The notes under the pieces were generated by a model, which ran no database searches, was not told where the DNA came from, and saw only the letters and a list, made by a program, of their open reading frames with translations. From the NCBI GenBank assembly GCA_047967505.1, contig CM106538.1: a DNA stretch of 64,000 nt; one strand, 5' to 3'. This document shows, in pieces, positions 1 through 64,000 of the stretch (position 1 is the stretch's first letter; each line of letters starts with the position of its first letter). The position numbers were made by a program, and so were the translations under genes. Origin of the DNA: Dipteris shenzhenensis. Taxonomy: Eukaryota.

Positions 1-199
1 ACAAGAGTGCATGTCCACACAGGAGCACTGGCTCTGATTTGTGAGCTGCACAGGTCTCTAGACACATGGAAGACATATTAGGGCATGTAGTTCCAATCAA
101 ATTGATTAGGATATGAATTTATTTGTTAAAAAGGCTAGTAAAACCGGTTCTTTTTTTGTTAAAAACAATGAAAATGTGAGTATTGGAAGGTAATTGGAG

Positions 200-790
200 C
201 TATTTGTCTTCGAACATTGGCAACCGTGTTGGGAATTGGTATGTGATGTAGAAGAGGTCATGATTAGACTAGTACGCTTGCGTTGTTCCAAGAAGTTGCT
301 CATCAAAGGTGCATCTGTCCAAATGTGAACAATTTGAGACGCATAAATTGTTGTGGAGGTTTTGTTCACTAATAGCAGATGATTTTCTTCCATGACAATT
401 TGTATCTGCAGGTGCTTTTGAGAAGTTTGTAGCATATTGATGTTGAAATCTCCCTGCATGAAAGTTGGATAGAGTGATGGCCTTTGGTGCAACACACGTG
501 CGATTTGTTCTAGGAAACTCTGGATGTTGCATGCTTCGATACGGTATACTGCCACTATAAACATCGCTTGCCTCGGGTTTGGTCAAAAGTGAGCCATGAT
601 TGTTTCAAGGCCAGCCATTGTAAATGTTTTGTGAAACCAAAGAAAGCCTGCATTTGTACAAAAGTGATGTACCCATTCCTACAAATGCTATAATAGTAGC
701 AAATGTTTCTTTGTTGGTATAATCCTCAGAATGCAGGTGTAAAGAGCAAGTATTTAAGGTTTGTATAATGGTATGTGTTCGGCTCCAATT
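200..790 (-). pseudogene. C-terminal endonuclease/exonuclease/phosphatase (AP-like) domain of the transposase
   Basis: TLNTCSL, IVAVYR, GDFNINM, TT..ASQI.HIWT and a terminal Y*SNH (SDH-like) motif directly downstream of helicase motif VI. Confidence 0.8.
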
Positions 791-859
791 TTTGAGACAA
801 GGGATGTCAAACTGCCAAGCTATAGTTGTAAGGAGTCTTTCCATTTCAGCAGCCACAAT

Positions 860-2200
860 TACATCCACATGGAAATGTTTGCTCTCTAAGGGTTTGAGGA
901 GGTAAAGGTTTTCTTTAGAATGTACTCTAAAGAGTGCAGTATATGTGATGCCGTGTTGTAGGCGGCATGTAGGATCAAAACACAATGTTTCTAGTGTTAA
1001 GCCCTATGCACGGTGGACGGTTCTTGCTGAAGCTGGTTGAACTGGGAATTGCGTTCATGAAATGACATAGTTGCTATTGCTCCCTATTTGTATTTCCTTT
1101 GTGATTGGCAATGTTGCAGTCCAGGATTAGTCAATATGATCTTCGTATAAGTGCCGAGTTTGCTAACATGTGCATGCTCCGACATTGGGGCTAGAGAATT
1201 GCACCCACATAAATACGTTTGAGTTGGACATTGTTACAGCCTTGAAGTGGCCATCGGCCCCATTCACAAGACTATCAGCTGTGTTGTAGTTCCCTGCACA
1301 TAGCTCGACAACGATATTTGGTTTTAGCTTATTTCTTTGTGTAAGCTGGCAGTTTTGCTCGGATCATTCGGTAAGGAAAGAGTGCCGGGCAATTGCCATG
1401 TCTATTATCCACTGCTTGGAAAGTGTAAATGTTACCGGCTATATGGCAAAACACCGTTTCATTATTTGTTTGTGCAAAATAGATGAGGTATCGTCAAGTC
1501 TAGTGGTGGCTTATGGTAACATACTGAATTGATTGTGTCAATGTCTTGTTGACTTTGTTGTTCGTCTGGAATTTCTTCAAGATGTTAGTGAACATTAAAT
1601 CATTTTGGCGCATGATAGTGTTGAGTTGGTAAACTTGATCCGTTCTTTCTAAAAAATTTGCTTTAAATGGTTTCAATGTTGGAATACCCACTTGTCACGA
1701 ATAGGGGGTAATCGGTATAAGTCTCCTATTTTTATGATGTCTAGGCCCCCGAACGGGATGTTGTGAATGTGCTTGATGGTGCATAATCACTTATCCACAA
1801 AGTTAAGTATGCATTTCCCAATGAGCGATACCTCATCCATGATAATAGTTTGAAGGTCCAAGTATTGTTTTGTGAGCCTGTGTAGCTTGTCAGCTACCAA
1901 TTTAGGCAAGTTTTTATAGTTTATTGGTATGTTCAACATAGAATGAAGAGTAGCACCGTTCATATGGCAAGCGGCCCTTCCTGTGTAAGCCATTTTTAGT
2001 ATTTTCATAGTCAATGGGTTGGAGGTAGAACCTTTATTACATAGACACAGTAGCTCCTAGGGTAAAGAGCGTGTATGAGTGTTGTCTTGCCTGTTCCAAC
2101 TCCTCCAGCCAAGAATATGTAAATTGGCTCATCTGGTCTATTTTTCTTTTTCCACATTATGTCATCAAACATGCGCCTTTGTTCTACATTCAAACGTTGT
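860..2200 (-). pseudogene. PIF1-family SF1 helicase domain of the transposase
   Basis: Walker A GGVGTGKT, AYTGRAA/GATLHS, Walker B IIMDEVS, PFGG..GD, LNTIMRQ, GLVNG, QFP...TVHRA*GLTL, YTALFRV. Confidence 0.93.
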
Positions 2201-3049
2201 ACTTGGGAGTAATGCTCTTTTGTGGAGATTAATCCTGCTGGTGGATCTAGATATTGGTAAGTGTCAGCACATTATCTTTTCTTATCGTTTCTTGTTTCTA
2301 TAGAAGGAATGTCAATTGGTTGTTCTTTGACACAATCGTAATGAGTCACGTCCACCATATCAGATGAGTCTAGCAAAATAGTGTTCTTGAATATTTCAGC
2401 CCATACATTATCATTTGCTTTCATAGCCATCTCATACACTTGTTGCTTGAAGTTTGACCAAGCCTCCACATTTTGATCATCTGCATCTATCCGAAAATTG
2501 GATTTTTTGTGGACGTCATCAATTTGATGGTTGTGTTTGATGTAAGCATCTTGCCATGTTTCATGTGGTCATTTCAAGGTTTCTTTTGATTCACAGTAAG
2601 GAATGTAGAGCATCAACTATTCTCTATAATAGTTATTTGGGACTTGATGCTGATCGAAATGTGTGAACCTAATCACCTACAATTTCTTCAACTTTTTGTA
2701 TGTTAACCTGTTGTATTCCGATACAAATTCGGCAAGTGAAATTAGCTTGAGACTTGCTGGTCATGTGGTGTAGTGATCTGCAATTGAAGCGCACATGATG
2801 TCGGTCAAGTCATCACGTAATGTTTGTAAGACTTTATTAGGTTTTAGCATAGCTGCACGCTGCTACAATGGTGTCATATTTATGGACTACACTGTATGAG
2901 AAGCGTGGTGCATCACTGTGAAAGGATTACGTAGATTGCTTGCTATGCCGAATCTGTTGCAAGTTTAAAAATGCAGCTCCCATTTTCTTGATTCATTTAA
3001 CCATGTCATCGTTGTCTTGGTTTGATTTCTTTATTATATCGTTAAATGC

Positions 3050-4470
3050 TCTAGTGATTGTGTTGTCCACCTTTGTGAGGTGCAAAGTGCAATATGCAGC
3101 CGCTACATATGGGTCTAATATGACCTAAGTGTTAGTGTTGACATCCCATAACCGTGCTAGCAACATTGCAAATGGGTTTGTCCAAGCATCTGATGGCTTC
3201 CTCTGAAGAAAGAGCATTGGCCGCTTTAAATTTGCTCGCAAACACAACATATATTCTTTCTTGGTTAGTCTTAATTTATTTAAAAATTTTGTGAAACTGT
3301 GCAATGAAGCAAAGGTCAAGTCGTTTAGCTCCCTCCCTATACATGCTTGCAAGGTTAGATTTGACATGCAAGGAGTTATCGTGGAGAGGTTCCAAGATTG
3401 TTGTTTCAACCATTGCTGGTATTGGAGAATGAAACCTACAAATCGCCTTGCCTTTTTTTTGGCATGTGCATGTGTGTCTATGGCATTGTGCTAATTGCAA
3501 TGACTCGGGGAGCAATAACAGATCACAAGATATGTATTGATCCACAAAGCGTGTTACAACATCGCTTGATTTACCATCAAAAATAGGGTCCCCTTCCACC
3601 CAAAGCAGGGCATGATCATGCTCGCTACCACGGTTTTGAAATTCGGTCACAAATTAGAAATCTGTGATCTTCCTGAAAAATTGTGTATCAGCCTTCAAAA
3701 GCTTTCTCAAGGCTTTCATTCGGTGATCATAATACCGTGTGCAAGTGACGGGGTCATCACGGACCAGCTCGTGTGTTGCAAGCTGGGTTTTATTACCGTT
3801 GTGCTCAATTGACCGCAACTCTCTTAGTTCATCCAACAACGCTGACCAATTGCTCTCTCCACTTGTAAACATCACAAAGAATGTCGATGGGCTTAGTTGG
3901 TGAACCATTGCAAACAATATTTTCTACTGGTGTTGCAAGTAGTGCGGAGATGTTTGGATGCTTTCAAGTTCTCAGTAACCAATATCTAATGTCAAGAGTA
4001 CATCTAAGTTGGGTCTAGTTTTGACATCCTTAGTAGTTATAAGCCTACCATTCAACTATGCATTTCGCATACGAATCCACACTGAACTAGCAACAAAGTG
4101 TATTAAGATCTTTACTGCTTTGAAGAAAAGGTTTTGGATGTGAGTTGCAAAGCGTCAGTCCCTGTGCAAGATCTCCCACTGGGCAACTTTTTGGTAGCTA
4201 AGCATATTGAGCATATGCTCATACCTTGGCTGACCAAAGAACAGCATTGGGTAGTTTAGCTCCTCGCAATGCTTGTCTCTATATATACCCATTGGCTTTT
4301 GGTTTTCGCTTAGAACAATCGCTGTGATGGTTGAGATTGTATCAAGAATCTTGGCTGTGTCGACATATCCATGTACTAGTGTGTCTGTGAAGGGGTCCGC
4401 CTCTTGTTCTGGAGTCATACTTTCATCTATAAAGCAAGCGTCGCTATTGTGTTGTGCATTCATCCTAAGC
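3050..4470 (-). pseudogene. Rep (HUH rolling-circle initiator) domain of the transposase
   Basis: Motif 1 QLSPSTFFVMFTS, motif 2 EFQNRGSEHDHALLW, motif 3 ILDPYVAAAYC..L.K; also QCHRHTCTC.KKGK.ICRF. Confidence 0.93.
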
Positions 4471-5634
4471 TAGAAATATGGAAGCCACAGTTATGAGATT
4501 GAGACACCCTCTTGCTTGTACAAGGGTGTTTCAACGAGCCTTTTTAATGCTTTCATTACTAGATTGGGGTGAACATTACCAGTAGTGTATGGAGTTTGGT
4601 ACTCTAGTTTTCACTTTATTGCGACTCTGATTGTCATGCTATCATCTAGCTATCTCACAGAAGCACGGTTTGAATGCTCTCTAAGTTAGTTGCAACGTTT
4701 ATGATACTCCCTTTTAGCAAATACTGGCCAAAGTGTAAAGTCATATTTGAAGGTTGCCCGTGGTGCAACAAGCCTTTTTTCAAGTTTAATAAGTAGCTGT
4801 ACTTGTTCAATTGGGATATTTAATCTCATATTCATGGGCAACGCAAAAGTAGGCACTTGGACACACTCAACTTGTCGCTTATAGCCAGCTAGAACAGATA
4901 GAACTACGGGTTGCTCTGATACGGTCCTCATATGTGGCTATAGTCTCTACTAGCAGCGCAATGATTTCTTCAGTTACTTCTTTGATCTGGTATTTGAATA
5001 GTAACCTTTCACAACAATAGCAAGGATGTGTAGGAGTGTCTAAGATGAGCGATAGAAATTTATCGGTTGGCCCGCTACGCTTTCATTTGCTCGTCCCTTT
5101 GTGTGTTTGGTCATAGAATCTGTTTTCAAGATACTGGAGATGACAAACTATTTGGGCTACTATTTTCCCTTCCACCTGCTACTATTCCAACATAATCCTT
5201 GCTAATTGGGTCCTTGCTGATGAAGGCATGGCTTCTGCAAGCAATAAGATTTCTTTGTCGGATGTATCAGGCCATTTTCTAGAATGAGTTTGTGGTTGTT
5301 GTTCATTAGTAGGTTCGAGTACAGTTTCTACTAGAACCTTAGTAAACTGGTGTTTTCTTCTAAGGTACCATATGTGAGCCATCACCTTCTCTAGAGGAGA
5401 GTTTTTTTTGTCATTAAATTTTATGTAGTTCTCGACGATCATTCTTACCATTTGATTAGGCATAGTGCTCATGATGAGTTGTATTGCCTCGTTATCTTTC
5501 TTTAACCAAAGATGCCGTATCTTTCTAGTGCCTGTGCTGTGCATGTTAGCTTAACAAATCATCTCGTTGTGTGTAGTTTTTCCACATTCACAATGCGGAT
5601 TTAAGTGTCATACTGAAGGTGCGTTAGCTAGTTG

Positions 5635-7625
5635 AACAACTGGCTCAAAGTGTGGTGCATCCATTGGACCATCATGGTAAAGAATTTGTAGTGGTTCTGT
5701 TTCTAATGCATCGTCGCATTTTATATAAACCTTTCTTCCAAATAGTGACCATACATAAATTGGCCCGCTGCAAGTACTTAGAAGCCCAATAAATAGCAAA
5801 ATAGTCCCCCCAGAGTCCACTCTCTGATGCAGGTCTACTCATGCGTGCTAGGTATTCTTCGCAACTTTGCATGCCATGGAAATCATGCAGAAAGCTACGT
5901 GTTAGAAAATTATCCAAGAAGTCTTTAGCATTTGTGTAGTCCATGGTCAGAGAATACATAAATTGGTTTACTATTGCAACTTGAATTTCTTTGGTTGGTG
6001 AGTTTGTATTTAGCAAGTATTTTATTGTGTCAAATAAGTAGTCACCGGGTGCACAGGCATAGTCTGCAGCATGCGCTAAGTTTTTCTCGTACAGTACAGC
6101 ATCTATTAGATCAGTGTCTACTCATACACCTCATACAGGAGAGCATGCAGTTTTGGTAGCGAGTCTTGTTTAGATTTTGGATGGCTTGCTTGGATTCTCT
6201 ACGATAGATGGTGTATCAATGTGCACTATAGGTTCTATGTGACCCACATGTGATGGGCGATCATCATAAAGGATATGTAAAGGCGTGGCATTGAAATTCA
6301 TGCCATGTCTTATATAAACTTGTTTTGTAGTGACCATATGTAGATTGGTTTTTGTAAGAATAATGATGCCCAAAGAATAGCAAATTGATCCCCCAAAGTC
6401 CCCCCTGTGCTGCTGCCTTGCTCATCTGCTCTAAATATTCATCATAGGTTTGGACATCGTGCAAATCATGGAGAAAATTTGTAGAGAGAGAAGTGTGTAA
6501 GCACCTCATAGCTTGCTCCTCTCCATTCTGCAAGCTTGTGAGAAACTGTTGAATTACTACCACTCGGATTCCGGCAGATGTCAATTCTATATCAACCAGA
6601 TACTTCATTCTATCAAATAAGCAATCACCAGGGGTGTATTTGTAATTTCTTTCATGACGTAGTTGTTGACATTGCAAAACAATGTCAATTGAGTGCTGAG
6701 TTTCAATATTTGGTGCAAGATCTATTGCAGTTGTTACTGCGAGAACCACGACTTCATCATCAGATTGAGTTACAACCAGTGTAGCACGCGTTGCTACTGC
6801 GAGTTTGTTCTCATCTTGCCTTATAGCAGGGACATGTTGACTAAACCAACGTTGGATATAGGAGGTTTTTCAATAATTGGCTCAAAGTGGGGGGAGTGTG
6901 CAAGACCGTCATCATATAAGATCCGTAATGGGGTTGACACACCTCTGCCACATTCCATACATATCTTTCCGGTTGTAGATGACCACAATTGTATTGGTCT
7001 TTAAAGGAATTTTAAAAGCCACACAATAGCAAATCCATCTCCAGAAAGACCACTGTATGATACTGGAACACTCATACGTGTAAGGTATTCATCGTGTGTT
7101 TCAACTTTGTGCTACTCACGTATGAAGCTCAAATCTAAATGTATTGAAGCAATCTATTGCTTGCTGATCGTTGCTGTGCAAGTGTAAAACAAATTTTTCA
7201 ATGGTTCTAGTTCGAAGTTGTTCGGAGGTCATTATGTTTTCCAACAAGTACACCTCCTTCGCCACATTCCATACATATCTTTTTGGTTTAGATGACCACA
7301 CTTGTATTGGTCTTTGAAGGAATTTTAAAAGCCACAGAATAGCAAATCCATCTCCAAAAAGACCACCGTATGGTAGTGGAACACTCATACATGTAAGGTA
7401 TTCATCGTGTGTTTCAACTTTGTGCTACTCACATATGAAGCTCAAATCTAAATATGTATTGAAGCAATCTATTGCTTGCTGATTGTTGATGTGCAAGTGT
7501 AAAACAAATTTTTCAATGGTTCTAGTTCGGAGTTGTTCGGAGGTCATTATGTTTTCCAACAAGTATGCAATCGCACCGAATAAATAGTCACTTGTTGTAT
7601 AGTCATAATGCCTAACATGGCTCAA
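5635..7625 (-). pseudogene. Three tandem OTU-like cysteine protease domains (~5635-6075, ~6225-6660, ~6870-7625) at the N-terminus of the transposase
   Basis: Each repeat has a (P/S)GD(C/Y)LF motif (YTTSDYLFG, YTPGDCLFD, APGDYLFD), a GL(W/F)GD..AI motif and ILY.D...H(F/I)EP. Confidence 0.75.
6940..7565. repeat. ~312-bp tandem duplication inside the first OTU-like domain
   Basis: ~6940-7250 and ~7251-7565 are highly similar; both encode LLENIMTSEQLRTRTIEKFVLHLH. Confidence 0.9.
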
Positions 7626-8147
7626 GTTCTATTTGTGTAAGATGTTATCAAATGTTTTGTTTTAATCCATTCTTGTTATTCTGAACACCGGGCTTATCTT
7701 TTCCTTTTGTTTTTTTATATAAAAAGAATCGAGTGGGTTTATACTAAGCCTTCTAAAAGGCTTGCATAATTGGAAAATTTTTAAAATACAATGAGAAGCA
7801 CTAAAACATTGAAAACTCTTATAACAATAGTTCCTAGACTAGTAGTTCCATACAAAGTTTAGATGGCAATCTTTTCTTTTTTGCGTCTATTCAGTAAACA
7901 GGATTCTTTTACTGGCAAGCATGAAGCTCGTTAGGTAGGCGTAAAGCCCATTCGACAGGTGTAAAGCCCTTTTGCGAGGCAATCAACGCTTTCAGAAAAT
8001 CTTTTTTTTGCTATCTTTTTTTTCCCAATAATAGAAAAACAGAACAGCCAATTGGAAAACAGGTACTTGGAAAATGGCTTTTTCTTTCCAGGAAAATGGC
8101 TTTTTTCTGGCAAATAAGTTTTGAATAATAGTTTTTTTTTCTCGTGC

Positions 8148-9400
8148 TAGGGAGCACCCTTAGTAGCAAAATTGTTCTCGGTATCTAAATTGCGCATCGG
8201 ATGTTCGTCTTCGAGATCTATTATTGGTGTGTATGAAACCAGTACATTGCCAGACATTAGCTCAAATTCTCCCACAGTTTGCAGCTTACTAATGTCAATT
8301 CACTGCAAATCTGCACAAGGATCAGCGTTTTAGTAAATGGGACAGTGATCGATAATAACAATTAGGGTTAAAAACCACATGTACTATACTATGCATCGCT
8401 CACCAAGTCAACGTTACTCTCTTGGTCTTGGTAATGTTCGAATACTTCTATGAGCCTCTTTATGGTGTCCTTATCGGTTGCTGGCGCTACTATTGAGTAG
8501 GCAGCAAACTGTAGCTGCTTCCTAGTGGTATATCTTCTAGTTATTGCGTTCTTAATCACATATATAGCGGGACAGCCTTGATTTAATGCACACATCTCAT
8601 CCTTGATGTGCTCATGTTCATTGTAGAATGCCAGCTATAAAAAGAAGGCAAAGAATGCACGACAATAATAATGTTAGTAATCGCACTGATTGGAATTGGA
8701 AAATAGGCATGACAACAACAAGGCTACTTACAATTGAGTAGTCATCTGGACCCATTCCATCAGCCACCTTTAAGAAAGAATTTGAGAATCTTTCGCTCGT
8801 ATGTATTCTAGTGTCTTCCAAAACCACAACTGCAATGTCGCCAGTTGGATGTGTTTCCAAACTCTGTAACAACTGTGCTATGGTACTATTATTATAGAAA
8901 TTCAATTGGATTATAGGGATTGGCAATACTGTGGTGATAATTGTACTCACTGTCACTTTTAATGTCAACTCAGAATCCCCTCTCTCAAATTCTAGCCTTT
9001 TCTTCGAAATCCAAAAGTTCTTGATTCTCACGTAGTTACCAGGCTTGATTATTTCCTCGTGTTTTTCAATCAACTCTTTGTCAAGCTGTAGTGTGATCAT
9101 CGTGAGACCACCTATATCAGTCAAGTCCGCTCTTATGTTTGGGTAGGATGAGCTTCTCTTCCTCTTATATGTGCCGTAACGGTTCAAAATCAACCCCTCA
9201 AAAAGAATCTTTTGCATGTTTGGAATCATATCCTTTATCATTACCACTTGCAACTTAGATGTGCCTTTTCTCTATGCCTTATTACTACTTGTGATAGCAT
9301 GATTGTTTTCTATCCTTACGTTGGATGCCTTGCTGGTTGAAGTTTGCAAAGGTTCCTTCTCAGCACTAGTTCTTGGTCTTTTATTTGATGTAGTCGACAT
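8148..9400 (-). pseudogene. RPA70/DUF223-like OB-fold ssDNA-binding protein gene, intron-containing, one premature stop
   Basis: ATG at 9400 (MSTTSNKRPR) is in frame with ORF 8618-9253 apart from a TAG at ~9275. LTDIGG.TMITLQL..ELIEKHEEIIKPGNYVRIKNF resembles an RPA1 OB fold. GTAAGT donor ~8731, TTTTATAG acceptor ~8636, GTGAGC donor ~8403. Confidence 0.65.
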
Positions 9401-9552
9401 TTTTCTTTAGTGCTTCACCTACAATATAATAAATTCGAGGGTGGGCATTTTATTTAAAAAAATAGCCTCAATGAATGCACCTTTATCCTAGAGATGCGAT
9501 TTAAAAAAACAGGGTTTTAAAGGCTCTGTTATGACTTGGGACATTTTGTTAG

Positions 9553-9748
9553 GTAGTGCTTTAACAACATTGTGAAGCAATGTAGTGCTTTAACGACACA
9601 GCGAAGCACTGTAGTGCTTTAATGACATAATGTAGTGCTTTAACAACATAGTGAAGCATAGTGCTTTAACGACATAGCGAAGCACTATAGTGCTTTAATA
9701 ACACAGTGAAGTACTGTAGTGCTTTAACGACATATCGAAGCATTGTAG
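9553..9748. repeat. Minisatellite, ~7 copies of a ~29-bp unit containing the palindrome AAGCACT(GT/AT)AGTGCTT
   Basis: Unit TGTAGTGCTTTAACGACATAGCGAAGCAC read directly; perfect 16-bp palindrome AAGCACTATAGTGCTT at ~9680-9695. Confidence 0.92.
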
Positions 9749-9904
9749 GTCTGACAATGTATAAAAAGAAGAGTAAAATTAAAGCATCATTAACTGCAAA
9801 CATTCGTTGGGAGCATGTATAAGCAAAATATATAGTTTGAAGGTACAGTACTCCAAACAATCAAATGATGTAACAGTAGCAACAACTAAATTAGAATGTC
9901 TTTA

Positions 9905-11037
9905 ATCATAAATTAAGCTGAGCCTATTACAGAGCTCCATGCCTTGCTCATCGCCATTGTCCCTACAAATAGTAGCACCCAGTGCATTATTGCCACCTAT
10001 TTGCTTCAGCTGTGCCTTTCCCAAGGAAAGCATATCGACCAATGGACTCATGTACAGGTAACGTTGTCAATGCATGGTCCCATTGACTAATTTTGAAACA
10101 AGTTCAATCGACTTTGGGTAGATGCCACATTTCTAGAGGCCATTAAGAGGCCGTGTAAGTAGCAGTCTGTTTTATTAATTGCAACCTCCTCATGTAAACC
10201 ACACAATCAACGAAAAACACCCCCAACCAATGTACAAGAATAGCCAAACAACGAATGGCATGACATTGGGTCTCCTAACCACGAAATGCCGCTATGTATT
10301 TCTACAGTTGTAGTAGACCCATCATATGTCAATCCAAGTTTACTTGTTTCCGTTTTGGATAAAGGATTGCATGGTGTGTAATAACCTAGTGTTTTATTGT
10401 AGGCACATCCTTAAATCTCATAAGTAAAAAGGCATAATATAGTAAATCAGGCCTACATAGGAAACCCAACCGTGTCAGCTTCTCCAACGTAGCTATATAA
10501 TGTTTACTTTTTACACTGTCCAGATCCAAAGACCGAACAAAGGCTTCTATGTCATCATTGGGCGTGTCTACCTTCATTAGACCATCGCATTGTAATGTTC
10601 AAGAACTTGTGTGAGTTTTTGTAATCTCTCAACCCTTCAATTTGGTTTTTGAGTTGATGTCGGAGCTCATACAACTGTTCGATTGTTGTGGCTATTAAAT
10701 AACACACAGATTTGACAATTAGGATACTGACAACTGAACCGCTCCTCCTCCTAGTATAAAGATTTTTTATAGTTGGACTCTTGATGAAGCCGTCATGCAA
10801 TAAGAAATCTTTGAAAGATGCCCCTTTAGGGGCCTTGACTAAGCACGTGACTATTTTATGCAGAGTGGATAGAGCAATCAATAGTTGAATAAATGCCAAC
10901 TTGTTTTGCATCCTTGTGTTATCAAAAAAGTCCCTGGCAATCCGTTTCCTTGAAGTTGAGTAGAATGCTAATTCTTTTAGACTAGCCATGGCACTTGCAG
11001 CTACAAACAAAAAGCGTATGCTCCCTTTAATGGGCAT
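9905..11037 (-). pseudogene. Decayed coding region of unknown function, co-oriented with the Helentron genes
   Basis: Overlapping frameshifted ORFs 10555-11037 and 10386-10577, with further coding-like segments ending ..ELCNRLSLIYD* at ~9905. Confidence 0.4.
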
Positions 11038-11127
11038 AGGAATATAACTTAGCTAGTGCGATAACTATGGATAGGATCACCGTCCTTTCAACTTGAAAGA
11101 AGATAAAATTCATATATCTATTGTGAC

Positions 11128-11172
11128 GTGTGTGTGTGAGTGTGTGAGTGCGTGTGTGTGTGTGTGTGTGCG
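11128..11172. repeat. (GT)n microsatellite
   Basis: Direct reading. Confidence 0.95.
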
Positions 11173-11523
11173 TGGACAAAACCCCAAAACAGATCTCGCT
11201 ATAAGCTTACAAAGGCAAGAAAGCAACGTTATCATATTACACAATGAGCATCCAAAGAGCTGCAACATCATATATGAGAGACGCTTAGTCATGCCTTTCT
11301 CTCATTCTCTCCTTTTTTTTAAAATGAGCCCAATAGAATAGACCAAGGTAACAATGGTAAACAATCACATGTAAAAGTTTAAGCAGGGACACAATGCAAT
11401 GTGCTTCTTTTACTGATCGAATACAGCTAATAGGAATAATCTCTTGTGATGACCCTCTTATTTGTTGAGTGTGTGCAATAGAATGGAACAAGGTAGCTAT
11501 GGTAAAACATCATACGTAAAAAA

Positions 11524-12445
11524 TTAAAGCTTGGCTACATTGCAATCAACTTCTGCAATGGGCCACATACAATGACTAGGATCGATGCCTCGAGAGGAAA
11601 ACAAGTGACAAGCAACATCCAGAGACATTCGCCTATTAGGATCCTCCTTAAGCATGCCTATTGAGACGTGCTTAATTAGCCTAATATTGGTTGTCCAGTG
11701 ACTATGGCGCGATGAAACATTAACTTGTGGCACATTGTCCTGTACATAGTAACTACATTTACAAAGCCCTGACAGTATTCAACCTAGTGAAAATATATCC
11801 GTTACAGCTGTCCAAGGTCATTTGGTTTTATCGTCAAAAACTTCAAGCACCAACCACTGTTTACCAGCAAAGGTTTTTCTATCCACTTGTATTCTTTTTT
11901 TGTATTCATAATTTGTTTCTTTCAACTGCCTAGGCAACAAGTTTTCATTAAATATTTTCCCACATGTCACATGGCCCCAATCGCAAATGCCAACCCGCAC
12001 CCGCCCTTCTGTTGTATAATCTAGTAAAACATTCCTACTATGTAAATCATTATGAATCCAACTCTGCTCATGCAAAGCTTGCAACCCTAGGCAAAGAGCA
12101 TAGGCAAGCTCTGGTATGAAGGTCACAGTTTGTTGGCCAGAGTGTAGTTGGTTTATAGCACAGCTGAGCACTTACACACCATGTAAAATAACTCATATAA
12201 TGTGTCTCCATTAAAATAAGGCATAAATACCCAATGTGGAGGACCCATCGTCAAAGCAACTGCTTGTACCAACACACTGTGTTTTAGTTGCAAAGATCCT
12301 TCTTTCAGAGACTTTGTGAACTTCATTTCTGCAGTGCCCTTAAAAGATTTGGCTACAAAATGCTTGCTTGGATCTAGACTTATGACTCCTTGTATCCTAG
12401 CCAAAACAATATCACCCTCACTCCCGGAACCAATCCTTTTATCTC
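11524..12445 (-). pseudogene. Protein kinase domain (Ser/Thr or TKL-like), frameshifted, with stops
   Basis: IGSGSEGDIV (G-loop), FVAKSF, VFMPYFNGDTL, IHNDLHSRNVLL, ICDWG, WLVLEV (APE-like), TDIFSLG, DPNRR. Confidence 0.88.
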
Positions 12446-14376
12446 GGTAAGCACCTCATACGTTCTTGTGGCAACCAAACGGCATAGCTGCTTGTTGAGA
12501 ACATTGTATTGATAGAAGTTGCGCTCAACTTGGCACCTACACCTATCGACACGTCCGGCTCTATACGTGCTTCTATAGGGTCATTTTGCTGCCTAGCCAA
12601 TGCAATTACCTTAGTTTGAGTACTTCGTGCCTTTCACTTTACCCATGTCTCCTTCCAAAGTTCCTGCTTTTCGATTGAAAGTGTAACGCTACTAGAAAAT
12701 TCGGCATGGTGCTTAATGTTTCCTATAATTGTCATGATTCATCTGCCTATCTCTAATGACCATACATCATGTGCTATATTTTCTAGTTGAGCATGGATGG
12801 GCGACACATCATCTCAATTGCTAATTTTTTCCACGATGACCTTCTTGAAAGCATCTAATAATTTATCATCGAGACCGATCTTCTGAATCATGCTTGCATC
12901 CATTTCTGAAATGGCTAGGATCACCTTTCGCTATATATAGCTATATAATTTTTTCCATTCTCTTGTTTCACTCCCATTCCCCATACCTACATCATGAACC
13001 AAATACCTTAAAGATATGTTGAAGAACACTTCAAAACAAAGAGATGGTTAATTATAGAACTTACAAGAATAATATCCTTAAATGATAGCATGGATCACAA
13101 AGAAAGATAATGGGAGAAGGAGAAGGATACAAAATCAAAGATAGGAGATGTAGCATCACAAAAGCGTAGAAAACACCGTTTAAGCTGAAAGGGCATTGTA
13201 CTTTTATTTAAAAAAGACATATGAAAGCCATACATTAGTGTTGTAATCCTATTACTTTTGCATATTTCCCTTTGTGGGTAAAACCTAAGTTTTTCCTTAG
13301 GCAAACGTGGCACAAGCACATTTTGAGCATTAGCATAATTGGGCTCCACCAACCCACGCACTGATCACTAACATCTAGAGTCTTGACAACACCTAAATGG
13401 CATATAGCCACCATTATATCTATATGCTTCTTTGTCATTGGCATGTCCCAGGTCATGTTCCCACACTCAAACTATATCCTCTCATCACGATCATCATCCA
13501 GTAGACGAGGATAGTCCTCAACCAGATACCTTGCAATATTATGGGCCACCCCCTCAAAAGATTGTAAGGCTTGGTAGATGCCCATTTCCCCCGGTGAGCA
13601 TCGAGACAAGTCACATGTGGAGCCTTTTAAATTGTCCCAAGTTAGTGCATTATCAGAAGAGTGTTTCAATTTCTTTGCCTTGGGCTCATCTTCCGGTAAG
13701 GCTTTATTTAGGGGACTCTCTAGATGCATGGCCCTGTCCATATGGAAACCTAGGACTGGCACACACTTAGTGCCATTGAAAAACCTCAATTTCTCCTTTA
13801 GTACAATATTGCAAAAAAGGTTTTGACAATGCACAAAGTAAGGAGCGGACCAGCCCAAATACAAATAACACACATCAACCCATGCAACGATCCCCAATTT
13901 GCAGATAGTAGCTATTGCATAACTATCTAGGTAGATGTAACAACCTTCATTCGGGCAACTTTCTAGGTAGATGTAACTACTGCATGGTATCTAAAAGTTG
14001 CTCGAATGAAGGTTTCTGCTGGAGACCATGTGAGATTTTTTGCATTAACTGCATCTTGGTATTCTGAACTTCCTTCCGAACTTGTGGAGGGATCCTCACC
14101 GGACACTGTGTTCCCAGGAACCCATTCTTCATCTTTCGAACTCGAAACGGTTTCATCCAATTCTAGCTGGATTACGGATGGTTCTCCTACCTCTCCCTGT
14201 GTTCCAACCGTCTTGCCAGATCCTTCCTCATTTGCATCAAGACGACCCCTTACTCGGGCCCTTGTAAAGTAGAGACAACGGAGATGACTCCGTTTCCTGC
14301 ATGTCTGACATCCGCTACCACTCTCTCCATGAACATTCTGTAAGATTGCTCGACTCTTTCTCCCTTCGGTCTTCAT
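12446..14376 (-). pseudogene. Probable N-terminal exons of the kinase gene (unknown domains)
   Basis: Series of co-oriented coding-like ORF pieces (13963-14376, 13472-13897, 13235-13456, ~12450-13005) leading into the kinase G-loop. Confidence 0.4.
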
Positions 14377-15609
14377 GTTAAATTATCTACGCCCGCCTCA
14401 ATACTCCCTGATTCCTCGACTAAGAATTCTCGCCTCTTCCACTGCAAATCACGGATTAATTCCCGCACATTGTTGATAATCTCCTAAAGTGCTTCACAAT
14501 TCCCAATGTTCACAGTTGTTTGTTGGAGTTTCCTTAACAACTAGAGAACATGGTAGAGAATATTGATTTCTCCCTGTAAGCGTTGAAGGTTCTCGTTCCA
14601 CCGACTAGACTCTGCGTGCGTGTGCTTTTTCTACCACATGCATTCCGCTTGAAGGAGCCATATGCTCTCTCTTCTCATGCTTGCAATTCAACAATGGCTA
14701 ATTGCTTTGCAGCATCAAATTGCTTGTAGGCGCAGATTGTGTTGACTTAATCTCTTTGATCACTAACTGTTTCAGGATTCGATTTAGTCGTTTTGATTGT
14801 CCATCCCCTTAGGGGTAGAACACCTGCGGCTTCGACATGTTATCTACTTTGTCTTTCAACTCCTTTGCCGCATTCGGTCGAAATGCCCAATTTATTTGTT
14901 GGATTGCTAGTGTAACAGGTAGAGATTAGATCCCAAAATCTACCTATTAGTAAACATACGATATCTTCATGAATGCATTCAAAGCTTCTGAAAGAGAATA
15001 CATTAACTCAAGATTGAGTGTAATAGAGATGATCAATTGACGTGAACAACTACATATTTCTTATATTGCAAATGGTTCTATAACAACTGCATATAAAGTA
15101 GGCATAGAACTAGGCAAAACAGAGTCCGATCAACAACACCATATCCGCATTCGGAATACTGTTTGACAAATTCATGAGTTGAACGACTAACTAACAACAT
15201 ATGGTAGTTGCTTGCTAACTTGCAGATGCGCCTCATCAACGGTTGCACAACTAACTCCCATTAAGGTTTTTCCATACATCCTATATCATTGTTAAAGATA
15301 AATAGTTCTTAAATATGTTTAGGCTAAACTTGCCCACAGTAGATACCGTAAGTAGGGCAAGTCTTCGATGATATAAAGCACTATCACAATAGCCACACTC
15401 CAGCATTGTACATCCATGGATCTCTGAATGAGACTTTGTGGCATTTTTTTGATTTACCCTACGGAGCAGAGTAAACACAAATCAAAGTCTGAATCTCACA
15501 CTGCACTGTATACTATCCATCATCCTAGTAAATAAACAACGAATCCCATGAGCAATTCTAATAAACAACCAGTCATAAGTCATTGACAACTTCACAAAAA
15601 AGGAGGAGG

Positions 15610-17990
15610 GACTAACATGTACTCTTTAATTAACCATTTGAAAGAAAAGGACTACTGGGAAGAGAATATATCGAGGAAAGCTTTACAGGAATACTCCAAA
15701 GCAGATGGAAGATGCATGCATCTTCATACGTGTTATTTAAGGTAACATCAATGGTTTCTTTCGGGAATATCCCAAAGCAGATGGAACTCTTTAATTAACC
15801 ATTTGAAAAGGAAAGAATAGCTAGAAAGAGAACATATTGACTACAAGACTGGAACTAGTATGCATTCATCGATGCCTCCCGTCCCCTTTTGTTTTGCAAA
15901 AAGATCCATTTTTTGGCCAATCTTTGACATAGAGCACTTTTAAATAATCAATTGAATTCCTAACAGTTCTAAAAGTACGTTTAACCCTACATGTGTCCTA
16001 ACGCAGGAATTCCATGTGCCATTTGAGCAAACCCTTTTGGGAATACCCCAAAGCAGATGGAACCAACATGTACTCTTTAATAAAGTGTACAGAAGGAAAG
16101 AACTATCGAGAAGAGAACATATTGATTAATACCTGTAAATCCCATGTGCCACTTGAGCAAACCTTTGTAGGAATACCCCAAAGCAAATGGAAGGTATATG
16201 CATATTCTTACATGTTGTTAAAGGACACATTAGCATGTAAACAAAGCATCGAAAAACCATTCAAAGAAAACCAAGCACATCATTACTTACTATGAGTGCC
16301 ATGTGCCACAAATTCTACCAGTACTTAAAAAGTATATTTAACCGCCGTGCATATTCCATTATACATGAATCCCATGTGCCATTTGAGCAAACCCTTCTGG
16401 CGATACCCCAAGGCAAATGGAACTAACATGCATTCTTTAATGGACAATTTAAAAGGCGAGAACTACTACAAACATAATAGACACATTCATTGACCAACAA
16501 CTACAAATCCCATGTGCCATTTGAGAAAACCCTGTAGGGATACCCCAAAGTAGATGGAAGATGTAGCAGGCTTGTTACAAGTTATTCAAGGAGGCCTCAG
16601 TACAAAAACGTAGTTTTAGAGATATACCATAACACATGAACCCTATGTGCCATTTGAGCAAACCCTTCCAGGAATACCGCAAAGCAGATGGAAGTAACCC
16701 ATATTCTTTAGGTATATTTAACCGCTACACATATTCCATTATACATGAATCCCATGTGCCATTTGAGCAAACCCTTCCGGGGATACCCCAAGGCAGATGG
16801 AACTAACATGCATTCTTTAATGGATGATTTAAAAGACGGGAACTGCTATGAACATAATAGACACATATATTGACCAACACCTACAAATTCCATGTGCCAT
16901 TTGAGCAAACCCCTGCAGGGATACCCCAAAGCAGATGGAAGATCTAGCAGGCTTGTTACAAGTTATTCAAGGAGACCTCAGCACAAAAACGTAGTTTTAG
17001 ACATATATCATAACACATGAAGCCCATGTGCCATTTGAGCAAACCCTTCCGACAATACCCCAAAGCAGATGGAAGTAACCCATATTCTTTAATGACCCAT
17101 CTAAAAGAAAGGAATCACAAGGAAGAGAACATGTACATTCATTGGCCAGCACCTGTGAACCCCATGTGCCATTTGAGCAAACCCTTACAGGGATACCCCA
17201 AAGCAGATGGTGGACGCAGGCACCTTGGCATGTGTTATGTAAAGAGATTTCAGCAAAGAAAGATAGAAAACAAAAAAATACAAGCACACAAGCATTCGAG
17301 GTCATACCTGAAGCCTGCTCAAATTACTAACGCATGAATTCCATGTGCCATTTGAGAAAACCCTTTCGGGAATACCCCAAAGCAGATGGAACTGAGATGT
17401 ACTCTTTAATGAACCATACGGAAGAAAAGAACTACCAGGAAGAGAACATATTGACCAATACATGCAAATCCCATGTGCCATTTGAGCAAACCTTTGCAGG
17501 AATACCCCAAAGCAGATGGAAGGTACATGTATATTCTTACATGTTATTAAAGGACACATTAGCACGTAAACAAAGCTTCAAAAAACCATTGGAAGAAAAC
17601 CAAGCACATCATCACTTTTGAGCGACATGTGCCACAAATTCTACCAGTACCTAAAAAGTATATATTTAACCACCGCACATAGTCCCTTATACATGAATCC
17701 CATGTGCCATTTGAGTAAACCCTTTCGAGGATACCCCAAGGCAAATGGAACTAACATGCATTCTTTAATGGATGATTTAAAAGGTGTGAACTACTACGAA
17801 GAAAACAGACACATTCATTGGCCAACACCTACAAATCCCATGTGCGATTTGAGCAAACCCTTGTAGGGATACCCCAAAGGAGATGGTAGATGCAAGCACC
17901 TTGGCATGTGTTATCTAAAGAGGTTTGAGTAAAGAAAGATAGAGAATAAAAAAATATAGGCACACGCGCATTCGAGGTTAGCATTTATGG
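15610..17990 (-). repeat. Array of 13 full and 2 partial 53-nt conserved hairpin cores separated by 56-177 nt spacers (higher-order repeat)
   Basis: Core T(C/T)CCATGTGCCATTTGAGCAAACCCTTNCRGGRATACCCCAAAGCAGATGGAA starting at about 16010, 16140, 16370, 16508, 16641, 16750, 16888, 17022, 17160, 17339, 17469, 17698, 17836; partial copies at ~15675 and ~15756. Confidence 0.95.
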
Positions 17991-18489
17991 ACCTCCTTCT
18001 AATGTGCTAACAAACTACCTATGCCTCCTCAAAGTAATCTCCACCCATGTTTCATTAGAAAATTCCCAACAAAATGTAGTTCATTATTCACGAATCCATC
18101 GTACAGCAAACCATTCATTGTTAGGCATACTTCAAACGCAGAATTAACACCGAGATAATTGAAAGGCATGAAGAGAATCTCTTGAGAGTAAGAGACAAGA
18201 GGGACCGCTCATCACAGATAACGCTATCCCCACAGTCAAACATGCGTTGACCCGGGAGACTTGGAAGACATGGCAATTCCCCTCTAATTGGCTTGGACAC
18301 AGAACATCTGATTGCCTGAGCTAAGTGTCAGGATTAGGACTTGAAGTTACTGATAGAATTTGAGAGTTGCCAACGGGATTAGGACTCTAAGAGTTATTGT
18401 GGGCGTGGGAGGGATTTTGAACAAGGAAAGGAGGCCATGAAGGATCAGAATTATTCACTGGGCAACCGAGCTTCCAAAGCAATCTTCCG

Positions 18490-18790
18490 TCGTGGAAGCA
18501 AAAATCAGATGAGCAATTCAAGCTTCCACAGCAATATTTAGACTAAAACCTCTGTGGTGGAAGCAAAAATCAGATAAAGCAATCCATGCTTCTACAGCAA
18601 AACATCTATTGTGGAAGCAAGAATGAGAAGAGCAATTGAAGCTTCCACATCAATCTCTAGCTTTAAACTTCTCTGCTGTGGAAGTAATCTCTAGATCAAA
18701 ATCTATGTTGTGCAGGAAGCAAAAGAATTTCAGACCTCGGATGTGGAAGCTCAAAATCTCAGAGAAGCAATTGAAGCTGCGTTCCAACCA
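18490..18790. repeat. Cluster of ~40-bp stem-loop repeats GTGGAAGC-(~22 nt)-GCTTCCAC; related copy at 19281-19320
   Basis: Copies at 18492-18529, 18557-18595, 18611-18648; degenerate copies at ~18678 and ~18743. Confidence 0.8.
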
Positions 18791-19345
18791 ACAACGTTAT
18801 CAACTTTAATAAAACGAGCGGGCCAACACAATTACGTTGTTTGCAGAATAAATGTGCAGCCGGAATCGAATCCGAACTCGGTAATTTCGAAACCCAGAGG
18901 GCTCAGACAAGGACACGACGTTTGTTTCAGAGTGGTATGATAAAAACTATAAACTTCAATAGTGGCTATTGGTATCGGATGCGGGCCTTTAAAGAGGCAT
19001 TGGCTTACACAATATGAAAGGTCTCACAAAAGTTCAAACTGAATCGGATTCAATTTCCAAATTCCAAGGTGAGTGTGGCTTTGTTGCTGGGGAGCAGTGC
19101 CTTTATAGGACGGATACACAGAGATTGTCAAGAAAAATGCCGCAACTGAAGGGTTGAACAACAATTGGAGCACATTAAAGCTGTTGTTGCGATAGAACAT
19201 GGACAACGTCACAGCAAGCGTGTTGCCAAAAACCTCGTAGATTAATCTCATCATACGCTGTGGCACGAAAAACTGTTGCTGTGCAAGGCAAAATCAGATG
19301 ATGAAATTCAAAGCTTGCACAAGCAAAAATCAGATGATCAATCCA

Positions 19346-19519
19346 AGCAAGTTTTCGATTCCCATTTGCGACTATGTGCGAAATTGAGCACTGAAAAGAT
19401 CACGAAGCCCTCCAAAGGGCTTTAAAGGCCCAAGTTGGCTTTCCAGCAAGTTTTCGATTCCCATTTGCGACTATGTGCGAAATTGAGCATTGAAAAGATC
19501 ACGAAGCCCTCCAAAGGGC
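19346..19519. repeat. 75-bp direct repeat, period 99
   Basis: 19346-19420 and 19445-19519 are nearly identical. Confidence 0.9.
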
Positions 19520-20139
19520 AAACTCCATCCCCAGGACTGCTAGGAGAATGAGAACAATCGCTCTCAAAGGCTGCATTGTAACTATCCGCCTCTTTTTCCC
19601 CTTCGGTCTCCGGAGAAGCGCACCTGGAGAAGACTGCTTTGGGGAGTCGCTGTGGCAGCAAAGGTTGGACAGTCGCGGCTGCTGCTGCGGGGAAGAGGAG
19701 GTTTTGAGAGGCTGGGAGGGCGTGAGGCTATCGTTCAATGTGGCATCGTCCCAACCAGGGATACGCGTGAGGATTTCTTCCTAGGAGGGAGAAACGAAGG
19801 ATTGGGATAAGATGAAGTGGAAGGGGTTGGAGGGGAGCATCATGGGGAGGAGGAGGGAGAAGAAGCGAAGAGCTCTCAAGAGTCCAGCGATGGCGAGGCA
19901 GAAGAAGCAAAAAGGTGAAAATCCGCCATAGCTCAGAGTGAAGTGCCCAAGACAGAAACGGGTTGAAACTTAGCACATGAAGGAACCATTCGGCAACATG
20001 TTGGAAGCGAGAGGGCATTTTCGGGTTCTTGCGCTGTTAGAGCCAAGACCTCGTCCACCAACGATTTACCAGCGTCAATGTCGACTGCTGATACAGAGAG
20101 GGCTCTGAATGCAGTAGCTCCTATGAAACCGAACGAACT

Positions 20140-20480
20140 AAAAGGAACATTACTGAATTGGAGCTGGGATCTCTGTTCCGATTGTTGGGATTGCAGCCAC
20201 ACACACAACAACTGGTGGCATTGACGCTTAAAGCAGATACCAACAAAAATGGCTTGATAGAGTTTGAAGAATTCGTAAATGTGCTTGCAGCACCCGAGGA
20301 GGCCAAGAATCCTCCATATAGCGAAGAGCCATTGCAAGCTCTGTTTCGCAAATTTGGCAATGGTTTCATTATGGCAGTAGAGTTGGCTCACTCTATGGCG
20401 CGTCTTGGCCATGCTCTTACTGCCAGGGAGGGTTAATCCAATACAATCAGAAGGTGATGCTCATGAAATCAGCTTCGAAA
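20140..20480 (+). pseudogene. Calmodulin-like (CML17/CML18-type) EF-hand protein fragment, intronless
   Basis: ELGSLFRLLGLQP...KADTNKNGLIEFEEFV...PYSEEPLQALFRKF-GNGFI.A.ELAHSMARLGHALT; third EF loop lacks DxD; frameshifts at both ends. Confidence 0.85.
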
Positions 20481-20954
20481 ACTGAAACTGGGATTGAAGA
20501 AAGTAACAAAGCACATGAAGCCAAGTTTGAAGGTCCAGGCTTTGGTGATGACGACTTTGCAGGGCCAAGGAGCAGCTTCTTTGACGATGACTCCATAGGG
20601 GGAAGCAACAGTACTGAGAAATATTCTTAGCATGCGCATCGACAGGATGAATCCACAATTGGTGAGTTGAAATCTCAAGTTTCGAAGTTCGTAACTTGGC
20701 CCATTTCCTTTCTCTAAAGATATTAGTGGGTTGGAAGAGGAGGAGAAGGTAAAAGAATGGAGAATTCCTCAACAAATAAGACAGGATCGTAGTGGATTTG
20801 TTGTCTCTTGCACACTCTTGCACAGCTAAAGCTCCCAAACTCCAATCTCAACACCCGATCTCCAATCTCAATAGGATGCACAACTCCCACTTCGAACACC
20901 ATCTCCAATTTACACTTTGATGGAGTGGTGAACCTTCTTTTTAATAGGCATGGT

Positions 20955-21091
20955 AAGCCAAAAAAACTATAAAGCCAACCGAAAAAGCTATAAAGCCAAT
21001 TATGAAACTCATTCACCCAAAATAGAGTTCTAAGCCAAAAAAGCTATAAAGCCAACCCAAAATATGAAACTCACTCACCCAAAATAGAGTT
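20955..21091. repeat. Short tandem duplication (AAAAGCTATAAAGCCAA / TATGAAACTCAYTCACCCAAAATAGAGTT units)
   Basis: Direct reading. Confidence 0.75.
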
Positions 21092-21184
21092 TTTGAATTT
21101 CAAAAATTCCCCCAAAAAATAGGAATAATCACAAAACTTTGCCCCAACCCAATCCTTAAGCACTGTCTCTAGGAGAGGTAGTGC

Positions 21185-21460
21185 TAACAAATGACCAAGA
21201 TAGAAGTGCCTTCAAAAACAAATGAATGACACACCAAATCATCATTAGCTTCAGAAACACATCCACATAGGAAGTAACCTCTACACAGGAATTGAGCAGC
21301 ATACCCCTTCTAAGGCAACTCACATTTGAAGGCCTGAAATTGATCAAGCTCCTCCATTGATAGAACACGACCCGTGAAAAAGGGATAGACTCCTTCCTTA
21401 GCCAATCTTTCCAATTCCGGCTTAATTGCCTCGAACTGCACCTCGCATGGAATAGTCATG
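21185..21460 (-). mobile_element. Possible LINE ORF1 (DUF4283-like) remnant
   Basis: Translation ELERLAKEGVYPFFTGRVLSMEELDQF...FLCRGYF resembles the plant L1 ORF1 N-terminal region. Confidence 0.3.
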
Positions 21461-22073
21461 TCTCCTCCCATTGTTTGGCAACTTCTATCTCCCTCCGTAG
21501 CACATCAACTCGCAATAGTCCCCATTCGTCCTCTTCGGTAAGGGAGGAGACTCGCCCCCTCGAAGTTTCTTGGCCATTGTGACTGCGAATCTACCTTTTG
21601 GGGATTCTGTTTGCCGGATTCGACATCTCACACATCATCTCCCTTTCACCATCAAGCGAGTTGACACGCCTCATTGATGACCCCGCACAACCTTCCTCGG
21701 ACACCTCATCCCATCTACGACGTTTGTTCCTACCTTCGTGCTACGAAAACGTCCCAAGCCACCAAGGAGAGATCACTCCTAGTTTCTCCTTCCCCGTCCC
21801 TTTTTGTTTAGCATTGCCTGTCAAGGAGAGGAGCGCTCTACTAAAAAGTGTTCATCCAATCAAATTTGGAATTTCTCTCTCGCGAGCGCGGCTTCCCCCG
21901 ACATCAGACTCGGGCACATCATGTTTCGATGGACTCGTGAGACATCATGTGAGCACGTGACACTGCATGGCATGACACGTGACAATCTTTCCAACTTCAT
22001 TTTTCCGATGGAGGGAAAAGCATCACGCAGTTTGGCATTCGAATGAACAAGAAACTTGTTTGTAATTCTGGCC

Positions 22074-22145
22074 ATGGAGAGAGCCACAGGCGTTCTATCT
22101 TCCTCGGTCATCCTGCACGTCGATCTCGACTGCTTCTACGCAGCG
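22074..22145 (+). CDS. POLH: Y-family DNA polymerase eta-like, exon 1
   Basis: MERATGVLSSSVILHVDLDCFYAA then GT; catalytic D-x-D-C-F-Y motif. Confidence 0.9.
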
Positions 22146-22310
22146 GTACCGTGAGAAATTTCTCTCATTACTCGTCAATCTCTGTTTGGAGAGTGATTGG
22201 CATCGGCGGGAAATGATCTGTATTGGGCATTGGATAATGGGCGATAATGTGTTTTGCCAAAGTAACTCGCGCTATTGATGCCTCGGCCCGCGAATGTTTT
22301 TTGGGAGCAG

Positions 22311-22448
22311 GTTGAGCAGGTGAGACTGGGGATTCCACGGGAAAAGCCCCTCGCCGTACAGCAGTGGGAGGGTCTTATAGCTGTCAATTACGCCGCTCGT
22401 GCTGCAGGCGTGGTCCGCCACGACCGAGTTTCTGAAGCTCTTCGCAAG
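22311..22448 (+). CDS. POLH: DNA polymerase eta-like, exon 2
   Basis: AG/GT bounded, phase 0; VEQVRLGIPREKPLAVQQWEGLIAVNYAARAAGVVRHDRVSEALRK. Confidence 0.93.
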
Positions 22449-23054
22449 GTACGAAGGGAGGCCTGCATAACAGTCGTGTTCACTTGTATGCAGCTACAAT
22501 TGAAGTCTTTCTATAGTCTGGACCCGCGAGCCTACACTGTAAGCTGCATAAACAAAATAATATTCAAGGACAGGTTGAGTCAAAACATGAAAAGAAGAAG
22601 AACTGTCTCAGCACACGATCAGCACTCCGAGAGGGAGTGTTAAACTTATAATTTGACTTCGATTGTATTTCGACTTGTGATATGTACTGAGTGTTAAACT
22701 TCTCTGGTCTCAATTTAAATTTCTTTAATGCAGGCTGATCAATGATGGTTATGTCTCCTATGAGTAGATATACATTTCTAGATAGTTTTGAAGTCACCCC
22801 CCCTCCGCCCTCCCCCCCCCCCCCCCCAACCTCTCCTTCGAAAAATTATAAATAAAATCATAACTAATCCCTCTAAAGTTTAAGAGTCTTGTACCTTGCA
22901 TGCCTCTTACGGCACACCTCTTACGACTACGATGTTTTACCCTTTTCTTTACGCCTTAAAAGAATGGTGTCTTCTTAGTTTTGGTGTTTGTAGAGTGTCA
23001 TTTCATTTATTTACTAAAGATTGTAGATTTAATTGTTATTATTTCCCATTTCAG

Positions 23055-23162
23055 TGTCCAGATTTGCATCTGGTGCATGTTGAGACTATTGGAAATGATG
23101 AAGGGATCGCTTCAGCTGCTAGTCGTGGCAGTGCGAAGGTATCATTGGAGCGATATCGACAG
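23055..23162 (+). CDS. POLH: DNA polymerase eta-like, exon 3
   Basis: AG/GT bounded; CPDLHLVHVETIG...KVSLERYRQ. Confidence 0.92.
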
Positions 23163-23533
23163 GTGCATCCATGGAAAGGCCATATAGCTTTTCATGCAGA
23201 TTTGTGGAGAAAAACATTGATTTACTTTTCCATCTCTCCTTTCCTTGCAGTTTTAGTTTTCATTTTTATGTCTATGTAAGTTGTCAAGTTGATACAATGA
23301 CTAAATGTACTGCACTCACCATTTTGGTGGAGTTGCTTCAGTTGGCATCCTTTGTGCATTCAATTTGATTAACTTCTGTCTGGCTCGTTTTTGTGGCTTT
23401 GTGCTTTGGCCCAACCAGGGATTTGATTTAAAGGGGTCCAATATAATTTTGATTGACCAATTGTAGTTTCTTTCATTTTTTTTGCTGTCGTGCCCCCCCT
23501 AGGAGTCTGATATGCATTTTATTAATGCTGCAG

Positions 23534-23626
23534 GCTTCAAGGTGCGTCTTTGAGATATTTTGTCAACATGCTGATATTTGTGAAAGAGCAAGCATTGATG
23601 AAGCTTACTTAGACATTACTCGGCAG
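23534..23626 (+). CDS. POLH: DNA polymerase eta-like, exon 4
   Basis: AG/GT bounded; ASRCVFEIF...CERASIDEAYLDITRQ (catalytic SIDE). Confidence 0.93.
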
Positions 23627-23923
23627 GTTGTTATTCTTTGTCAAGGTCTTTATTTCCTGGTTCAATTATTTATTATTGTCTTCTTATCTAAAGGCTGACT
23701 AGTAGATGAGTTAGATGGTTGTTTACCTAGAGGACTTGAAGTCTGCAAGGGAGGTTTAGTTTTATCTTCTTTTAGCTAATAGCTGTCATGCTTAAGTTAG
23801 ATAGTTGCACCAACGTTCTTTGGGTGTAAGATGTGTTTGTCAAAGGGATCGTTTTGATATTGTATGAATATCTCGTTGCTGCCTTTGATTTATGCATTTA
23901 TTAGCTGTGAATGGTCTTATCAG

Positions 23924-24081
23924 GTTGAAGCAATGGCTGAAGAAGGCTATGATTGGGACAATGAGTTACAACGGCTAGTCAGTACTAAAAGAATGAGTGA
24001 AGATTCAGAAGGCATTGAGGAGAAGGGTTGCATGTACATTGAAAATGGGCCACTCAAAATCTGGGATACAGCCGAGAGAAG
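23924..24081 (+). CDS. POLH: DNA polymerase eta-like, exon 5
   Basis: AG/GT bounded; VEAMAEEGYDWD...WDTAER; ends in phase 2, matching exon 6. Confidence 0.8.
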
Positions 24082-26030
24082 GTGATTGCTCTTTTGTTAT
24101 CGTGTAAGGATACATTTCTGGTTGAACGTACAACCTTTCATCGCAGATTCCATGTTCGAAAGATGCTAGTCATACAGTGCCTGTTTTGTTATTGTGCTTG
24201 AAAAGGAATAGATACTACCTTTGAAATGAAGAATGTAACTGGGGCTATAGGAAAAAATTTATTACCCTGCTGGAAGGGTTTTTTTGCTAACAACGAATTC
24301 CTGTTGAGAAGGGAAAACAAGCACAGTCTACAATGAAGTACATGAAGGAGCAATCCTCAACCTGAAATGCAGGGAGTCATACTCAGCCTCCTGGACACGT
24401 GTGTTCAAACTAACTTATTAGATCAACTGAGTGTCCCAACCTAAAAGGATAGGGTGTCATACTGAACTTGGTCGACACAAGATGTGATGTCTAAAACTAA
24501 CCTATCAAACCAACTGAGTGCAACAACTAAAAAAGTAAACAGAGGTAATTGAGAATTAACAGCCGGAATGCCTATCACATGGATGCATTATTGTGGAGGT
24601 AAGCATCATAACCAGAACCACATGTAGGAGCAATCAAACAGTGCCAGAAATCCAAAGAAATGGGAACTATCAAATTTTCACACAATGCCTTAGCACTGAA
24701 ATCAAAATTGGGAGCAATTACTTCTTGGCCAGCAACCACTCCAGCGGATGTGAGCAAAAACCTACGAGCATAAAAGTCCGAGTGATAGTTTTTGACACCA
24801 TCCATGCTAGTACATTTCTCAAAGGAATATACAATTCTTTCTTAATTCCTCAATCATCATTAATATATTATGAAACAAATAGTGAACACTTTAGAAACTC
24901 TTATAAATCCCTCCCTACCATACTCTCTTTTGAGTATTATGATAATTCAATAGATTTAGAAGAGTTTCCCTTAGCTTTAGCAATTCCATATTTGAAATAT
25001 TGAGATGTTCTCATGTAACAATGTATACCATATTCCTTAGATGAGTAGGAAAGAGAGATTGAAAACCCTCATACCTGAAGCCATTATAATCGATCATAAA
25101 TTTACCTCTACGATATTATCAAATATGGTAAGGCAAGAGAGGGATTTTCAAAATATTCCTAATTCTCCAAACCTAAGTACTTGTAAGGAAATGTGGTCCT
25201 ACTGAACTCCTTCCTACAATAATATGAATTATTGAGAAGTTATATCTCTCATATACATCTTGAAATTCCCAAATTTTCTCTTATATACCTCTCAAAATTA
25301 TACTTTAAATCCCACCATTGCATAGATAAAAATTTTTTGAACATTTTTCCTTTTAACAGCTCCTCAATCCGATCTAAGGCGCAAAAGTTATGATCCCTTC
25401 TTTGTAGGCCCTCCAAGGGTATTACGTCAAAGGAATAGGGTTGGGGTAAGCTCTTCAAACCATTTTCATCTGGTAGAATCCATTGGGAGGGTCTATTAAA
25501 AAGGTGTTATATCTTTTTCTCAGCTTAGCCTGAGGAACTAAAAAGAGGAGATTTGCTCAAAATTTCATGATCTATTCAATGGTGAAAGAAAAAAAAGGAA
25601 TTTGAAAGTCATAAAATAAGTCACCATTTGGATATTATATATGAAAATTATATAAAGCTATATTTATATCTATCTCTATTGATCAATATTTCATATGTAC
25701 TTAATATTCTTTGAAAGAATTTGGAATTTTGTGCTCCCTAAAAATGACTTGAGACTATGTATTTTGACCCTTCCCACCTTTTCTCCACTCGTTGCTCGGG
25801 GGTTTCTGCTCGGAAAATGGAAACCCCCCCACTCCAGCCATGTGAAAGCAACTCGCATAAATGGTGACTCACTAGATGTGTCACAAAAGAGGTTGCAACG
25901 TACCAAGAACTTAGATCCTTGTCTAGAAACGAGCTTGGAAGAAGATTTGACCTGTCTCGATCATCTGGTCCACAGAAAGTATAGTGAAAACCTGAGCATG
26001 GAGGAAGACTGAAGCCCCTGGGTCGGCTAT

Positions 26031-26210
26031 TTGGCAGCCTATTTATAGGGCCTTTCCTCCCATACTACCTTCACATGCGCGCACACAGTTTGGGTAGAGT
26101 TTTTTATGCTGTAATAAGAGCTTCGTGCCTCAGATCTGAGTCGCTCTCTCTCTCTCTCTCTCTCTCTCTCGCTATCTCATGTTTTATGCTTCTGCATGTG
26201 CAATGTTTGA
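26031..26210. repeat. LTR-like segment homologous to 35041-35212
   Basis: Shared GCCTATTTATAGGGCCTTTCCTCCCA...ATGCTGTAAYAAGAGCTTC.TGCCTCAGA...(CT)n...TTTATGCTTC. Confidence 0.65.
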
Positions 26211-26751
26211 CATGGGATTAGAGCAGCTGTGTTTTTGGAGCTGGGACCTAGTGGAGCGACTGTGGCAGCAAGTGTCCAAATCAAGGTAGTTTGCTGCTGT
26301 TTTAAGTGAGTTTGGAGCAAGCATTAAATCTGGTGAGTGTGCTGCTGTTCAAAGGTAAGAGAGGGACTGCTGGAGCACTTGGCAGAGAGTGGTGGACAGT
26401 CAACGGGGATATTGTTCGGTGCATATCCCGCCCACCCTTTTTGCATCACACATGGATGAAACCATCACCTGTGTCTTGAACAAGATCATGTAAGATCTAG
26501 TTGGGGCTGACAGAGTTAGCTGCAGGAAGAGGTCGACTGTTTGGGACCGCAGGAGCTATCAGAGGAGATCAAGGAAGCTTGGGGCTGAAGGCATGCTTGA
26601 GAGAGGCTGAAGTAAGGAGTAGACAGCAAAAGGAGAAGCCTTTCCTCCTTTCCTTGACTCCTCTTCCTCTTTTCCAGCTGCCTCCTCTTTCTTTCCCCAG
26701 TTCTCTGCCTCTTCTTCTTTCCCAGCCACTCTCCCTTTTAGTAGGACTGTT

Positions 26752-29700
26752 TGTAATGAAGGGGAGAAATGGGCTAATTTAGAGGCCCTTTAGAGGGATT
26801 TTAGGTGGAACATGTGGAGGGACTATATATAAGTTCCATCCACCACTCATTGTATACCTTTTGATGTGACATCTAATCCCATCTACTCCCTCCTCCTTCC
26901 TCCTACGTGCTGCCTACTCTCTCTCCCAATCTCTCTCCATCTCTCTCTTCCCCTCACTCTTCCTCTCTCTCTCTTCCTCTCCCTCTACCCTTTCCTCTCC
27001 TTCTTCCCCTTTATCACCAATTCTACTCCTTTCTCTAATCTGCCCTTCCCCCTTTCATTGCATTGGTATCAGAGCTTCGCTCTCTGGCACTTTTGCTTCT
27101 GCCCTTTCAGCCTTACCTCCGAATCCCAATAGCTACCACACTAAGCCAGGGCTAGACTTGCATGCAGGAAAAAAGCTATCTACAGCAGAGCAAGAGCCTG
27201 CAAACTCAGGATGCAACATAATACTACAGACAACTCTATAGGCCCAGCGATTTGTGTAGCAAGCGCAAGTGTGAATCTCGAAATTGATCACACGGGTGGA
27301 GGGCAAAGATGAGATGGAGCGTAGAGTTGAACCTCTGCGCGTGCATCGGACGAAAGATGAGATGGACCGTGCGTTGACGAAGGAATTGGGCAACAAAAGC
27401 TTCACGTGTAGGAATACCCAAAATGTGTTGCAAATGTTTGGCCACGAAGCTTAGGCAACTCCGTTTTGTGCCAGATAGGCGACCTTCGCGCAGGCAGCAT
27501 AAGCAACATAAGCCCTCCTTTCACACCACAGCTCCGTGGAGCTATGCCGTGGCCTGTTCGTGGCTTTTTGTGACCTTGGCTGAGCATGCCTGTAACCGAC
27601 GCCCAACAGACCTAAGTGGCGTCATGGTGAACCCGTCGCCTTTTGTGGCTTACGTCGTAGATGTCCATCGCTGCCTGCAATGCCGTTGTTGCCCGTCCTC
27701 CATCCCGCAAACCTTAGCTTTGCTAGGGTAGGCCAACCAGAGTTAGTAGGTTGGGTTAGGTTTAGTCATTTAGGTTTAGCTAGTTTGGTTCTAGGTTAGG
27801 TTAGTGCTTACTAGGTTTAACAATAGGGTTAGGTTAGCCTAAGTCAGAGCCCTAACAATCCAAATAGTCTTAGGTTAGTTCTGTACTAACTGTCCTAGGT
27901 GACTTAGGAACACCCCCCCCCCCCAACACAAAGAAAGAAAAAAGGAAAAAAAAAGAGGCAAAATCTAAAAAATTTCCAACCTCTTTTAGGAGCTTTCCAC
28001 AATCCTATTTTGGCTCATTCAGGCTTTGAAGCTTCTTCGACGACCTTTCTCTAGAGCCTCTCCATTGACCTTTTCGTGGTTCCACACACTATCTAAGGTG
28101 CTCATTACAGTAGGGAATTGCTGTCCATTTCTCTTTGCCTACATTCGAGCTCCTCTCTCCAGGGCTAGTCACCATGGCACCAAAGTGTGCCCCTCGTGAT
28201 ATATTGCATGACAGTGATGAGTCTGCTCAGTATGAGCAAGTGCTTGCCACAGTGGTTGCATCCAAATGGTGGTACAGAGCTTTCTTCCACTTAGCCTCTT
28301 TCTCTTGCATCCCGGGAAGCATAGGTAGCGTAGACACGTTTTTTGGATGCCTTTTCCTCTATGCTCCAGGGTGCTTTTCGCCAGATGGGACAAGAGTTCA
28401 ACAAGCAGCTTACCACAGCCATGGCTATGTAGGATACCGATCTTGCCCAGATGGGACAACAGATTGGTCAGCAGATCACATCTGCCACTGCTATGCAGGA
28501 TAAGGGTAAGCAACCCGCATCCCAGCATGGGGATCAGTCAGATAGCCATGATGAGTTCTCGGGCCCATGTAGAGGGTTTATGGCTGATGCACGTTGTGCT
28601 TATGAGCATGTACCCCAGCATGGGGATTACACTGATTTGGGTGATGCTTTTTTAGTGTCGCAGATCACTTTCTTGATAGATACCAGGCCACCTTTTGGCT
28701 CACAGTTTCCTACTTCTACGCAGGCTGGGCCATCTATACTGGGCCGACCTTTGGGTATGCATTCATTCAGTACTGCACCCGTGAGCATGCTTGGATCTGG
28801 TTTTGGGTTACAGGGTAGTTGGGAAAGAGGTCAGTCCTCTTCTCAGGCTTTTACTGCACCATCTTTTCAGAGGGGTGCCTTTGAAAGGCAAACCCTGCTA
28901 GGGCTGCATGTTTCTATGGCTTCGTCAATGAACACCTTTAGTCAGACACAGCCCGTGCATCAGGCTGGTGATGTTACTACGCAGCAGAATGCTGTAAATG
29001 GGCTGTAAGTGACCATAGACGATATGCTCTCAGATGCCTTACGCTCTTACAGAGCCTTGCCTGAGGAATTGTGGGATGAGATGCCCTTATAGAGCCTTGC
29101 CTGAGGAAGTGCAAGATGAGATGCCCTTTCCTGAGTATGTGAGCCTTAAGCGTAAGGATGCCCGACATTCTGGTGGGTACAATAAGCAGTATGCAGCCAA
29201 GGATGTGAAGGATAAGCTCTCGGTGCATAAGTTTAAAGGGGACACTCGCACTCCCAATGAGAGGAGTGGCTCACGAAGCTGGAAGACTATTTCTGCTTCT
29301 ACCCCAAGTTTGATGAGGTGCAGGTATGCATATGTGAGACTATGCCCACACATGGTGGCGATACATGAGGGATTAACCTCAGAGACCAACCACTTGGAGG
29401 GGTTTCAAAGAATTGATGGTCAATACATTCGTATCCCCACTCGTCTTGGATCAATACTTGGCTGAATTCTATGCCTTGCCGGTATGGTCCAAGAGTATTT
29501 GCAGCGCTTTTGGAGGCTTTCCCTGCTTGTGTAGGATGTAACTATTGAGGCAGCCCAGCTGGCAGAGGTATTTGAGCTGAAATATTCCAGCAAGTATAAG
29601 AGTGGAACAGGCAGCATACATGGTGCTGCATATGAGGCTGAGAAGAAGCCTACGATGGGTGATTGGCATGATAAAAAATTTGCAGTAGCACCCTTTCCAA

Positions 29701-32700
29701 GGTTTCCTACTGTTTCAGGTAGTAAAATGCCCTATGCCAGGCCATACAGGCCATCAGATGCCAAGCCAGGAACTAAGCCTACTGCTGGAAATGAAAAATC
29801 AGAAATTAAGCAGTATACCAGGGCCATAATGGACAGTAGAAAAAAGGCAAACTTATGCTTTAAGTGTGGGGAGAAATGGACCCCTCAGCATTGGGATGTT
29901 TGCAAGATGCGGAATACTGGTTCAGCCAAGCTCAGTATGATCGTTGAAATCTCTGATGATGAGGATTTGGTTGATGCCACAGATTCATTCGATGCCTCTC
30001 ATTATGAGACAACAAGATCACATGATGCGGATGAGGCTCCTGACAATGGAGCCATGAAGAGGATTGATTTCCCTTTTGATCCGAGTGCAGCTGGTCATGA
30101 TATTCATGATATGTCATCACTGGACATTCAGCCCACTTGTGGCATGCAAGGTCGTAGACCTATGTCTTTTCTTATGGAGCATCAGGTTGCTATGTCTTTT
30201 CTTGCGCGAGAGGATGCAAATGGAAATGCTCCTATGGACGAAAAGGAGATCTATTGGGATGCGCAAAATTGTTATCTCTTTTCATGCCTTGATGGGTGCT
30301 AAAAGTGCTGAAACTATCAGATTGAAAGGGCAAATTAATGGCATGACTGTTCAATGCTTGTGGACAGCGGTAGCACTCATAGTTTCATTAATTCTAAGAC
30401 CTCATAGAAGGTGGGACTGATTGCGACTGAGATTGATCATGGGCTGAGAGTAGAGGTGGCAAATGGACAGCATTTGGTCAGTAAATTTTGTTGCCAAGAT
30501 ACAAGGATCAAGCTCTTTGAGGATTATGATTTGCTGGGGATCTCTCGGCATTGGATATGGGCCCAATCGATGCTGTCCTGGGCTGTGATTGGCTGAAATC
30601 CTTGGGCAAAATCAGCATGGACTTAAATGTCTTGTCACTCAGCTTTGTTCACAGGGGAAGATCTATAACATTGCATGGTATTGCAACCCCTAAATTGCAG
30701 GTCATTTCAGGGAAACAGCTTGCCAGAGAGCTCAAGAGGGAGTGTGCCATCTATGCACCGAATGTGTCAGTTTCTCAGGAGGGTAGCACTTCCCATGTTG
30801 AGGATTGTGATATGCAGAAGTTGCTCGCATAATTCGCAGATGTGTTTGCTGATATGCCTTCACAGTTGCCTCCACGAAGAGATGTTGATCATGCCATAGT
30901 GCTTGAGCCTGGTAGCAAGCCAATTAATAAGGCTCCGTAGCGTCACTCGAAGGTAGAGCGAGAAGAAGTGGCTGCACAGGTGCGAGAATTGCTTGAGAAG
31001 AACTTTCTCTCTCATAGCACTTCTCCTTTTGCATCCCCAGTGCTCATGGTGAAGAAGAAAGACGGTTCATACTGCATGTGCATTGACCTGTTGGATGAAC
31101 TCAAGGGTGCTTGATTTTTCACTAAGATTGATTTGAGGTCAGGCTATCATCAAATCAGAATGAGAGAAGGAGATGAGCACAAGACAACCTTTTACATAGA
31201 AAGAGGTTTATATGAGTTAAAAATTATGCCTTTTGGATTGATCAATGCACCTGCTACTTTCCAGGCACTCATGAATAAGATATTCTTTACAAATATGTGC
31301 TGGTTTTTTTTTTAATGACATCCTCATTTACAGCAAGGACAAGCAGGAACGTATCAGACATGTCAAACAAGTCTTGGAAATCTTGAGATTGCATCAGCTT
31401 TATGCTAAAGCGAGCAAATGCACTTTCATGGCGGAAGAGGTTGAATATCTTGGCCACATTGTGAGCAAGGATGGAATTCGGGTGGATCCAGCCAAGGTAA
31501 AATGCATAAGGGACTGGACACAACCACAAAATCCCACCCAACTCAGAGGCTTTTTGGGTCTGGCTTCTTTCTACAAGAGATTCATTAAACATTTTGCCAA
31601 GAGGGCAGCCCCTCTCTGGGGGCTGTTCTGAGACAGCAACATGGAGTTATAGCTTTTGAGAGTAGAAACTTTATTGCCAAGGAATTGGACTATCATGTTT
31701 ATGATAAGGAAATGGTGGCCATACTACATGCTTTCGAGAAATGGCACCACTTACCTATACGGTAGCAGGATTAAGGTTAGGACGGATCATAGGACACTCA
31801 AGTACTTCCTTACGTGGCACAATTTGTCCATGAAGCAAAAGAGGTGGTTGATTGTATTCCAGTCCTACGATTTTGACATTGAGTACAGGAAGGGGAAAGA
31901 AAATGTGGTTACTGATGCTTTGTCTAGAATGTGGGCTTGCAGTCTGTCTTCCGTTTCCACCATCTATCAAGATTGGATTCATGGGATTCAGGAAGAGTAT
32001 ATGCAGGATTCGAAGGCAGCTCCCATAGTTCTGGAGTTACAGGAGCCTTCAAACCAAGGGCATGCTGAATTTAAGCTTCATAATGGGCTGTTGTACTACA
32101 AGGACAGAATTTATCTTGTGCCAGATTCAAAGTATAAATGGCTGGTTTTGCAGGAAATGCACTCATCTCCTACAACAGGACATGATCGTATCACTAGGAC
32201 ATATGAAAGAATAAGATAGAGTATCATCTTGGATGGCATGTGGCAAGATGTGGTTAAATATGTCATTGAATGCTTGCCTTGCCAACAGGATAAGGTGGAC
32301 AGCCAGCTACCCGCAGGTCTCTAACAGCCTCTCCCTATTCCAAAAGGCAAATGGACTCATATCGCTATGGATTTCATCACAGGGTTTCCTTCTACAGAGA
32401 AGGGATGGGATAGCACTTATGTGGTGGTGGACAGAATGACAAAACAGGCTCATTTCATACCCACTAAGACCCGGTATTCAGCATCACAGGTTGCTTGGCA
32501 GTTTATTGAGCATGTTTTTAAGCATCATGGCTTCCCTCAGGAAATTGTCAGTGACAGAGATGCAAAGTTTATGGGTCACTTTTGGCAAGAGTTATTCACA
32601 GTGATGGGTACTCTTCTCACACCTAGCACTGCTTACCACCTGGAGACAGATGGACAGTCAGAGAGGGTGAACAAATGTGGGGAGGAATACTTGAGGCACT

Positions 32701-33670
32701 TTTGTCATGATACATAGAAGTCCTGGGATAAGTGGCTAGCTTTGGCTGAATTTTGCTACAACAGTACCAAACACCTTTCCATTGGCATGAGCCCTTTTGA
32801 AGCAATGTATGGATGCAAGGTTGGGGTGCCGCCTTTAATGGCAGACATAGCTGTGAAAAATCAGCAAGCAAGGAGTGACTTGGAAAGAATGTATGCCTTT
32901 TTGCAATTGGCTAAGAAGAATATGCAGGATGCCCAAGCCAAAGCAGAAGAAGTATGTGGTTGAATGCAGGAGGTATCTGCCTTTTGAAGAAGGGGATTAT
33001 GTGCATTTATGCCTCCATAAGAACCGTTATGCCTCGCTGAAAGGTAACACCAATTCGAAGCTTGCTCACAGGTATTACGGTCCCTACAAGATCAACCACA
33101 AAGTTGGAGAGGTGGCATATGAGTTGGAGCTGCCTAGTACCTCCAAGATTCACAATGTTTTCCATGTGTCCTTGCTGAAGCTGCATGTAGGATAGCATGT
33201 CCAAGCTCTTCCTCAACTACCACCCATGGATGAGGAGGGTCACATTCTCTATGCCCCGGAGTGCATCGTGGGTTTCAGAGACCATGTGCTCAGAAACAAG
33301 ATCTACATAGAGTATCTTATCAAATGGCAAGGTCTCCCTGAGGATGAAAATTCATGGCAGCCAGAAAGCATTGCCTAGGACTACCCCTATCTCCTTCCGG
33401 GCTGATTAGTAGTTGCTGTTTGCTGCACCGTTTGGACAGCCAGGATGTAAAATTTTGTGGGAAAAATTCTATGGGAAGGAGTGGCTGTAATGAAGGGGGG
33501 AAATGGGCTGATTTAGAGGCCCTTTAGAGGGATTTTAGGTGGGACATGTGGAGGGACTATATAAGTCTCCATCCACCACTCATTGTATACCTTTTGATGT
33601 GACATCTAATCCCATCTACTCCCTCCTCCTTCCTCCTATGTGCTGCCTACTCTCTCTCCCAATCTCTCTC
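26752..33670 (+). mobile_element. Decayed Ty3/gypsy chromovirus LTR retrotransposon in polymerase intron 5
   Basis: 5' LTR 26752-27062 (TG..CA); PBS TGGTATCAGAGC 27064-27075; gag knuckle CFKCGEKW...H..C; protease VDSGSTHSFI; RT LRSGYHQ/MPFGL.NAPATFQ; integrase MDFITG/SDRD/TDGQSER; chromodomain YLIKWQG; PPT 33471-33485; 3' LTR 33486-33670 truncated. Confidence 0.95.
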
Positions 33671-34127
33671 TAAGGGTCTCTAGGAGATCGTTCAGGGGTA
33701 TGAGAGAAAGTCTGAACATCCAATGAATTCGATCCTTTGGGACGCCTACCATGAGGAAGCTTTCGTTGAGGAAGTTTAGGATTGGGAGGTTTGTGACTCT
33801 AAGGTGCTCGGCGTTGGTATGTACTATGGACCATTCCCTAGTAGTGTGACTTGACTAGTGCCTCCGAAGTCTAGTCTAAGTTAGAGGCTCTCTATGCTTG
33901 GGATTCCTCTATGTGAGCTGTTACATTGCAAGGTCAGCTCTACAGTATTGAATTTTCACAGGTAGCTTGATGTAGCTGTTCTTAATGAAGCCAAGGTCAT
34001 CCATGCTAGCTTCAGGCAATGGGAGCTTTGCGGTGCTAGGTCACTATATCGAGTTGGATTTTGATGACCTCTGCTCCCTTCTCTTGGAGGAGGAATTTGT
34101 TCTTCTTTCTCAAGGCACAAGCTGCGG

Positions 34128-34330
34128 GTGGGTGGTGCTGAGGCACTTTTGACAGTGCAAAAGAAAGGACAGAGCCGGTGCTATGCTTGTAGGAAGAGAG
34201 CTCACCTGGCCAAAGATTGCAGATCGAAGGACAAAGGCAAATCAAAAGACAAGTACGAGACTCTTGACAAGTTTGATGATCCTAGGGGGCAGCCCTTGCC
34301 TAGGATACTCAGATTGTTCTTGCTTTCTAG
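34128..34330 (+). mobile_element. Retroelement gag zinc-knuckle remnant
   Basis: CYACRKRAHLAKDC (CX2CX4HX4C). Confidence 0.6.
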
Positions 34331-36240
34331 CAATAAGGAATGGGTCTCCACCACATGATACAACCAAAGAGTGTGGCAGGCAAAGGCTTGGGAGACAAAG
34401 CTACGAACTAGATGTGTTCACAAGTTCATTGCATATAAGTAGTAGAGACTATGGACAAGATGTGTTTAGAGTTCATTTTTTTGGCATTCCTGGACATGAT
34501 GTGTTCACCAAAGGATCTTGGGTGTGATGCGTTATACAGCTCAGCATTCTTAACTTCGGAATTCCATGCACATTGGTATGCGAAATCACAACTCAACATA
34601 TCAGTTTGCTGTTCGAGGTGGCATTATGTTTCAAAGATTCGGGTTGTCAGGTGCTCTCTCCGAGGTGAATCCAATATTCACGTTGCTGGAGGGTCCAGGG
34701 TTGCATCTTCATCAGCTTTCTTCTTTGGACTTTGTGCTCACTATGAGCTTTAGAGAGGGTATTAGAATTTAGGGCATCTCATGAGTGAGCTTCTATGTGG
34801 GTGTGCCTACCTTGGAAAGGAGTACTATTTTCTCTGTATTTGGGTCTGTTTCAGGTTGTATCTGGGGCTGTATTGGGGGCTGTCTACCCAGGGCTTGGGG
34901 CCATATAACCAGTCCACCAAGTTGACCTAACTCAATCGGGCTAGTCAGATGACCAAGGTCGGCTTAGCCGACCTGACCTAGGTCAGGTTGACCAACCTGA
35001 TCTGGGTCGATTGACTGTCGCTGGGTTGGCTACTTGAGAGCCTATTTATAGGGCCTTTCCTCCCAATTGTAGGTGTCCCATTTCCACACACACACACACA
35101 CGCAGAGTTTGGGCACTATTTTCCATGCTGTAACAAGAGCTTCTTGCCTCAGACTCTGAGTCACACTCTTTCTCTCTCTCATGCTGTCTTGTGCTTTATG
35201 CTTCCGCAATGTGCTTGGTGGTGGAATATTACTTATATTTTCTCATTCAAGTTGTGTTTGGAATGGGTAGAAAACGCTCCATCTTTGGGGGACACATTTT
35301 CCTGTGACTTCATGGACTTTTGAAAGCATCACTTGTCTCGACTGACAAAGTGTTTGATTGATGAGGACATGATTGTCTAAAGAGGGAAGTAAATTAAAAA
35401 ATTTCTTCGTGTATGAGAAGATAAGCAGTTGAAGGAAGTAAAAATACATTGCTTGCAGCTAACTAGGTACTTATGCGTTCATATGCATGCAAAATGTCAA
35501 AGGGCTCGAGAGAGACTGCATTTTATGGCTCATGATCAGATGGACATTCTGAAGCTAGAGGATTCAAAGGAGTGAGCTGGATATGTATTTAGCCTAGTAT
35601 AAGCTGTGGCTTGACATGTTGAAAGTGGGTGTCACTTAATCATTGTGTAGTATACTATATTGGGCATATACGGTAAAAAACTGTAGGGGTGCTCAGGTGT
35701 GGTGGTAAGCTTATTGCGTAGAGCATAGAGCCAAGGCTTTCTTTAGTTGGGCTTGGGAGCTGTTTTGTCAGGGAAGATGACATAACCATTGTTCTAAGAT
35801 GTGTATCCGAGCTCGGTATTTTCACAGCAGCAGGAATGCTAGATCAAAGGACGACTAGAAAGTTATGCCACCTGAAAGATATATAACAGGGGCTTGCATG
35901 TGATTACAAGTAGCACTGTAAAATGGTGTGCGGTAGAAGAGTGAATATGTTTAATTGTAAGTTGGTTTGGGGATCCTGAATTCCTTGATCAAGAGTTCAA
36001 GTTCTACTTATTTCTACTTGTTTGCATTTCGATCCTTGTACCTCTAAGCTTGTAGTTTCACGATTCTCGTCAAAGTTCCTGTCCTCAAAGCACCATGATC
36101 CTGGACGTGGGTAGTATGGTGTGTCTCGAGCAAGATGAGAAAATGCAGCGGATTATTACTATTCTTTCTGGCAGCTGCATTTTGCAAGAATCTGTCAGAA
36201 GGCCCCACTTACGTTTTTGCTTACTTGTAATGTAGAGCAG

Positions 36241-36316
36241 GCTACTAGCAGGCGCTATTGTTGCTGATCGAATACGGATGGATGTTAGAACGAAGCTAGG
36301 GTACACTTGCTCAGTG
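36241..36316 (+). CDS. POLH: DNA polymerase eta-like, exon 6
   Basis: AG/GT bounded; (R)LLAGAIVADRIRMDVRTKLGYTCSV; phase compatible across the 12.2-kb intron. Confidence 0.9.
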
Positions 36317-36959
36317 GTGATTCCATATGACTTCATCCTGTTACATTTATATTGAAAGTTGCAGCATTCCTTTTCACTAGTCATATATTTTTGTTCAGTC
36401 CTTTAAAATGGTTTCAGTACCTTAGAAAGCAATGTCAGAAAATCACCTAATAAAACATACAACTGGGAAAATTTCCATCCTTCTCAAAGTACTGTGGAGA
36501 TTTTTAGTTGCAATAATCAGCAGCAGGTGAGCTGGAATCTATGCTAATAGAGGATCTATGGAATGATAATGATACTATCTGACTCTGCAAATAAAAAAAT
36601 CAGTACTCCATGTATGAATGAAAGTTATTATCGAGAGTCGTGATTTTGTGAAAATCGTGAAATTTCACTACTTGGTCCCTCATAGCAGTCAATGAATGTC
36701 TTAATGGTGGTCCTCTATGGACTAAAGCTAAGAAGAGGAGGAGATTGTGTAATAGCAAAGGGAACTATTATCTGACTATAAATGTGGAAGCGTTTATGGA
36801 AATGAAAGGTACACAAACTCATGTGCTTGCTTCTGTGGGTGTATGTGAGGGGGTGTGGGATTGGGTTGCAAATGCTCCTCCCCCGGTAGAGAGTATTTAT
36901 TGTTTATTCTGTTTGCCAATAGGCTGAGATACAACTATTTTGTGCAGCATGTGACACTC

Positions 36960-37640
36960 TTCAATTTCACTTACAGCTGCCAAGTCTTCTGAAAGCTTCT
37001 CTTTCTTTCAAGTTGCCCTGATCACGCCTGTGGCAGCCAATAGTTGAATCAGGGGTAGCATGCAACAAGGCTGGATTGAACCAAGGAAGCACACAAAGGC
37101 ATCCCCTGTAAAACAACCAACCATTATGAATGGTGTAATCACGGGCTGCTTGTCCAATGTGACTTTTCAACCTTTTGTTGTCCATTGTCTTTATCATTTA
37201 GGATGTTCTTTCCATGTTCCACTGTGTGCTCTTTCATGCGCCACTTTTGAGTATTACCAGCTGTAATAAACATATAAGGATTGTACCTTTGTAGTGATGC
37301 TCCTGAATTGCAGAGTTGTGCAGTCTGACGTTATGCATGAGATCCGCATGCTTGGGTTGGTTTCCATCCCCACCATTATGTTCAGCTCCTGATGACCTGC
37401 ATTCACCTTGATATTGGCAAATAACTTTGTTACTGCAGGAATGCATCATTTCTGTGTCCCATGGCCACTACTTGTGTGCTAGGCATCTCAAGTTCTGATT
37501 GCTCTCTTACGTAGGTCTGTGTTTGGTAATCATGTGAGTGTCTAGGAATCGACCTGGGTATGTCATTTGAAAAGACAAGTGTTCTGAATCCAACAAGGCT
37601 GCTCAGTGCATTGTGCTTTTCCACACCCACACCCATGCTT
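36960..37640 (-). mobile_element. Highly decayed gypsy pol remnant
   Basis: YTIHNGWLFYRGCLCV...LLHATPDSTIGCH resembles the integrase Zn-finger lead-in. Confidence 0.45.
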
Positions 37641-39236
37641 ACAGCCTCGTGCCTTAAACAAAAGAAAAAGTCTCATGCTGTCCATTGTCTTCCACTGCTA
37701 TGGATTTCCATTCTTTACCATGCTGGTAGTCAGAGTGGAGATTGGAAGTGGCAGAGAACAAGTAGGACGCCCAAGCCAAGCAAGATAAGTATGCTCATGA
37801 GCAAGGAAGGAATTTGGAGTCTAATGATGGGAATTATATTAAGTGCATTTATTGCCATGTGAGTACATATATGCCTTCTTGGAAGACCAATATAGCAAGC
37901 CCACACAAGTACTATGGTCCCTACAAGATTATCTAAACGGTCATGGATGTTGTTTGAGCTGCGACCCAATTCTTAGATCCATGACGTGTCTCATTTCTCA
38001 TTGCGACATGTCCATAATTGGACTAACTAGCGCCTAACCAAGATTGGACTGTCTAGGGTTAACGCCAAGCTAACCTATGATCTTGGATTAGATCTCGGGT
38101 TAGGGTGTGGTCTAACCCAGGGTTTGGATTAACCTAGGATTGGGACTCGAGCTAGCATTGATGAGGTTAGATCTTGTGGATTGTGCTACCCTAAGAAGGG
38201 CATGGCTATCCCAAGATTAGCAGACCTAATAAGGGAAAAGGCATACTCTAGTATAGTAAAGCTACTTTATGCATGCAACCTAAGTTTAGGGCATACTGCT
38301 AAAGATAGCCAATGCTAGGCCTATAAGTATGAGCTAAGGGCTTTGTCTTCGGGGTCCTTGGAGTTGGAGCCTTCTCTGGACGGTGAGGGAGCAACAACTA
38401 AAGGAAGAGGCATGTGATATGGGACGCATGCCTTGACCTTGACGCTGGCTAGCTCTTGTGGTGGTCTAGACCTTAGGCTCAAGGGTGGCTCGATGTTATG
38501 AGCCTACGAGTGGGAGGTGAGTTGCTAGCTCAAACACCTATGGGTTGTTTGTGGATTGTCCCGTAGTGTTAAGACTCTGGTTCGAAGTTGAAACCCTTTA
38601 GAGTCAGATGGTTACTTGACTTGGTTTGGGGCTGTTTTAGTGGGAACGGGCAAGTTTTCTCAAACTTGCCAATTTTGGACGAGGAGGATGCATCCTCTTC
38701 ATTTCTCGGCCAATTATGTGGCTCAAAATTTAAATCCATAGTATACTCACAATAGTTAATCGAATAGAGGGGTTAGTAACTCCTACATTGCAAAACAATG
38801 TGGTACCTAAAGAGCATCATTTATGATTGTCTTCTTCAGCCACACTATATAGTTTTTAGGGAAAATTTCTTTGGAAGGGATAATTATAATATTATAAAAG
38901 AGGAAAGAATTGTTATGGGGGGTTAATTTAGAATGCTAAGGGATGTTCGGTGCTTGGAGAGGGGTAAAAAGGGAAAACATTAGAGAGGCTTTATAAGTCC
39001 TCCCCCTTCTCATGTATACATTGTGTTTTGGTGTGATCCCTACTCTCCCAAATGTACTTCATAACTTCTCTTGCTCACTTCTCACTTCTCCCTCTTCCCC
39101 TTTCCTTTCAGCTCCTTCATTTCTACCATCATTTGTGAAATAAACCAAGTCAACTCTTAAACTCATTTGTTTTCTCAAGACAGGGACCTTGAAATTGCTT
39201 ATCAAACTATCATTTGTGGGTTCTTTGTTTTGACAG

Positions 39237-39305
39237 GGAATAGCGACAAACAAACTACTTTCTAAGATTGCATCAGCTAGGCATAAGCCAGATCAACAGA
39301 CCTTG
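39237..39305 (+). CDS. POLH: DNA polymerase eta-like, exon 7
   Basis: AG/GTGAG bounded; GIATNKLLSKIASARHKPDQQTL. Confidence 0.93.
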
Positions 39306-39516
39306 GTGAGTTTTTTTCTTTTCATTTTTGGATGCTGGGGTGGATCTCACCTACAGAGAAGATTTCTTGCAATGATGTTTTGTGAAAAGCTACAAATCAC
39401 TTTACACGATCTTTTATAGTTTGTTCTTGCTAAGGATTTGCTTGTATAATTTTATTTCTTTCGCCTTATTTCATGGTTTTATTGTAAATGCTCCCTAATA
39501 GGTTTCTCGTTTATAG

Positions 39517-39597
39517 ATCCCACCAAGGGCAGTAGGTGACCTCATGAATACACTTCCGTTAAAAAAGGTCAAGCTGTTGGGTGGGAAGATTGGTGAG
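39517..39597 (+). CDS. POLH: DNA polymerase eta-like, exon 8
   Basis: AG/GT bounded; IPPRAVGDLMNTLPLKKVKLLGGKIGE (HhH thumb). Confidence 0.9.
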
Positions 39598-39728
39598 GTT
39601 TGTATTACTTTATATTTCCATTTGACACCTACAATATTTACTACAAGATTTATTGAACATAGTTGTGCTAAGTCTTCCACTTTGGTTTTTTGCTTCTTCT
39701 GCTTCTTCTGCTGCTTCTTTTTTCATAG

Positions 39729-39864
39729 GAATTCTCTGTGAAGTGGGGCTGCAATACGGCTGGAGAGGCTCAAAGAGTGCCACTAAAATCTTTGTTGGCT
39801 TCTTTTGGTGATCGTTTGGGACAATATGTCTATGCAGCAGTAAGAGGGATTCATGAAGATAAAG
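39729..39864 (+). CDS. POLH: DNA polymerase eta-like, exon 9 (gene presumably continues beyond the window)
   Basis: AG/GT bounded; EFSVKWGCNTAGEAQRVPLKSLLASFGDRLGQYVYAAVRGIHEDK. Confidence 0.88.
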
Positions 39865-41039
39865 GTGGCTAAAAACATTTCTTGCCTACTATTTTAACAA
39901 CTTGCAAACATAAAGGCGTAATCAACATATCTTGTGTTTCTCATAAGAACAACATAGGATACTCCAATCTCTTATAATTAAAATGGTGTTCTTGCTCTAA
40001 CATGAGATTTCTATTCCACTTTTAAGCTACATAGTTTTATTATAATCAATGGTGTTCTCACTACTAACATGAGATTTCGATTCCACTTTTAAACCGCAGG
40101 GTTACACCCATATTCATGTCCCACATGCACTGAGGTTCTCAATTGGTTTGTTCTGGGTATCTTCACACAGGTTATAGGTTGAGACGAGACGAAAAAAGGG
40201 CATCCCACGTGACAGACGAGTCTGTACTTTATGTGATATGCAGAAGACTGAGATAGAGGATCACTTTGCATTCATATGACAGCATTGTCTATTCAGTAGC
40301 GGTTTTGGTCCACTCTCAGAGAGTCCTGACACATCCTGATCAACAACGGGTGGCTTCAGCCTTCTTTCGTTCTTGAGGCCCAAAGACATAGAGATCGGCT
40401 CATACAAGCACATGTGGAATCGACAAAGCTCAATCAGAGCACGATCATGGACTTTCTTTGGTGTCTTGAGCCAAAGACCATGAGCCAAAGACCACATGGG
40501 ACCAGATGTAGCAGAGAGCTAGAGGGCATGACGGTATAGATATGACCCCAGGTGGATACTCATATGATGACTTCAGACATATCCTCTCTTTTCGATGTGG
40601 GGAGAAAACAACTAGAGTGATGATTGCACTAGTCAAACACCAGGCTACTTCACAGAGTCTATACAAGAGGAGGGGATGTGCCTAGACAGGGCGTGCATCA
40701 AGGGTGATCCGATCATTGGTTTTCTTCCTTGACGTCAGCCTTCACAAGATCGAGGTCCACTATCAGATGAGCTCCTCTTGTCTGTCCTAAGTCGTCTAGT
40801 GGAGTTAGTATCATAGACAATATACATAGGTTTAATCGCTCGGATTGTCGATTGATCAATTGGTAGATGACTAGGGGCTCGCCGCTCCTCTATGTTCCTG
40901 TTTTGGGTCTTCTCTCTCTCACAGTGACAACATGCTTTTTTACTTTTTTCTTGTCAAGGGCATTAGCTTTGGGTATGGGTATCCGTTTAGTGGTCCCACC
41001 CCTTAGCTTTGGTTTTCTTTAGTCTCATAGACCCTTTGG

Positions 41040-42420
41040 TCTTTTGTAGACAGTAATAAACTTTCTTTCTTTCTCGAAAGTTAAGGTGAAGAGGCTCCTC
41101 ACGTCTTGGAGATTTTGGAGGTGACAAATGGGACCTTCTAGATACACCATACAAGAGGGATGGGTCCCAAAGTGCAACCAAATATAGCACTATAAGACAT
41201 GGAAAGAGCAATATGCAGATGCATTCTCAATCTTGATCTAAAGCACGAAGGATTATGTGCTTTTGCTAATTTGTTTGGTGGATATAGCACATGCTGCTTG
41301 GACTATTATGAAGGAGTAGTACGAGACCAATAATTCCACGATGATACTAATGTGTCGACGTTGGGAGTAGGTGAAGAGGTCTAGGAGCTCCTCAACAAGG
41401 TGATTCAAGACTAGTTAGCCTCAATAGGTGAGAACACAAATACCAAGGCATGGCCCACAGGTTCACAGTCCGATCTTGTTTGAGGAGCTCAGAGTCATGG
41501 TCCTAGAAGAAAAGGTATGGATGGAGTTGTATGATGGCTTTGTGAAGGCATGGCCCACAAGTTGACAGTCCGATCTTGTTTGAGGAGCTCAGAGTCATGG
41601 TCCTAGAAGAAAAGGTATGGATGGAGTTGTATGATGGCAATAGATGCTGTGGCAATTGCTCTCGACTTTCCTTTACCCTCCTTGCTCGATCTCTAGAGAA
41701 GAAGGATGGCCAAGATGAAGAGTCTTGAGATTCAAAGAAGAAGATCATCAAGTGTTTCTACTACAAAAAAATGGTTAACTACACCAAGAGGTACAAAAGA
41801 AAGCAATGGACAAGGTCTCAATTGTCAATCTTTGACAGCTCTACTCCGTCATAGAATGGGATATTAGGTTGGAAGAACATATTTGCAATAGGGATGGCAA
41901 GGTCGATGCTAGATGGTAAGGGACTAACCAAAGATAAAGCTGTCCATACTATAGTGTATATATACTCAGTTGGAGCTCAACAAAGGCAATAAATGGAAGT
42001 CTCCCCATGAGGCAATCATTCGGCTAAAAAGCGTTCTGTCAAGCATTTGAAGATTTTCAGCTCGAAGCGCTTTCTGCATGTTTCACTTGAACACATAACT
42101 AAATTGAAGTGAAAAATCAAGAATGTATTTTCATATTATACGGTGTAGAGTCAAAAGTGTATGTCTTTGCAATCCAACCACTCAGAAGATTGTGGTTTGT
42201 AAAGACAACGTGCTCCAAGAGCACTTCCCAAGTGCACAATTCTGTAGGAAATTGCTGATGGACGAGCAATTGATCTTGGATACTAGGCCTAAGGAAGAAG
42301 AAAAAGAGGAAGAACCACGAGAACTGGTTGAGGTCGTACGAGCATCGGAGCCATGGCAACGAATATCTCCTACTAGAAAGGAGAGACCTCCCAGATGGTA
42401 CATGCATATCTTGGCACATC
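41040..42420 (+). mobile_element. Decayed Ty1/copia remnant, with a ~99-bp tandem duplication at 41446-41640
   Basis: RVKSVCLCNPTTQKIVVCKDNV...RKERPPRWY resembles the copia integrase C-terminal GKGY region. Confidence 0.5.
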
Positions 42421-42789
42421 AATTGATTTTCTTAATCCTCTCCGGAGGTTACATAGGTTACAAAACCACGATATTGGACTTAAGCTCTAGTCTGGGGGTT
42501 GGTAGAGAATCAATGCTCCACCCTTGGACATTCACGCGCTGTCTCCATGGAGGCTACTTTGCACATCTCTTTGTGCCTTGTTGTCTTGTATTGCCCACAG
42601 TGGAAGCATTCATTGCTTTTCCATAAATCCATTGCATTTTTTGTTATGTTGTCGTGCCAAATGTGAAAAACTAAAAATCATCTTCATGATAGCTCTTGTA
42701 CTTTAGGCTAGAACTCCAAAAGTTCAGGCGCTTTCTCAACATTCTAGAATGCTTGAGTGCTCGGGTGTGCTCATTCTAGACACCTTCAA

Positions 42790-44921
42790 GCATGCAGACA
42801 GTCTTTGCGGAGAAGGTGAGTATCGAGGAATGTATGATCACCATACAAGAAGAAAATATAGAAGACGACACAGGTGATGTCAAAGTAGATTTGCCGAGAT
42901 GGCCTTGTGTCAAAGGAGGTTTTGATCCCTGCACCTTGCTGCCCTAGAGGACAGCCAAGGGTGCAGCCCTTCCTTGAGCTCTGTCTGCAGTACCCAGCTC
43001 TTTCTGGTTCTCCTGGATGTAGGCCCAAACCCTGCTGGTCCGCTGCTCCAGTCTGCTCATTGAAAGCTGCCACTATGGATGATTAATGCCCCCTTGAGGG
43101 GCTCCTTTTATAGTTCCTGAAGAGCCCCGAACTGGCCGTTGCTCTGAGGGTTTGTTTCAACGTGTCCTCCATCTGGCAAGGTATGCAACCAAATAACAAT
43201 TTCTGTACACCTGCCTAAACCTGAGCCGCCCTTGTAAGAGTACCGTCCTTTGAAGTTATCCCTCGAGCTTTGAATCAAGGTCGTCCTTTAGCAAGGTCCT
43301 TGCCTTCAAGCTCCACTTCTTGTGAACTTCCGTCAAGGGCTCTGATACCACGTTAGAAATCACAGAACAGGGGGTACCCATAGCGGAAGATTGATAAAAT
43401 AGCCCAGAAATTCACACAGAAGTGTTTGACTACGGAATCCAAAACAACTTTAATTTGTGTACTCAACATACATGTGTGCAAGTCAGAAAATAGACAATGC
43501 TCCAACAGAGATATAGAACCAACAAAATGTATTTCCGTCCAAAAGGTTGGAATACAAAAGGATTCTAGAGTCCCACCACATCGTGCTCCTCTGCCCTTAC
43601 AAAAGTTTGTTGCCCTTCTACCTCCGTGGCACTTCTAGATTCCTAAGCCTACATGCTCCTCGTCAGCTTCTGTAGACTTTGGCCACTGTGCCTTGATCCC
43701 CGAATGTCATCCTAGGCGTGCAGCTGAGCTATGTATGCAGCTCTCAGCTTCTCTTGGTCCTCCCAGATGTAGGCCCAAGTTCTGCTGCTGTGCTGCTCTA
43801 TTCTGCTTCTAAATGCTGCCCAAAAGGTGTTGTCCCACATCTGTGGCACTTCTAGATCCCTAAGTCTGTGTGCTCCTCGTCGGGCTTCTGTTAGACTTAG
43901 TCACCTTGCCTTGATCCCTGCACCCTGCTGAATTCAGGCTATATGTGCAGCCCCTTCTTGAGCTATGTCTGCAGTACTCAGCTCCTCTCAGTCCTCCTGG
44001 ATGTAGGCCCAAGACCTGGTGCTGTGCTGCTCCAGTCTGCTCTTCAAATGCTGCTCTAATGGATCCCTTGATCCTTGTACCTTGCTGCCTGGGAAGGCAG
44101 CCAAGGTACAGCCCTTCCTTCAGCTTTGTCTGCAGTACCCAGCTCCCTCTTGGTCCTCCTGGATGTGTAGGCCCTGAAGGTATCCAAACTGGCTGACGCA
44201 ACAGCCTCAATATGGCCGACCTAGTCAGCCTCTACTGGAGGACTGGCTGGTCTGCCCCAACTGACCTGGTTGGCTTGCATTGACCAGCCCAGCCAGTCCT
44301 CTATGTCAGCGCATGGCCATGTGGCAAGCAGCCAGTGGCCAAGGTCATTCTCTGCCCCAAATCTGCGGTTGTTGTCACATAGGCGCAATCCTGCTGCGTG
44401 CACCCCGCCTCTGTTGTAGCCATCTTCAGCCCCTGGAAACTCTGCCATACAACCTCTACAACTGGTCTGTACTGGTGCTATGTGTCCTTGCTGCATTTTC
44501 CATGCTGTACTGCTGCTCTGATTGCGTGCCAATCAGCTTCAAGCAGCCAGTTATGGTCCTTGGGTGTGTTGCCCACATGGCAGCCCATGTGCTGCCCATG
44601 TGGCAGCCCCATATCCTCTCTTTTGCTTGCTTGTATGCTGCCCACATGGCAGCCAATATGCTGCCCATGCGGCAGACCTACCCTAAGTACATGCTCTCCT
44701 CGTATGGGGGCTAACAGATGGGGAGGTCACTTTTCCAACATGGGCTGCATCAGAGGCATGGGCATATATGTATTGTCCTGGGATGCTATTTGTCCATTCC
44801 CATAGGATTTCCTAGCTTTTTTCATAAACTCAATAGGCATCATGGACTCAAACATAGTTTAGCTGCCCTCTCATATGCCCTCTTGTATCCCCTCTATCTC
44901 ACCTCATTCATCTCCATTACA
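42790..44921 (-). mobile_element. Truncated LTR retrotransposon: PBS plus probable long 5' LTR with internal repeats
   Basis: Reverse-complement PBS GCTCTGATACCA at 43339-43350; minus-strand TGTAATG at 44921; repeated CCTGGATGTAGGCCCAA units. Confidence 0.5.
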
Positions 44922-45944
44922 GTTGAAAACTGAATATGTAAAGTGTAACCACCGCCACATATAACCTGACCTTGTAAAGTGTTTCTTGCTTGCAATACAT
45001 TAGAATGTGAGGCAAAGTGTATTGAGGCTTAGAGACCATCTCAAATTTGAGGCATGACAAACTTCTCAATATGCCCAAAGGGAGAAACCACTTCATGCAA
45101 CACATCCAATGTAATGGGATACAACTTGCGGATATTAATTAAAAGGATTCCATTGGGCTGTGAATTTTGCTCAAGTTGCTTTTGACGGTGCCCCAAGCTG
45201 TTTGCATGTTGCCTTAGGCCATGTGTAAGCCATTTGAATTGCGATGCATGTTAACCTATGTTGCTTACACATGCATTTGATTGTGTCATTTTCTGTAATA
45301 AAGCTTTTGCTGTCCTCTTTGCCAGATGCATGCTTATGTGTTGCTTGATTGCTTCAGTCTATGACTGTCTCAAAGAATCACAGCATCCCAAGCATATTAA
45401 GCACCCCCTTAGAAGAAGTCACAATGCCTTTGTGCATGCAGTGAGGACAACGAAGGGGCTACTTATGTGCCAAGTGGCTACCTGCACAATTGGGGTGTTG
45501 TTTGCCTGTGCGAGCTAAATGCCTGCGACTATACACTGTGTAGGCCCTGTTCAATCCAAGCATAAATTTTCAAGATTTTTCTTCCTTTTCCAGGATCTGC
45601 ATAGGATGGATGGGTGGCCAGTCGTATTGGTAGTCTTTTGATAGCTGCAAGGAAACCTGCTAGTTGAGCCTTATGGGCTCTACTTCAAGCATATAATGTG
45701 AGCTACCGTCCATGTGTGAAAATGCCTTGTGTGAATATGCTGTCCACAATAGTGTGCTTATCTTGCCCGTACTGCTTTACTGTGTAGATGCCCACAAGGA
45801 GATGATTGGCTTGGCTGAAGTGTGTTGGGAATGAGAGGAGTGAAGACAAGGTATAGGGCCCGAGAAAAGGGCTCTGATAGCAATGTATAAAAGGGGGAAG
45901 GGATAGACATAGGGAAGAGGAATTGGACAGCAGAAAGAGAGATA

Positions 45945-45989
<45 letters not shown>
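45945..45989. repeat. (GA)n microsatellite
   Basis: Direct reading. Confidence 0.95.
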
Positions 45990-45992
<3 letters not shown>

Positions 45993-46199
45993 GAAGTAGA
46001 AGTAGAATTTATTATCATCCTCGGGGGGGCCAAAAATGACCCATGGGACCTAATCATCAGTAAAAAAATCTCCTCCGACGTGGAGGGGTCAAGAATTTTC
46101 AAGTTCTTGACGATACGATAGAAGACGGGTGACAAAAGATCCCAACGTTGCCGGAGGGGCAATGGTGAGAACTAATGAGAGCTGAGTGGTGTTTGCCAG

Positions 46200-49100
46200 T
46201 ATCTGCAGGTAGTCATCCCTGATATGTGCATCTCTGGGGCATTGTAGGGCTACATGTGCCTCTGTCTCGACTGTCTGTGAATCACAGAATCTGCAAACTC
46301 TGGTATGTCATGGCAAATTCAGCCAAGCTCCTTTCTCTATTGCCAAGGTGTGTGATCGTGTGTGGAATCTTGCAATATTCCTGCGATAGAGAAGAGGGAT
46401 GGGACTGCTGATGTATGGCTGAGCAGAGGCATTTGATGTCATGAATGAGGACCAGCATAGGGGGTTTATTTGATCCTGGTAGTATTCTAACTTTGTCTTC
46501 TTTTCTGCTATCAACCATTGAGCTTGTAGGGTGCATAGTAAGGACAACTGGAATTCTTGTAGATTGACCTTTTCCGGTGGCACAGTCAAGTATGATTTCA
46601 CTTTCCATCTGTTGAACCATTTCCTTATGTCTGTCCTCCATCCTGTACAGATGATCTTGCTTTTATGGTTTTTTTGAAGTTTCATACTTGCTGTCCATGC
46701 TCTGTGTGGTAATCTGTTTGTTGGCATTTGTTGCACGTCCACTAGATACTGCATCACTCCAATGAGTGCATGAAACTCAATTGGCCTCCTGCCCGTTTTC
46801 AATAGGATTATTGAGTAAGGGGTAGTAGCCTTGACTCCTAGATGTCGTCGTAGGAATGCTTTCTGCATTTTTTCAGTCTCATTCCGTGTGGATGGAGAGA
46901 TGCTGCCTCCCCATACTTCTACTCCGTATAGCACTATTTCAACTAGATATGCATCAAACAACATATTCCGGATCTTCCAGTTCCGGGTGTCAGTGTGCCT
47001 ACAGTCATTTTCAAATTGATAGTATTTTCCCCAACCTGTATCCAACCTTCTTTGTGCACATTGCCACCATTTGTGGTCGGCTGGTATGTCAATTCCCAAG
47101 TATTTAAAGGTATTGACATATTCAATGGGCTGCGCCTCAAAGCTGATAATAGGAGGATGTTCAGGTTGGGTGGTGCATACTGCCATCATTTTGGTTTTGG
47201 TGGCATTAACTTGCAGCCCACTTTCATTGCAAAAGACCTGAAGTGTTTGTAGTAGTTGATGCATGGAATCAGAGTCATAGGCAAAAAGAACCACATCATC
47301 TGCATATAGAAGCAACAATATTGTCCATAGCCCGAGCTTGGGTCCTTGTATCCCTTCTTCTGCTGCAAATTCATTTATGAGTTCTTCTAACTTGTCAATG
47401 CAGATTCCAAACAGTGTTGGTGAGAGAGGACAGCCTTGTTTTACCCCCATATTACTTTGAAATGCAGCTGACTATCCATGCTCTTGTTTTAGTCTGCATA
47501 ATACTTTCTCGTATCTTCGGGAGATGCCTACCCTTAATTGTTACGCTCTAGCCGAGGTAGCATGACCTCGGAAGAATCAGTCGACATTTCCCTTAAAGGA
47601 TCTATGTTTGTAATATATTTGTTTGCGCTTCATGTAAATGATCGGGAGGGAATTAATGTCAAGGTCCTAGGTAAGGGCTGATAGCACCAGACTAGGTGGA
47701 TCTAAGGCTAAGGGCCTAATGCAAAAAATGTGCCTAGGGGCAAAGGAAATTAAAGTATTCCAAGAGAGGGGTGAAAAGATGCATTAGGAAGGCCCTATGA
47801 TGATGACATGTGGCATCTAGATCCATCTAGGGAGATGGGGCTTGTTGGAGTTAGTGAGAGAAGGAGAATGTACCTTCACGAAGGATTTGGCTGAATTCGA
47901 TTTCTCTGTCAGCTCTCACGCTCTAACAGGAATTGGCTGGGAGGATACTTGTGGTGCTACTCCCGTGATATGCAGTAGTGGAATAGGAAAGTTTGTGACA
48001 TTTGGTATCAGAGCTCAGGCTAGGTAAGAGAGCGGTGATCTAACGGAACGTGAAGAGGGGTTCGTGAGTTGTGAAGAAACTACGAACGGTCTATTGTTGC
48101 TGAATTGAAGTGAAGTCGCGTATGAAGAAGGTGCAGGCGCGGGATACGTGACGTGCAGGAGCGGGATACGTGACAAAAAAAAAAAACTTAAGCTCCAGGC
48201 TTCTAAGCTGTTGTTGGAGCGGAGGGTTCCCGTAAGGCAGGTTGATGAAACAAGACAGATGAGGAGCGCAAGATGACTCTGCTACTCGTGACCTCCACGC
48301 GACGGACTCACTTGACGAAATACAGATAGTGAACGACGGACTAGCGGGGTAGACTGACGCACGGACAGCGTGTTCATCTATGATCCACCTGTTTCATTAG
48401 CGAAACTTCATCGACGAAGATCTGGCTTATGGGAGGAGTCGTCAGCGCAGCAAACTCTGGTTGAGGAGCGCATCAATTGGTGGTACCAATTTGTTCACCA
48501 AACCAGAGCCAGTTGGTCCAGTTAGTATAACCAGACAGTTATCCATCCAATTACTGTGGAAAAAAAAAACAGAGAGTTTTCTTTGGCCACCAGTTTCCAC
48601 TTATCCGCTGTCAGTTGATTTCTTGTCAGAAACACAGAGTTTTGCAAAAACCTAGAGACTTGCAAAGGCTTTGGTAGAAGAAGGTTTCGGGACATTTGCG
48701 ATACGTGAAGACTCCAGGGGTATTAAATCGGGTGACAGGAGCAAGACCAGGGAGCACTTTACCCATTTTCCCCTTTGTTTTTGTCATTTCTGTTTTGTTA
48801 GAAACGGATTAGGCTTTTGTGGTTGTAGCAGACTTGGGATGGACAGTCTTTGAGACTATGCCTGTGTGCTTCAGTCAGAGTTAATTTGCAGGAATTTCCC
48901 TAGTATAGGGAAAAGCGGTATTTGGGTTATGCCTGTGTCAAATGCCTAGTCAGTGTGAATCTGGGATTGCAGGTATTCCCTAGTATAGGGAATTGTGTCA
49001 GAATTTTGTTAGTTTGAAAATACAGTGTTTTAGCGGTGTTTAAAAAAAGAAAAAAGAAAAAAAAGAAGCAAAACACTAATTGACTTGCGAAACCAGCTGA

Positions 49101-52100
49101 AACTCCTAAATCAAGTACCACCATTGGAGTGAAGAGGAAAGTAACACCAATGGCAGCCCGGGCTTGGTCTAAGTCTCCCTTAAACCCAGAGCAAAGAGAA
49201 AAAGCGAGGAGAGAAGGCTTGTGTTTTGGTTGCCTTCAGCCTCATCAGTGGAAGGATTGTCCACAGAATAAGGATCGTCGGATGGCTGAGATGGTAGTCT
49301 TAGAATGCGACGTGGAGATGGAGGGAAGTCCCAGAGCGGAACAGATGCAGATTCAGCTAGCGGGATCTTCTCAGAGGTCAGTACCTTGTTTGTTATGTAT
49401 GTCTGTTGCTAAGCTAGTAACGAGTGCACCTGATAACATCCTATCTAAGCTCGCAGCAACGGGGTATACAGCCTTTAATGATACGGAGTTAATTAAGATG
49501 AAAGGGTAAGTGGCCAATCATGATGTCATTGTGTTCTTTGACTCGGCGTCAACGCACAATGTGATTAACTCCAAGCTCGTGAAGAGGCTGAAGTTAAAGA
49601 CTAATCCATCTGACTATGCGTATACAGTCAGGATGGCAGATGGAAGTTCAACTGAAGCATGGGACCAAAGGGTTACCCAGTTGGAGCTTTGTATTCAGGA
49701 CTATGCTGAGAAGCTTGATTTTGAAATGACTAAGCTTACTCATGCAGATATAGCCCTGGGTATGGCGTGGCATTCTAGGAAGAATCCAGCCATTGATTGG
49801 AAAAAGCACGTATATCAATTCAAGATGAATGATGTGCTTTATGTCTTACGAGGTGAAAAAGATGTACCTCAGGGACCGTTGGTTTCCGTGATGGAAATCC
49901 GAAAAGCTCAAGAAGGGTTTTTATTCCTTTGTACAGCATCGGTAGAGCCGGTTGATGATTCTTTGGCTAGCACTGATGTTGCGCAAAGTGGTGAGATGGC
50001 CAAGCTGGCTAATCATTTAACAGAGGAATTCTCTGAATGTTTTAGGGATGAGTTACCTTATGAGTTACCTTATGGGTTACCTCCAGAGCGGAATGTTCAG
50101 CATAAGATTGAACTGATTCCGGGGGCAGAATCTGTAAATAGACCTCCCTATAGAATGAGTTTTACTGAAGAGGCGGAGGTGCGTAGACAACTGGAAGAAT
50201 ACCTCAAGTTGGGGCAGATTCAACCAAGTTTCTTACCTTTTGCTTCGCCAGTGATATTAAAGAAGAAAAAGGATGATACGTTTCGCCTCTGTATAGATTA
50301 CAGAGCATTGAATAATATCACTGTTAAGCACAGGTATCCGATGGCTCGGATTGATGATTTGCTAGATGCATTACATGGAGTTGTGATTTTCAGCAAGATA
50401 GATCTTAAGTGTGGCTATCATCAGATCCGGATTAGAGCCGAGGATGTGCATAAAACCGCTTTCAAAAGCAGGTTTGGTTTTTATGTGGATGTGGATCATG
50501 ATACTCTGAAATATTTTTGTAAACAGCCTGACTTGAGGGGCCGCCAAGCTAGGTGGGCAGAGCTCATGCAGGAGTTTAATTTGACGATTCGGTACCGAAG
50601 AGGAAAGGATAATAAGGTTGCTGATGCGTTGTCTCGCATTATGCACCATATGAGTTTTACGGTATTAGAGAGTGCTCTAATGACCGAGATTAGAGAAACT
50701 CAAAAGGTGGACGAGTTTGTCCAGAGCTTATGGCCTAAAGCTCATGTGTTTAGACCCGGGAAAGAAAAGGATGACTTGGCATCCAGAAAAGGCCAAACAT
50801 ATGCAAGATATACCATAAGGGATGGTATGCTGGAAAGAAATGGCAAGGTTATAGTACCTAGTCAGAATGATCTCAGGCAGAGTGTCATTCGACAGTGCCA
50901 TGATAGCCCATGTGCGGGACATCCAGGAGTCAAGAAGATATATGATCTCGTGAAGCGAGATTTCTTTTGGCCAAAGATGAAAAAGCATATTCATGAATAT
51001 GTGGCACGGTGTTTTTCGTGTCAGGTAAGCAAGGCCGAGCGGGTGAAGCCACCCGGACTTTTACAGCCCTTGGAGATACCACTAAGTAAGTGGAAGAGCA
51101 TTTCCATGGACTTTATTGTAGGGCTGCCTACGACACAAGGTGGATATGATTCTATCCTTGTGGTGGTTGATCGTCTAACCAAGATGGCTCACTTCATTCC
51201 GACTAGAGAGTCTATTAGTGCCCCGCAAGTGGTAGATTTGTTTATTAGACATATATTTCGTCTGCATGGATTGCCTAGATTCATAGTGTCAGACAGAGAT
51301 GTCAGATTTACCGGTCATTTTTGGACAGCGGTATTTGAGACACTAAGGACTGAGTTGGGAATGAGTAGTGGGGATCATCCTGAAACGGATGGTTAGACGG
51401 AGAGAGTCAACCAGACTTTAGAGGATATGCTGAGGGCATATGTGTCATTGAGGCAACATACATGGGACAAGTGGTTGCCATTGTTAGAGTTTGCCTACAA
51501 TGATAGAAAACATTCCTCTACAGGGTTCAGTCCGTTTGAGCTGAACTATGGTTATAGACCAGCAAATCCAACTATAGTTGGAATACCTCAGAAAGTGCCT
51601 AGTGCCGCGAACTTTGTGATTCAGATGAGGGAGATGCTAGCGCCTACGAGAGCTAATATCCGCCAGGCTATGGATAGAGCCAAGGCGTATGCGGATGAAA
51701 ACCGGTCTATAAGAGAATTTAAGGAAGGAGAAAGTTTTTCTCAGAGTTCCTTCGCACTCGGAGTCATTAACTTCAGGAGAGTGTGCTAAGTTATCACCTC
51801 GATATTGTGGGCCGTGGTTAATTCTAAAGAAAATAGGCAAGGTAGCCTATAAATTAGAATTACCACAGGGGTGTAAGGTGCACCCAGTGTTTCATGTTTC
51901 GCGCTTAAAGAAATTTTTACATACAGGTGACTCACTAATCGAAGGTGTGGTTTTGTTTCAGGAGATAGAGGATAATGCAAGGCGCAAACCAACAAGAATT
52001 CTGGACCGAGAAACAATGCAAATACGAAATCGGAAGATACCTACGGTGTTGGTTGCATGGCATGGTCAGCCTCTATCAGAAGCTACCTGGGAATGTGTAT

Positions 52101-52906
52101 ACCAGTTGCGGAGAGTGTTCCCAGACTTTATCATTGAGGACGCTGATGTCTGAAGAGGGAAGGAATGTTACGCTCTAGCCGAGGTAGCATGACCTCGGAA
52201 GAATTAGTTGACATTTCCCTTAAAGGATCTATGTTTGTAATATATCTGTTTGCGCTTCATGTAAATGATCGTCCTAGGTGAGGGCTGATAGCACCAGACT
52301 AGGTGGATCTAAGGCTAAGGGCCTAATGCAAGAAATGTGCCCAGGGGAAAAGGAAATTAAAGTATCCCAAGAGAGGGGTGAAAAGATGCATTAGGAAGGC
52401 CCTATGATGATGACATGTGGCATCTAGATCCATCTAGGGAGATGGGGCTTGTTGGAGTTAGTGAGAGAAGGAGAATGTACCTTCACGAAGGATTTGGCTG
52501 AATTCGATTTCTCTGTCAGCTCTCACGCTCTAACAGGAATTGGTAGGAGGATACTCGTGGTGCTACTCCCGTGATATGCAGTAGTAGAATAGGAAAGTTT
52601 GTGACATTAATGCCAAGGGAACTCCGAGGTCTTGCATTCTTTTCCATAGGCCCCCTCTCGGGACTGTCTCAAATGCCTTTTTAAAATCTACAAAACAGCA
52701 CAAAAGAGTTTTTCCTTTTAGTCCGCTTTCATCCATGAGTACACTTAGTGTGACTAGATGATCTGCAGTCCTATGCTCTTTATGGAGCCTGCTTGTCCAA
52801 TGGCCCTCTTCTTGGTCTCTTCCGTCCAAGTGCTAATTTTTGCTTCAAGCACTGTGCTAAAAAGTTTAGCTAGTGTGGAGCTGAGCATTATTGTTATGTA
52901 GTTTTT
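46200..52906 (-). mobile_element. 5'-truncated LINE (RT domain) split by the 47539-52606 LTR element; LINE sequence at 46200-47538 and 52607-52906
   Basis: CFVDFKKAF..V.R..LW (right part) continues to GVKQGCPLSPTLF, LLYADD, FKYLG (left part). Confidence 0.92.
47539..52606 (+). mobile_element. Ty3/gypsy chromovirus, internally deleted copy (element A)
   Basis: LTRs 47539-48000 and 52166-52606 (TG..CA); TSD TTAAT both sides; PBS TGGTATCAGAGC 48003-48014; PPT GAAGAGGGAAGGAA; protease FDSASTHN, partial RT, integrase, chromodomain-like LVAWHG..EATWE. Confidence 0.97.
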
Positions 52907-53329
52907 GTGACTTTGGTTATGGGGACTCTAGGTGCCTTAGTTAGTTCTACTTTCAAGAGCTTGAAAATTGACCTACTTTTAGTACCTCATGTCTTGGTCA
53001 ATATCTATCTGATTTTGATGCCGTTTGAACAAGGGTTTTACACACACCAATTACTCTTGTGGCATAATTTATACACTCTCCTCCACTTTTGACATCACTA
53101 TTGTGGCGCATTTGACATTAGTTTACATATATTTTTTTGGCAATTTGGGCCATATCTTGATCAATATTAATCTTCATCAATAGCTTTAGTAAGTCAAAAT
53201 AACATCCTCAAGCCAAATTTTAAGAAATTGTGTCTATTTTTATAGCAATATTTAAAAGCATCAATTTTTAAGGTCATTTGACACCCAAATCATGTCAACC
53301 ACAAGCAACCTTAACCTTGAGACTTTAGG

Positions 53330-53750
53330 AAAGATTGATAACTCAAATTATGGTACTTAGAAATACAAAATGGAACCAAATATTATTTTTTGTGATGGAT
53401 AGAAATATGTTGATGGTGCATTACAGAGACCCACCAATAATCCATTGACACAAGCACAATTTGACTAGTATAAGAAGGATATATATGGATAGCATTTGAT
53501 AGAGCAAAATGTATAAGATGTTATGTGTGGATGGTTAAATACAGTAAAAACATCAAAAGAGGCATGGGATATGTTTGCAACTTTGTATGAAGCAAAGAAT
53601 ACTTCTAGGATATTGACATTGAGAACTTAAATCAAAGAATACTTCTAGGATATTCAAAAATCAAATCACTCAAAGCTTCTGACATAGCAATGAATCATGA
53701 CATGCCTATGTACTAAGAGTCAAAGACATCGATACACAATTCTCTTGCTA
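53330..53750 (+). mobile_element. Ty1/copia gag remnant
   Basis: LNTVKTSKEAWDMFATLYEAKNTSRILTLR matches the copia gag pattern. Confidence 0.65.
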
Positions 53751-54889
53751 GTCAAGTGGAAAGCCATGATGTAGAAAGAAAAGAAAGATATATTAACGTC
53801 CACAGGAGGCCTCGCGGCCTATGGGAGAGTATGGAATCAAGTAACTCATACAAACCACTGTGGGTCGGGGCAAAGGGCTCACTAAGACCCTTGCTGAGTA
53901 CTAAAATACTATACTACAAAATAGCAAAATGGCATGAGGGTGACATGAAAATATCAAGTGCTTAGAGCTAGAGTCCCAAGTGCATGAACCGGCTCCACGT
54001 ATCCAGGCTCCATGGTGGCTCTCTGATGAGATGCAAAGAGCTCACGTATCTGCATCTATCGGGATGTCTCCCGTGGTGGTGGAGGGCGGGTCTCCTCGAT
54101 CTCTGGATCCGATGGGCTATGTCAAGGGTGACGCCTCGCCTTGGTCGATCCCCCCTAAGGAGAGCCGAAATAGGTTGAACCTCGATCGTGTGTGCTCTGG
54201 TCGCTTGTCGCATTGTGTACGGTCTCTATGTCCCTCGCCTAGCAGTGCTGCGTCGGCTCTCTCCACCGATCCATATATCTCTCATGTCGGCTAGCTCCTC
54301 CTCCTCTATCCCAGAGTGCCCTGGAGCTGAGTCAAATGCATAGAAATCTGTGACCTGTCTCTGCGCTCGGTCTACCTCAATATCCTGCAGTGCGGTGGTC
54401 TCATTGTGCTGCTCTCTGATATGTCATAGTAGTGTCTCCTTGTGTCGTCGCATATCCATCAGGAAGTGGATCAGTCGTGAGAGTGAGCCAAAGCCGTACT
54501 CCTCCTGAAAAAGGCAGTGGTAGCGTCCTCAGATCTCATAGTAGGTTGGGCAGACACATAGAAAGTGCTCCTCTGTCTTGACCGCCCCCATCGTGCACAA
54601 CCTGTAAGTCCGTTGCTCTTTGGGTATGTGTGCAACTCTCCCTGCCTCGATCCTCCGCTGATGGAACGAGACCTGCATCTGTCCGATGTCAATCCTCAGT
54701 GCGTGTGAGACTCCTCTGTCCTCGAGATACTGAGGTCTGATGATGAGCCCATCCTTCGATACTCTCAGAAAGCGGTCATAGTAGAGTTGGGTCTTGGTAG
54801 GGAACTCTTGGTCCCCCCCCCCCCCCCCCCCCCCAAGTGCGAGATGTGTGGAGCTGGAGGAAATCTAACTGTATGATGCGGTTAATCTC

Positions 54890-55380
54890 ATCCCATGGGA
54901 TCAACTCGGGCGGTGCATCCATGCTATACTAAAACGGGTGAAGCCGATCCATTTGAATGCCGTGACTGACAAACCATGCAGTGATGCGTGCAAACCATGC
55001 TATACCTACTCCACTCTCTGCTAGTCGTATGGAGGACTCTAGTGCTAGCCTCGGAAGTCTCTCGCGAGGTAGGTCCCAAAAATTGTGGAGGAAAGTCACT
55101 GTCTGAAAAATGGCATCAACTTGGAGAGGGGTCATGGCAAACTCTGCCTGTACTATCTGATGGGGGACCGAGGGCTTATTCCGAATCATCCTAGAGCCCA
55201 TAATCACCTGTAGCCACTCAAATCTCCTCCATTCTGCTGCTGAAATATCACATCCCTAAAAGGTGCCGCATACATGGCAGTCGGCCTCACTAGAGTGTCG
55301 AAAAGCCAAGACTTCGGCGGTGGATCCTGGAAGTCTCTGCGAGGTAGCTTGTCGTTTGAAAAGTGCTACTGTCAATCCAG
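54890..55380 (-). mobile_element. LINE RT C-terminal remnant
   Basis: AEFAMTPLQ...LPRERLPRLAL...WFARITAWF parallels the C-terminal part of the 46308-47450 LINE ORF. Confidence 0.6.
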
Positions 55381-55489
55381 TGGTTTGTCTCCCCAAGTCA
55401 AATAATAGAGAGGAGATGTTTGTGGTCCTCATGTGAGAGTATGCCTGAGGTCAAGTCTGTTGAGTCGTATTCTTTGGGTCTCTACTACG

Positions 55490-58400
55490 TGTTACGCTCT
55501 AGCCGAGGTAGCATGACCTCGGAAGAATCAGTCGACATTTCCCTTAAAGGATCTATCTCTGTCATTTATGTGTTTGCGCTTCATGTAAATGATCGGGAGG
55601 GATTTAATGTCAAGGTCCTAGGTGAGGGCTGATAGCACCAGACTAGATAGATCTAAGACCAAGGGCCTAGTGCTAAGATTGTGCCTAGGGGCAAGGAATT
55701 AAATGCATCCCAAGAGAGGGGTGAAATGTTGCATTAGGAAGGCCCTATATAGATGACATGTGGCATCTAGATCTATCTAGGGAATTGGGGTTTGCTGAGG
55801 CTAGAGAGAGAAGAGAAGATAATGATTCATATGATTTTGTAACGTAGATCTCTGTCTGGCTCGTGAGCCTTAGCGAAAGATGGCTGGGAGGAAATAAATG
55901 GTGCTGCTCCCGTGATCTTAGAAGAGAGAAAAAACAGAGAGTGTGTGACAATTGGTATCAGAGCTCAAGGCTATGATTAGGATGGGATTGACGAACAGCA
56001 TGGTGATCATCTGACGCTGACCTACGAACGGGCTTACGCAAGCAAGTATTGGGAGATAGAAGGTCTTCGCCGTAGAGAGTGGAGCTGTCGTGACGACGGA
56101 CGATAGGCGGGAGCGTACGTGACGGGTCGACAGCCGATGATCTGCGAGGTGTTCCACAAATGAAAAGAGGACTGTTGACGAACCATGGCTGGAACTCGGA
56201 ATTAGGCAGGTCTTTCGACGTGGACAGTCCGTGATTGACCGCAGATCAACGGAAAGCCTGGCACGGGAAACGTGACGTGCGTGGAACGGGACACGCAGGT
56301 GTCTGTGCTGTTGTTGGAGCGGAGGGGTCTCGTAAGGTGACTCGACGAAACGAGGTAGATGAAGAGCGCAGGAGGGTCTTGCTACTTGTGACCTCCATGC
56401 GACGGACTCATCCGACAAATTACAGACAAGTGGATTGGACGATGCGTGGTTGACGAACGACGTGCTCCATGGAGTCAGGGCCATGCATGGTCGCGAAAAT
56501 AGTTCGTGGGCAGAGGCTTGTTGACTGTTTCGTGGAGCGTGGGGATCCCAGGTGACGCAATGCAGGCTGGCTAGCCGTGGTCTGCTTCGTTGGCACACGT
56601 ACGTGCAGCGATCTGCAACACCAGCAGTCTGTTCGTAACTAGTGACTGGGGCTACGATCCAACGACAGTCTAGGACGCAGATAGGGGGCAGAAGCGCAGG
56701 ACTTGACCAGGGAGCTTTCTTTGATCTCCATTAGTTTCGTGTTGTTTTTTTTCCTTCTCGATTTAGTAGGGTGATGCGCTACTTTCATAGACATGATAAT
56801 GTGAATGATCAGCATGCATGAGGCTTCAATGTTGTAGCAGGGACAGATTATGCTTGTGCATATGCCTGTGTGCTTTAGTCAGAGTCAGATTGCAGGAATT
56901 TCCCTAGTATAGGGAAAAGCGCCATCTGAGATATATGCCTGTATTAAATGCCTGATCAGTGGGAATGTGGGATTGCAGGAATTCCCTAGTATAGGGAATT
57001 GTGCCAGACTGTTAGTACACTGAATTGTGTCAGCTTGTAAATACAGTTTTCTAGTGGTGTTTTTATTAAAAAAAAAAAAAAAAACCAAACAAAACAAAAT
57101 AAAACAAAACACCCATTGAACGGAATGGAAGTAGAAGAAGGGGCTTCCAGAAGGGACCCTTGTGAGTCAGGAGTCCGGCCGACCCAGCAGGGATCGCGCC
57201 CAGTAGCTCACACTTTATCTGGCAGGATTGCATTGCTGGAGGATGCCTTGCAACAGTTGTAGCGCAGCAATTACAAGCCAACGCAGGGCAATCTGAACTT
57301 AGGAGAGCGTTACAGAGTATGTCTGCCAGACCTTCTCGAGAAGAGAAGGGAAAGGCTCCAATGGAACTGGAGTCTAGTGTCCATACGGTCGAGCCTAGGA
57401 AGGCTAAAGTGCCAAATATTGCGAATTACAGACCGGAAAAGTATTCTGGTCGGATGAACGACCGTAGCTCCGATGTCATTGAGACCTGGTTACACAAATG
57501 GGACGAAGGGTTCGCCATTTGTGAAATCAGAAATGACATCAAAAAGATCCGCGAGGCCACCCACATGTTTAGTGAGGCAGCGGATCGGTGGTGGATCAAA
57601 CAACAAAAAGATGGCATAGCATCCACTACCTGGGAGGGGTTTAAACGAGAGTTCAGGAAACACTTCTTACCTCCTGACGAAGCATCCCGAGCTTGGGATC
57701 AATATAGGAACCTTCGTCAGAGAAATTTATCAGTGGCAGAATACACTGATAAGTTTCGAGAGAGTGTAATGAAGGTTGATGAACCCCTGCCTCAATCAAT
57801 CCAAGTGAAAGATTTCATATTTGGATTGAATGATCGAATAAAAATGGAAGTTCGGGCTAAGTACGCGAACACGCTAGATGATGCAATAGCTATAGCCATG
57901 AACTACGAGGATGCCAAGGGCAGCAAGCCAAGTGGGTTTGCACAGGTCGGAACCCAGTATGGGTATCCGAAGAAATCTGGGTTTAAGAAAAAGTGGGCTA
58001 GTAGAGGGAGTGGTTCGCAGCCGAGTGGTCAAGCCAAGCAGGCGAGACCGGCTGAAACTCCTAAACCAAGTACCACCATTGGAGTGAAGAGGAAAGTAAC
58101 CCCAATGGCAGCCCGGGCTTGGTCTAAGTCTCCCTTGAACCCAGAACAAAGGGAAAAAGCGAGGAGAGAAGGCTTGTGCTTTGGTTGCCTTCAACCTCAT
58201 CAGTGGAGAGATTGTCCACGTAATAAGGATCGTCGGATGGCTGAGATGGTGATCTCAGAGTGCGACGTGGAGATGCAGGGAAGTCCCAGAGCGGAAGAGA
58301 TGCAGATTCAGCTAGCGGGATCTTCTCAGAGGTTAGTACCTTGTTTGTTCTGTGTGTCTGTTGCTAAGTTAGTGACGAGTGCACCTGATAACATCCTATC

Positions 58401-61400
58401 TAAGCCCGCAGCAACGGGGCATACAGCCTTCAATGATACGGAGTTAATTAAAATGAAAGGGCAAGTGGCCAGTCATGATGTCATTGTGTTGTTTGACTCA
58501 GCGTCAACTCACAATGTGATTAACTCCAAGCTCGTGAAGAGGCTGAAATTAAAGACAAGTCCATCTGACTATGCGTATACAGTTAGGATGGCGGATGGAA
58601 GTTCAACTGAAGTATGGGACCAAAGGGTTACCTAGTTGGAGCTTCGGATTCAGGACTATGCTGAGAAGCTTGATTTTGAAATGACCAAGCTTGCTCATGC
58701 AGATATAGCCCTGGGAATGGCATGGCATTCTAGGAAGAATCCAGCCATTGATTGGAAAAAGCACGTATATCAATTCAAGATGAATGATGTGCTTTATGTC
58801 TTACGAGGTGAAAAAGATATACCTCAGGGACCGTTGGTTTCCGTGATGGAAATCAGAAAGGCTCAAGTTGAGTTTTTATTCCTTTGCACAGCATCGGTAG
58901 AGCCGGTGGATGAGTCTTCGACTAGCACTGAGGTTACGCAAAGTGGTGAGATGGCCAAGCTGGCTAATCTTATAACAGAGGAGTTCTCTGAGTGTTTTAG
59001 GGATGAACTACCTTATGGGTTACCTCCAGAGCGGAAAGTTCAACATAAGATTGAACTGATCCCGAGGGCAGAACCTGTAAATAGACCTCCCTATAGAATG
59101 AGTTTTGCTGAAGAAGCGGAGGTGCGTAGACAACTGGAAGAATACCTCAAGTTGGGGCAGATTCAACCAAGTTTTTCACCTTTTGCTTCGCCAGTGATAT
59201 TAAAGAGGAAAAAGGATGATACGTTTCGCCTCTGTATAGATTACAGAGCATTGAATAATATCACTGTTAAGCACAGGTATCCGATGGCTCGGATTGATGA
59301 TTTGCTAGATGCATTACATGGAGCCGTGATTTTCAGTAAGATAGATCTTAAGTGCGGCTATCATCAAACTCGGATTAGAGCCGAGGATGTGCATAAAACC
59401 GCTTTCAGGAGCAGGTTTGGTCATTATGAGTTTTTGGTAATGCCCTTCGGACTTACCAATGCTCCAGCAACCTTCGTCATGCTTATGAACGATTTACTAC
59501 GTTCGTATATCGGAAAGTTCGTAGTACATTTTATTGACGATATCTTGATATTCAGTAAAAGTGTTACTGAGCATCGTGAACACTTAAGGATAGTGTTCAG
59601 TACTTTGAGGAAAGCCAGTCTTTATGTGAATAAAAAGAAAACTATACTGTGTATGGTTAGGCTTGAGTATTTAGGGTTCATAATTACTCCACAGGGGGTA
59701 GAAATGGATCCGAAGAAAGTGGCTGCGATACTAACTTGGCCAATCCCTCAGAGTCTGACCGCGTTGCGATCATTCTTGGGATTTGTCCAGTTTTATAGAA
59801 GGCATATCAAAGGATATTCCGGAATAGTATCGCCATTGACTGATCTAACCTCGGATAAAGTACCTTTTATTTGGGGACAGAATCAACAGGAAAGTTTTAA
59901 CACCATAAAACAAGCTGTGGTCTCAGGACCGGTGTTAAAAATAGTTGATCCCTAGAAACCGTTGTTCCTAGAAACCGATGCAAGTGGCATTGCGGTAGGA
60001 GCAGTCCTCCTTCAAGAGGGAAGGCCAGTAGCCTTTGAAAGCAAGAAGCTTTCTCTCTCTCAAAGGAATTGGCCAACTCATGAATTGGAGTTGTATGCAG
60101 TTATCCATGCTTTGAAAACATGGAGGCATTATTTGTATGGTTCAGAGTTTTATGTGGATGTGGATCATGATACTCTGAAACATTTTTGTAAACAGCCTGA
60201 CTTGAGGGGCCGCCAAGCTAGGTGGGCAGAGCTCATGCAGGAGTTTAATCTAACGATTCGGTACCGAAGAGGAAAAGATAATAAGGTGGCTGATGCGTTG
60301 TCTCGCATTATGCATAACCTGAGTTTCACGGTATTAGAGAGTGCTCTAATGACCGAGATAAGAGAAACTCAAAAAGTGGACGAGTTTGTTCAGAACTTAT
60401 GGCTTAAGGCTCATGTGTTAAAACCCGGGGAAAATGAAAAGGATGACCTGGCATCCAGAAAAGGCCAAACTTATGCAAGATATACCATAAGGGATGGTAT
60501 GCTAGTTAGAAATGGCAAGGTTGTAGTACCTGGTCAGAATGATCTCAGGCAGAGAGTCATTCGACAATGCCATGATAGCCCGTGTGCGGGACATTCAGGA
60601 GTCGAGAAGACATGATCTCGTGAAGCGAGATTTCTTTTGGCCAAAGATGAAAAAGCATATTCATGAGTATGTGACACGGTGTTTCTCGTGTCAGGTAAGT
60701 AAGGCCGAGCGGGTGAAGCCACCCGGACTTTTACAGCCCTTGGAGATACCACTGAGTAAGTGGGAGAGCATTTCCATGGATTTTATTGTAGGGCTACCTG
60801 CAACACAAGGAGGATATAATTCTATCCTTGTGGTGGTTGATCGTCTAACCAAGATGGCTCACTTCATTCCGACTAGAGAGTCTGTTAGTGCCCCACAAGT
60901 GGCGGATTTGTTCATTAGACATATATTTCGTCTGCATGGATTACCTAGATCCATAGTGTCAGACCGAGATGTCAGATTTACCGGTCATTTCTGGACAGCG
61001 GTATTCGACACACTGAGGACTGAGTTAGGAATGAGTAGTGGGGATCATCCTGAGACGGATGGTCAGACGGAGAGAGTCAACCAAACTTTAGAAGATATGC
61101 TGAGGGCATATGTGTCATTGAGGCAACATACATGGGACAAGTGGTTGCCATTGTTGGAGTTTGCCTACAATGATAGGAAACATTCATCTACTGGGTTCAG
61201 TCCGTTTGAGCTGAACTATGGTTATAGGCCAGCCAATCCAACTATAGTTGGAGTACCTCAGAAAGTGCCTAGTGCCGCGAACTTTGTAGTTCAGATGCGG
61301 GAGATGCTAGCGCTTGCGAGAGCTAATATCCGCCAGGCTATGGATAGAGCCAAGGTGTATGCGGATGAAAATCGGTCTATAAGAGTATTTGAAGAAGGAG

Positions 61401-62296
61401 AAAAAGTTTTTCTCAGAATTCCTTCGCACTCGAAGTCGTTGACTTCAGGAGAGTGTGCTAAGTTATCACCTCGATACTGTGGGCCGTGGTTAGTTCTAAA
61501 GAGAATAGGCAGTGTAGCCTATAAATTAGAATTGCCACAGGGGTGTAAGGTGCACCCGGTTTTTCATGTTTCACGCTTAAAGAAATTTTTACATACAGGT
61601 GACTCACTAATCGAAGGTGTGGTTTTGTTTCAGGAGATAGAGGATATTGCAAGGCGCAAACCAACAAGAATCCTGGACCGAGGAACAATGCAAATACGAA
61701 ATCGAAAGATACCCACGGTGTTGGTTGCATGGCATGGTCAGCCTCTATCCGAAGCTACCTGGGAATCCGTATATCAGTTGCGGAGAGTGTTCCCAGACTA
61801 TCATCGAGGACGCTGATATCTGAAGAGGGAAGGAATGTTACGCTCTAGCCGAGGTAGCATGACCTCGGAAGAATCAGTCGACATTTCCCTTAAAGGATCT
61901 ATCTCTGTAATTTATGTGTTTGCGCTTCATGTAAATGATCGGGAGGGATTTAATGTCAAGGTCCTAGGTGAGGGCTGATAGCACCAGACTAGATAGATCT
62001 AAGACCAAGGGCCTAGTGCTAAGATTGTGCCTAGGGGCAAGGAATTAAATGCATCCCAAGAGAGGGGTGAAATGTTGCATTAGGAAGGCCCTATATAGAT
62101 GACATGTGGCATCTAGATCTATCTAGGGAATTGGGGTTTGCTGAGGCTAGAGAGAGAAGAGAAGATAATGATTCATATGATTTTGTAACGTAGATCTCTG
62201 TCTGGCTCGTGAGCCTTAGCGAAAGATGGCTGGGAGGAAATAAATGGTGCTGCTCCCGTGATCTTAGAAGAGAGAAAAAACAGAGAGTGTGTGACA
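55490..62296 (+). mobile_element. Full-length Ty3/gypsy chromovirus (element B), same family as element A
   Basis: 461-bp LTRs 55490-55950 and 61836-62296, almost identical; TSD CTACG; PBS 55953-55964; PPT before 61836. Confidence 0.98.
57319..61816 (+). pseudogene. gag-pol polyprotein of element B (gag, Zn knuckle, protease, RT, RNase H, integrase, chromodomain), disrupted
   Basis: CFGCLQPHQWRDC; FDSASTHN; MPFGLTNAPATF/FIDD; ETDAS; MDFIVG/SDRD/TDGQTER; in-frame TAG at 58633 and 59953; frameshifts at ~60610 and ~61800. Confidence 0.95.
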
Positions 62297-62759
62297 CTAC
62301 GTCTCATCCCATGCCGCCCTTGGCTCGGGTCACCGAGAAAAAGTTCATGATCGTCCTCTGGTTGGTGATGGGTCCTCCTTGTGCTCTCTTTTGTGCTCGC
62401 ATGAAGCCGTATAGGTCTCGAGGAGAAAACCATTGGCTGATTAAGATGGGCCAAGATCTCCGAGTGGGCAAAAAACGCTATGCGTTGTTGATCAGGATGG
62501 ACCAAGAAATTGCTACACGTTGCTGACCAAGATGGGCCAAGAAATCTGTGAGTGGGCCAAAATCGCTCCTAAATAGAAAGTGGTGCTCTCCACGTATCCC
62601 ATATTAAATAGGGTATCTAATGCAAATTGCTCCTCTATCTTAATCTCCTGCATATTACATAAAGTGTGATCTCTTGGATATTATATAAATGCGATCTCTT
62701 GCATATTACATAAAGTGCATATCTCTCTCACATGGAGTGCCCTTTGCCCATCTTGTCTC

Positions 62760-64000
62760 ATTCTACAGCCGATGATCAGATACTCAAAACTGCCCAATCG
62801 AGATCCTTAGTGCATGTGGAAGATGGATCTGAGTATAGCCTAGTGGTAATGTAAAAGCCTCTGAGATTTGCAAGCAATGATCTTTGTAGAAGCTGAGTTT
62901 TACCGAAAGCTCATGAGGTGCTAGCCAAGTCTTATACTTGTGGAGTTATAATAGATCTTCTTTGATGATTTGGTTCTACTAATTATAGGTGAGCGGAGTG
63001 GATGGAGTCTCGAGGCTATATGGAAATGGTAGGAGTTTGTCCCAATGGAGTCCTAGTCCTGCAAAACATCTGCATGTTTGAGCATACTAAGTCTTCTGAT
63101 CCCTCTCTGCCTCTAGTGCAGTAGATGAGGTCAAGGCAAGCCACGGTCCTTTGCATCATTCAAATGTCGTGGTGCCAAAGTCCTTGACGCTATGAAGATA
63201 TGTGACCACTTGAAAGGCTACATCAAGCTACAGAGGGGTAGCCCCAAACTCTGCTAGTAGAATATGATGTGGAACCGATGGATTGCTATGGATCATATAA
63301 GCAAAGAAGTAGAACTTGTATTCTCTCTACACAGGATTAGTTTGTCGCGAATAGATATGTTCCCAAAAGGGGACTGCCGTACATCCAACTAGATGAACAA
63401 GCAAGTAAAAAAGAATAGACTTTGTTCTGGGGTCCTAGAAATGGGAATGAAAGCACCGACGCTCGAGTCTGGCAAGTGGAGCATACCCTTTGCTCAAATT
63501 GGCCTTCATGGTTGGTCTCATTGTGAAGACTAGGCTTGAGAAAAGGACCCCCAAGTATGTACAGTATACAACAATCTCCACTGATACCCTATCGAAGGTA
63601 AACTGCTTTCGATGTGTGGCTGAACGAGATGTGTTGAAGATCATGACCTTGGTTTAACAAAGGTTGACCTTCAAATTGTGCGTGTCACAAAAAGTTTGGA
63701 GTGCATCCAAGTGTTGCAAGAGACCCTCGGTTGATGAGGGGAGTAAAACCACATCATTTGCATATAGTAGAATCGGGATCCCAGAACTAGCTAAGGGTGA
63801 AACTGCTCCTCATGAAGGACACAAGCTCATCAAGGTATAGGCCAAGCAAGGTCGGTGATAAGGACAACCTTGTTTGATCCCAATCGTGCTCATGATCTCC
63901 TTAATCCACCCAGTCAATGTCTTAACTCTGCATGATACGTGCTCATATAGTGTTTAGACTCTATCCAGATGATGTCTTGACTGCACCCTAGATGAAGTAG
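62760..64000 (-). mobile_element. Decayed LINE RT remnant running off the window
   Basis: IGIKQGCP.SPTL, ILLYANDVVLL, TYLGV on the minus strand. Confidence 0.8.

What the first reader, a model, noticed from the sequence alone, without database searches (positions are those of the whole stretch)
15670..17990. Repeat-spacer array whose 53-nt core folds into a GNRA-capped long hairpin with covariation on the element strand
Seen: the minus-strand core UUCCAU-C-UGC-UUUGGGGUA-UU-CCC-GAAA-GGG-UU-UGCUCAAA-UG-GCA-C-AUGGGA pairs end to end using several G-U pairs, which become A-C mismatches on the + strand. The apical loop is GAAA (17339, 17698), GGAA (16641, 16750, 17022), GUAA (17160) or GCAA (17469), i.e. 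GNRA with all four bases at N. Most other copies are ANAA, one G-to-A step away. The closing pair varies among C-G, U-G and U-A. Cores are much more uniform than spacers. Inference: selection on a single-stranded structure, such as a polycistronic structured RNA (processing sites releasing spacer RNAs, small-RNA precursors, protein decoys) or ssDNA hairpins, lying upstream of the Helentron cargo genes. I know no description of this motif.
Basis: partly seen in the sequence, partly recalled or inferred. Interest (0 to 1): 0.85.

Follow-up and report, generated by a model that had tools for sequence, protein, structure and literature searches.

The report
Hairpin-box tandem repeats beside a Helentron
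A plant-like genome carries a 2.4-kb array of 13 copies of a conserved 53-base imperfect palindrome next to a decayed rolling-circle transposon; this looks like the satellite-type repeats such transposons often carry, and the evidence for a selected RNA fold is suggestive but weak.

Summary
There are 13 full 53-nt cores and 2 half-cores at 15.54-17.98 kb, and none elsewhere in the window. As RNA, every core folds better on the minus strand, because four G-U pairs become A-C mismatches on the plus strand. The loop is GNRA in 7 of 13 cores.

The array is a dimeric higher-order tandem repeat. Alpha and beta cores alternate with two spacer families that cannot be aligned to each other.

It lies 11 kb upstream of a decayed Rep-helicase-endonuclease (Helentron-type) gene, on the same strand, in a genome resembling a non-seed land plant. 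Helentrons are known to carry satellite-like arrays.

Covariation is not significant. Only 2 of 18 pairs show double changes, and 13 changes keep pairing while 11 break it. The loop and closing-pair variation sits on a CpG step. The strand skew also holds in the spacers.

One signal does stand. Between recent duplicates, the two ~20-nt arms diverge three times less than the spacers (13/280 vs 87/599), while the loop is hypervariable.

No RNA data or sister loci could be obtained, so an RNA function stays open. I file it as a new member of a known kind, of moderate interest.

The parts
15535..17980 (-). Whole tandem array: a dimeric higher-order repeat (core-alpha, spacer A, core-beta, spacer B), with degenerate truncated units at the low-coordinate end
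16010..16062 (-). core 1 (alpha), loop AAAA
16140..16192 (-). core 2 (beta), loop ACAA, closing pair U-A
16370..16422 (-). core 3 (alpha), loop AGAA
16508..16559 (-). core 4 (beta), 52 nt, 1-nt deletion in the loop
16641..16693 (-). core 5 (alpha), loop GGAA, two broken pairs
16750..16802 (-). core 6 (alpha), loop GGAA, best fold (-24 kcal/mol)
16888..16940 (-). core 7 (beta), loop GCAG
17022..17074 (-). core 8 (alpha), loop GGAA, weakened apical stem
17160..17212 (-). core 9 (beta), loop GUAA, basal pair changed U-A to C-G
17339..17391 (-). core 10 (alpha), loop GAAA
17469..17521 (-). core 11 (beta), loop GCAA, closing pair U-A
17698..17750 (-). core 12 (alpha), loop GAAA
17836..17888 (-). 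core 13 (beta), loop ACAA, three broken pairs
15659..15713 (-). degenerate core that keeps only one arm
   Evidence: E 0.086
15758..15788 (-). half-core (one arm only)
713..4406 (-). Decayed Rep + Pif1-type helicase gene of a Helitron-like element, in six pieces and several frames
106..582 (-). Endonuclease-like ORF downstream of the helicase, matching the Helentron architecture. The Pfam hit is below the curated cut-off.
   Evidence: Exo_endo_phos_2, E 9.4e-5, 22.7 bits vs 27.4
8618..9271 (-). ORF with a weak match to the RPA-type OB fold (DUF223); tentative
   Evidence: E 0.022, below cut-off

Best explanation
This is a satellite-like tandem-repeat module that belongs to, or was captured by, a Helentron-type (HLE2) rolling-circle transposon in a genome resembling a non-seed land plant.

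The unit is a dimer of about 270 bp. The same 53-bp imperfect palindrome occurs twice in it, followed by two unrelated spacers. Blocks of two to three cores were later duplicated.

The array was probably built and reshuffled by ordinary tandem-repeat dynamics in the transposon lineage: unequal exchange, slippage, or aberrant rolling-circle copying.

The two ~20-nt arms of the palindrome are held constant while the loop, the base and the spacers drift. This points to a cis-acting box that matters to the element. The most likely form is a hairpin in single-stranded nucleic acid of the element's sense strand, with a transcript fitting better than ssDNA on thermodynamic grounds.

Shown: the array, its architecture, the hairpin potential, the conservation of the arms, and the adjacency to Rep-Hel-endonuclease genes.
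Inferred: that the array lies inside the element, that selection acted in the transposon lineage, and any RNA or ssDNA role.
For: - Architecture and duplication blocks.
- Cores alpha-beta are 86.6% identical, while spacers A and B are near shuffled level (0.455 vs 0.420).
- Between duplicated blocks, the arms differ at 13/280 sites, the spacers at 87/599 (p 6.6e-6), the apical 9 columns at 14/62 and the basal columns at 5/28. A hypervariable loop between two constant arms is hard to explain by gene conversion alone.
- Minus-strand RNA fold: z -2.6 to -3.6 in the 3 of 13 copies tested; 222/234 cells paired against 75.2% on the plus strand.
- Rep ORF 3276-3653 hits 4 proteins, all carrying PF14214. 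One of them (P0002) has Rep + Pif1 + endonuclease domains.
- P0002 residues 14-1237 align colinearly to 4406..713 on the minus strand. An endonuclease-like ORF follows at 106-582.
- Literature, passages read: Helentrons and HINEs often hold central satDNA-like arrays (PMC7492417, PMC4067079, PMC12628747). HLE2 elements occur in 13 of 74 sampled land-plant genomes (PMC11417382).
Against: - The element's ends were not found. The 3' end lies beyond the window start, no second copy is in the window, and no terminal inverted repeats frame the array. Membership of the array in the element therefore rests on adjacency and shared orientation across 11 kb that also holds other ORFs.
- Described Helentron arrays have 140-180-bp monomers without a reported shared hairpin box.
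- As DNA the hairpin is weak and shows no minus-strand advantage: -6.9 to -9.0 vs -8.4 to -10.9 kcal/mol.
- Nine transversions break pairs, and four cores fold poorly at -12.6 to -15.8 kcal/mol.
- Variants shared by non-partner cores (alignment columns 10, 25, 26, 38, 55) show that some exchange or recurrent mutation occurs among cores.
Confidence: 0.55

Rival explanations
1. The array is a polycistronic precursor of small RNAs. A minus-strand transcript folds into 13 hairpins, which a Dicer-like enzyme cuts into ~21-nt duplexes from the two conserved arms. This would resemble homologous plant MIRNA clusters such as rice miR395. The small RNAs would serve either the transposon or the host.
For: - The arms are about 20 nt, sequence-conserved even at unpaired positions, and both start with U. 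The loop and flanks are variable.
- G-U pairs occur on one strand only.
- Among transitions at paired sites, 13 of 15 keep the pair.
- The host resembles a land plant.
Against: - No Rfam family matches, microRNA families included, even at E up to 10.
- The hairpin is only 53 nt with a 4-nt loop. Extending it into the flanks gains -12.0 kcal/mol, against -8.5 +/- 3.6 for shuffled flanks, so a lower stem is not established.
- In the predicted fold, 6 of the first 21 nt are unpaired.
- Outside the array, the window holds only one marginal complementary site (score 5, at 32336) for 27 candidate small RNAs.
- The strand skew is shared by the spacers.
Confidence: 0.17
2. The core is a double-stranded DNA protein-binding box: two half-sites around a variable centre. 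Repeating it 13 times makes a binding array, iteron-like for the element's Rep protein or enhancer-like for a host factor. The hairpin potential is then a by-product of dyad symmetry.
For: - Conservation is of sequence rather than pairing. Ten of 17 unpaired core columns never vary, while the centre is hypervariable.
Against: - The two arms are poor copies of each other as DNA. In the plus strand, 4 of 18 positions pair in at most 3 of 13 copies.
- This is not what a symmetric dimer site needs, and it leaves the one-strand G-U pattern unexplained.
- No binding protein is identified.
Confidence: 0.13
3. The array is a neutral satellite with no function for the box. The cores look conserved because they are the only segment shared by all units, and so are homogenised by exchange. 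The loop looks variable because it holds a CpG hot spot. The G-U bias follows from a strand-asymmetric mutation or composition skew.
For: - AT skew (+0.19 vs +0.24) and GC skew (-0.11 vs -0.09) are alike in cores and spacers.
- The closing-pair/loop step is a CpG with states CG 4, CA 2, TG 4, TA 3.
- CpG is depleted in the spacers: 20 seen against 39.7 expected.
- Five variants are shared by cores that are not duplication partners.
- Covariation is not significant.
Against: - Exchange tracts that homogenise both arms should also homogenise the 9 nt between them. Yet that stretch differs at 14/62 sites between partners and at 37.8% over all pairs, against 5.2% for the arms.
- A 53-nt box folding with z near -3 is unlikely by chance.
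Confidence: 0.25

Closest known systems
[quoted passage not shown]
   Same: A short satellite-like head-to-tail array is associated with a Rep-helicase-endonuclease rolling-circle transposon. Some elements combine repeats from two clusters. Conserved segments within monomers are reported.
   Different: - The described monomers are mostly 140-180 bp. Here the half-units are 109-230 bp (most often 130-138), within a ~270-bp dimer.
- No shared 53-bp hairpin box with unrelated spacers is described in the passages I read.
- The element's ends (subTIRs, 3' palindrome, T-T target) could not be located here.
- The host is plant-like, not a mollusc or insect.
Homologous polycistronic MIRNA clusters of plants, for example rice Osa-MIR395m-s,x (PMC2812943)
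   Same: Tandem copies of one hairpin lie on one strand at short spacing. The arms are conserved, while the loops and linkers vary.
   Different: - There is no small-RNA evidence and no Rfam match.
- The hairpin is short (53 nt) with a tetraloop and no proven lower stem.
- The array lies beside transposon genes.
Terminal stem-loops of Helitron-like elements (the 3' hairpin of HLE1, and the stem-loop after the right TIR of HLE2; PMC11417382, PMC4067079)
   Same: These are hairpin-forming sequences in the sense strand of a rolling-circle transposon, used in single-stranded form.
   Different: - The terminal stem-loops are single, 5-20 nt, and sit at the 3' end.
- Here there are 13 copies of a 53-nt imperfect hairpin on the 5' side of the Rep gene, and they are weak as DNA.

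Membership tests
Helentron / HLE2 element with central tandem repeats | Encodes Rep (Helitron_like_N) fused to a Pif1-type helicase | tested here: met
   4 of 4 hits carry PF14214. P0002 residues 14-1237 align to 4406..713 on the minus strand, in 6 pieces at 27-44% identity. The gene is decayed or interrupted.
Helentron / HLE2 element with central tandem repeats | C-terminal apurinic-type endonuclease domain | tested here: inconclusive
   ORF 106-582 matches Exo_endo_phos_2 at E 9.4e-5, but 22.7 bits is below the 27.4 cut-off. The relative P0002 carries PF03372.
Helentron / HLE2 element with central tandem repeats | The array lies between the terminal modules (11-18-nt subterminal inverted repeats, 3' stem-loop, T-T target) | tested here: inconclusive
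   No convincing inverted repeats frame the array or the element. The 3' end is beyond the window start. There is no second copy to compare.
Helentron / HLE2 element with central tandem repeats | Head-to-tail satellite-like repeats | tested here: met
   13 cores at spacings of 109-230 nt, forming a dimeric higher-order repeat with duplicated blocks.
Helentron / HLE2 element with central tandem repeats | The same array recurs in other copies of the element across the genome | not testable with these tools
   No genome is held. The metagenome scan gave one chance match and the viral scan none.
Plant MIRNA hairpin cluster | Discrete 20-22-nt duplex reads with 2-nt overhangs from one strand | not testable with these tools
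   No sequencing run could be listed.
Plant MIRNA hairpin cluster | A duplex with few mismatches and a lower stem for Dicer-like processing (criteria recalled, not from a call) | tested here: inconclusive
   In the MFE fold, 6 of the first 21 nt are unpaired. The flank stem gains -12.0 kcal/mol against -8.5 +/- 3.6 for shuffled flanks.
Any Rfam RNA family | Covariance-model match at the gathering score | tested here: not met
   0 matches over the window. The best matches in the region are snoRNA or lncRNA models at E 2.5-8.1, far below their gathering scores.
Structured RNA under selection for pairing | Significant compensatory covariation | tested here: not met
   2 of 18 pairs show double changes; covariation term -0.13 kcal/mol; 19 of 500 shuffles reach the count of pairs with a double change and 10 of 500 the covariation score; 13 changes keep pairs and 11 break them.

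The most novel reading that the evidence does not exclude
A Helentron-type transposon of a non-seed land plant carries its own polycistronic cluster of 13 microRNA-like hairpins. These would be transcribed with the element's sense strand and diced into ~21-nt duplexes from the two conserved arms. The transposon would then make small RNAs of its own, for self-control or for acting on host transcripts.
Probability: 0.15. Interest if true: 0.65.

Novelty: new member of a known kind. Interest (0 to 1): 0.35.

Why it matters
Helentron-borne tandem repeats are thought to seed satellite DNA. Almost nothing is known about why particular monomers are carried.

Here a repeat unit has two ~20-nt arms that stay constant while everything around them drifts. 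That suggests a cis-acting hairpin box, which could be tested directly once the whole genome and small-RNA data are at hand. If the box turns out to be a small-RNA precursor or a Rep-binding hairpin, it would give a function to a class of transposon-internal repeats usually treated as passengers.

As it stands, the locus is an ordinary kind of feature with one unexplained conservation pattern.

Tried and rejected
- **Protein-coding repeat.** Both strands have 91-108-aa open frames through the array, but the unit lengths are mostly not multiples of three. By my own count, core variation shows no third-position excess. Six ORFs gave no Pfam family above noise. Rejected.
- **tRNA, snoRNA or other known RNA.** ARAGORN found 0 genes and Rfam found nothing.
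- **Longer hairpin reaching into the spacers.** Several copies fold to ~95 nt. However, the mean gain from native flanks (-12.0) is close to that of shuffled flanks (-8.5 +/- 3.6) and of flanks from the other type (-9.3). Not established.
- **ssDNA hairpin as the reason for the strand bias.** DNA energies are weak and slightly favour the plus strand.
- **Sister loci.** No genome is held. A metagenome pattern scan gave one GC-rich contig with one arm only, a chance match. The viral scan gave 0. Earlier scan findings held nothing relevant.
- **Expression.** No sequencing run and no RNA holder was listed. This says nothing either way.
- **Solved structures.** Searches with three ORFs gave only noise.
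- **Whole-frame Pfam scan.** I used single ORFs and tblastn instead.
- **Element ends.** Searches for inverted repeats were inconclusive.
- **Target-site search in the window.** One marginal site, taken as chance.
- **Literature.** One paper search was badly designed and returned nothing useful. No paper in the library holds the 23-nt core motif. Supplementary files, where repeat consensus sequences are usually given, were not consulted.
Full report
**What is there**

The window is eukaryotic. No genome is held for it. It carries Ty3/gypsy polyprotein ORFs and host-type exons.

Between about 15535 and 17980 lies a tandem array. Two motifs taken from the core match 13 and 15 times, always in this stretch and on the + strand, where shuffles expect 0.00 and 0.04. 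The 13 full cores are 53 nt (one is 52 nt) and start at 16010, 16140, 16370, 16508, 16641, 16750, 16888, 17022, 17160, 17339, 17469, 17698 and 17836. At the low-coordinate end are degenerate units that keep only one arm, at 15691-15710 and 15767-15786. A covariance model of the 13 cores, run without filters over the whole window, finds the 13 (72.9-87.2 bits), one weak copy at 15659-15713 (E 0.086), and nothing else better than E 1.

**Architecture**

This is not a simple repeat-spacer series. Cores alternate between an alpha type followed by spacer A (77-85 nt; one truncated to 56 nt) and a beta type followed by spacer B (81-177 nt). Blocks of two or three cores have been duplicated:
- c1-c2 resembles c10-c11 (89% over 291 nt).
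- c3-c5 resembles c6-c8 (91-92%).
- c8-c9 resembles c12-c13 (81%).

Alpha and beta cores are 86.6% identical on average. Spacers A and B are barely more alike than shuffled sequence (0.455 vs 0.420 matches per length). The unit is therefore a ~270-bp dimer that contains the same box twice.

**The hairpin**

As RNA, the minus strand folds better than the plus strand in 13 of 13 copies: -12.6 to -25.4 against -8.9 to -17.4 kcal/mol. I tested 3 of the 13 copies against 200 dinucleotide shuffles. The z-scores are -2.59, -3.56 and -3.37 on the minus strand and -1.70, -2.96 and -1.96 on the plus strand.

Four pairs are G-U in the consensus. On the minus strand 222 of 234 cells form standard pairs. 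On the plus strand the figure is 75.2% of 234.

As DNA the fold is weak and the asymmetry disappears. The minus strand gives -7.1, -9.0 and -6.9 kcal/mol, and the plus strand -8.4, -10.9 and -8.5.

Some copies can extend the stem into the spacers, to about 95 nt. But the mean gain from native flanks (-12.0 kcal/mol) is close to that of shuffled flanks (-8.5, sd 3.6) and of flanks from the other core type (-9.3). I do not count the extension as shown.

**Loop and closing pair**

Four cores are ANAA, one has a deletion and one reads GCAG. The closing pair is C-G in 6, U-G in 5 and U-A in 2.

The last stem base and the first loop base form a CpG step on the minus strand. Its states are CG in 4 cores, CA in 2, TG in 4 and TA in 3. 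The duplication partners c1/c10, c3/c6 and c5/c8 differ exactly by CG versus CA or TG. CpG is depleted in the spacers, with 20 seen against 39.7 expected. Much of the 'GNRA one step from ANAA' pattern and the 'C-G versus U-G' pattern is thus what CpG decay produces. The second loop base splits by subfamily: A or G in alpha cores, and C (once U) in beta cores.

**Covariation**

Only 2 of 18 pairs have a change on both sides. One is the closing pair in c2 and c11, which form one duplicated lineage. The other is the basal pair in c9. Together they account for 3 of 234 cells. The covariation term of RNAalifold is -0.13 of -19.78 kcal/mol. In the shuffle control, 19 of 500 shuffles reach the number of such pairs and 10 of 500 reach the covariation score. 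The tool warns that related sequences can beat such shuffles without any structure.

After collapsing variants shared by duplication partners, 13 changes at paired columns keep a standard pair and 11 break one (2 transitions, 9 transversions). Among transitions, 13 of 15 keep the pair, against 64% expected for this G-U-rich stem (binomial p 0.052).

The unpaired columns of the internal loops never vary: 10 of 17 unpaired core columns have no change. Of the 18 changes in unpaired columns, 13 fall in three apical columns. The conservation is of sequence, not just of pairing.

**Strand bias**

The four G-U pairs against no A-C pair are one inherited state of one ancestral sequence. The plus strand of the cores has AT skew +0.19 and GC skew -0.11. 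The spacers have +0.24 and -0.09. The minus strand is therefore T/G-rich throughout the array, and a general skew could by itself place wobble pairs on that strand.

**The signal that does stand**

Between duplicated blocks, cores differ at 31 of 370 sites and spacers at 87 of 599 (p 0.0045). Splitting the core by region, with c8 used in two of the seven pairs:

| Region | Differences between partners |
|---|---|
| Two arms (alignment columns 6-23 and 33-54) | 13 of 280 (4.6%) |
| Nine apical columns | 14 of 62 (22.6%) |
| Four basal columns | 5 of 28 |
| Spacers | 87 of 599 (14.5%) |

Arms against spacers gives p 6.6e-6. Over all 78 core pairs the arms differ by 5.2% and the apical part by 37.8%. 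Homogenisation by exchange would be expected to carry the 9 nt between the arms along, so constraint on the arms is the simpler reading. However, five variants shared by non-partner cores (columns 10, 25, 26, 38 and 55) show that some exchange or recurrent change also happens.

**Surroundings**

All long ORFs from 106 to 14382 are on the minus strand.
- ORF 3276-3653 hits four proteins that all carry Helitron_like_N. One of them, P0002 (1422 aa), combines Rep, Pif1 helicase and an endonuclease domain. Another is from a scallop.
- P0002 residues 14-1237 align in order to 4406..713 on the minus strand, in six pieces at 27-44% identity. The gene is therefore decayed or interrupted.
- ORF 106-582 gives a sub-threshold endonuclease match.
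- ORF 8618-9271 gives a weak RPA-type match.
- Kinase-like ORFs lie at 11818-12455.

The array therefore sits about 11 kb upstream of a Helentron-type gene set, on the same strand. I could not find the element's ends, and there is no second copy in the window. Whether the array lies inside the element is an inference.

On the other side, host-type exons follow: an EF-hand exon at 20092-20436 and a DNA polymerase eta exon at 22266-22643. The best named relatives of the polymerase exon are a lycophyte, a moss, a fern and liverworts, at 62-85% identity. HLE2/Helentron elements were reported in 13 of 74 sampled land-plant genomes, a Sphagnum among them (PMC11417382, passages read).

**Comparison with what is known**

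Passages of PMC7492417, PMC4067079 and PMC12628747 state three things. Helentrons and their non-autonomous HINE/DINE-1 forms often carry a short satellite-like array between their end modules. Such arrays can seed satellites. [quoted passage not shown] On that basis the locus is a new member of a known kind.

What I did not find described is a dimeric unit with one shared 53-bp hairpin box and unrelated spacers. I read passages only, and no supplements. The motif matches no Rfam family, and no paper in the library holds its 23-nt core.

For the RNA reading, the nearest analogue is the homologous MIRNA cluster of plants, such as rice miR395, described as independent stem-loops made by successive duplication of an ancestral hairpin (PMC2812943, passages read). 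The features that define a MIRNA could not be tested, because no sequencing run could be listed.

**Verdict**

The claim of covariation is not. The claim of selection on a single-stranded structure is partly supported, by arm conservation and by a strand-specific RNA fold. Both have rival explanations in composition skew, CpG decay and repeat homogenisation.

My best explanation (0.55) is a Helentron-associated satellite-like array whose conserved box is a cis-acting, hairpin-forming element of the sense strand. The rivals are a small-RNA precursor cluster (0.17), a duplex protein-binding array (0.13) and a neutral satellite (0.25). These overlap in part with the descriptive half of the best explanation. 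Interest is moderate to low until genome-wide copies and RNA data are examined.

Noticed in passing
window 9525-9763 (also 14471-14500, 7776-7805, 9406-9435): A second small tandem array of 29-nt units lies inside the same gene set. Each unit holds a 7-nt inverted repeat (AGTGCTT...AAGCACT). Related single copies in inverted orientation lie at three other places. As RNA, the plus strand folds with z -2.73 and the minus strand with z -0.80.
   Followed up: partly
window 5672-6121, 6264-6869, 7116-7424 (minus strand); 6976-7140 and 7289-7453: Three neighbouring ORFs look paralogous, sharing a '...FLHD.H..Q...EYL..MS....GGLWG' stretch by eye. None has a Pfam family. A 165-nt segment is duplicated at 95% identity. 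They sit where Helentrons are reported to carry OTU-type protease genes, but that identity was not confirmed here.
   Followed up: partly
window 11818-12455 (minus strand): Protein-kinase-like ORFs lie between the Rep-helicase gene and the array (Pkinase E 8.1e-7, below the curated cut-off). They may be captured host gene fragments.
   Followed up: no
window 55490-62135 and 47502-52543: Two related Ty3/gypsy chromovirus copies are present. The one at 55.5-62.1 kb has 300-nt terminal stretches that are 100% identical (55490-55789 and 61836-62135) and long gag, RT and integrase ORFs, so it looks like a very recent insertion.
   Followed up: partly
window 20092-20436 (+) and 22266-22643 (+): Host-type exons lie just beyond the array: an EF-hand protein and DNA polymerase eta. 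The best named relatives of the polymerase exon are a lycophyte, a moss, a fern and liverworts.
   Followed up: partly
window 32336-32356 (+): This is the only site outside the array that is complementary to a candidate arm-derived 21-mer, at a lenient plant target score of 5. It is probably chance.
   Followed up: no
L001 1196-1217: The only metagenome contig with the 22-nt core motif is GC-rich and has one arm only, with no array. I take it as a chance match.
   Followed up: yes
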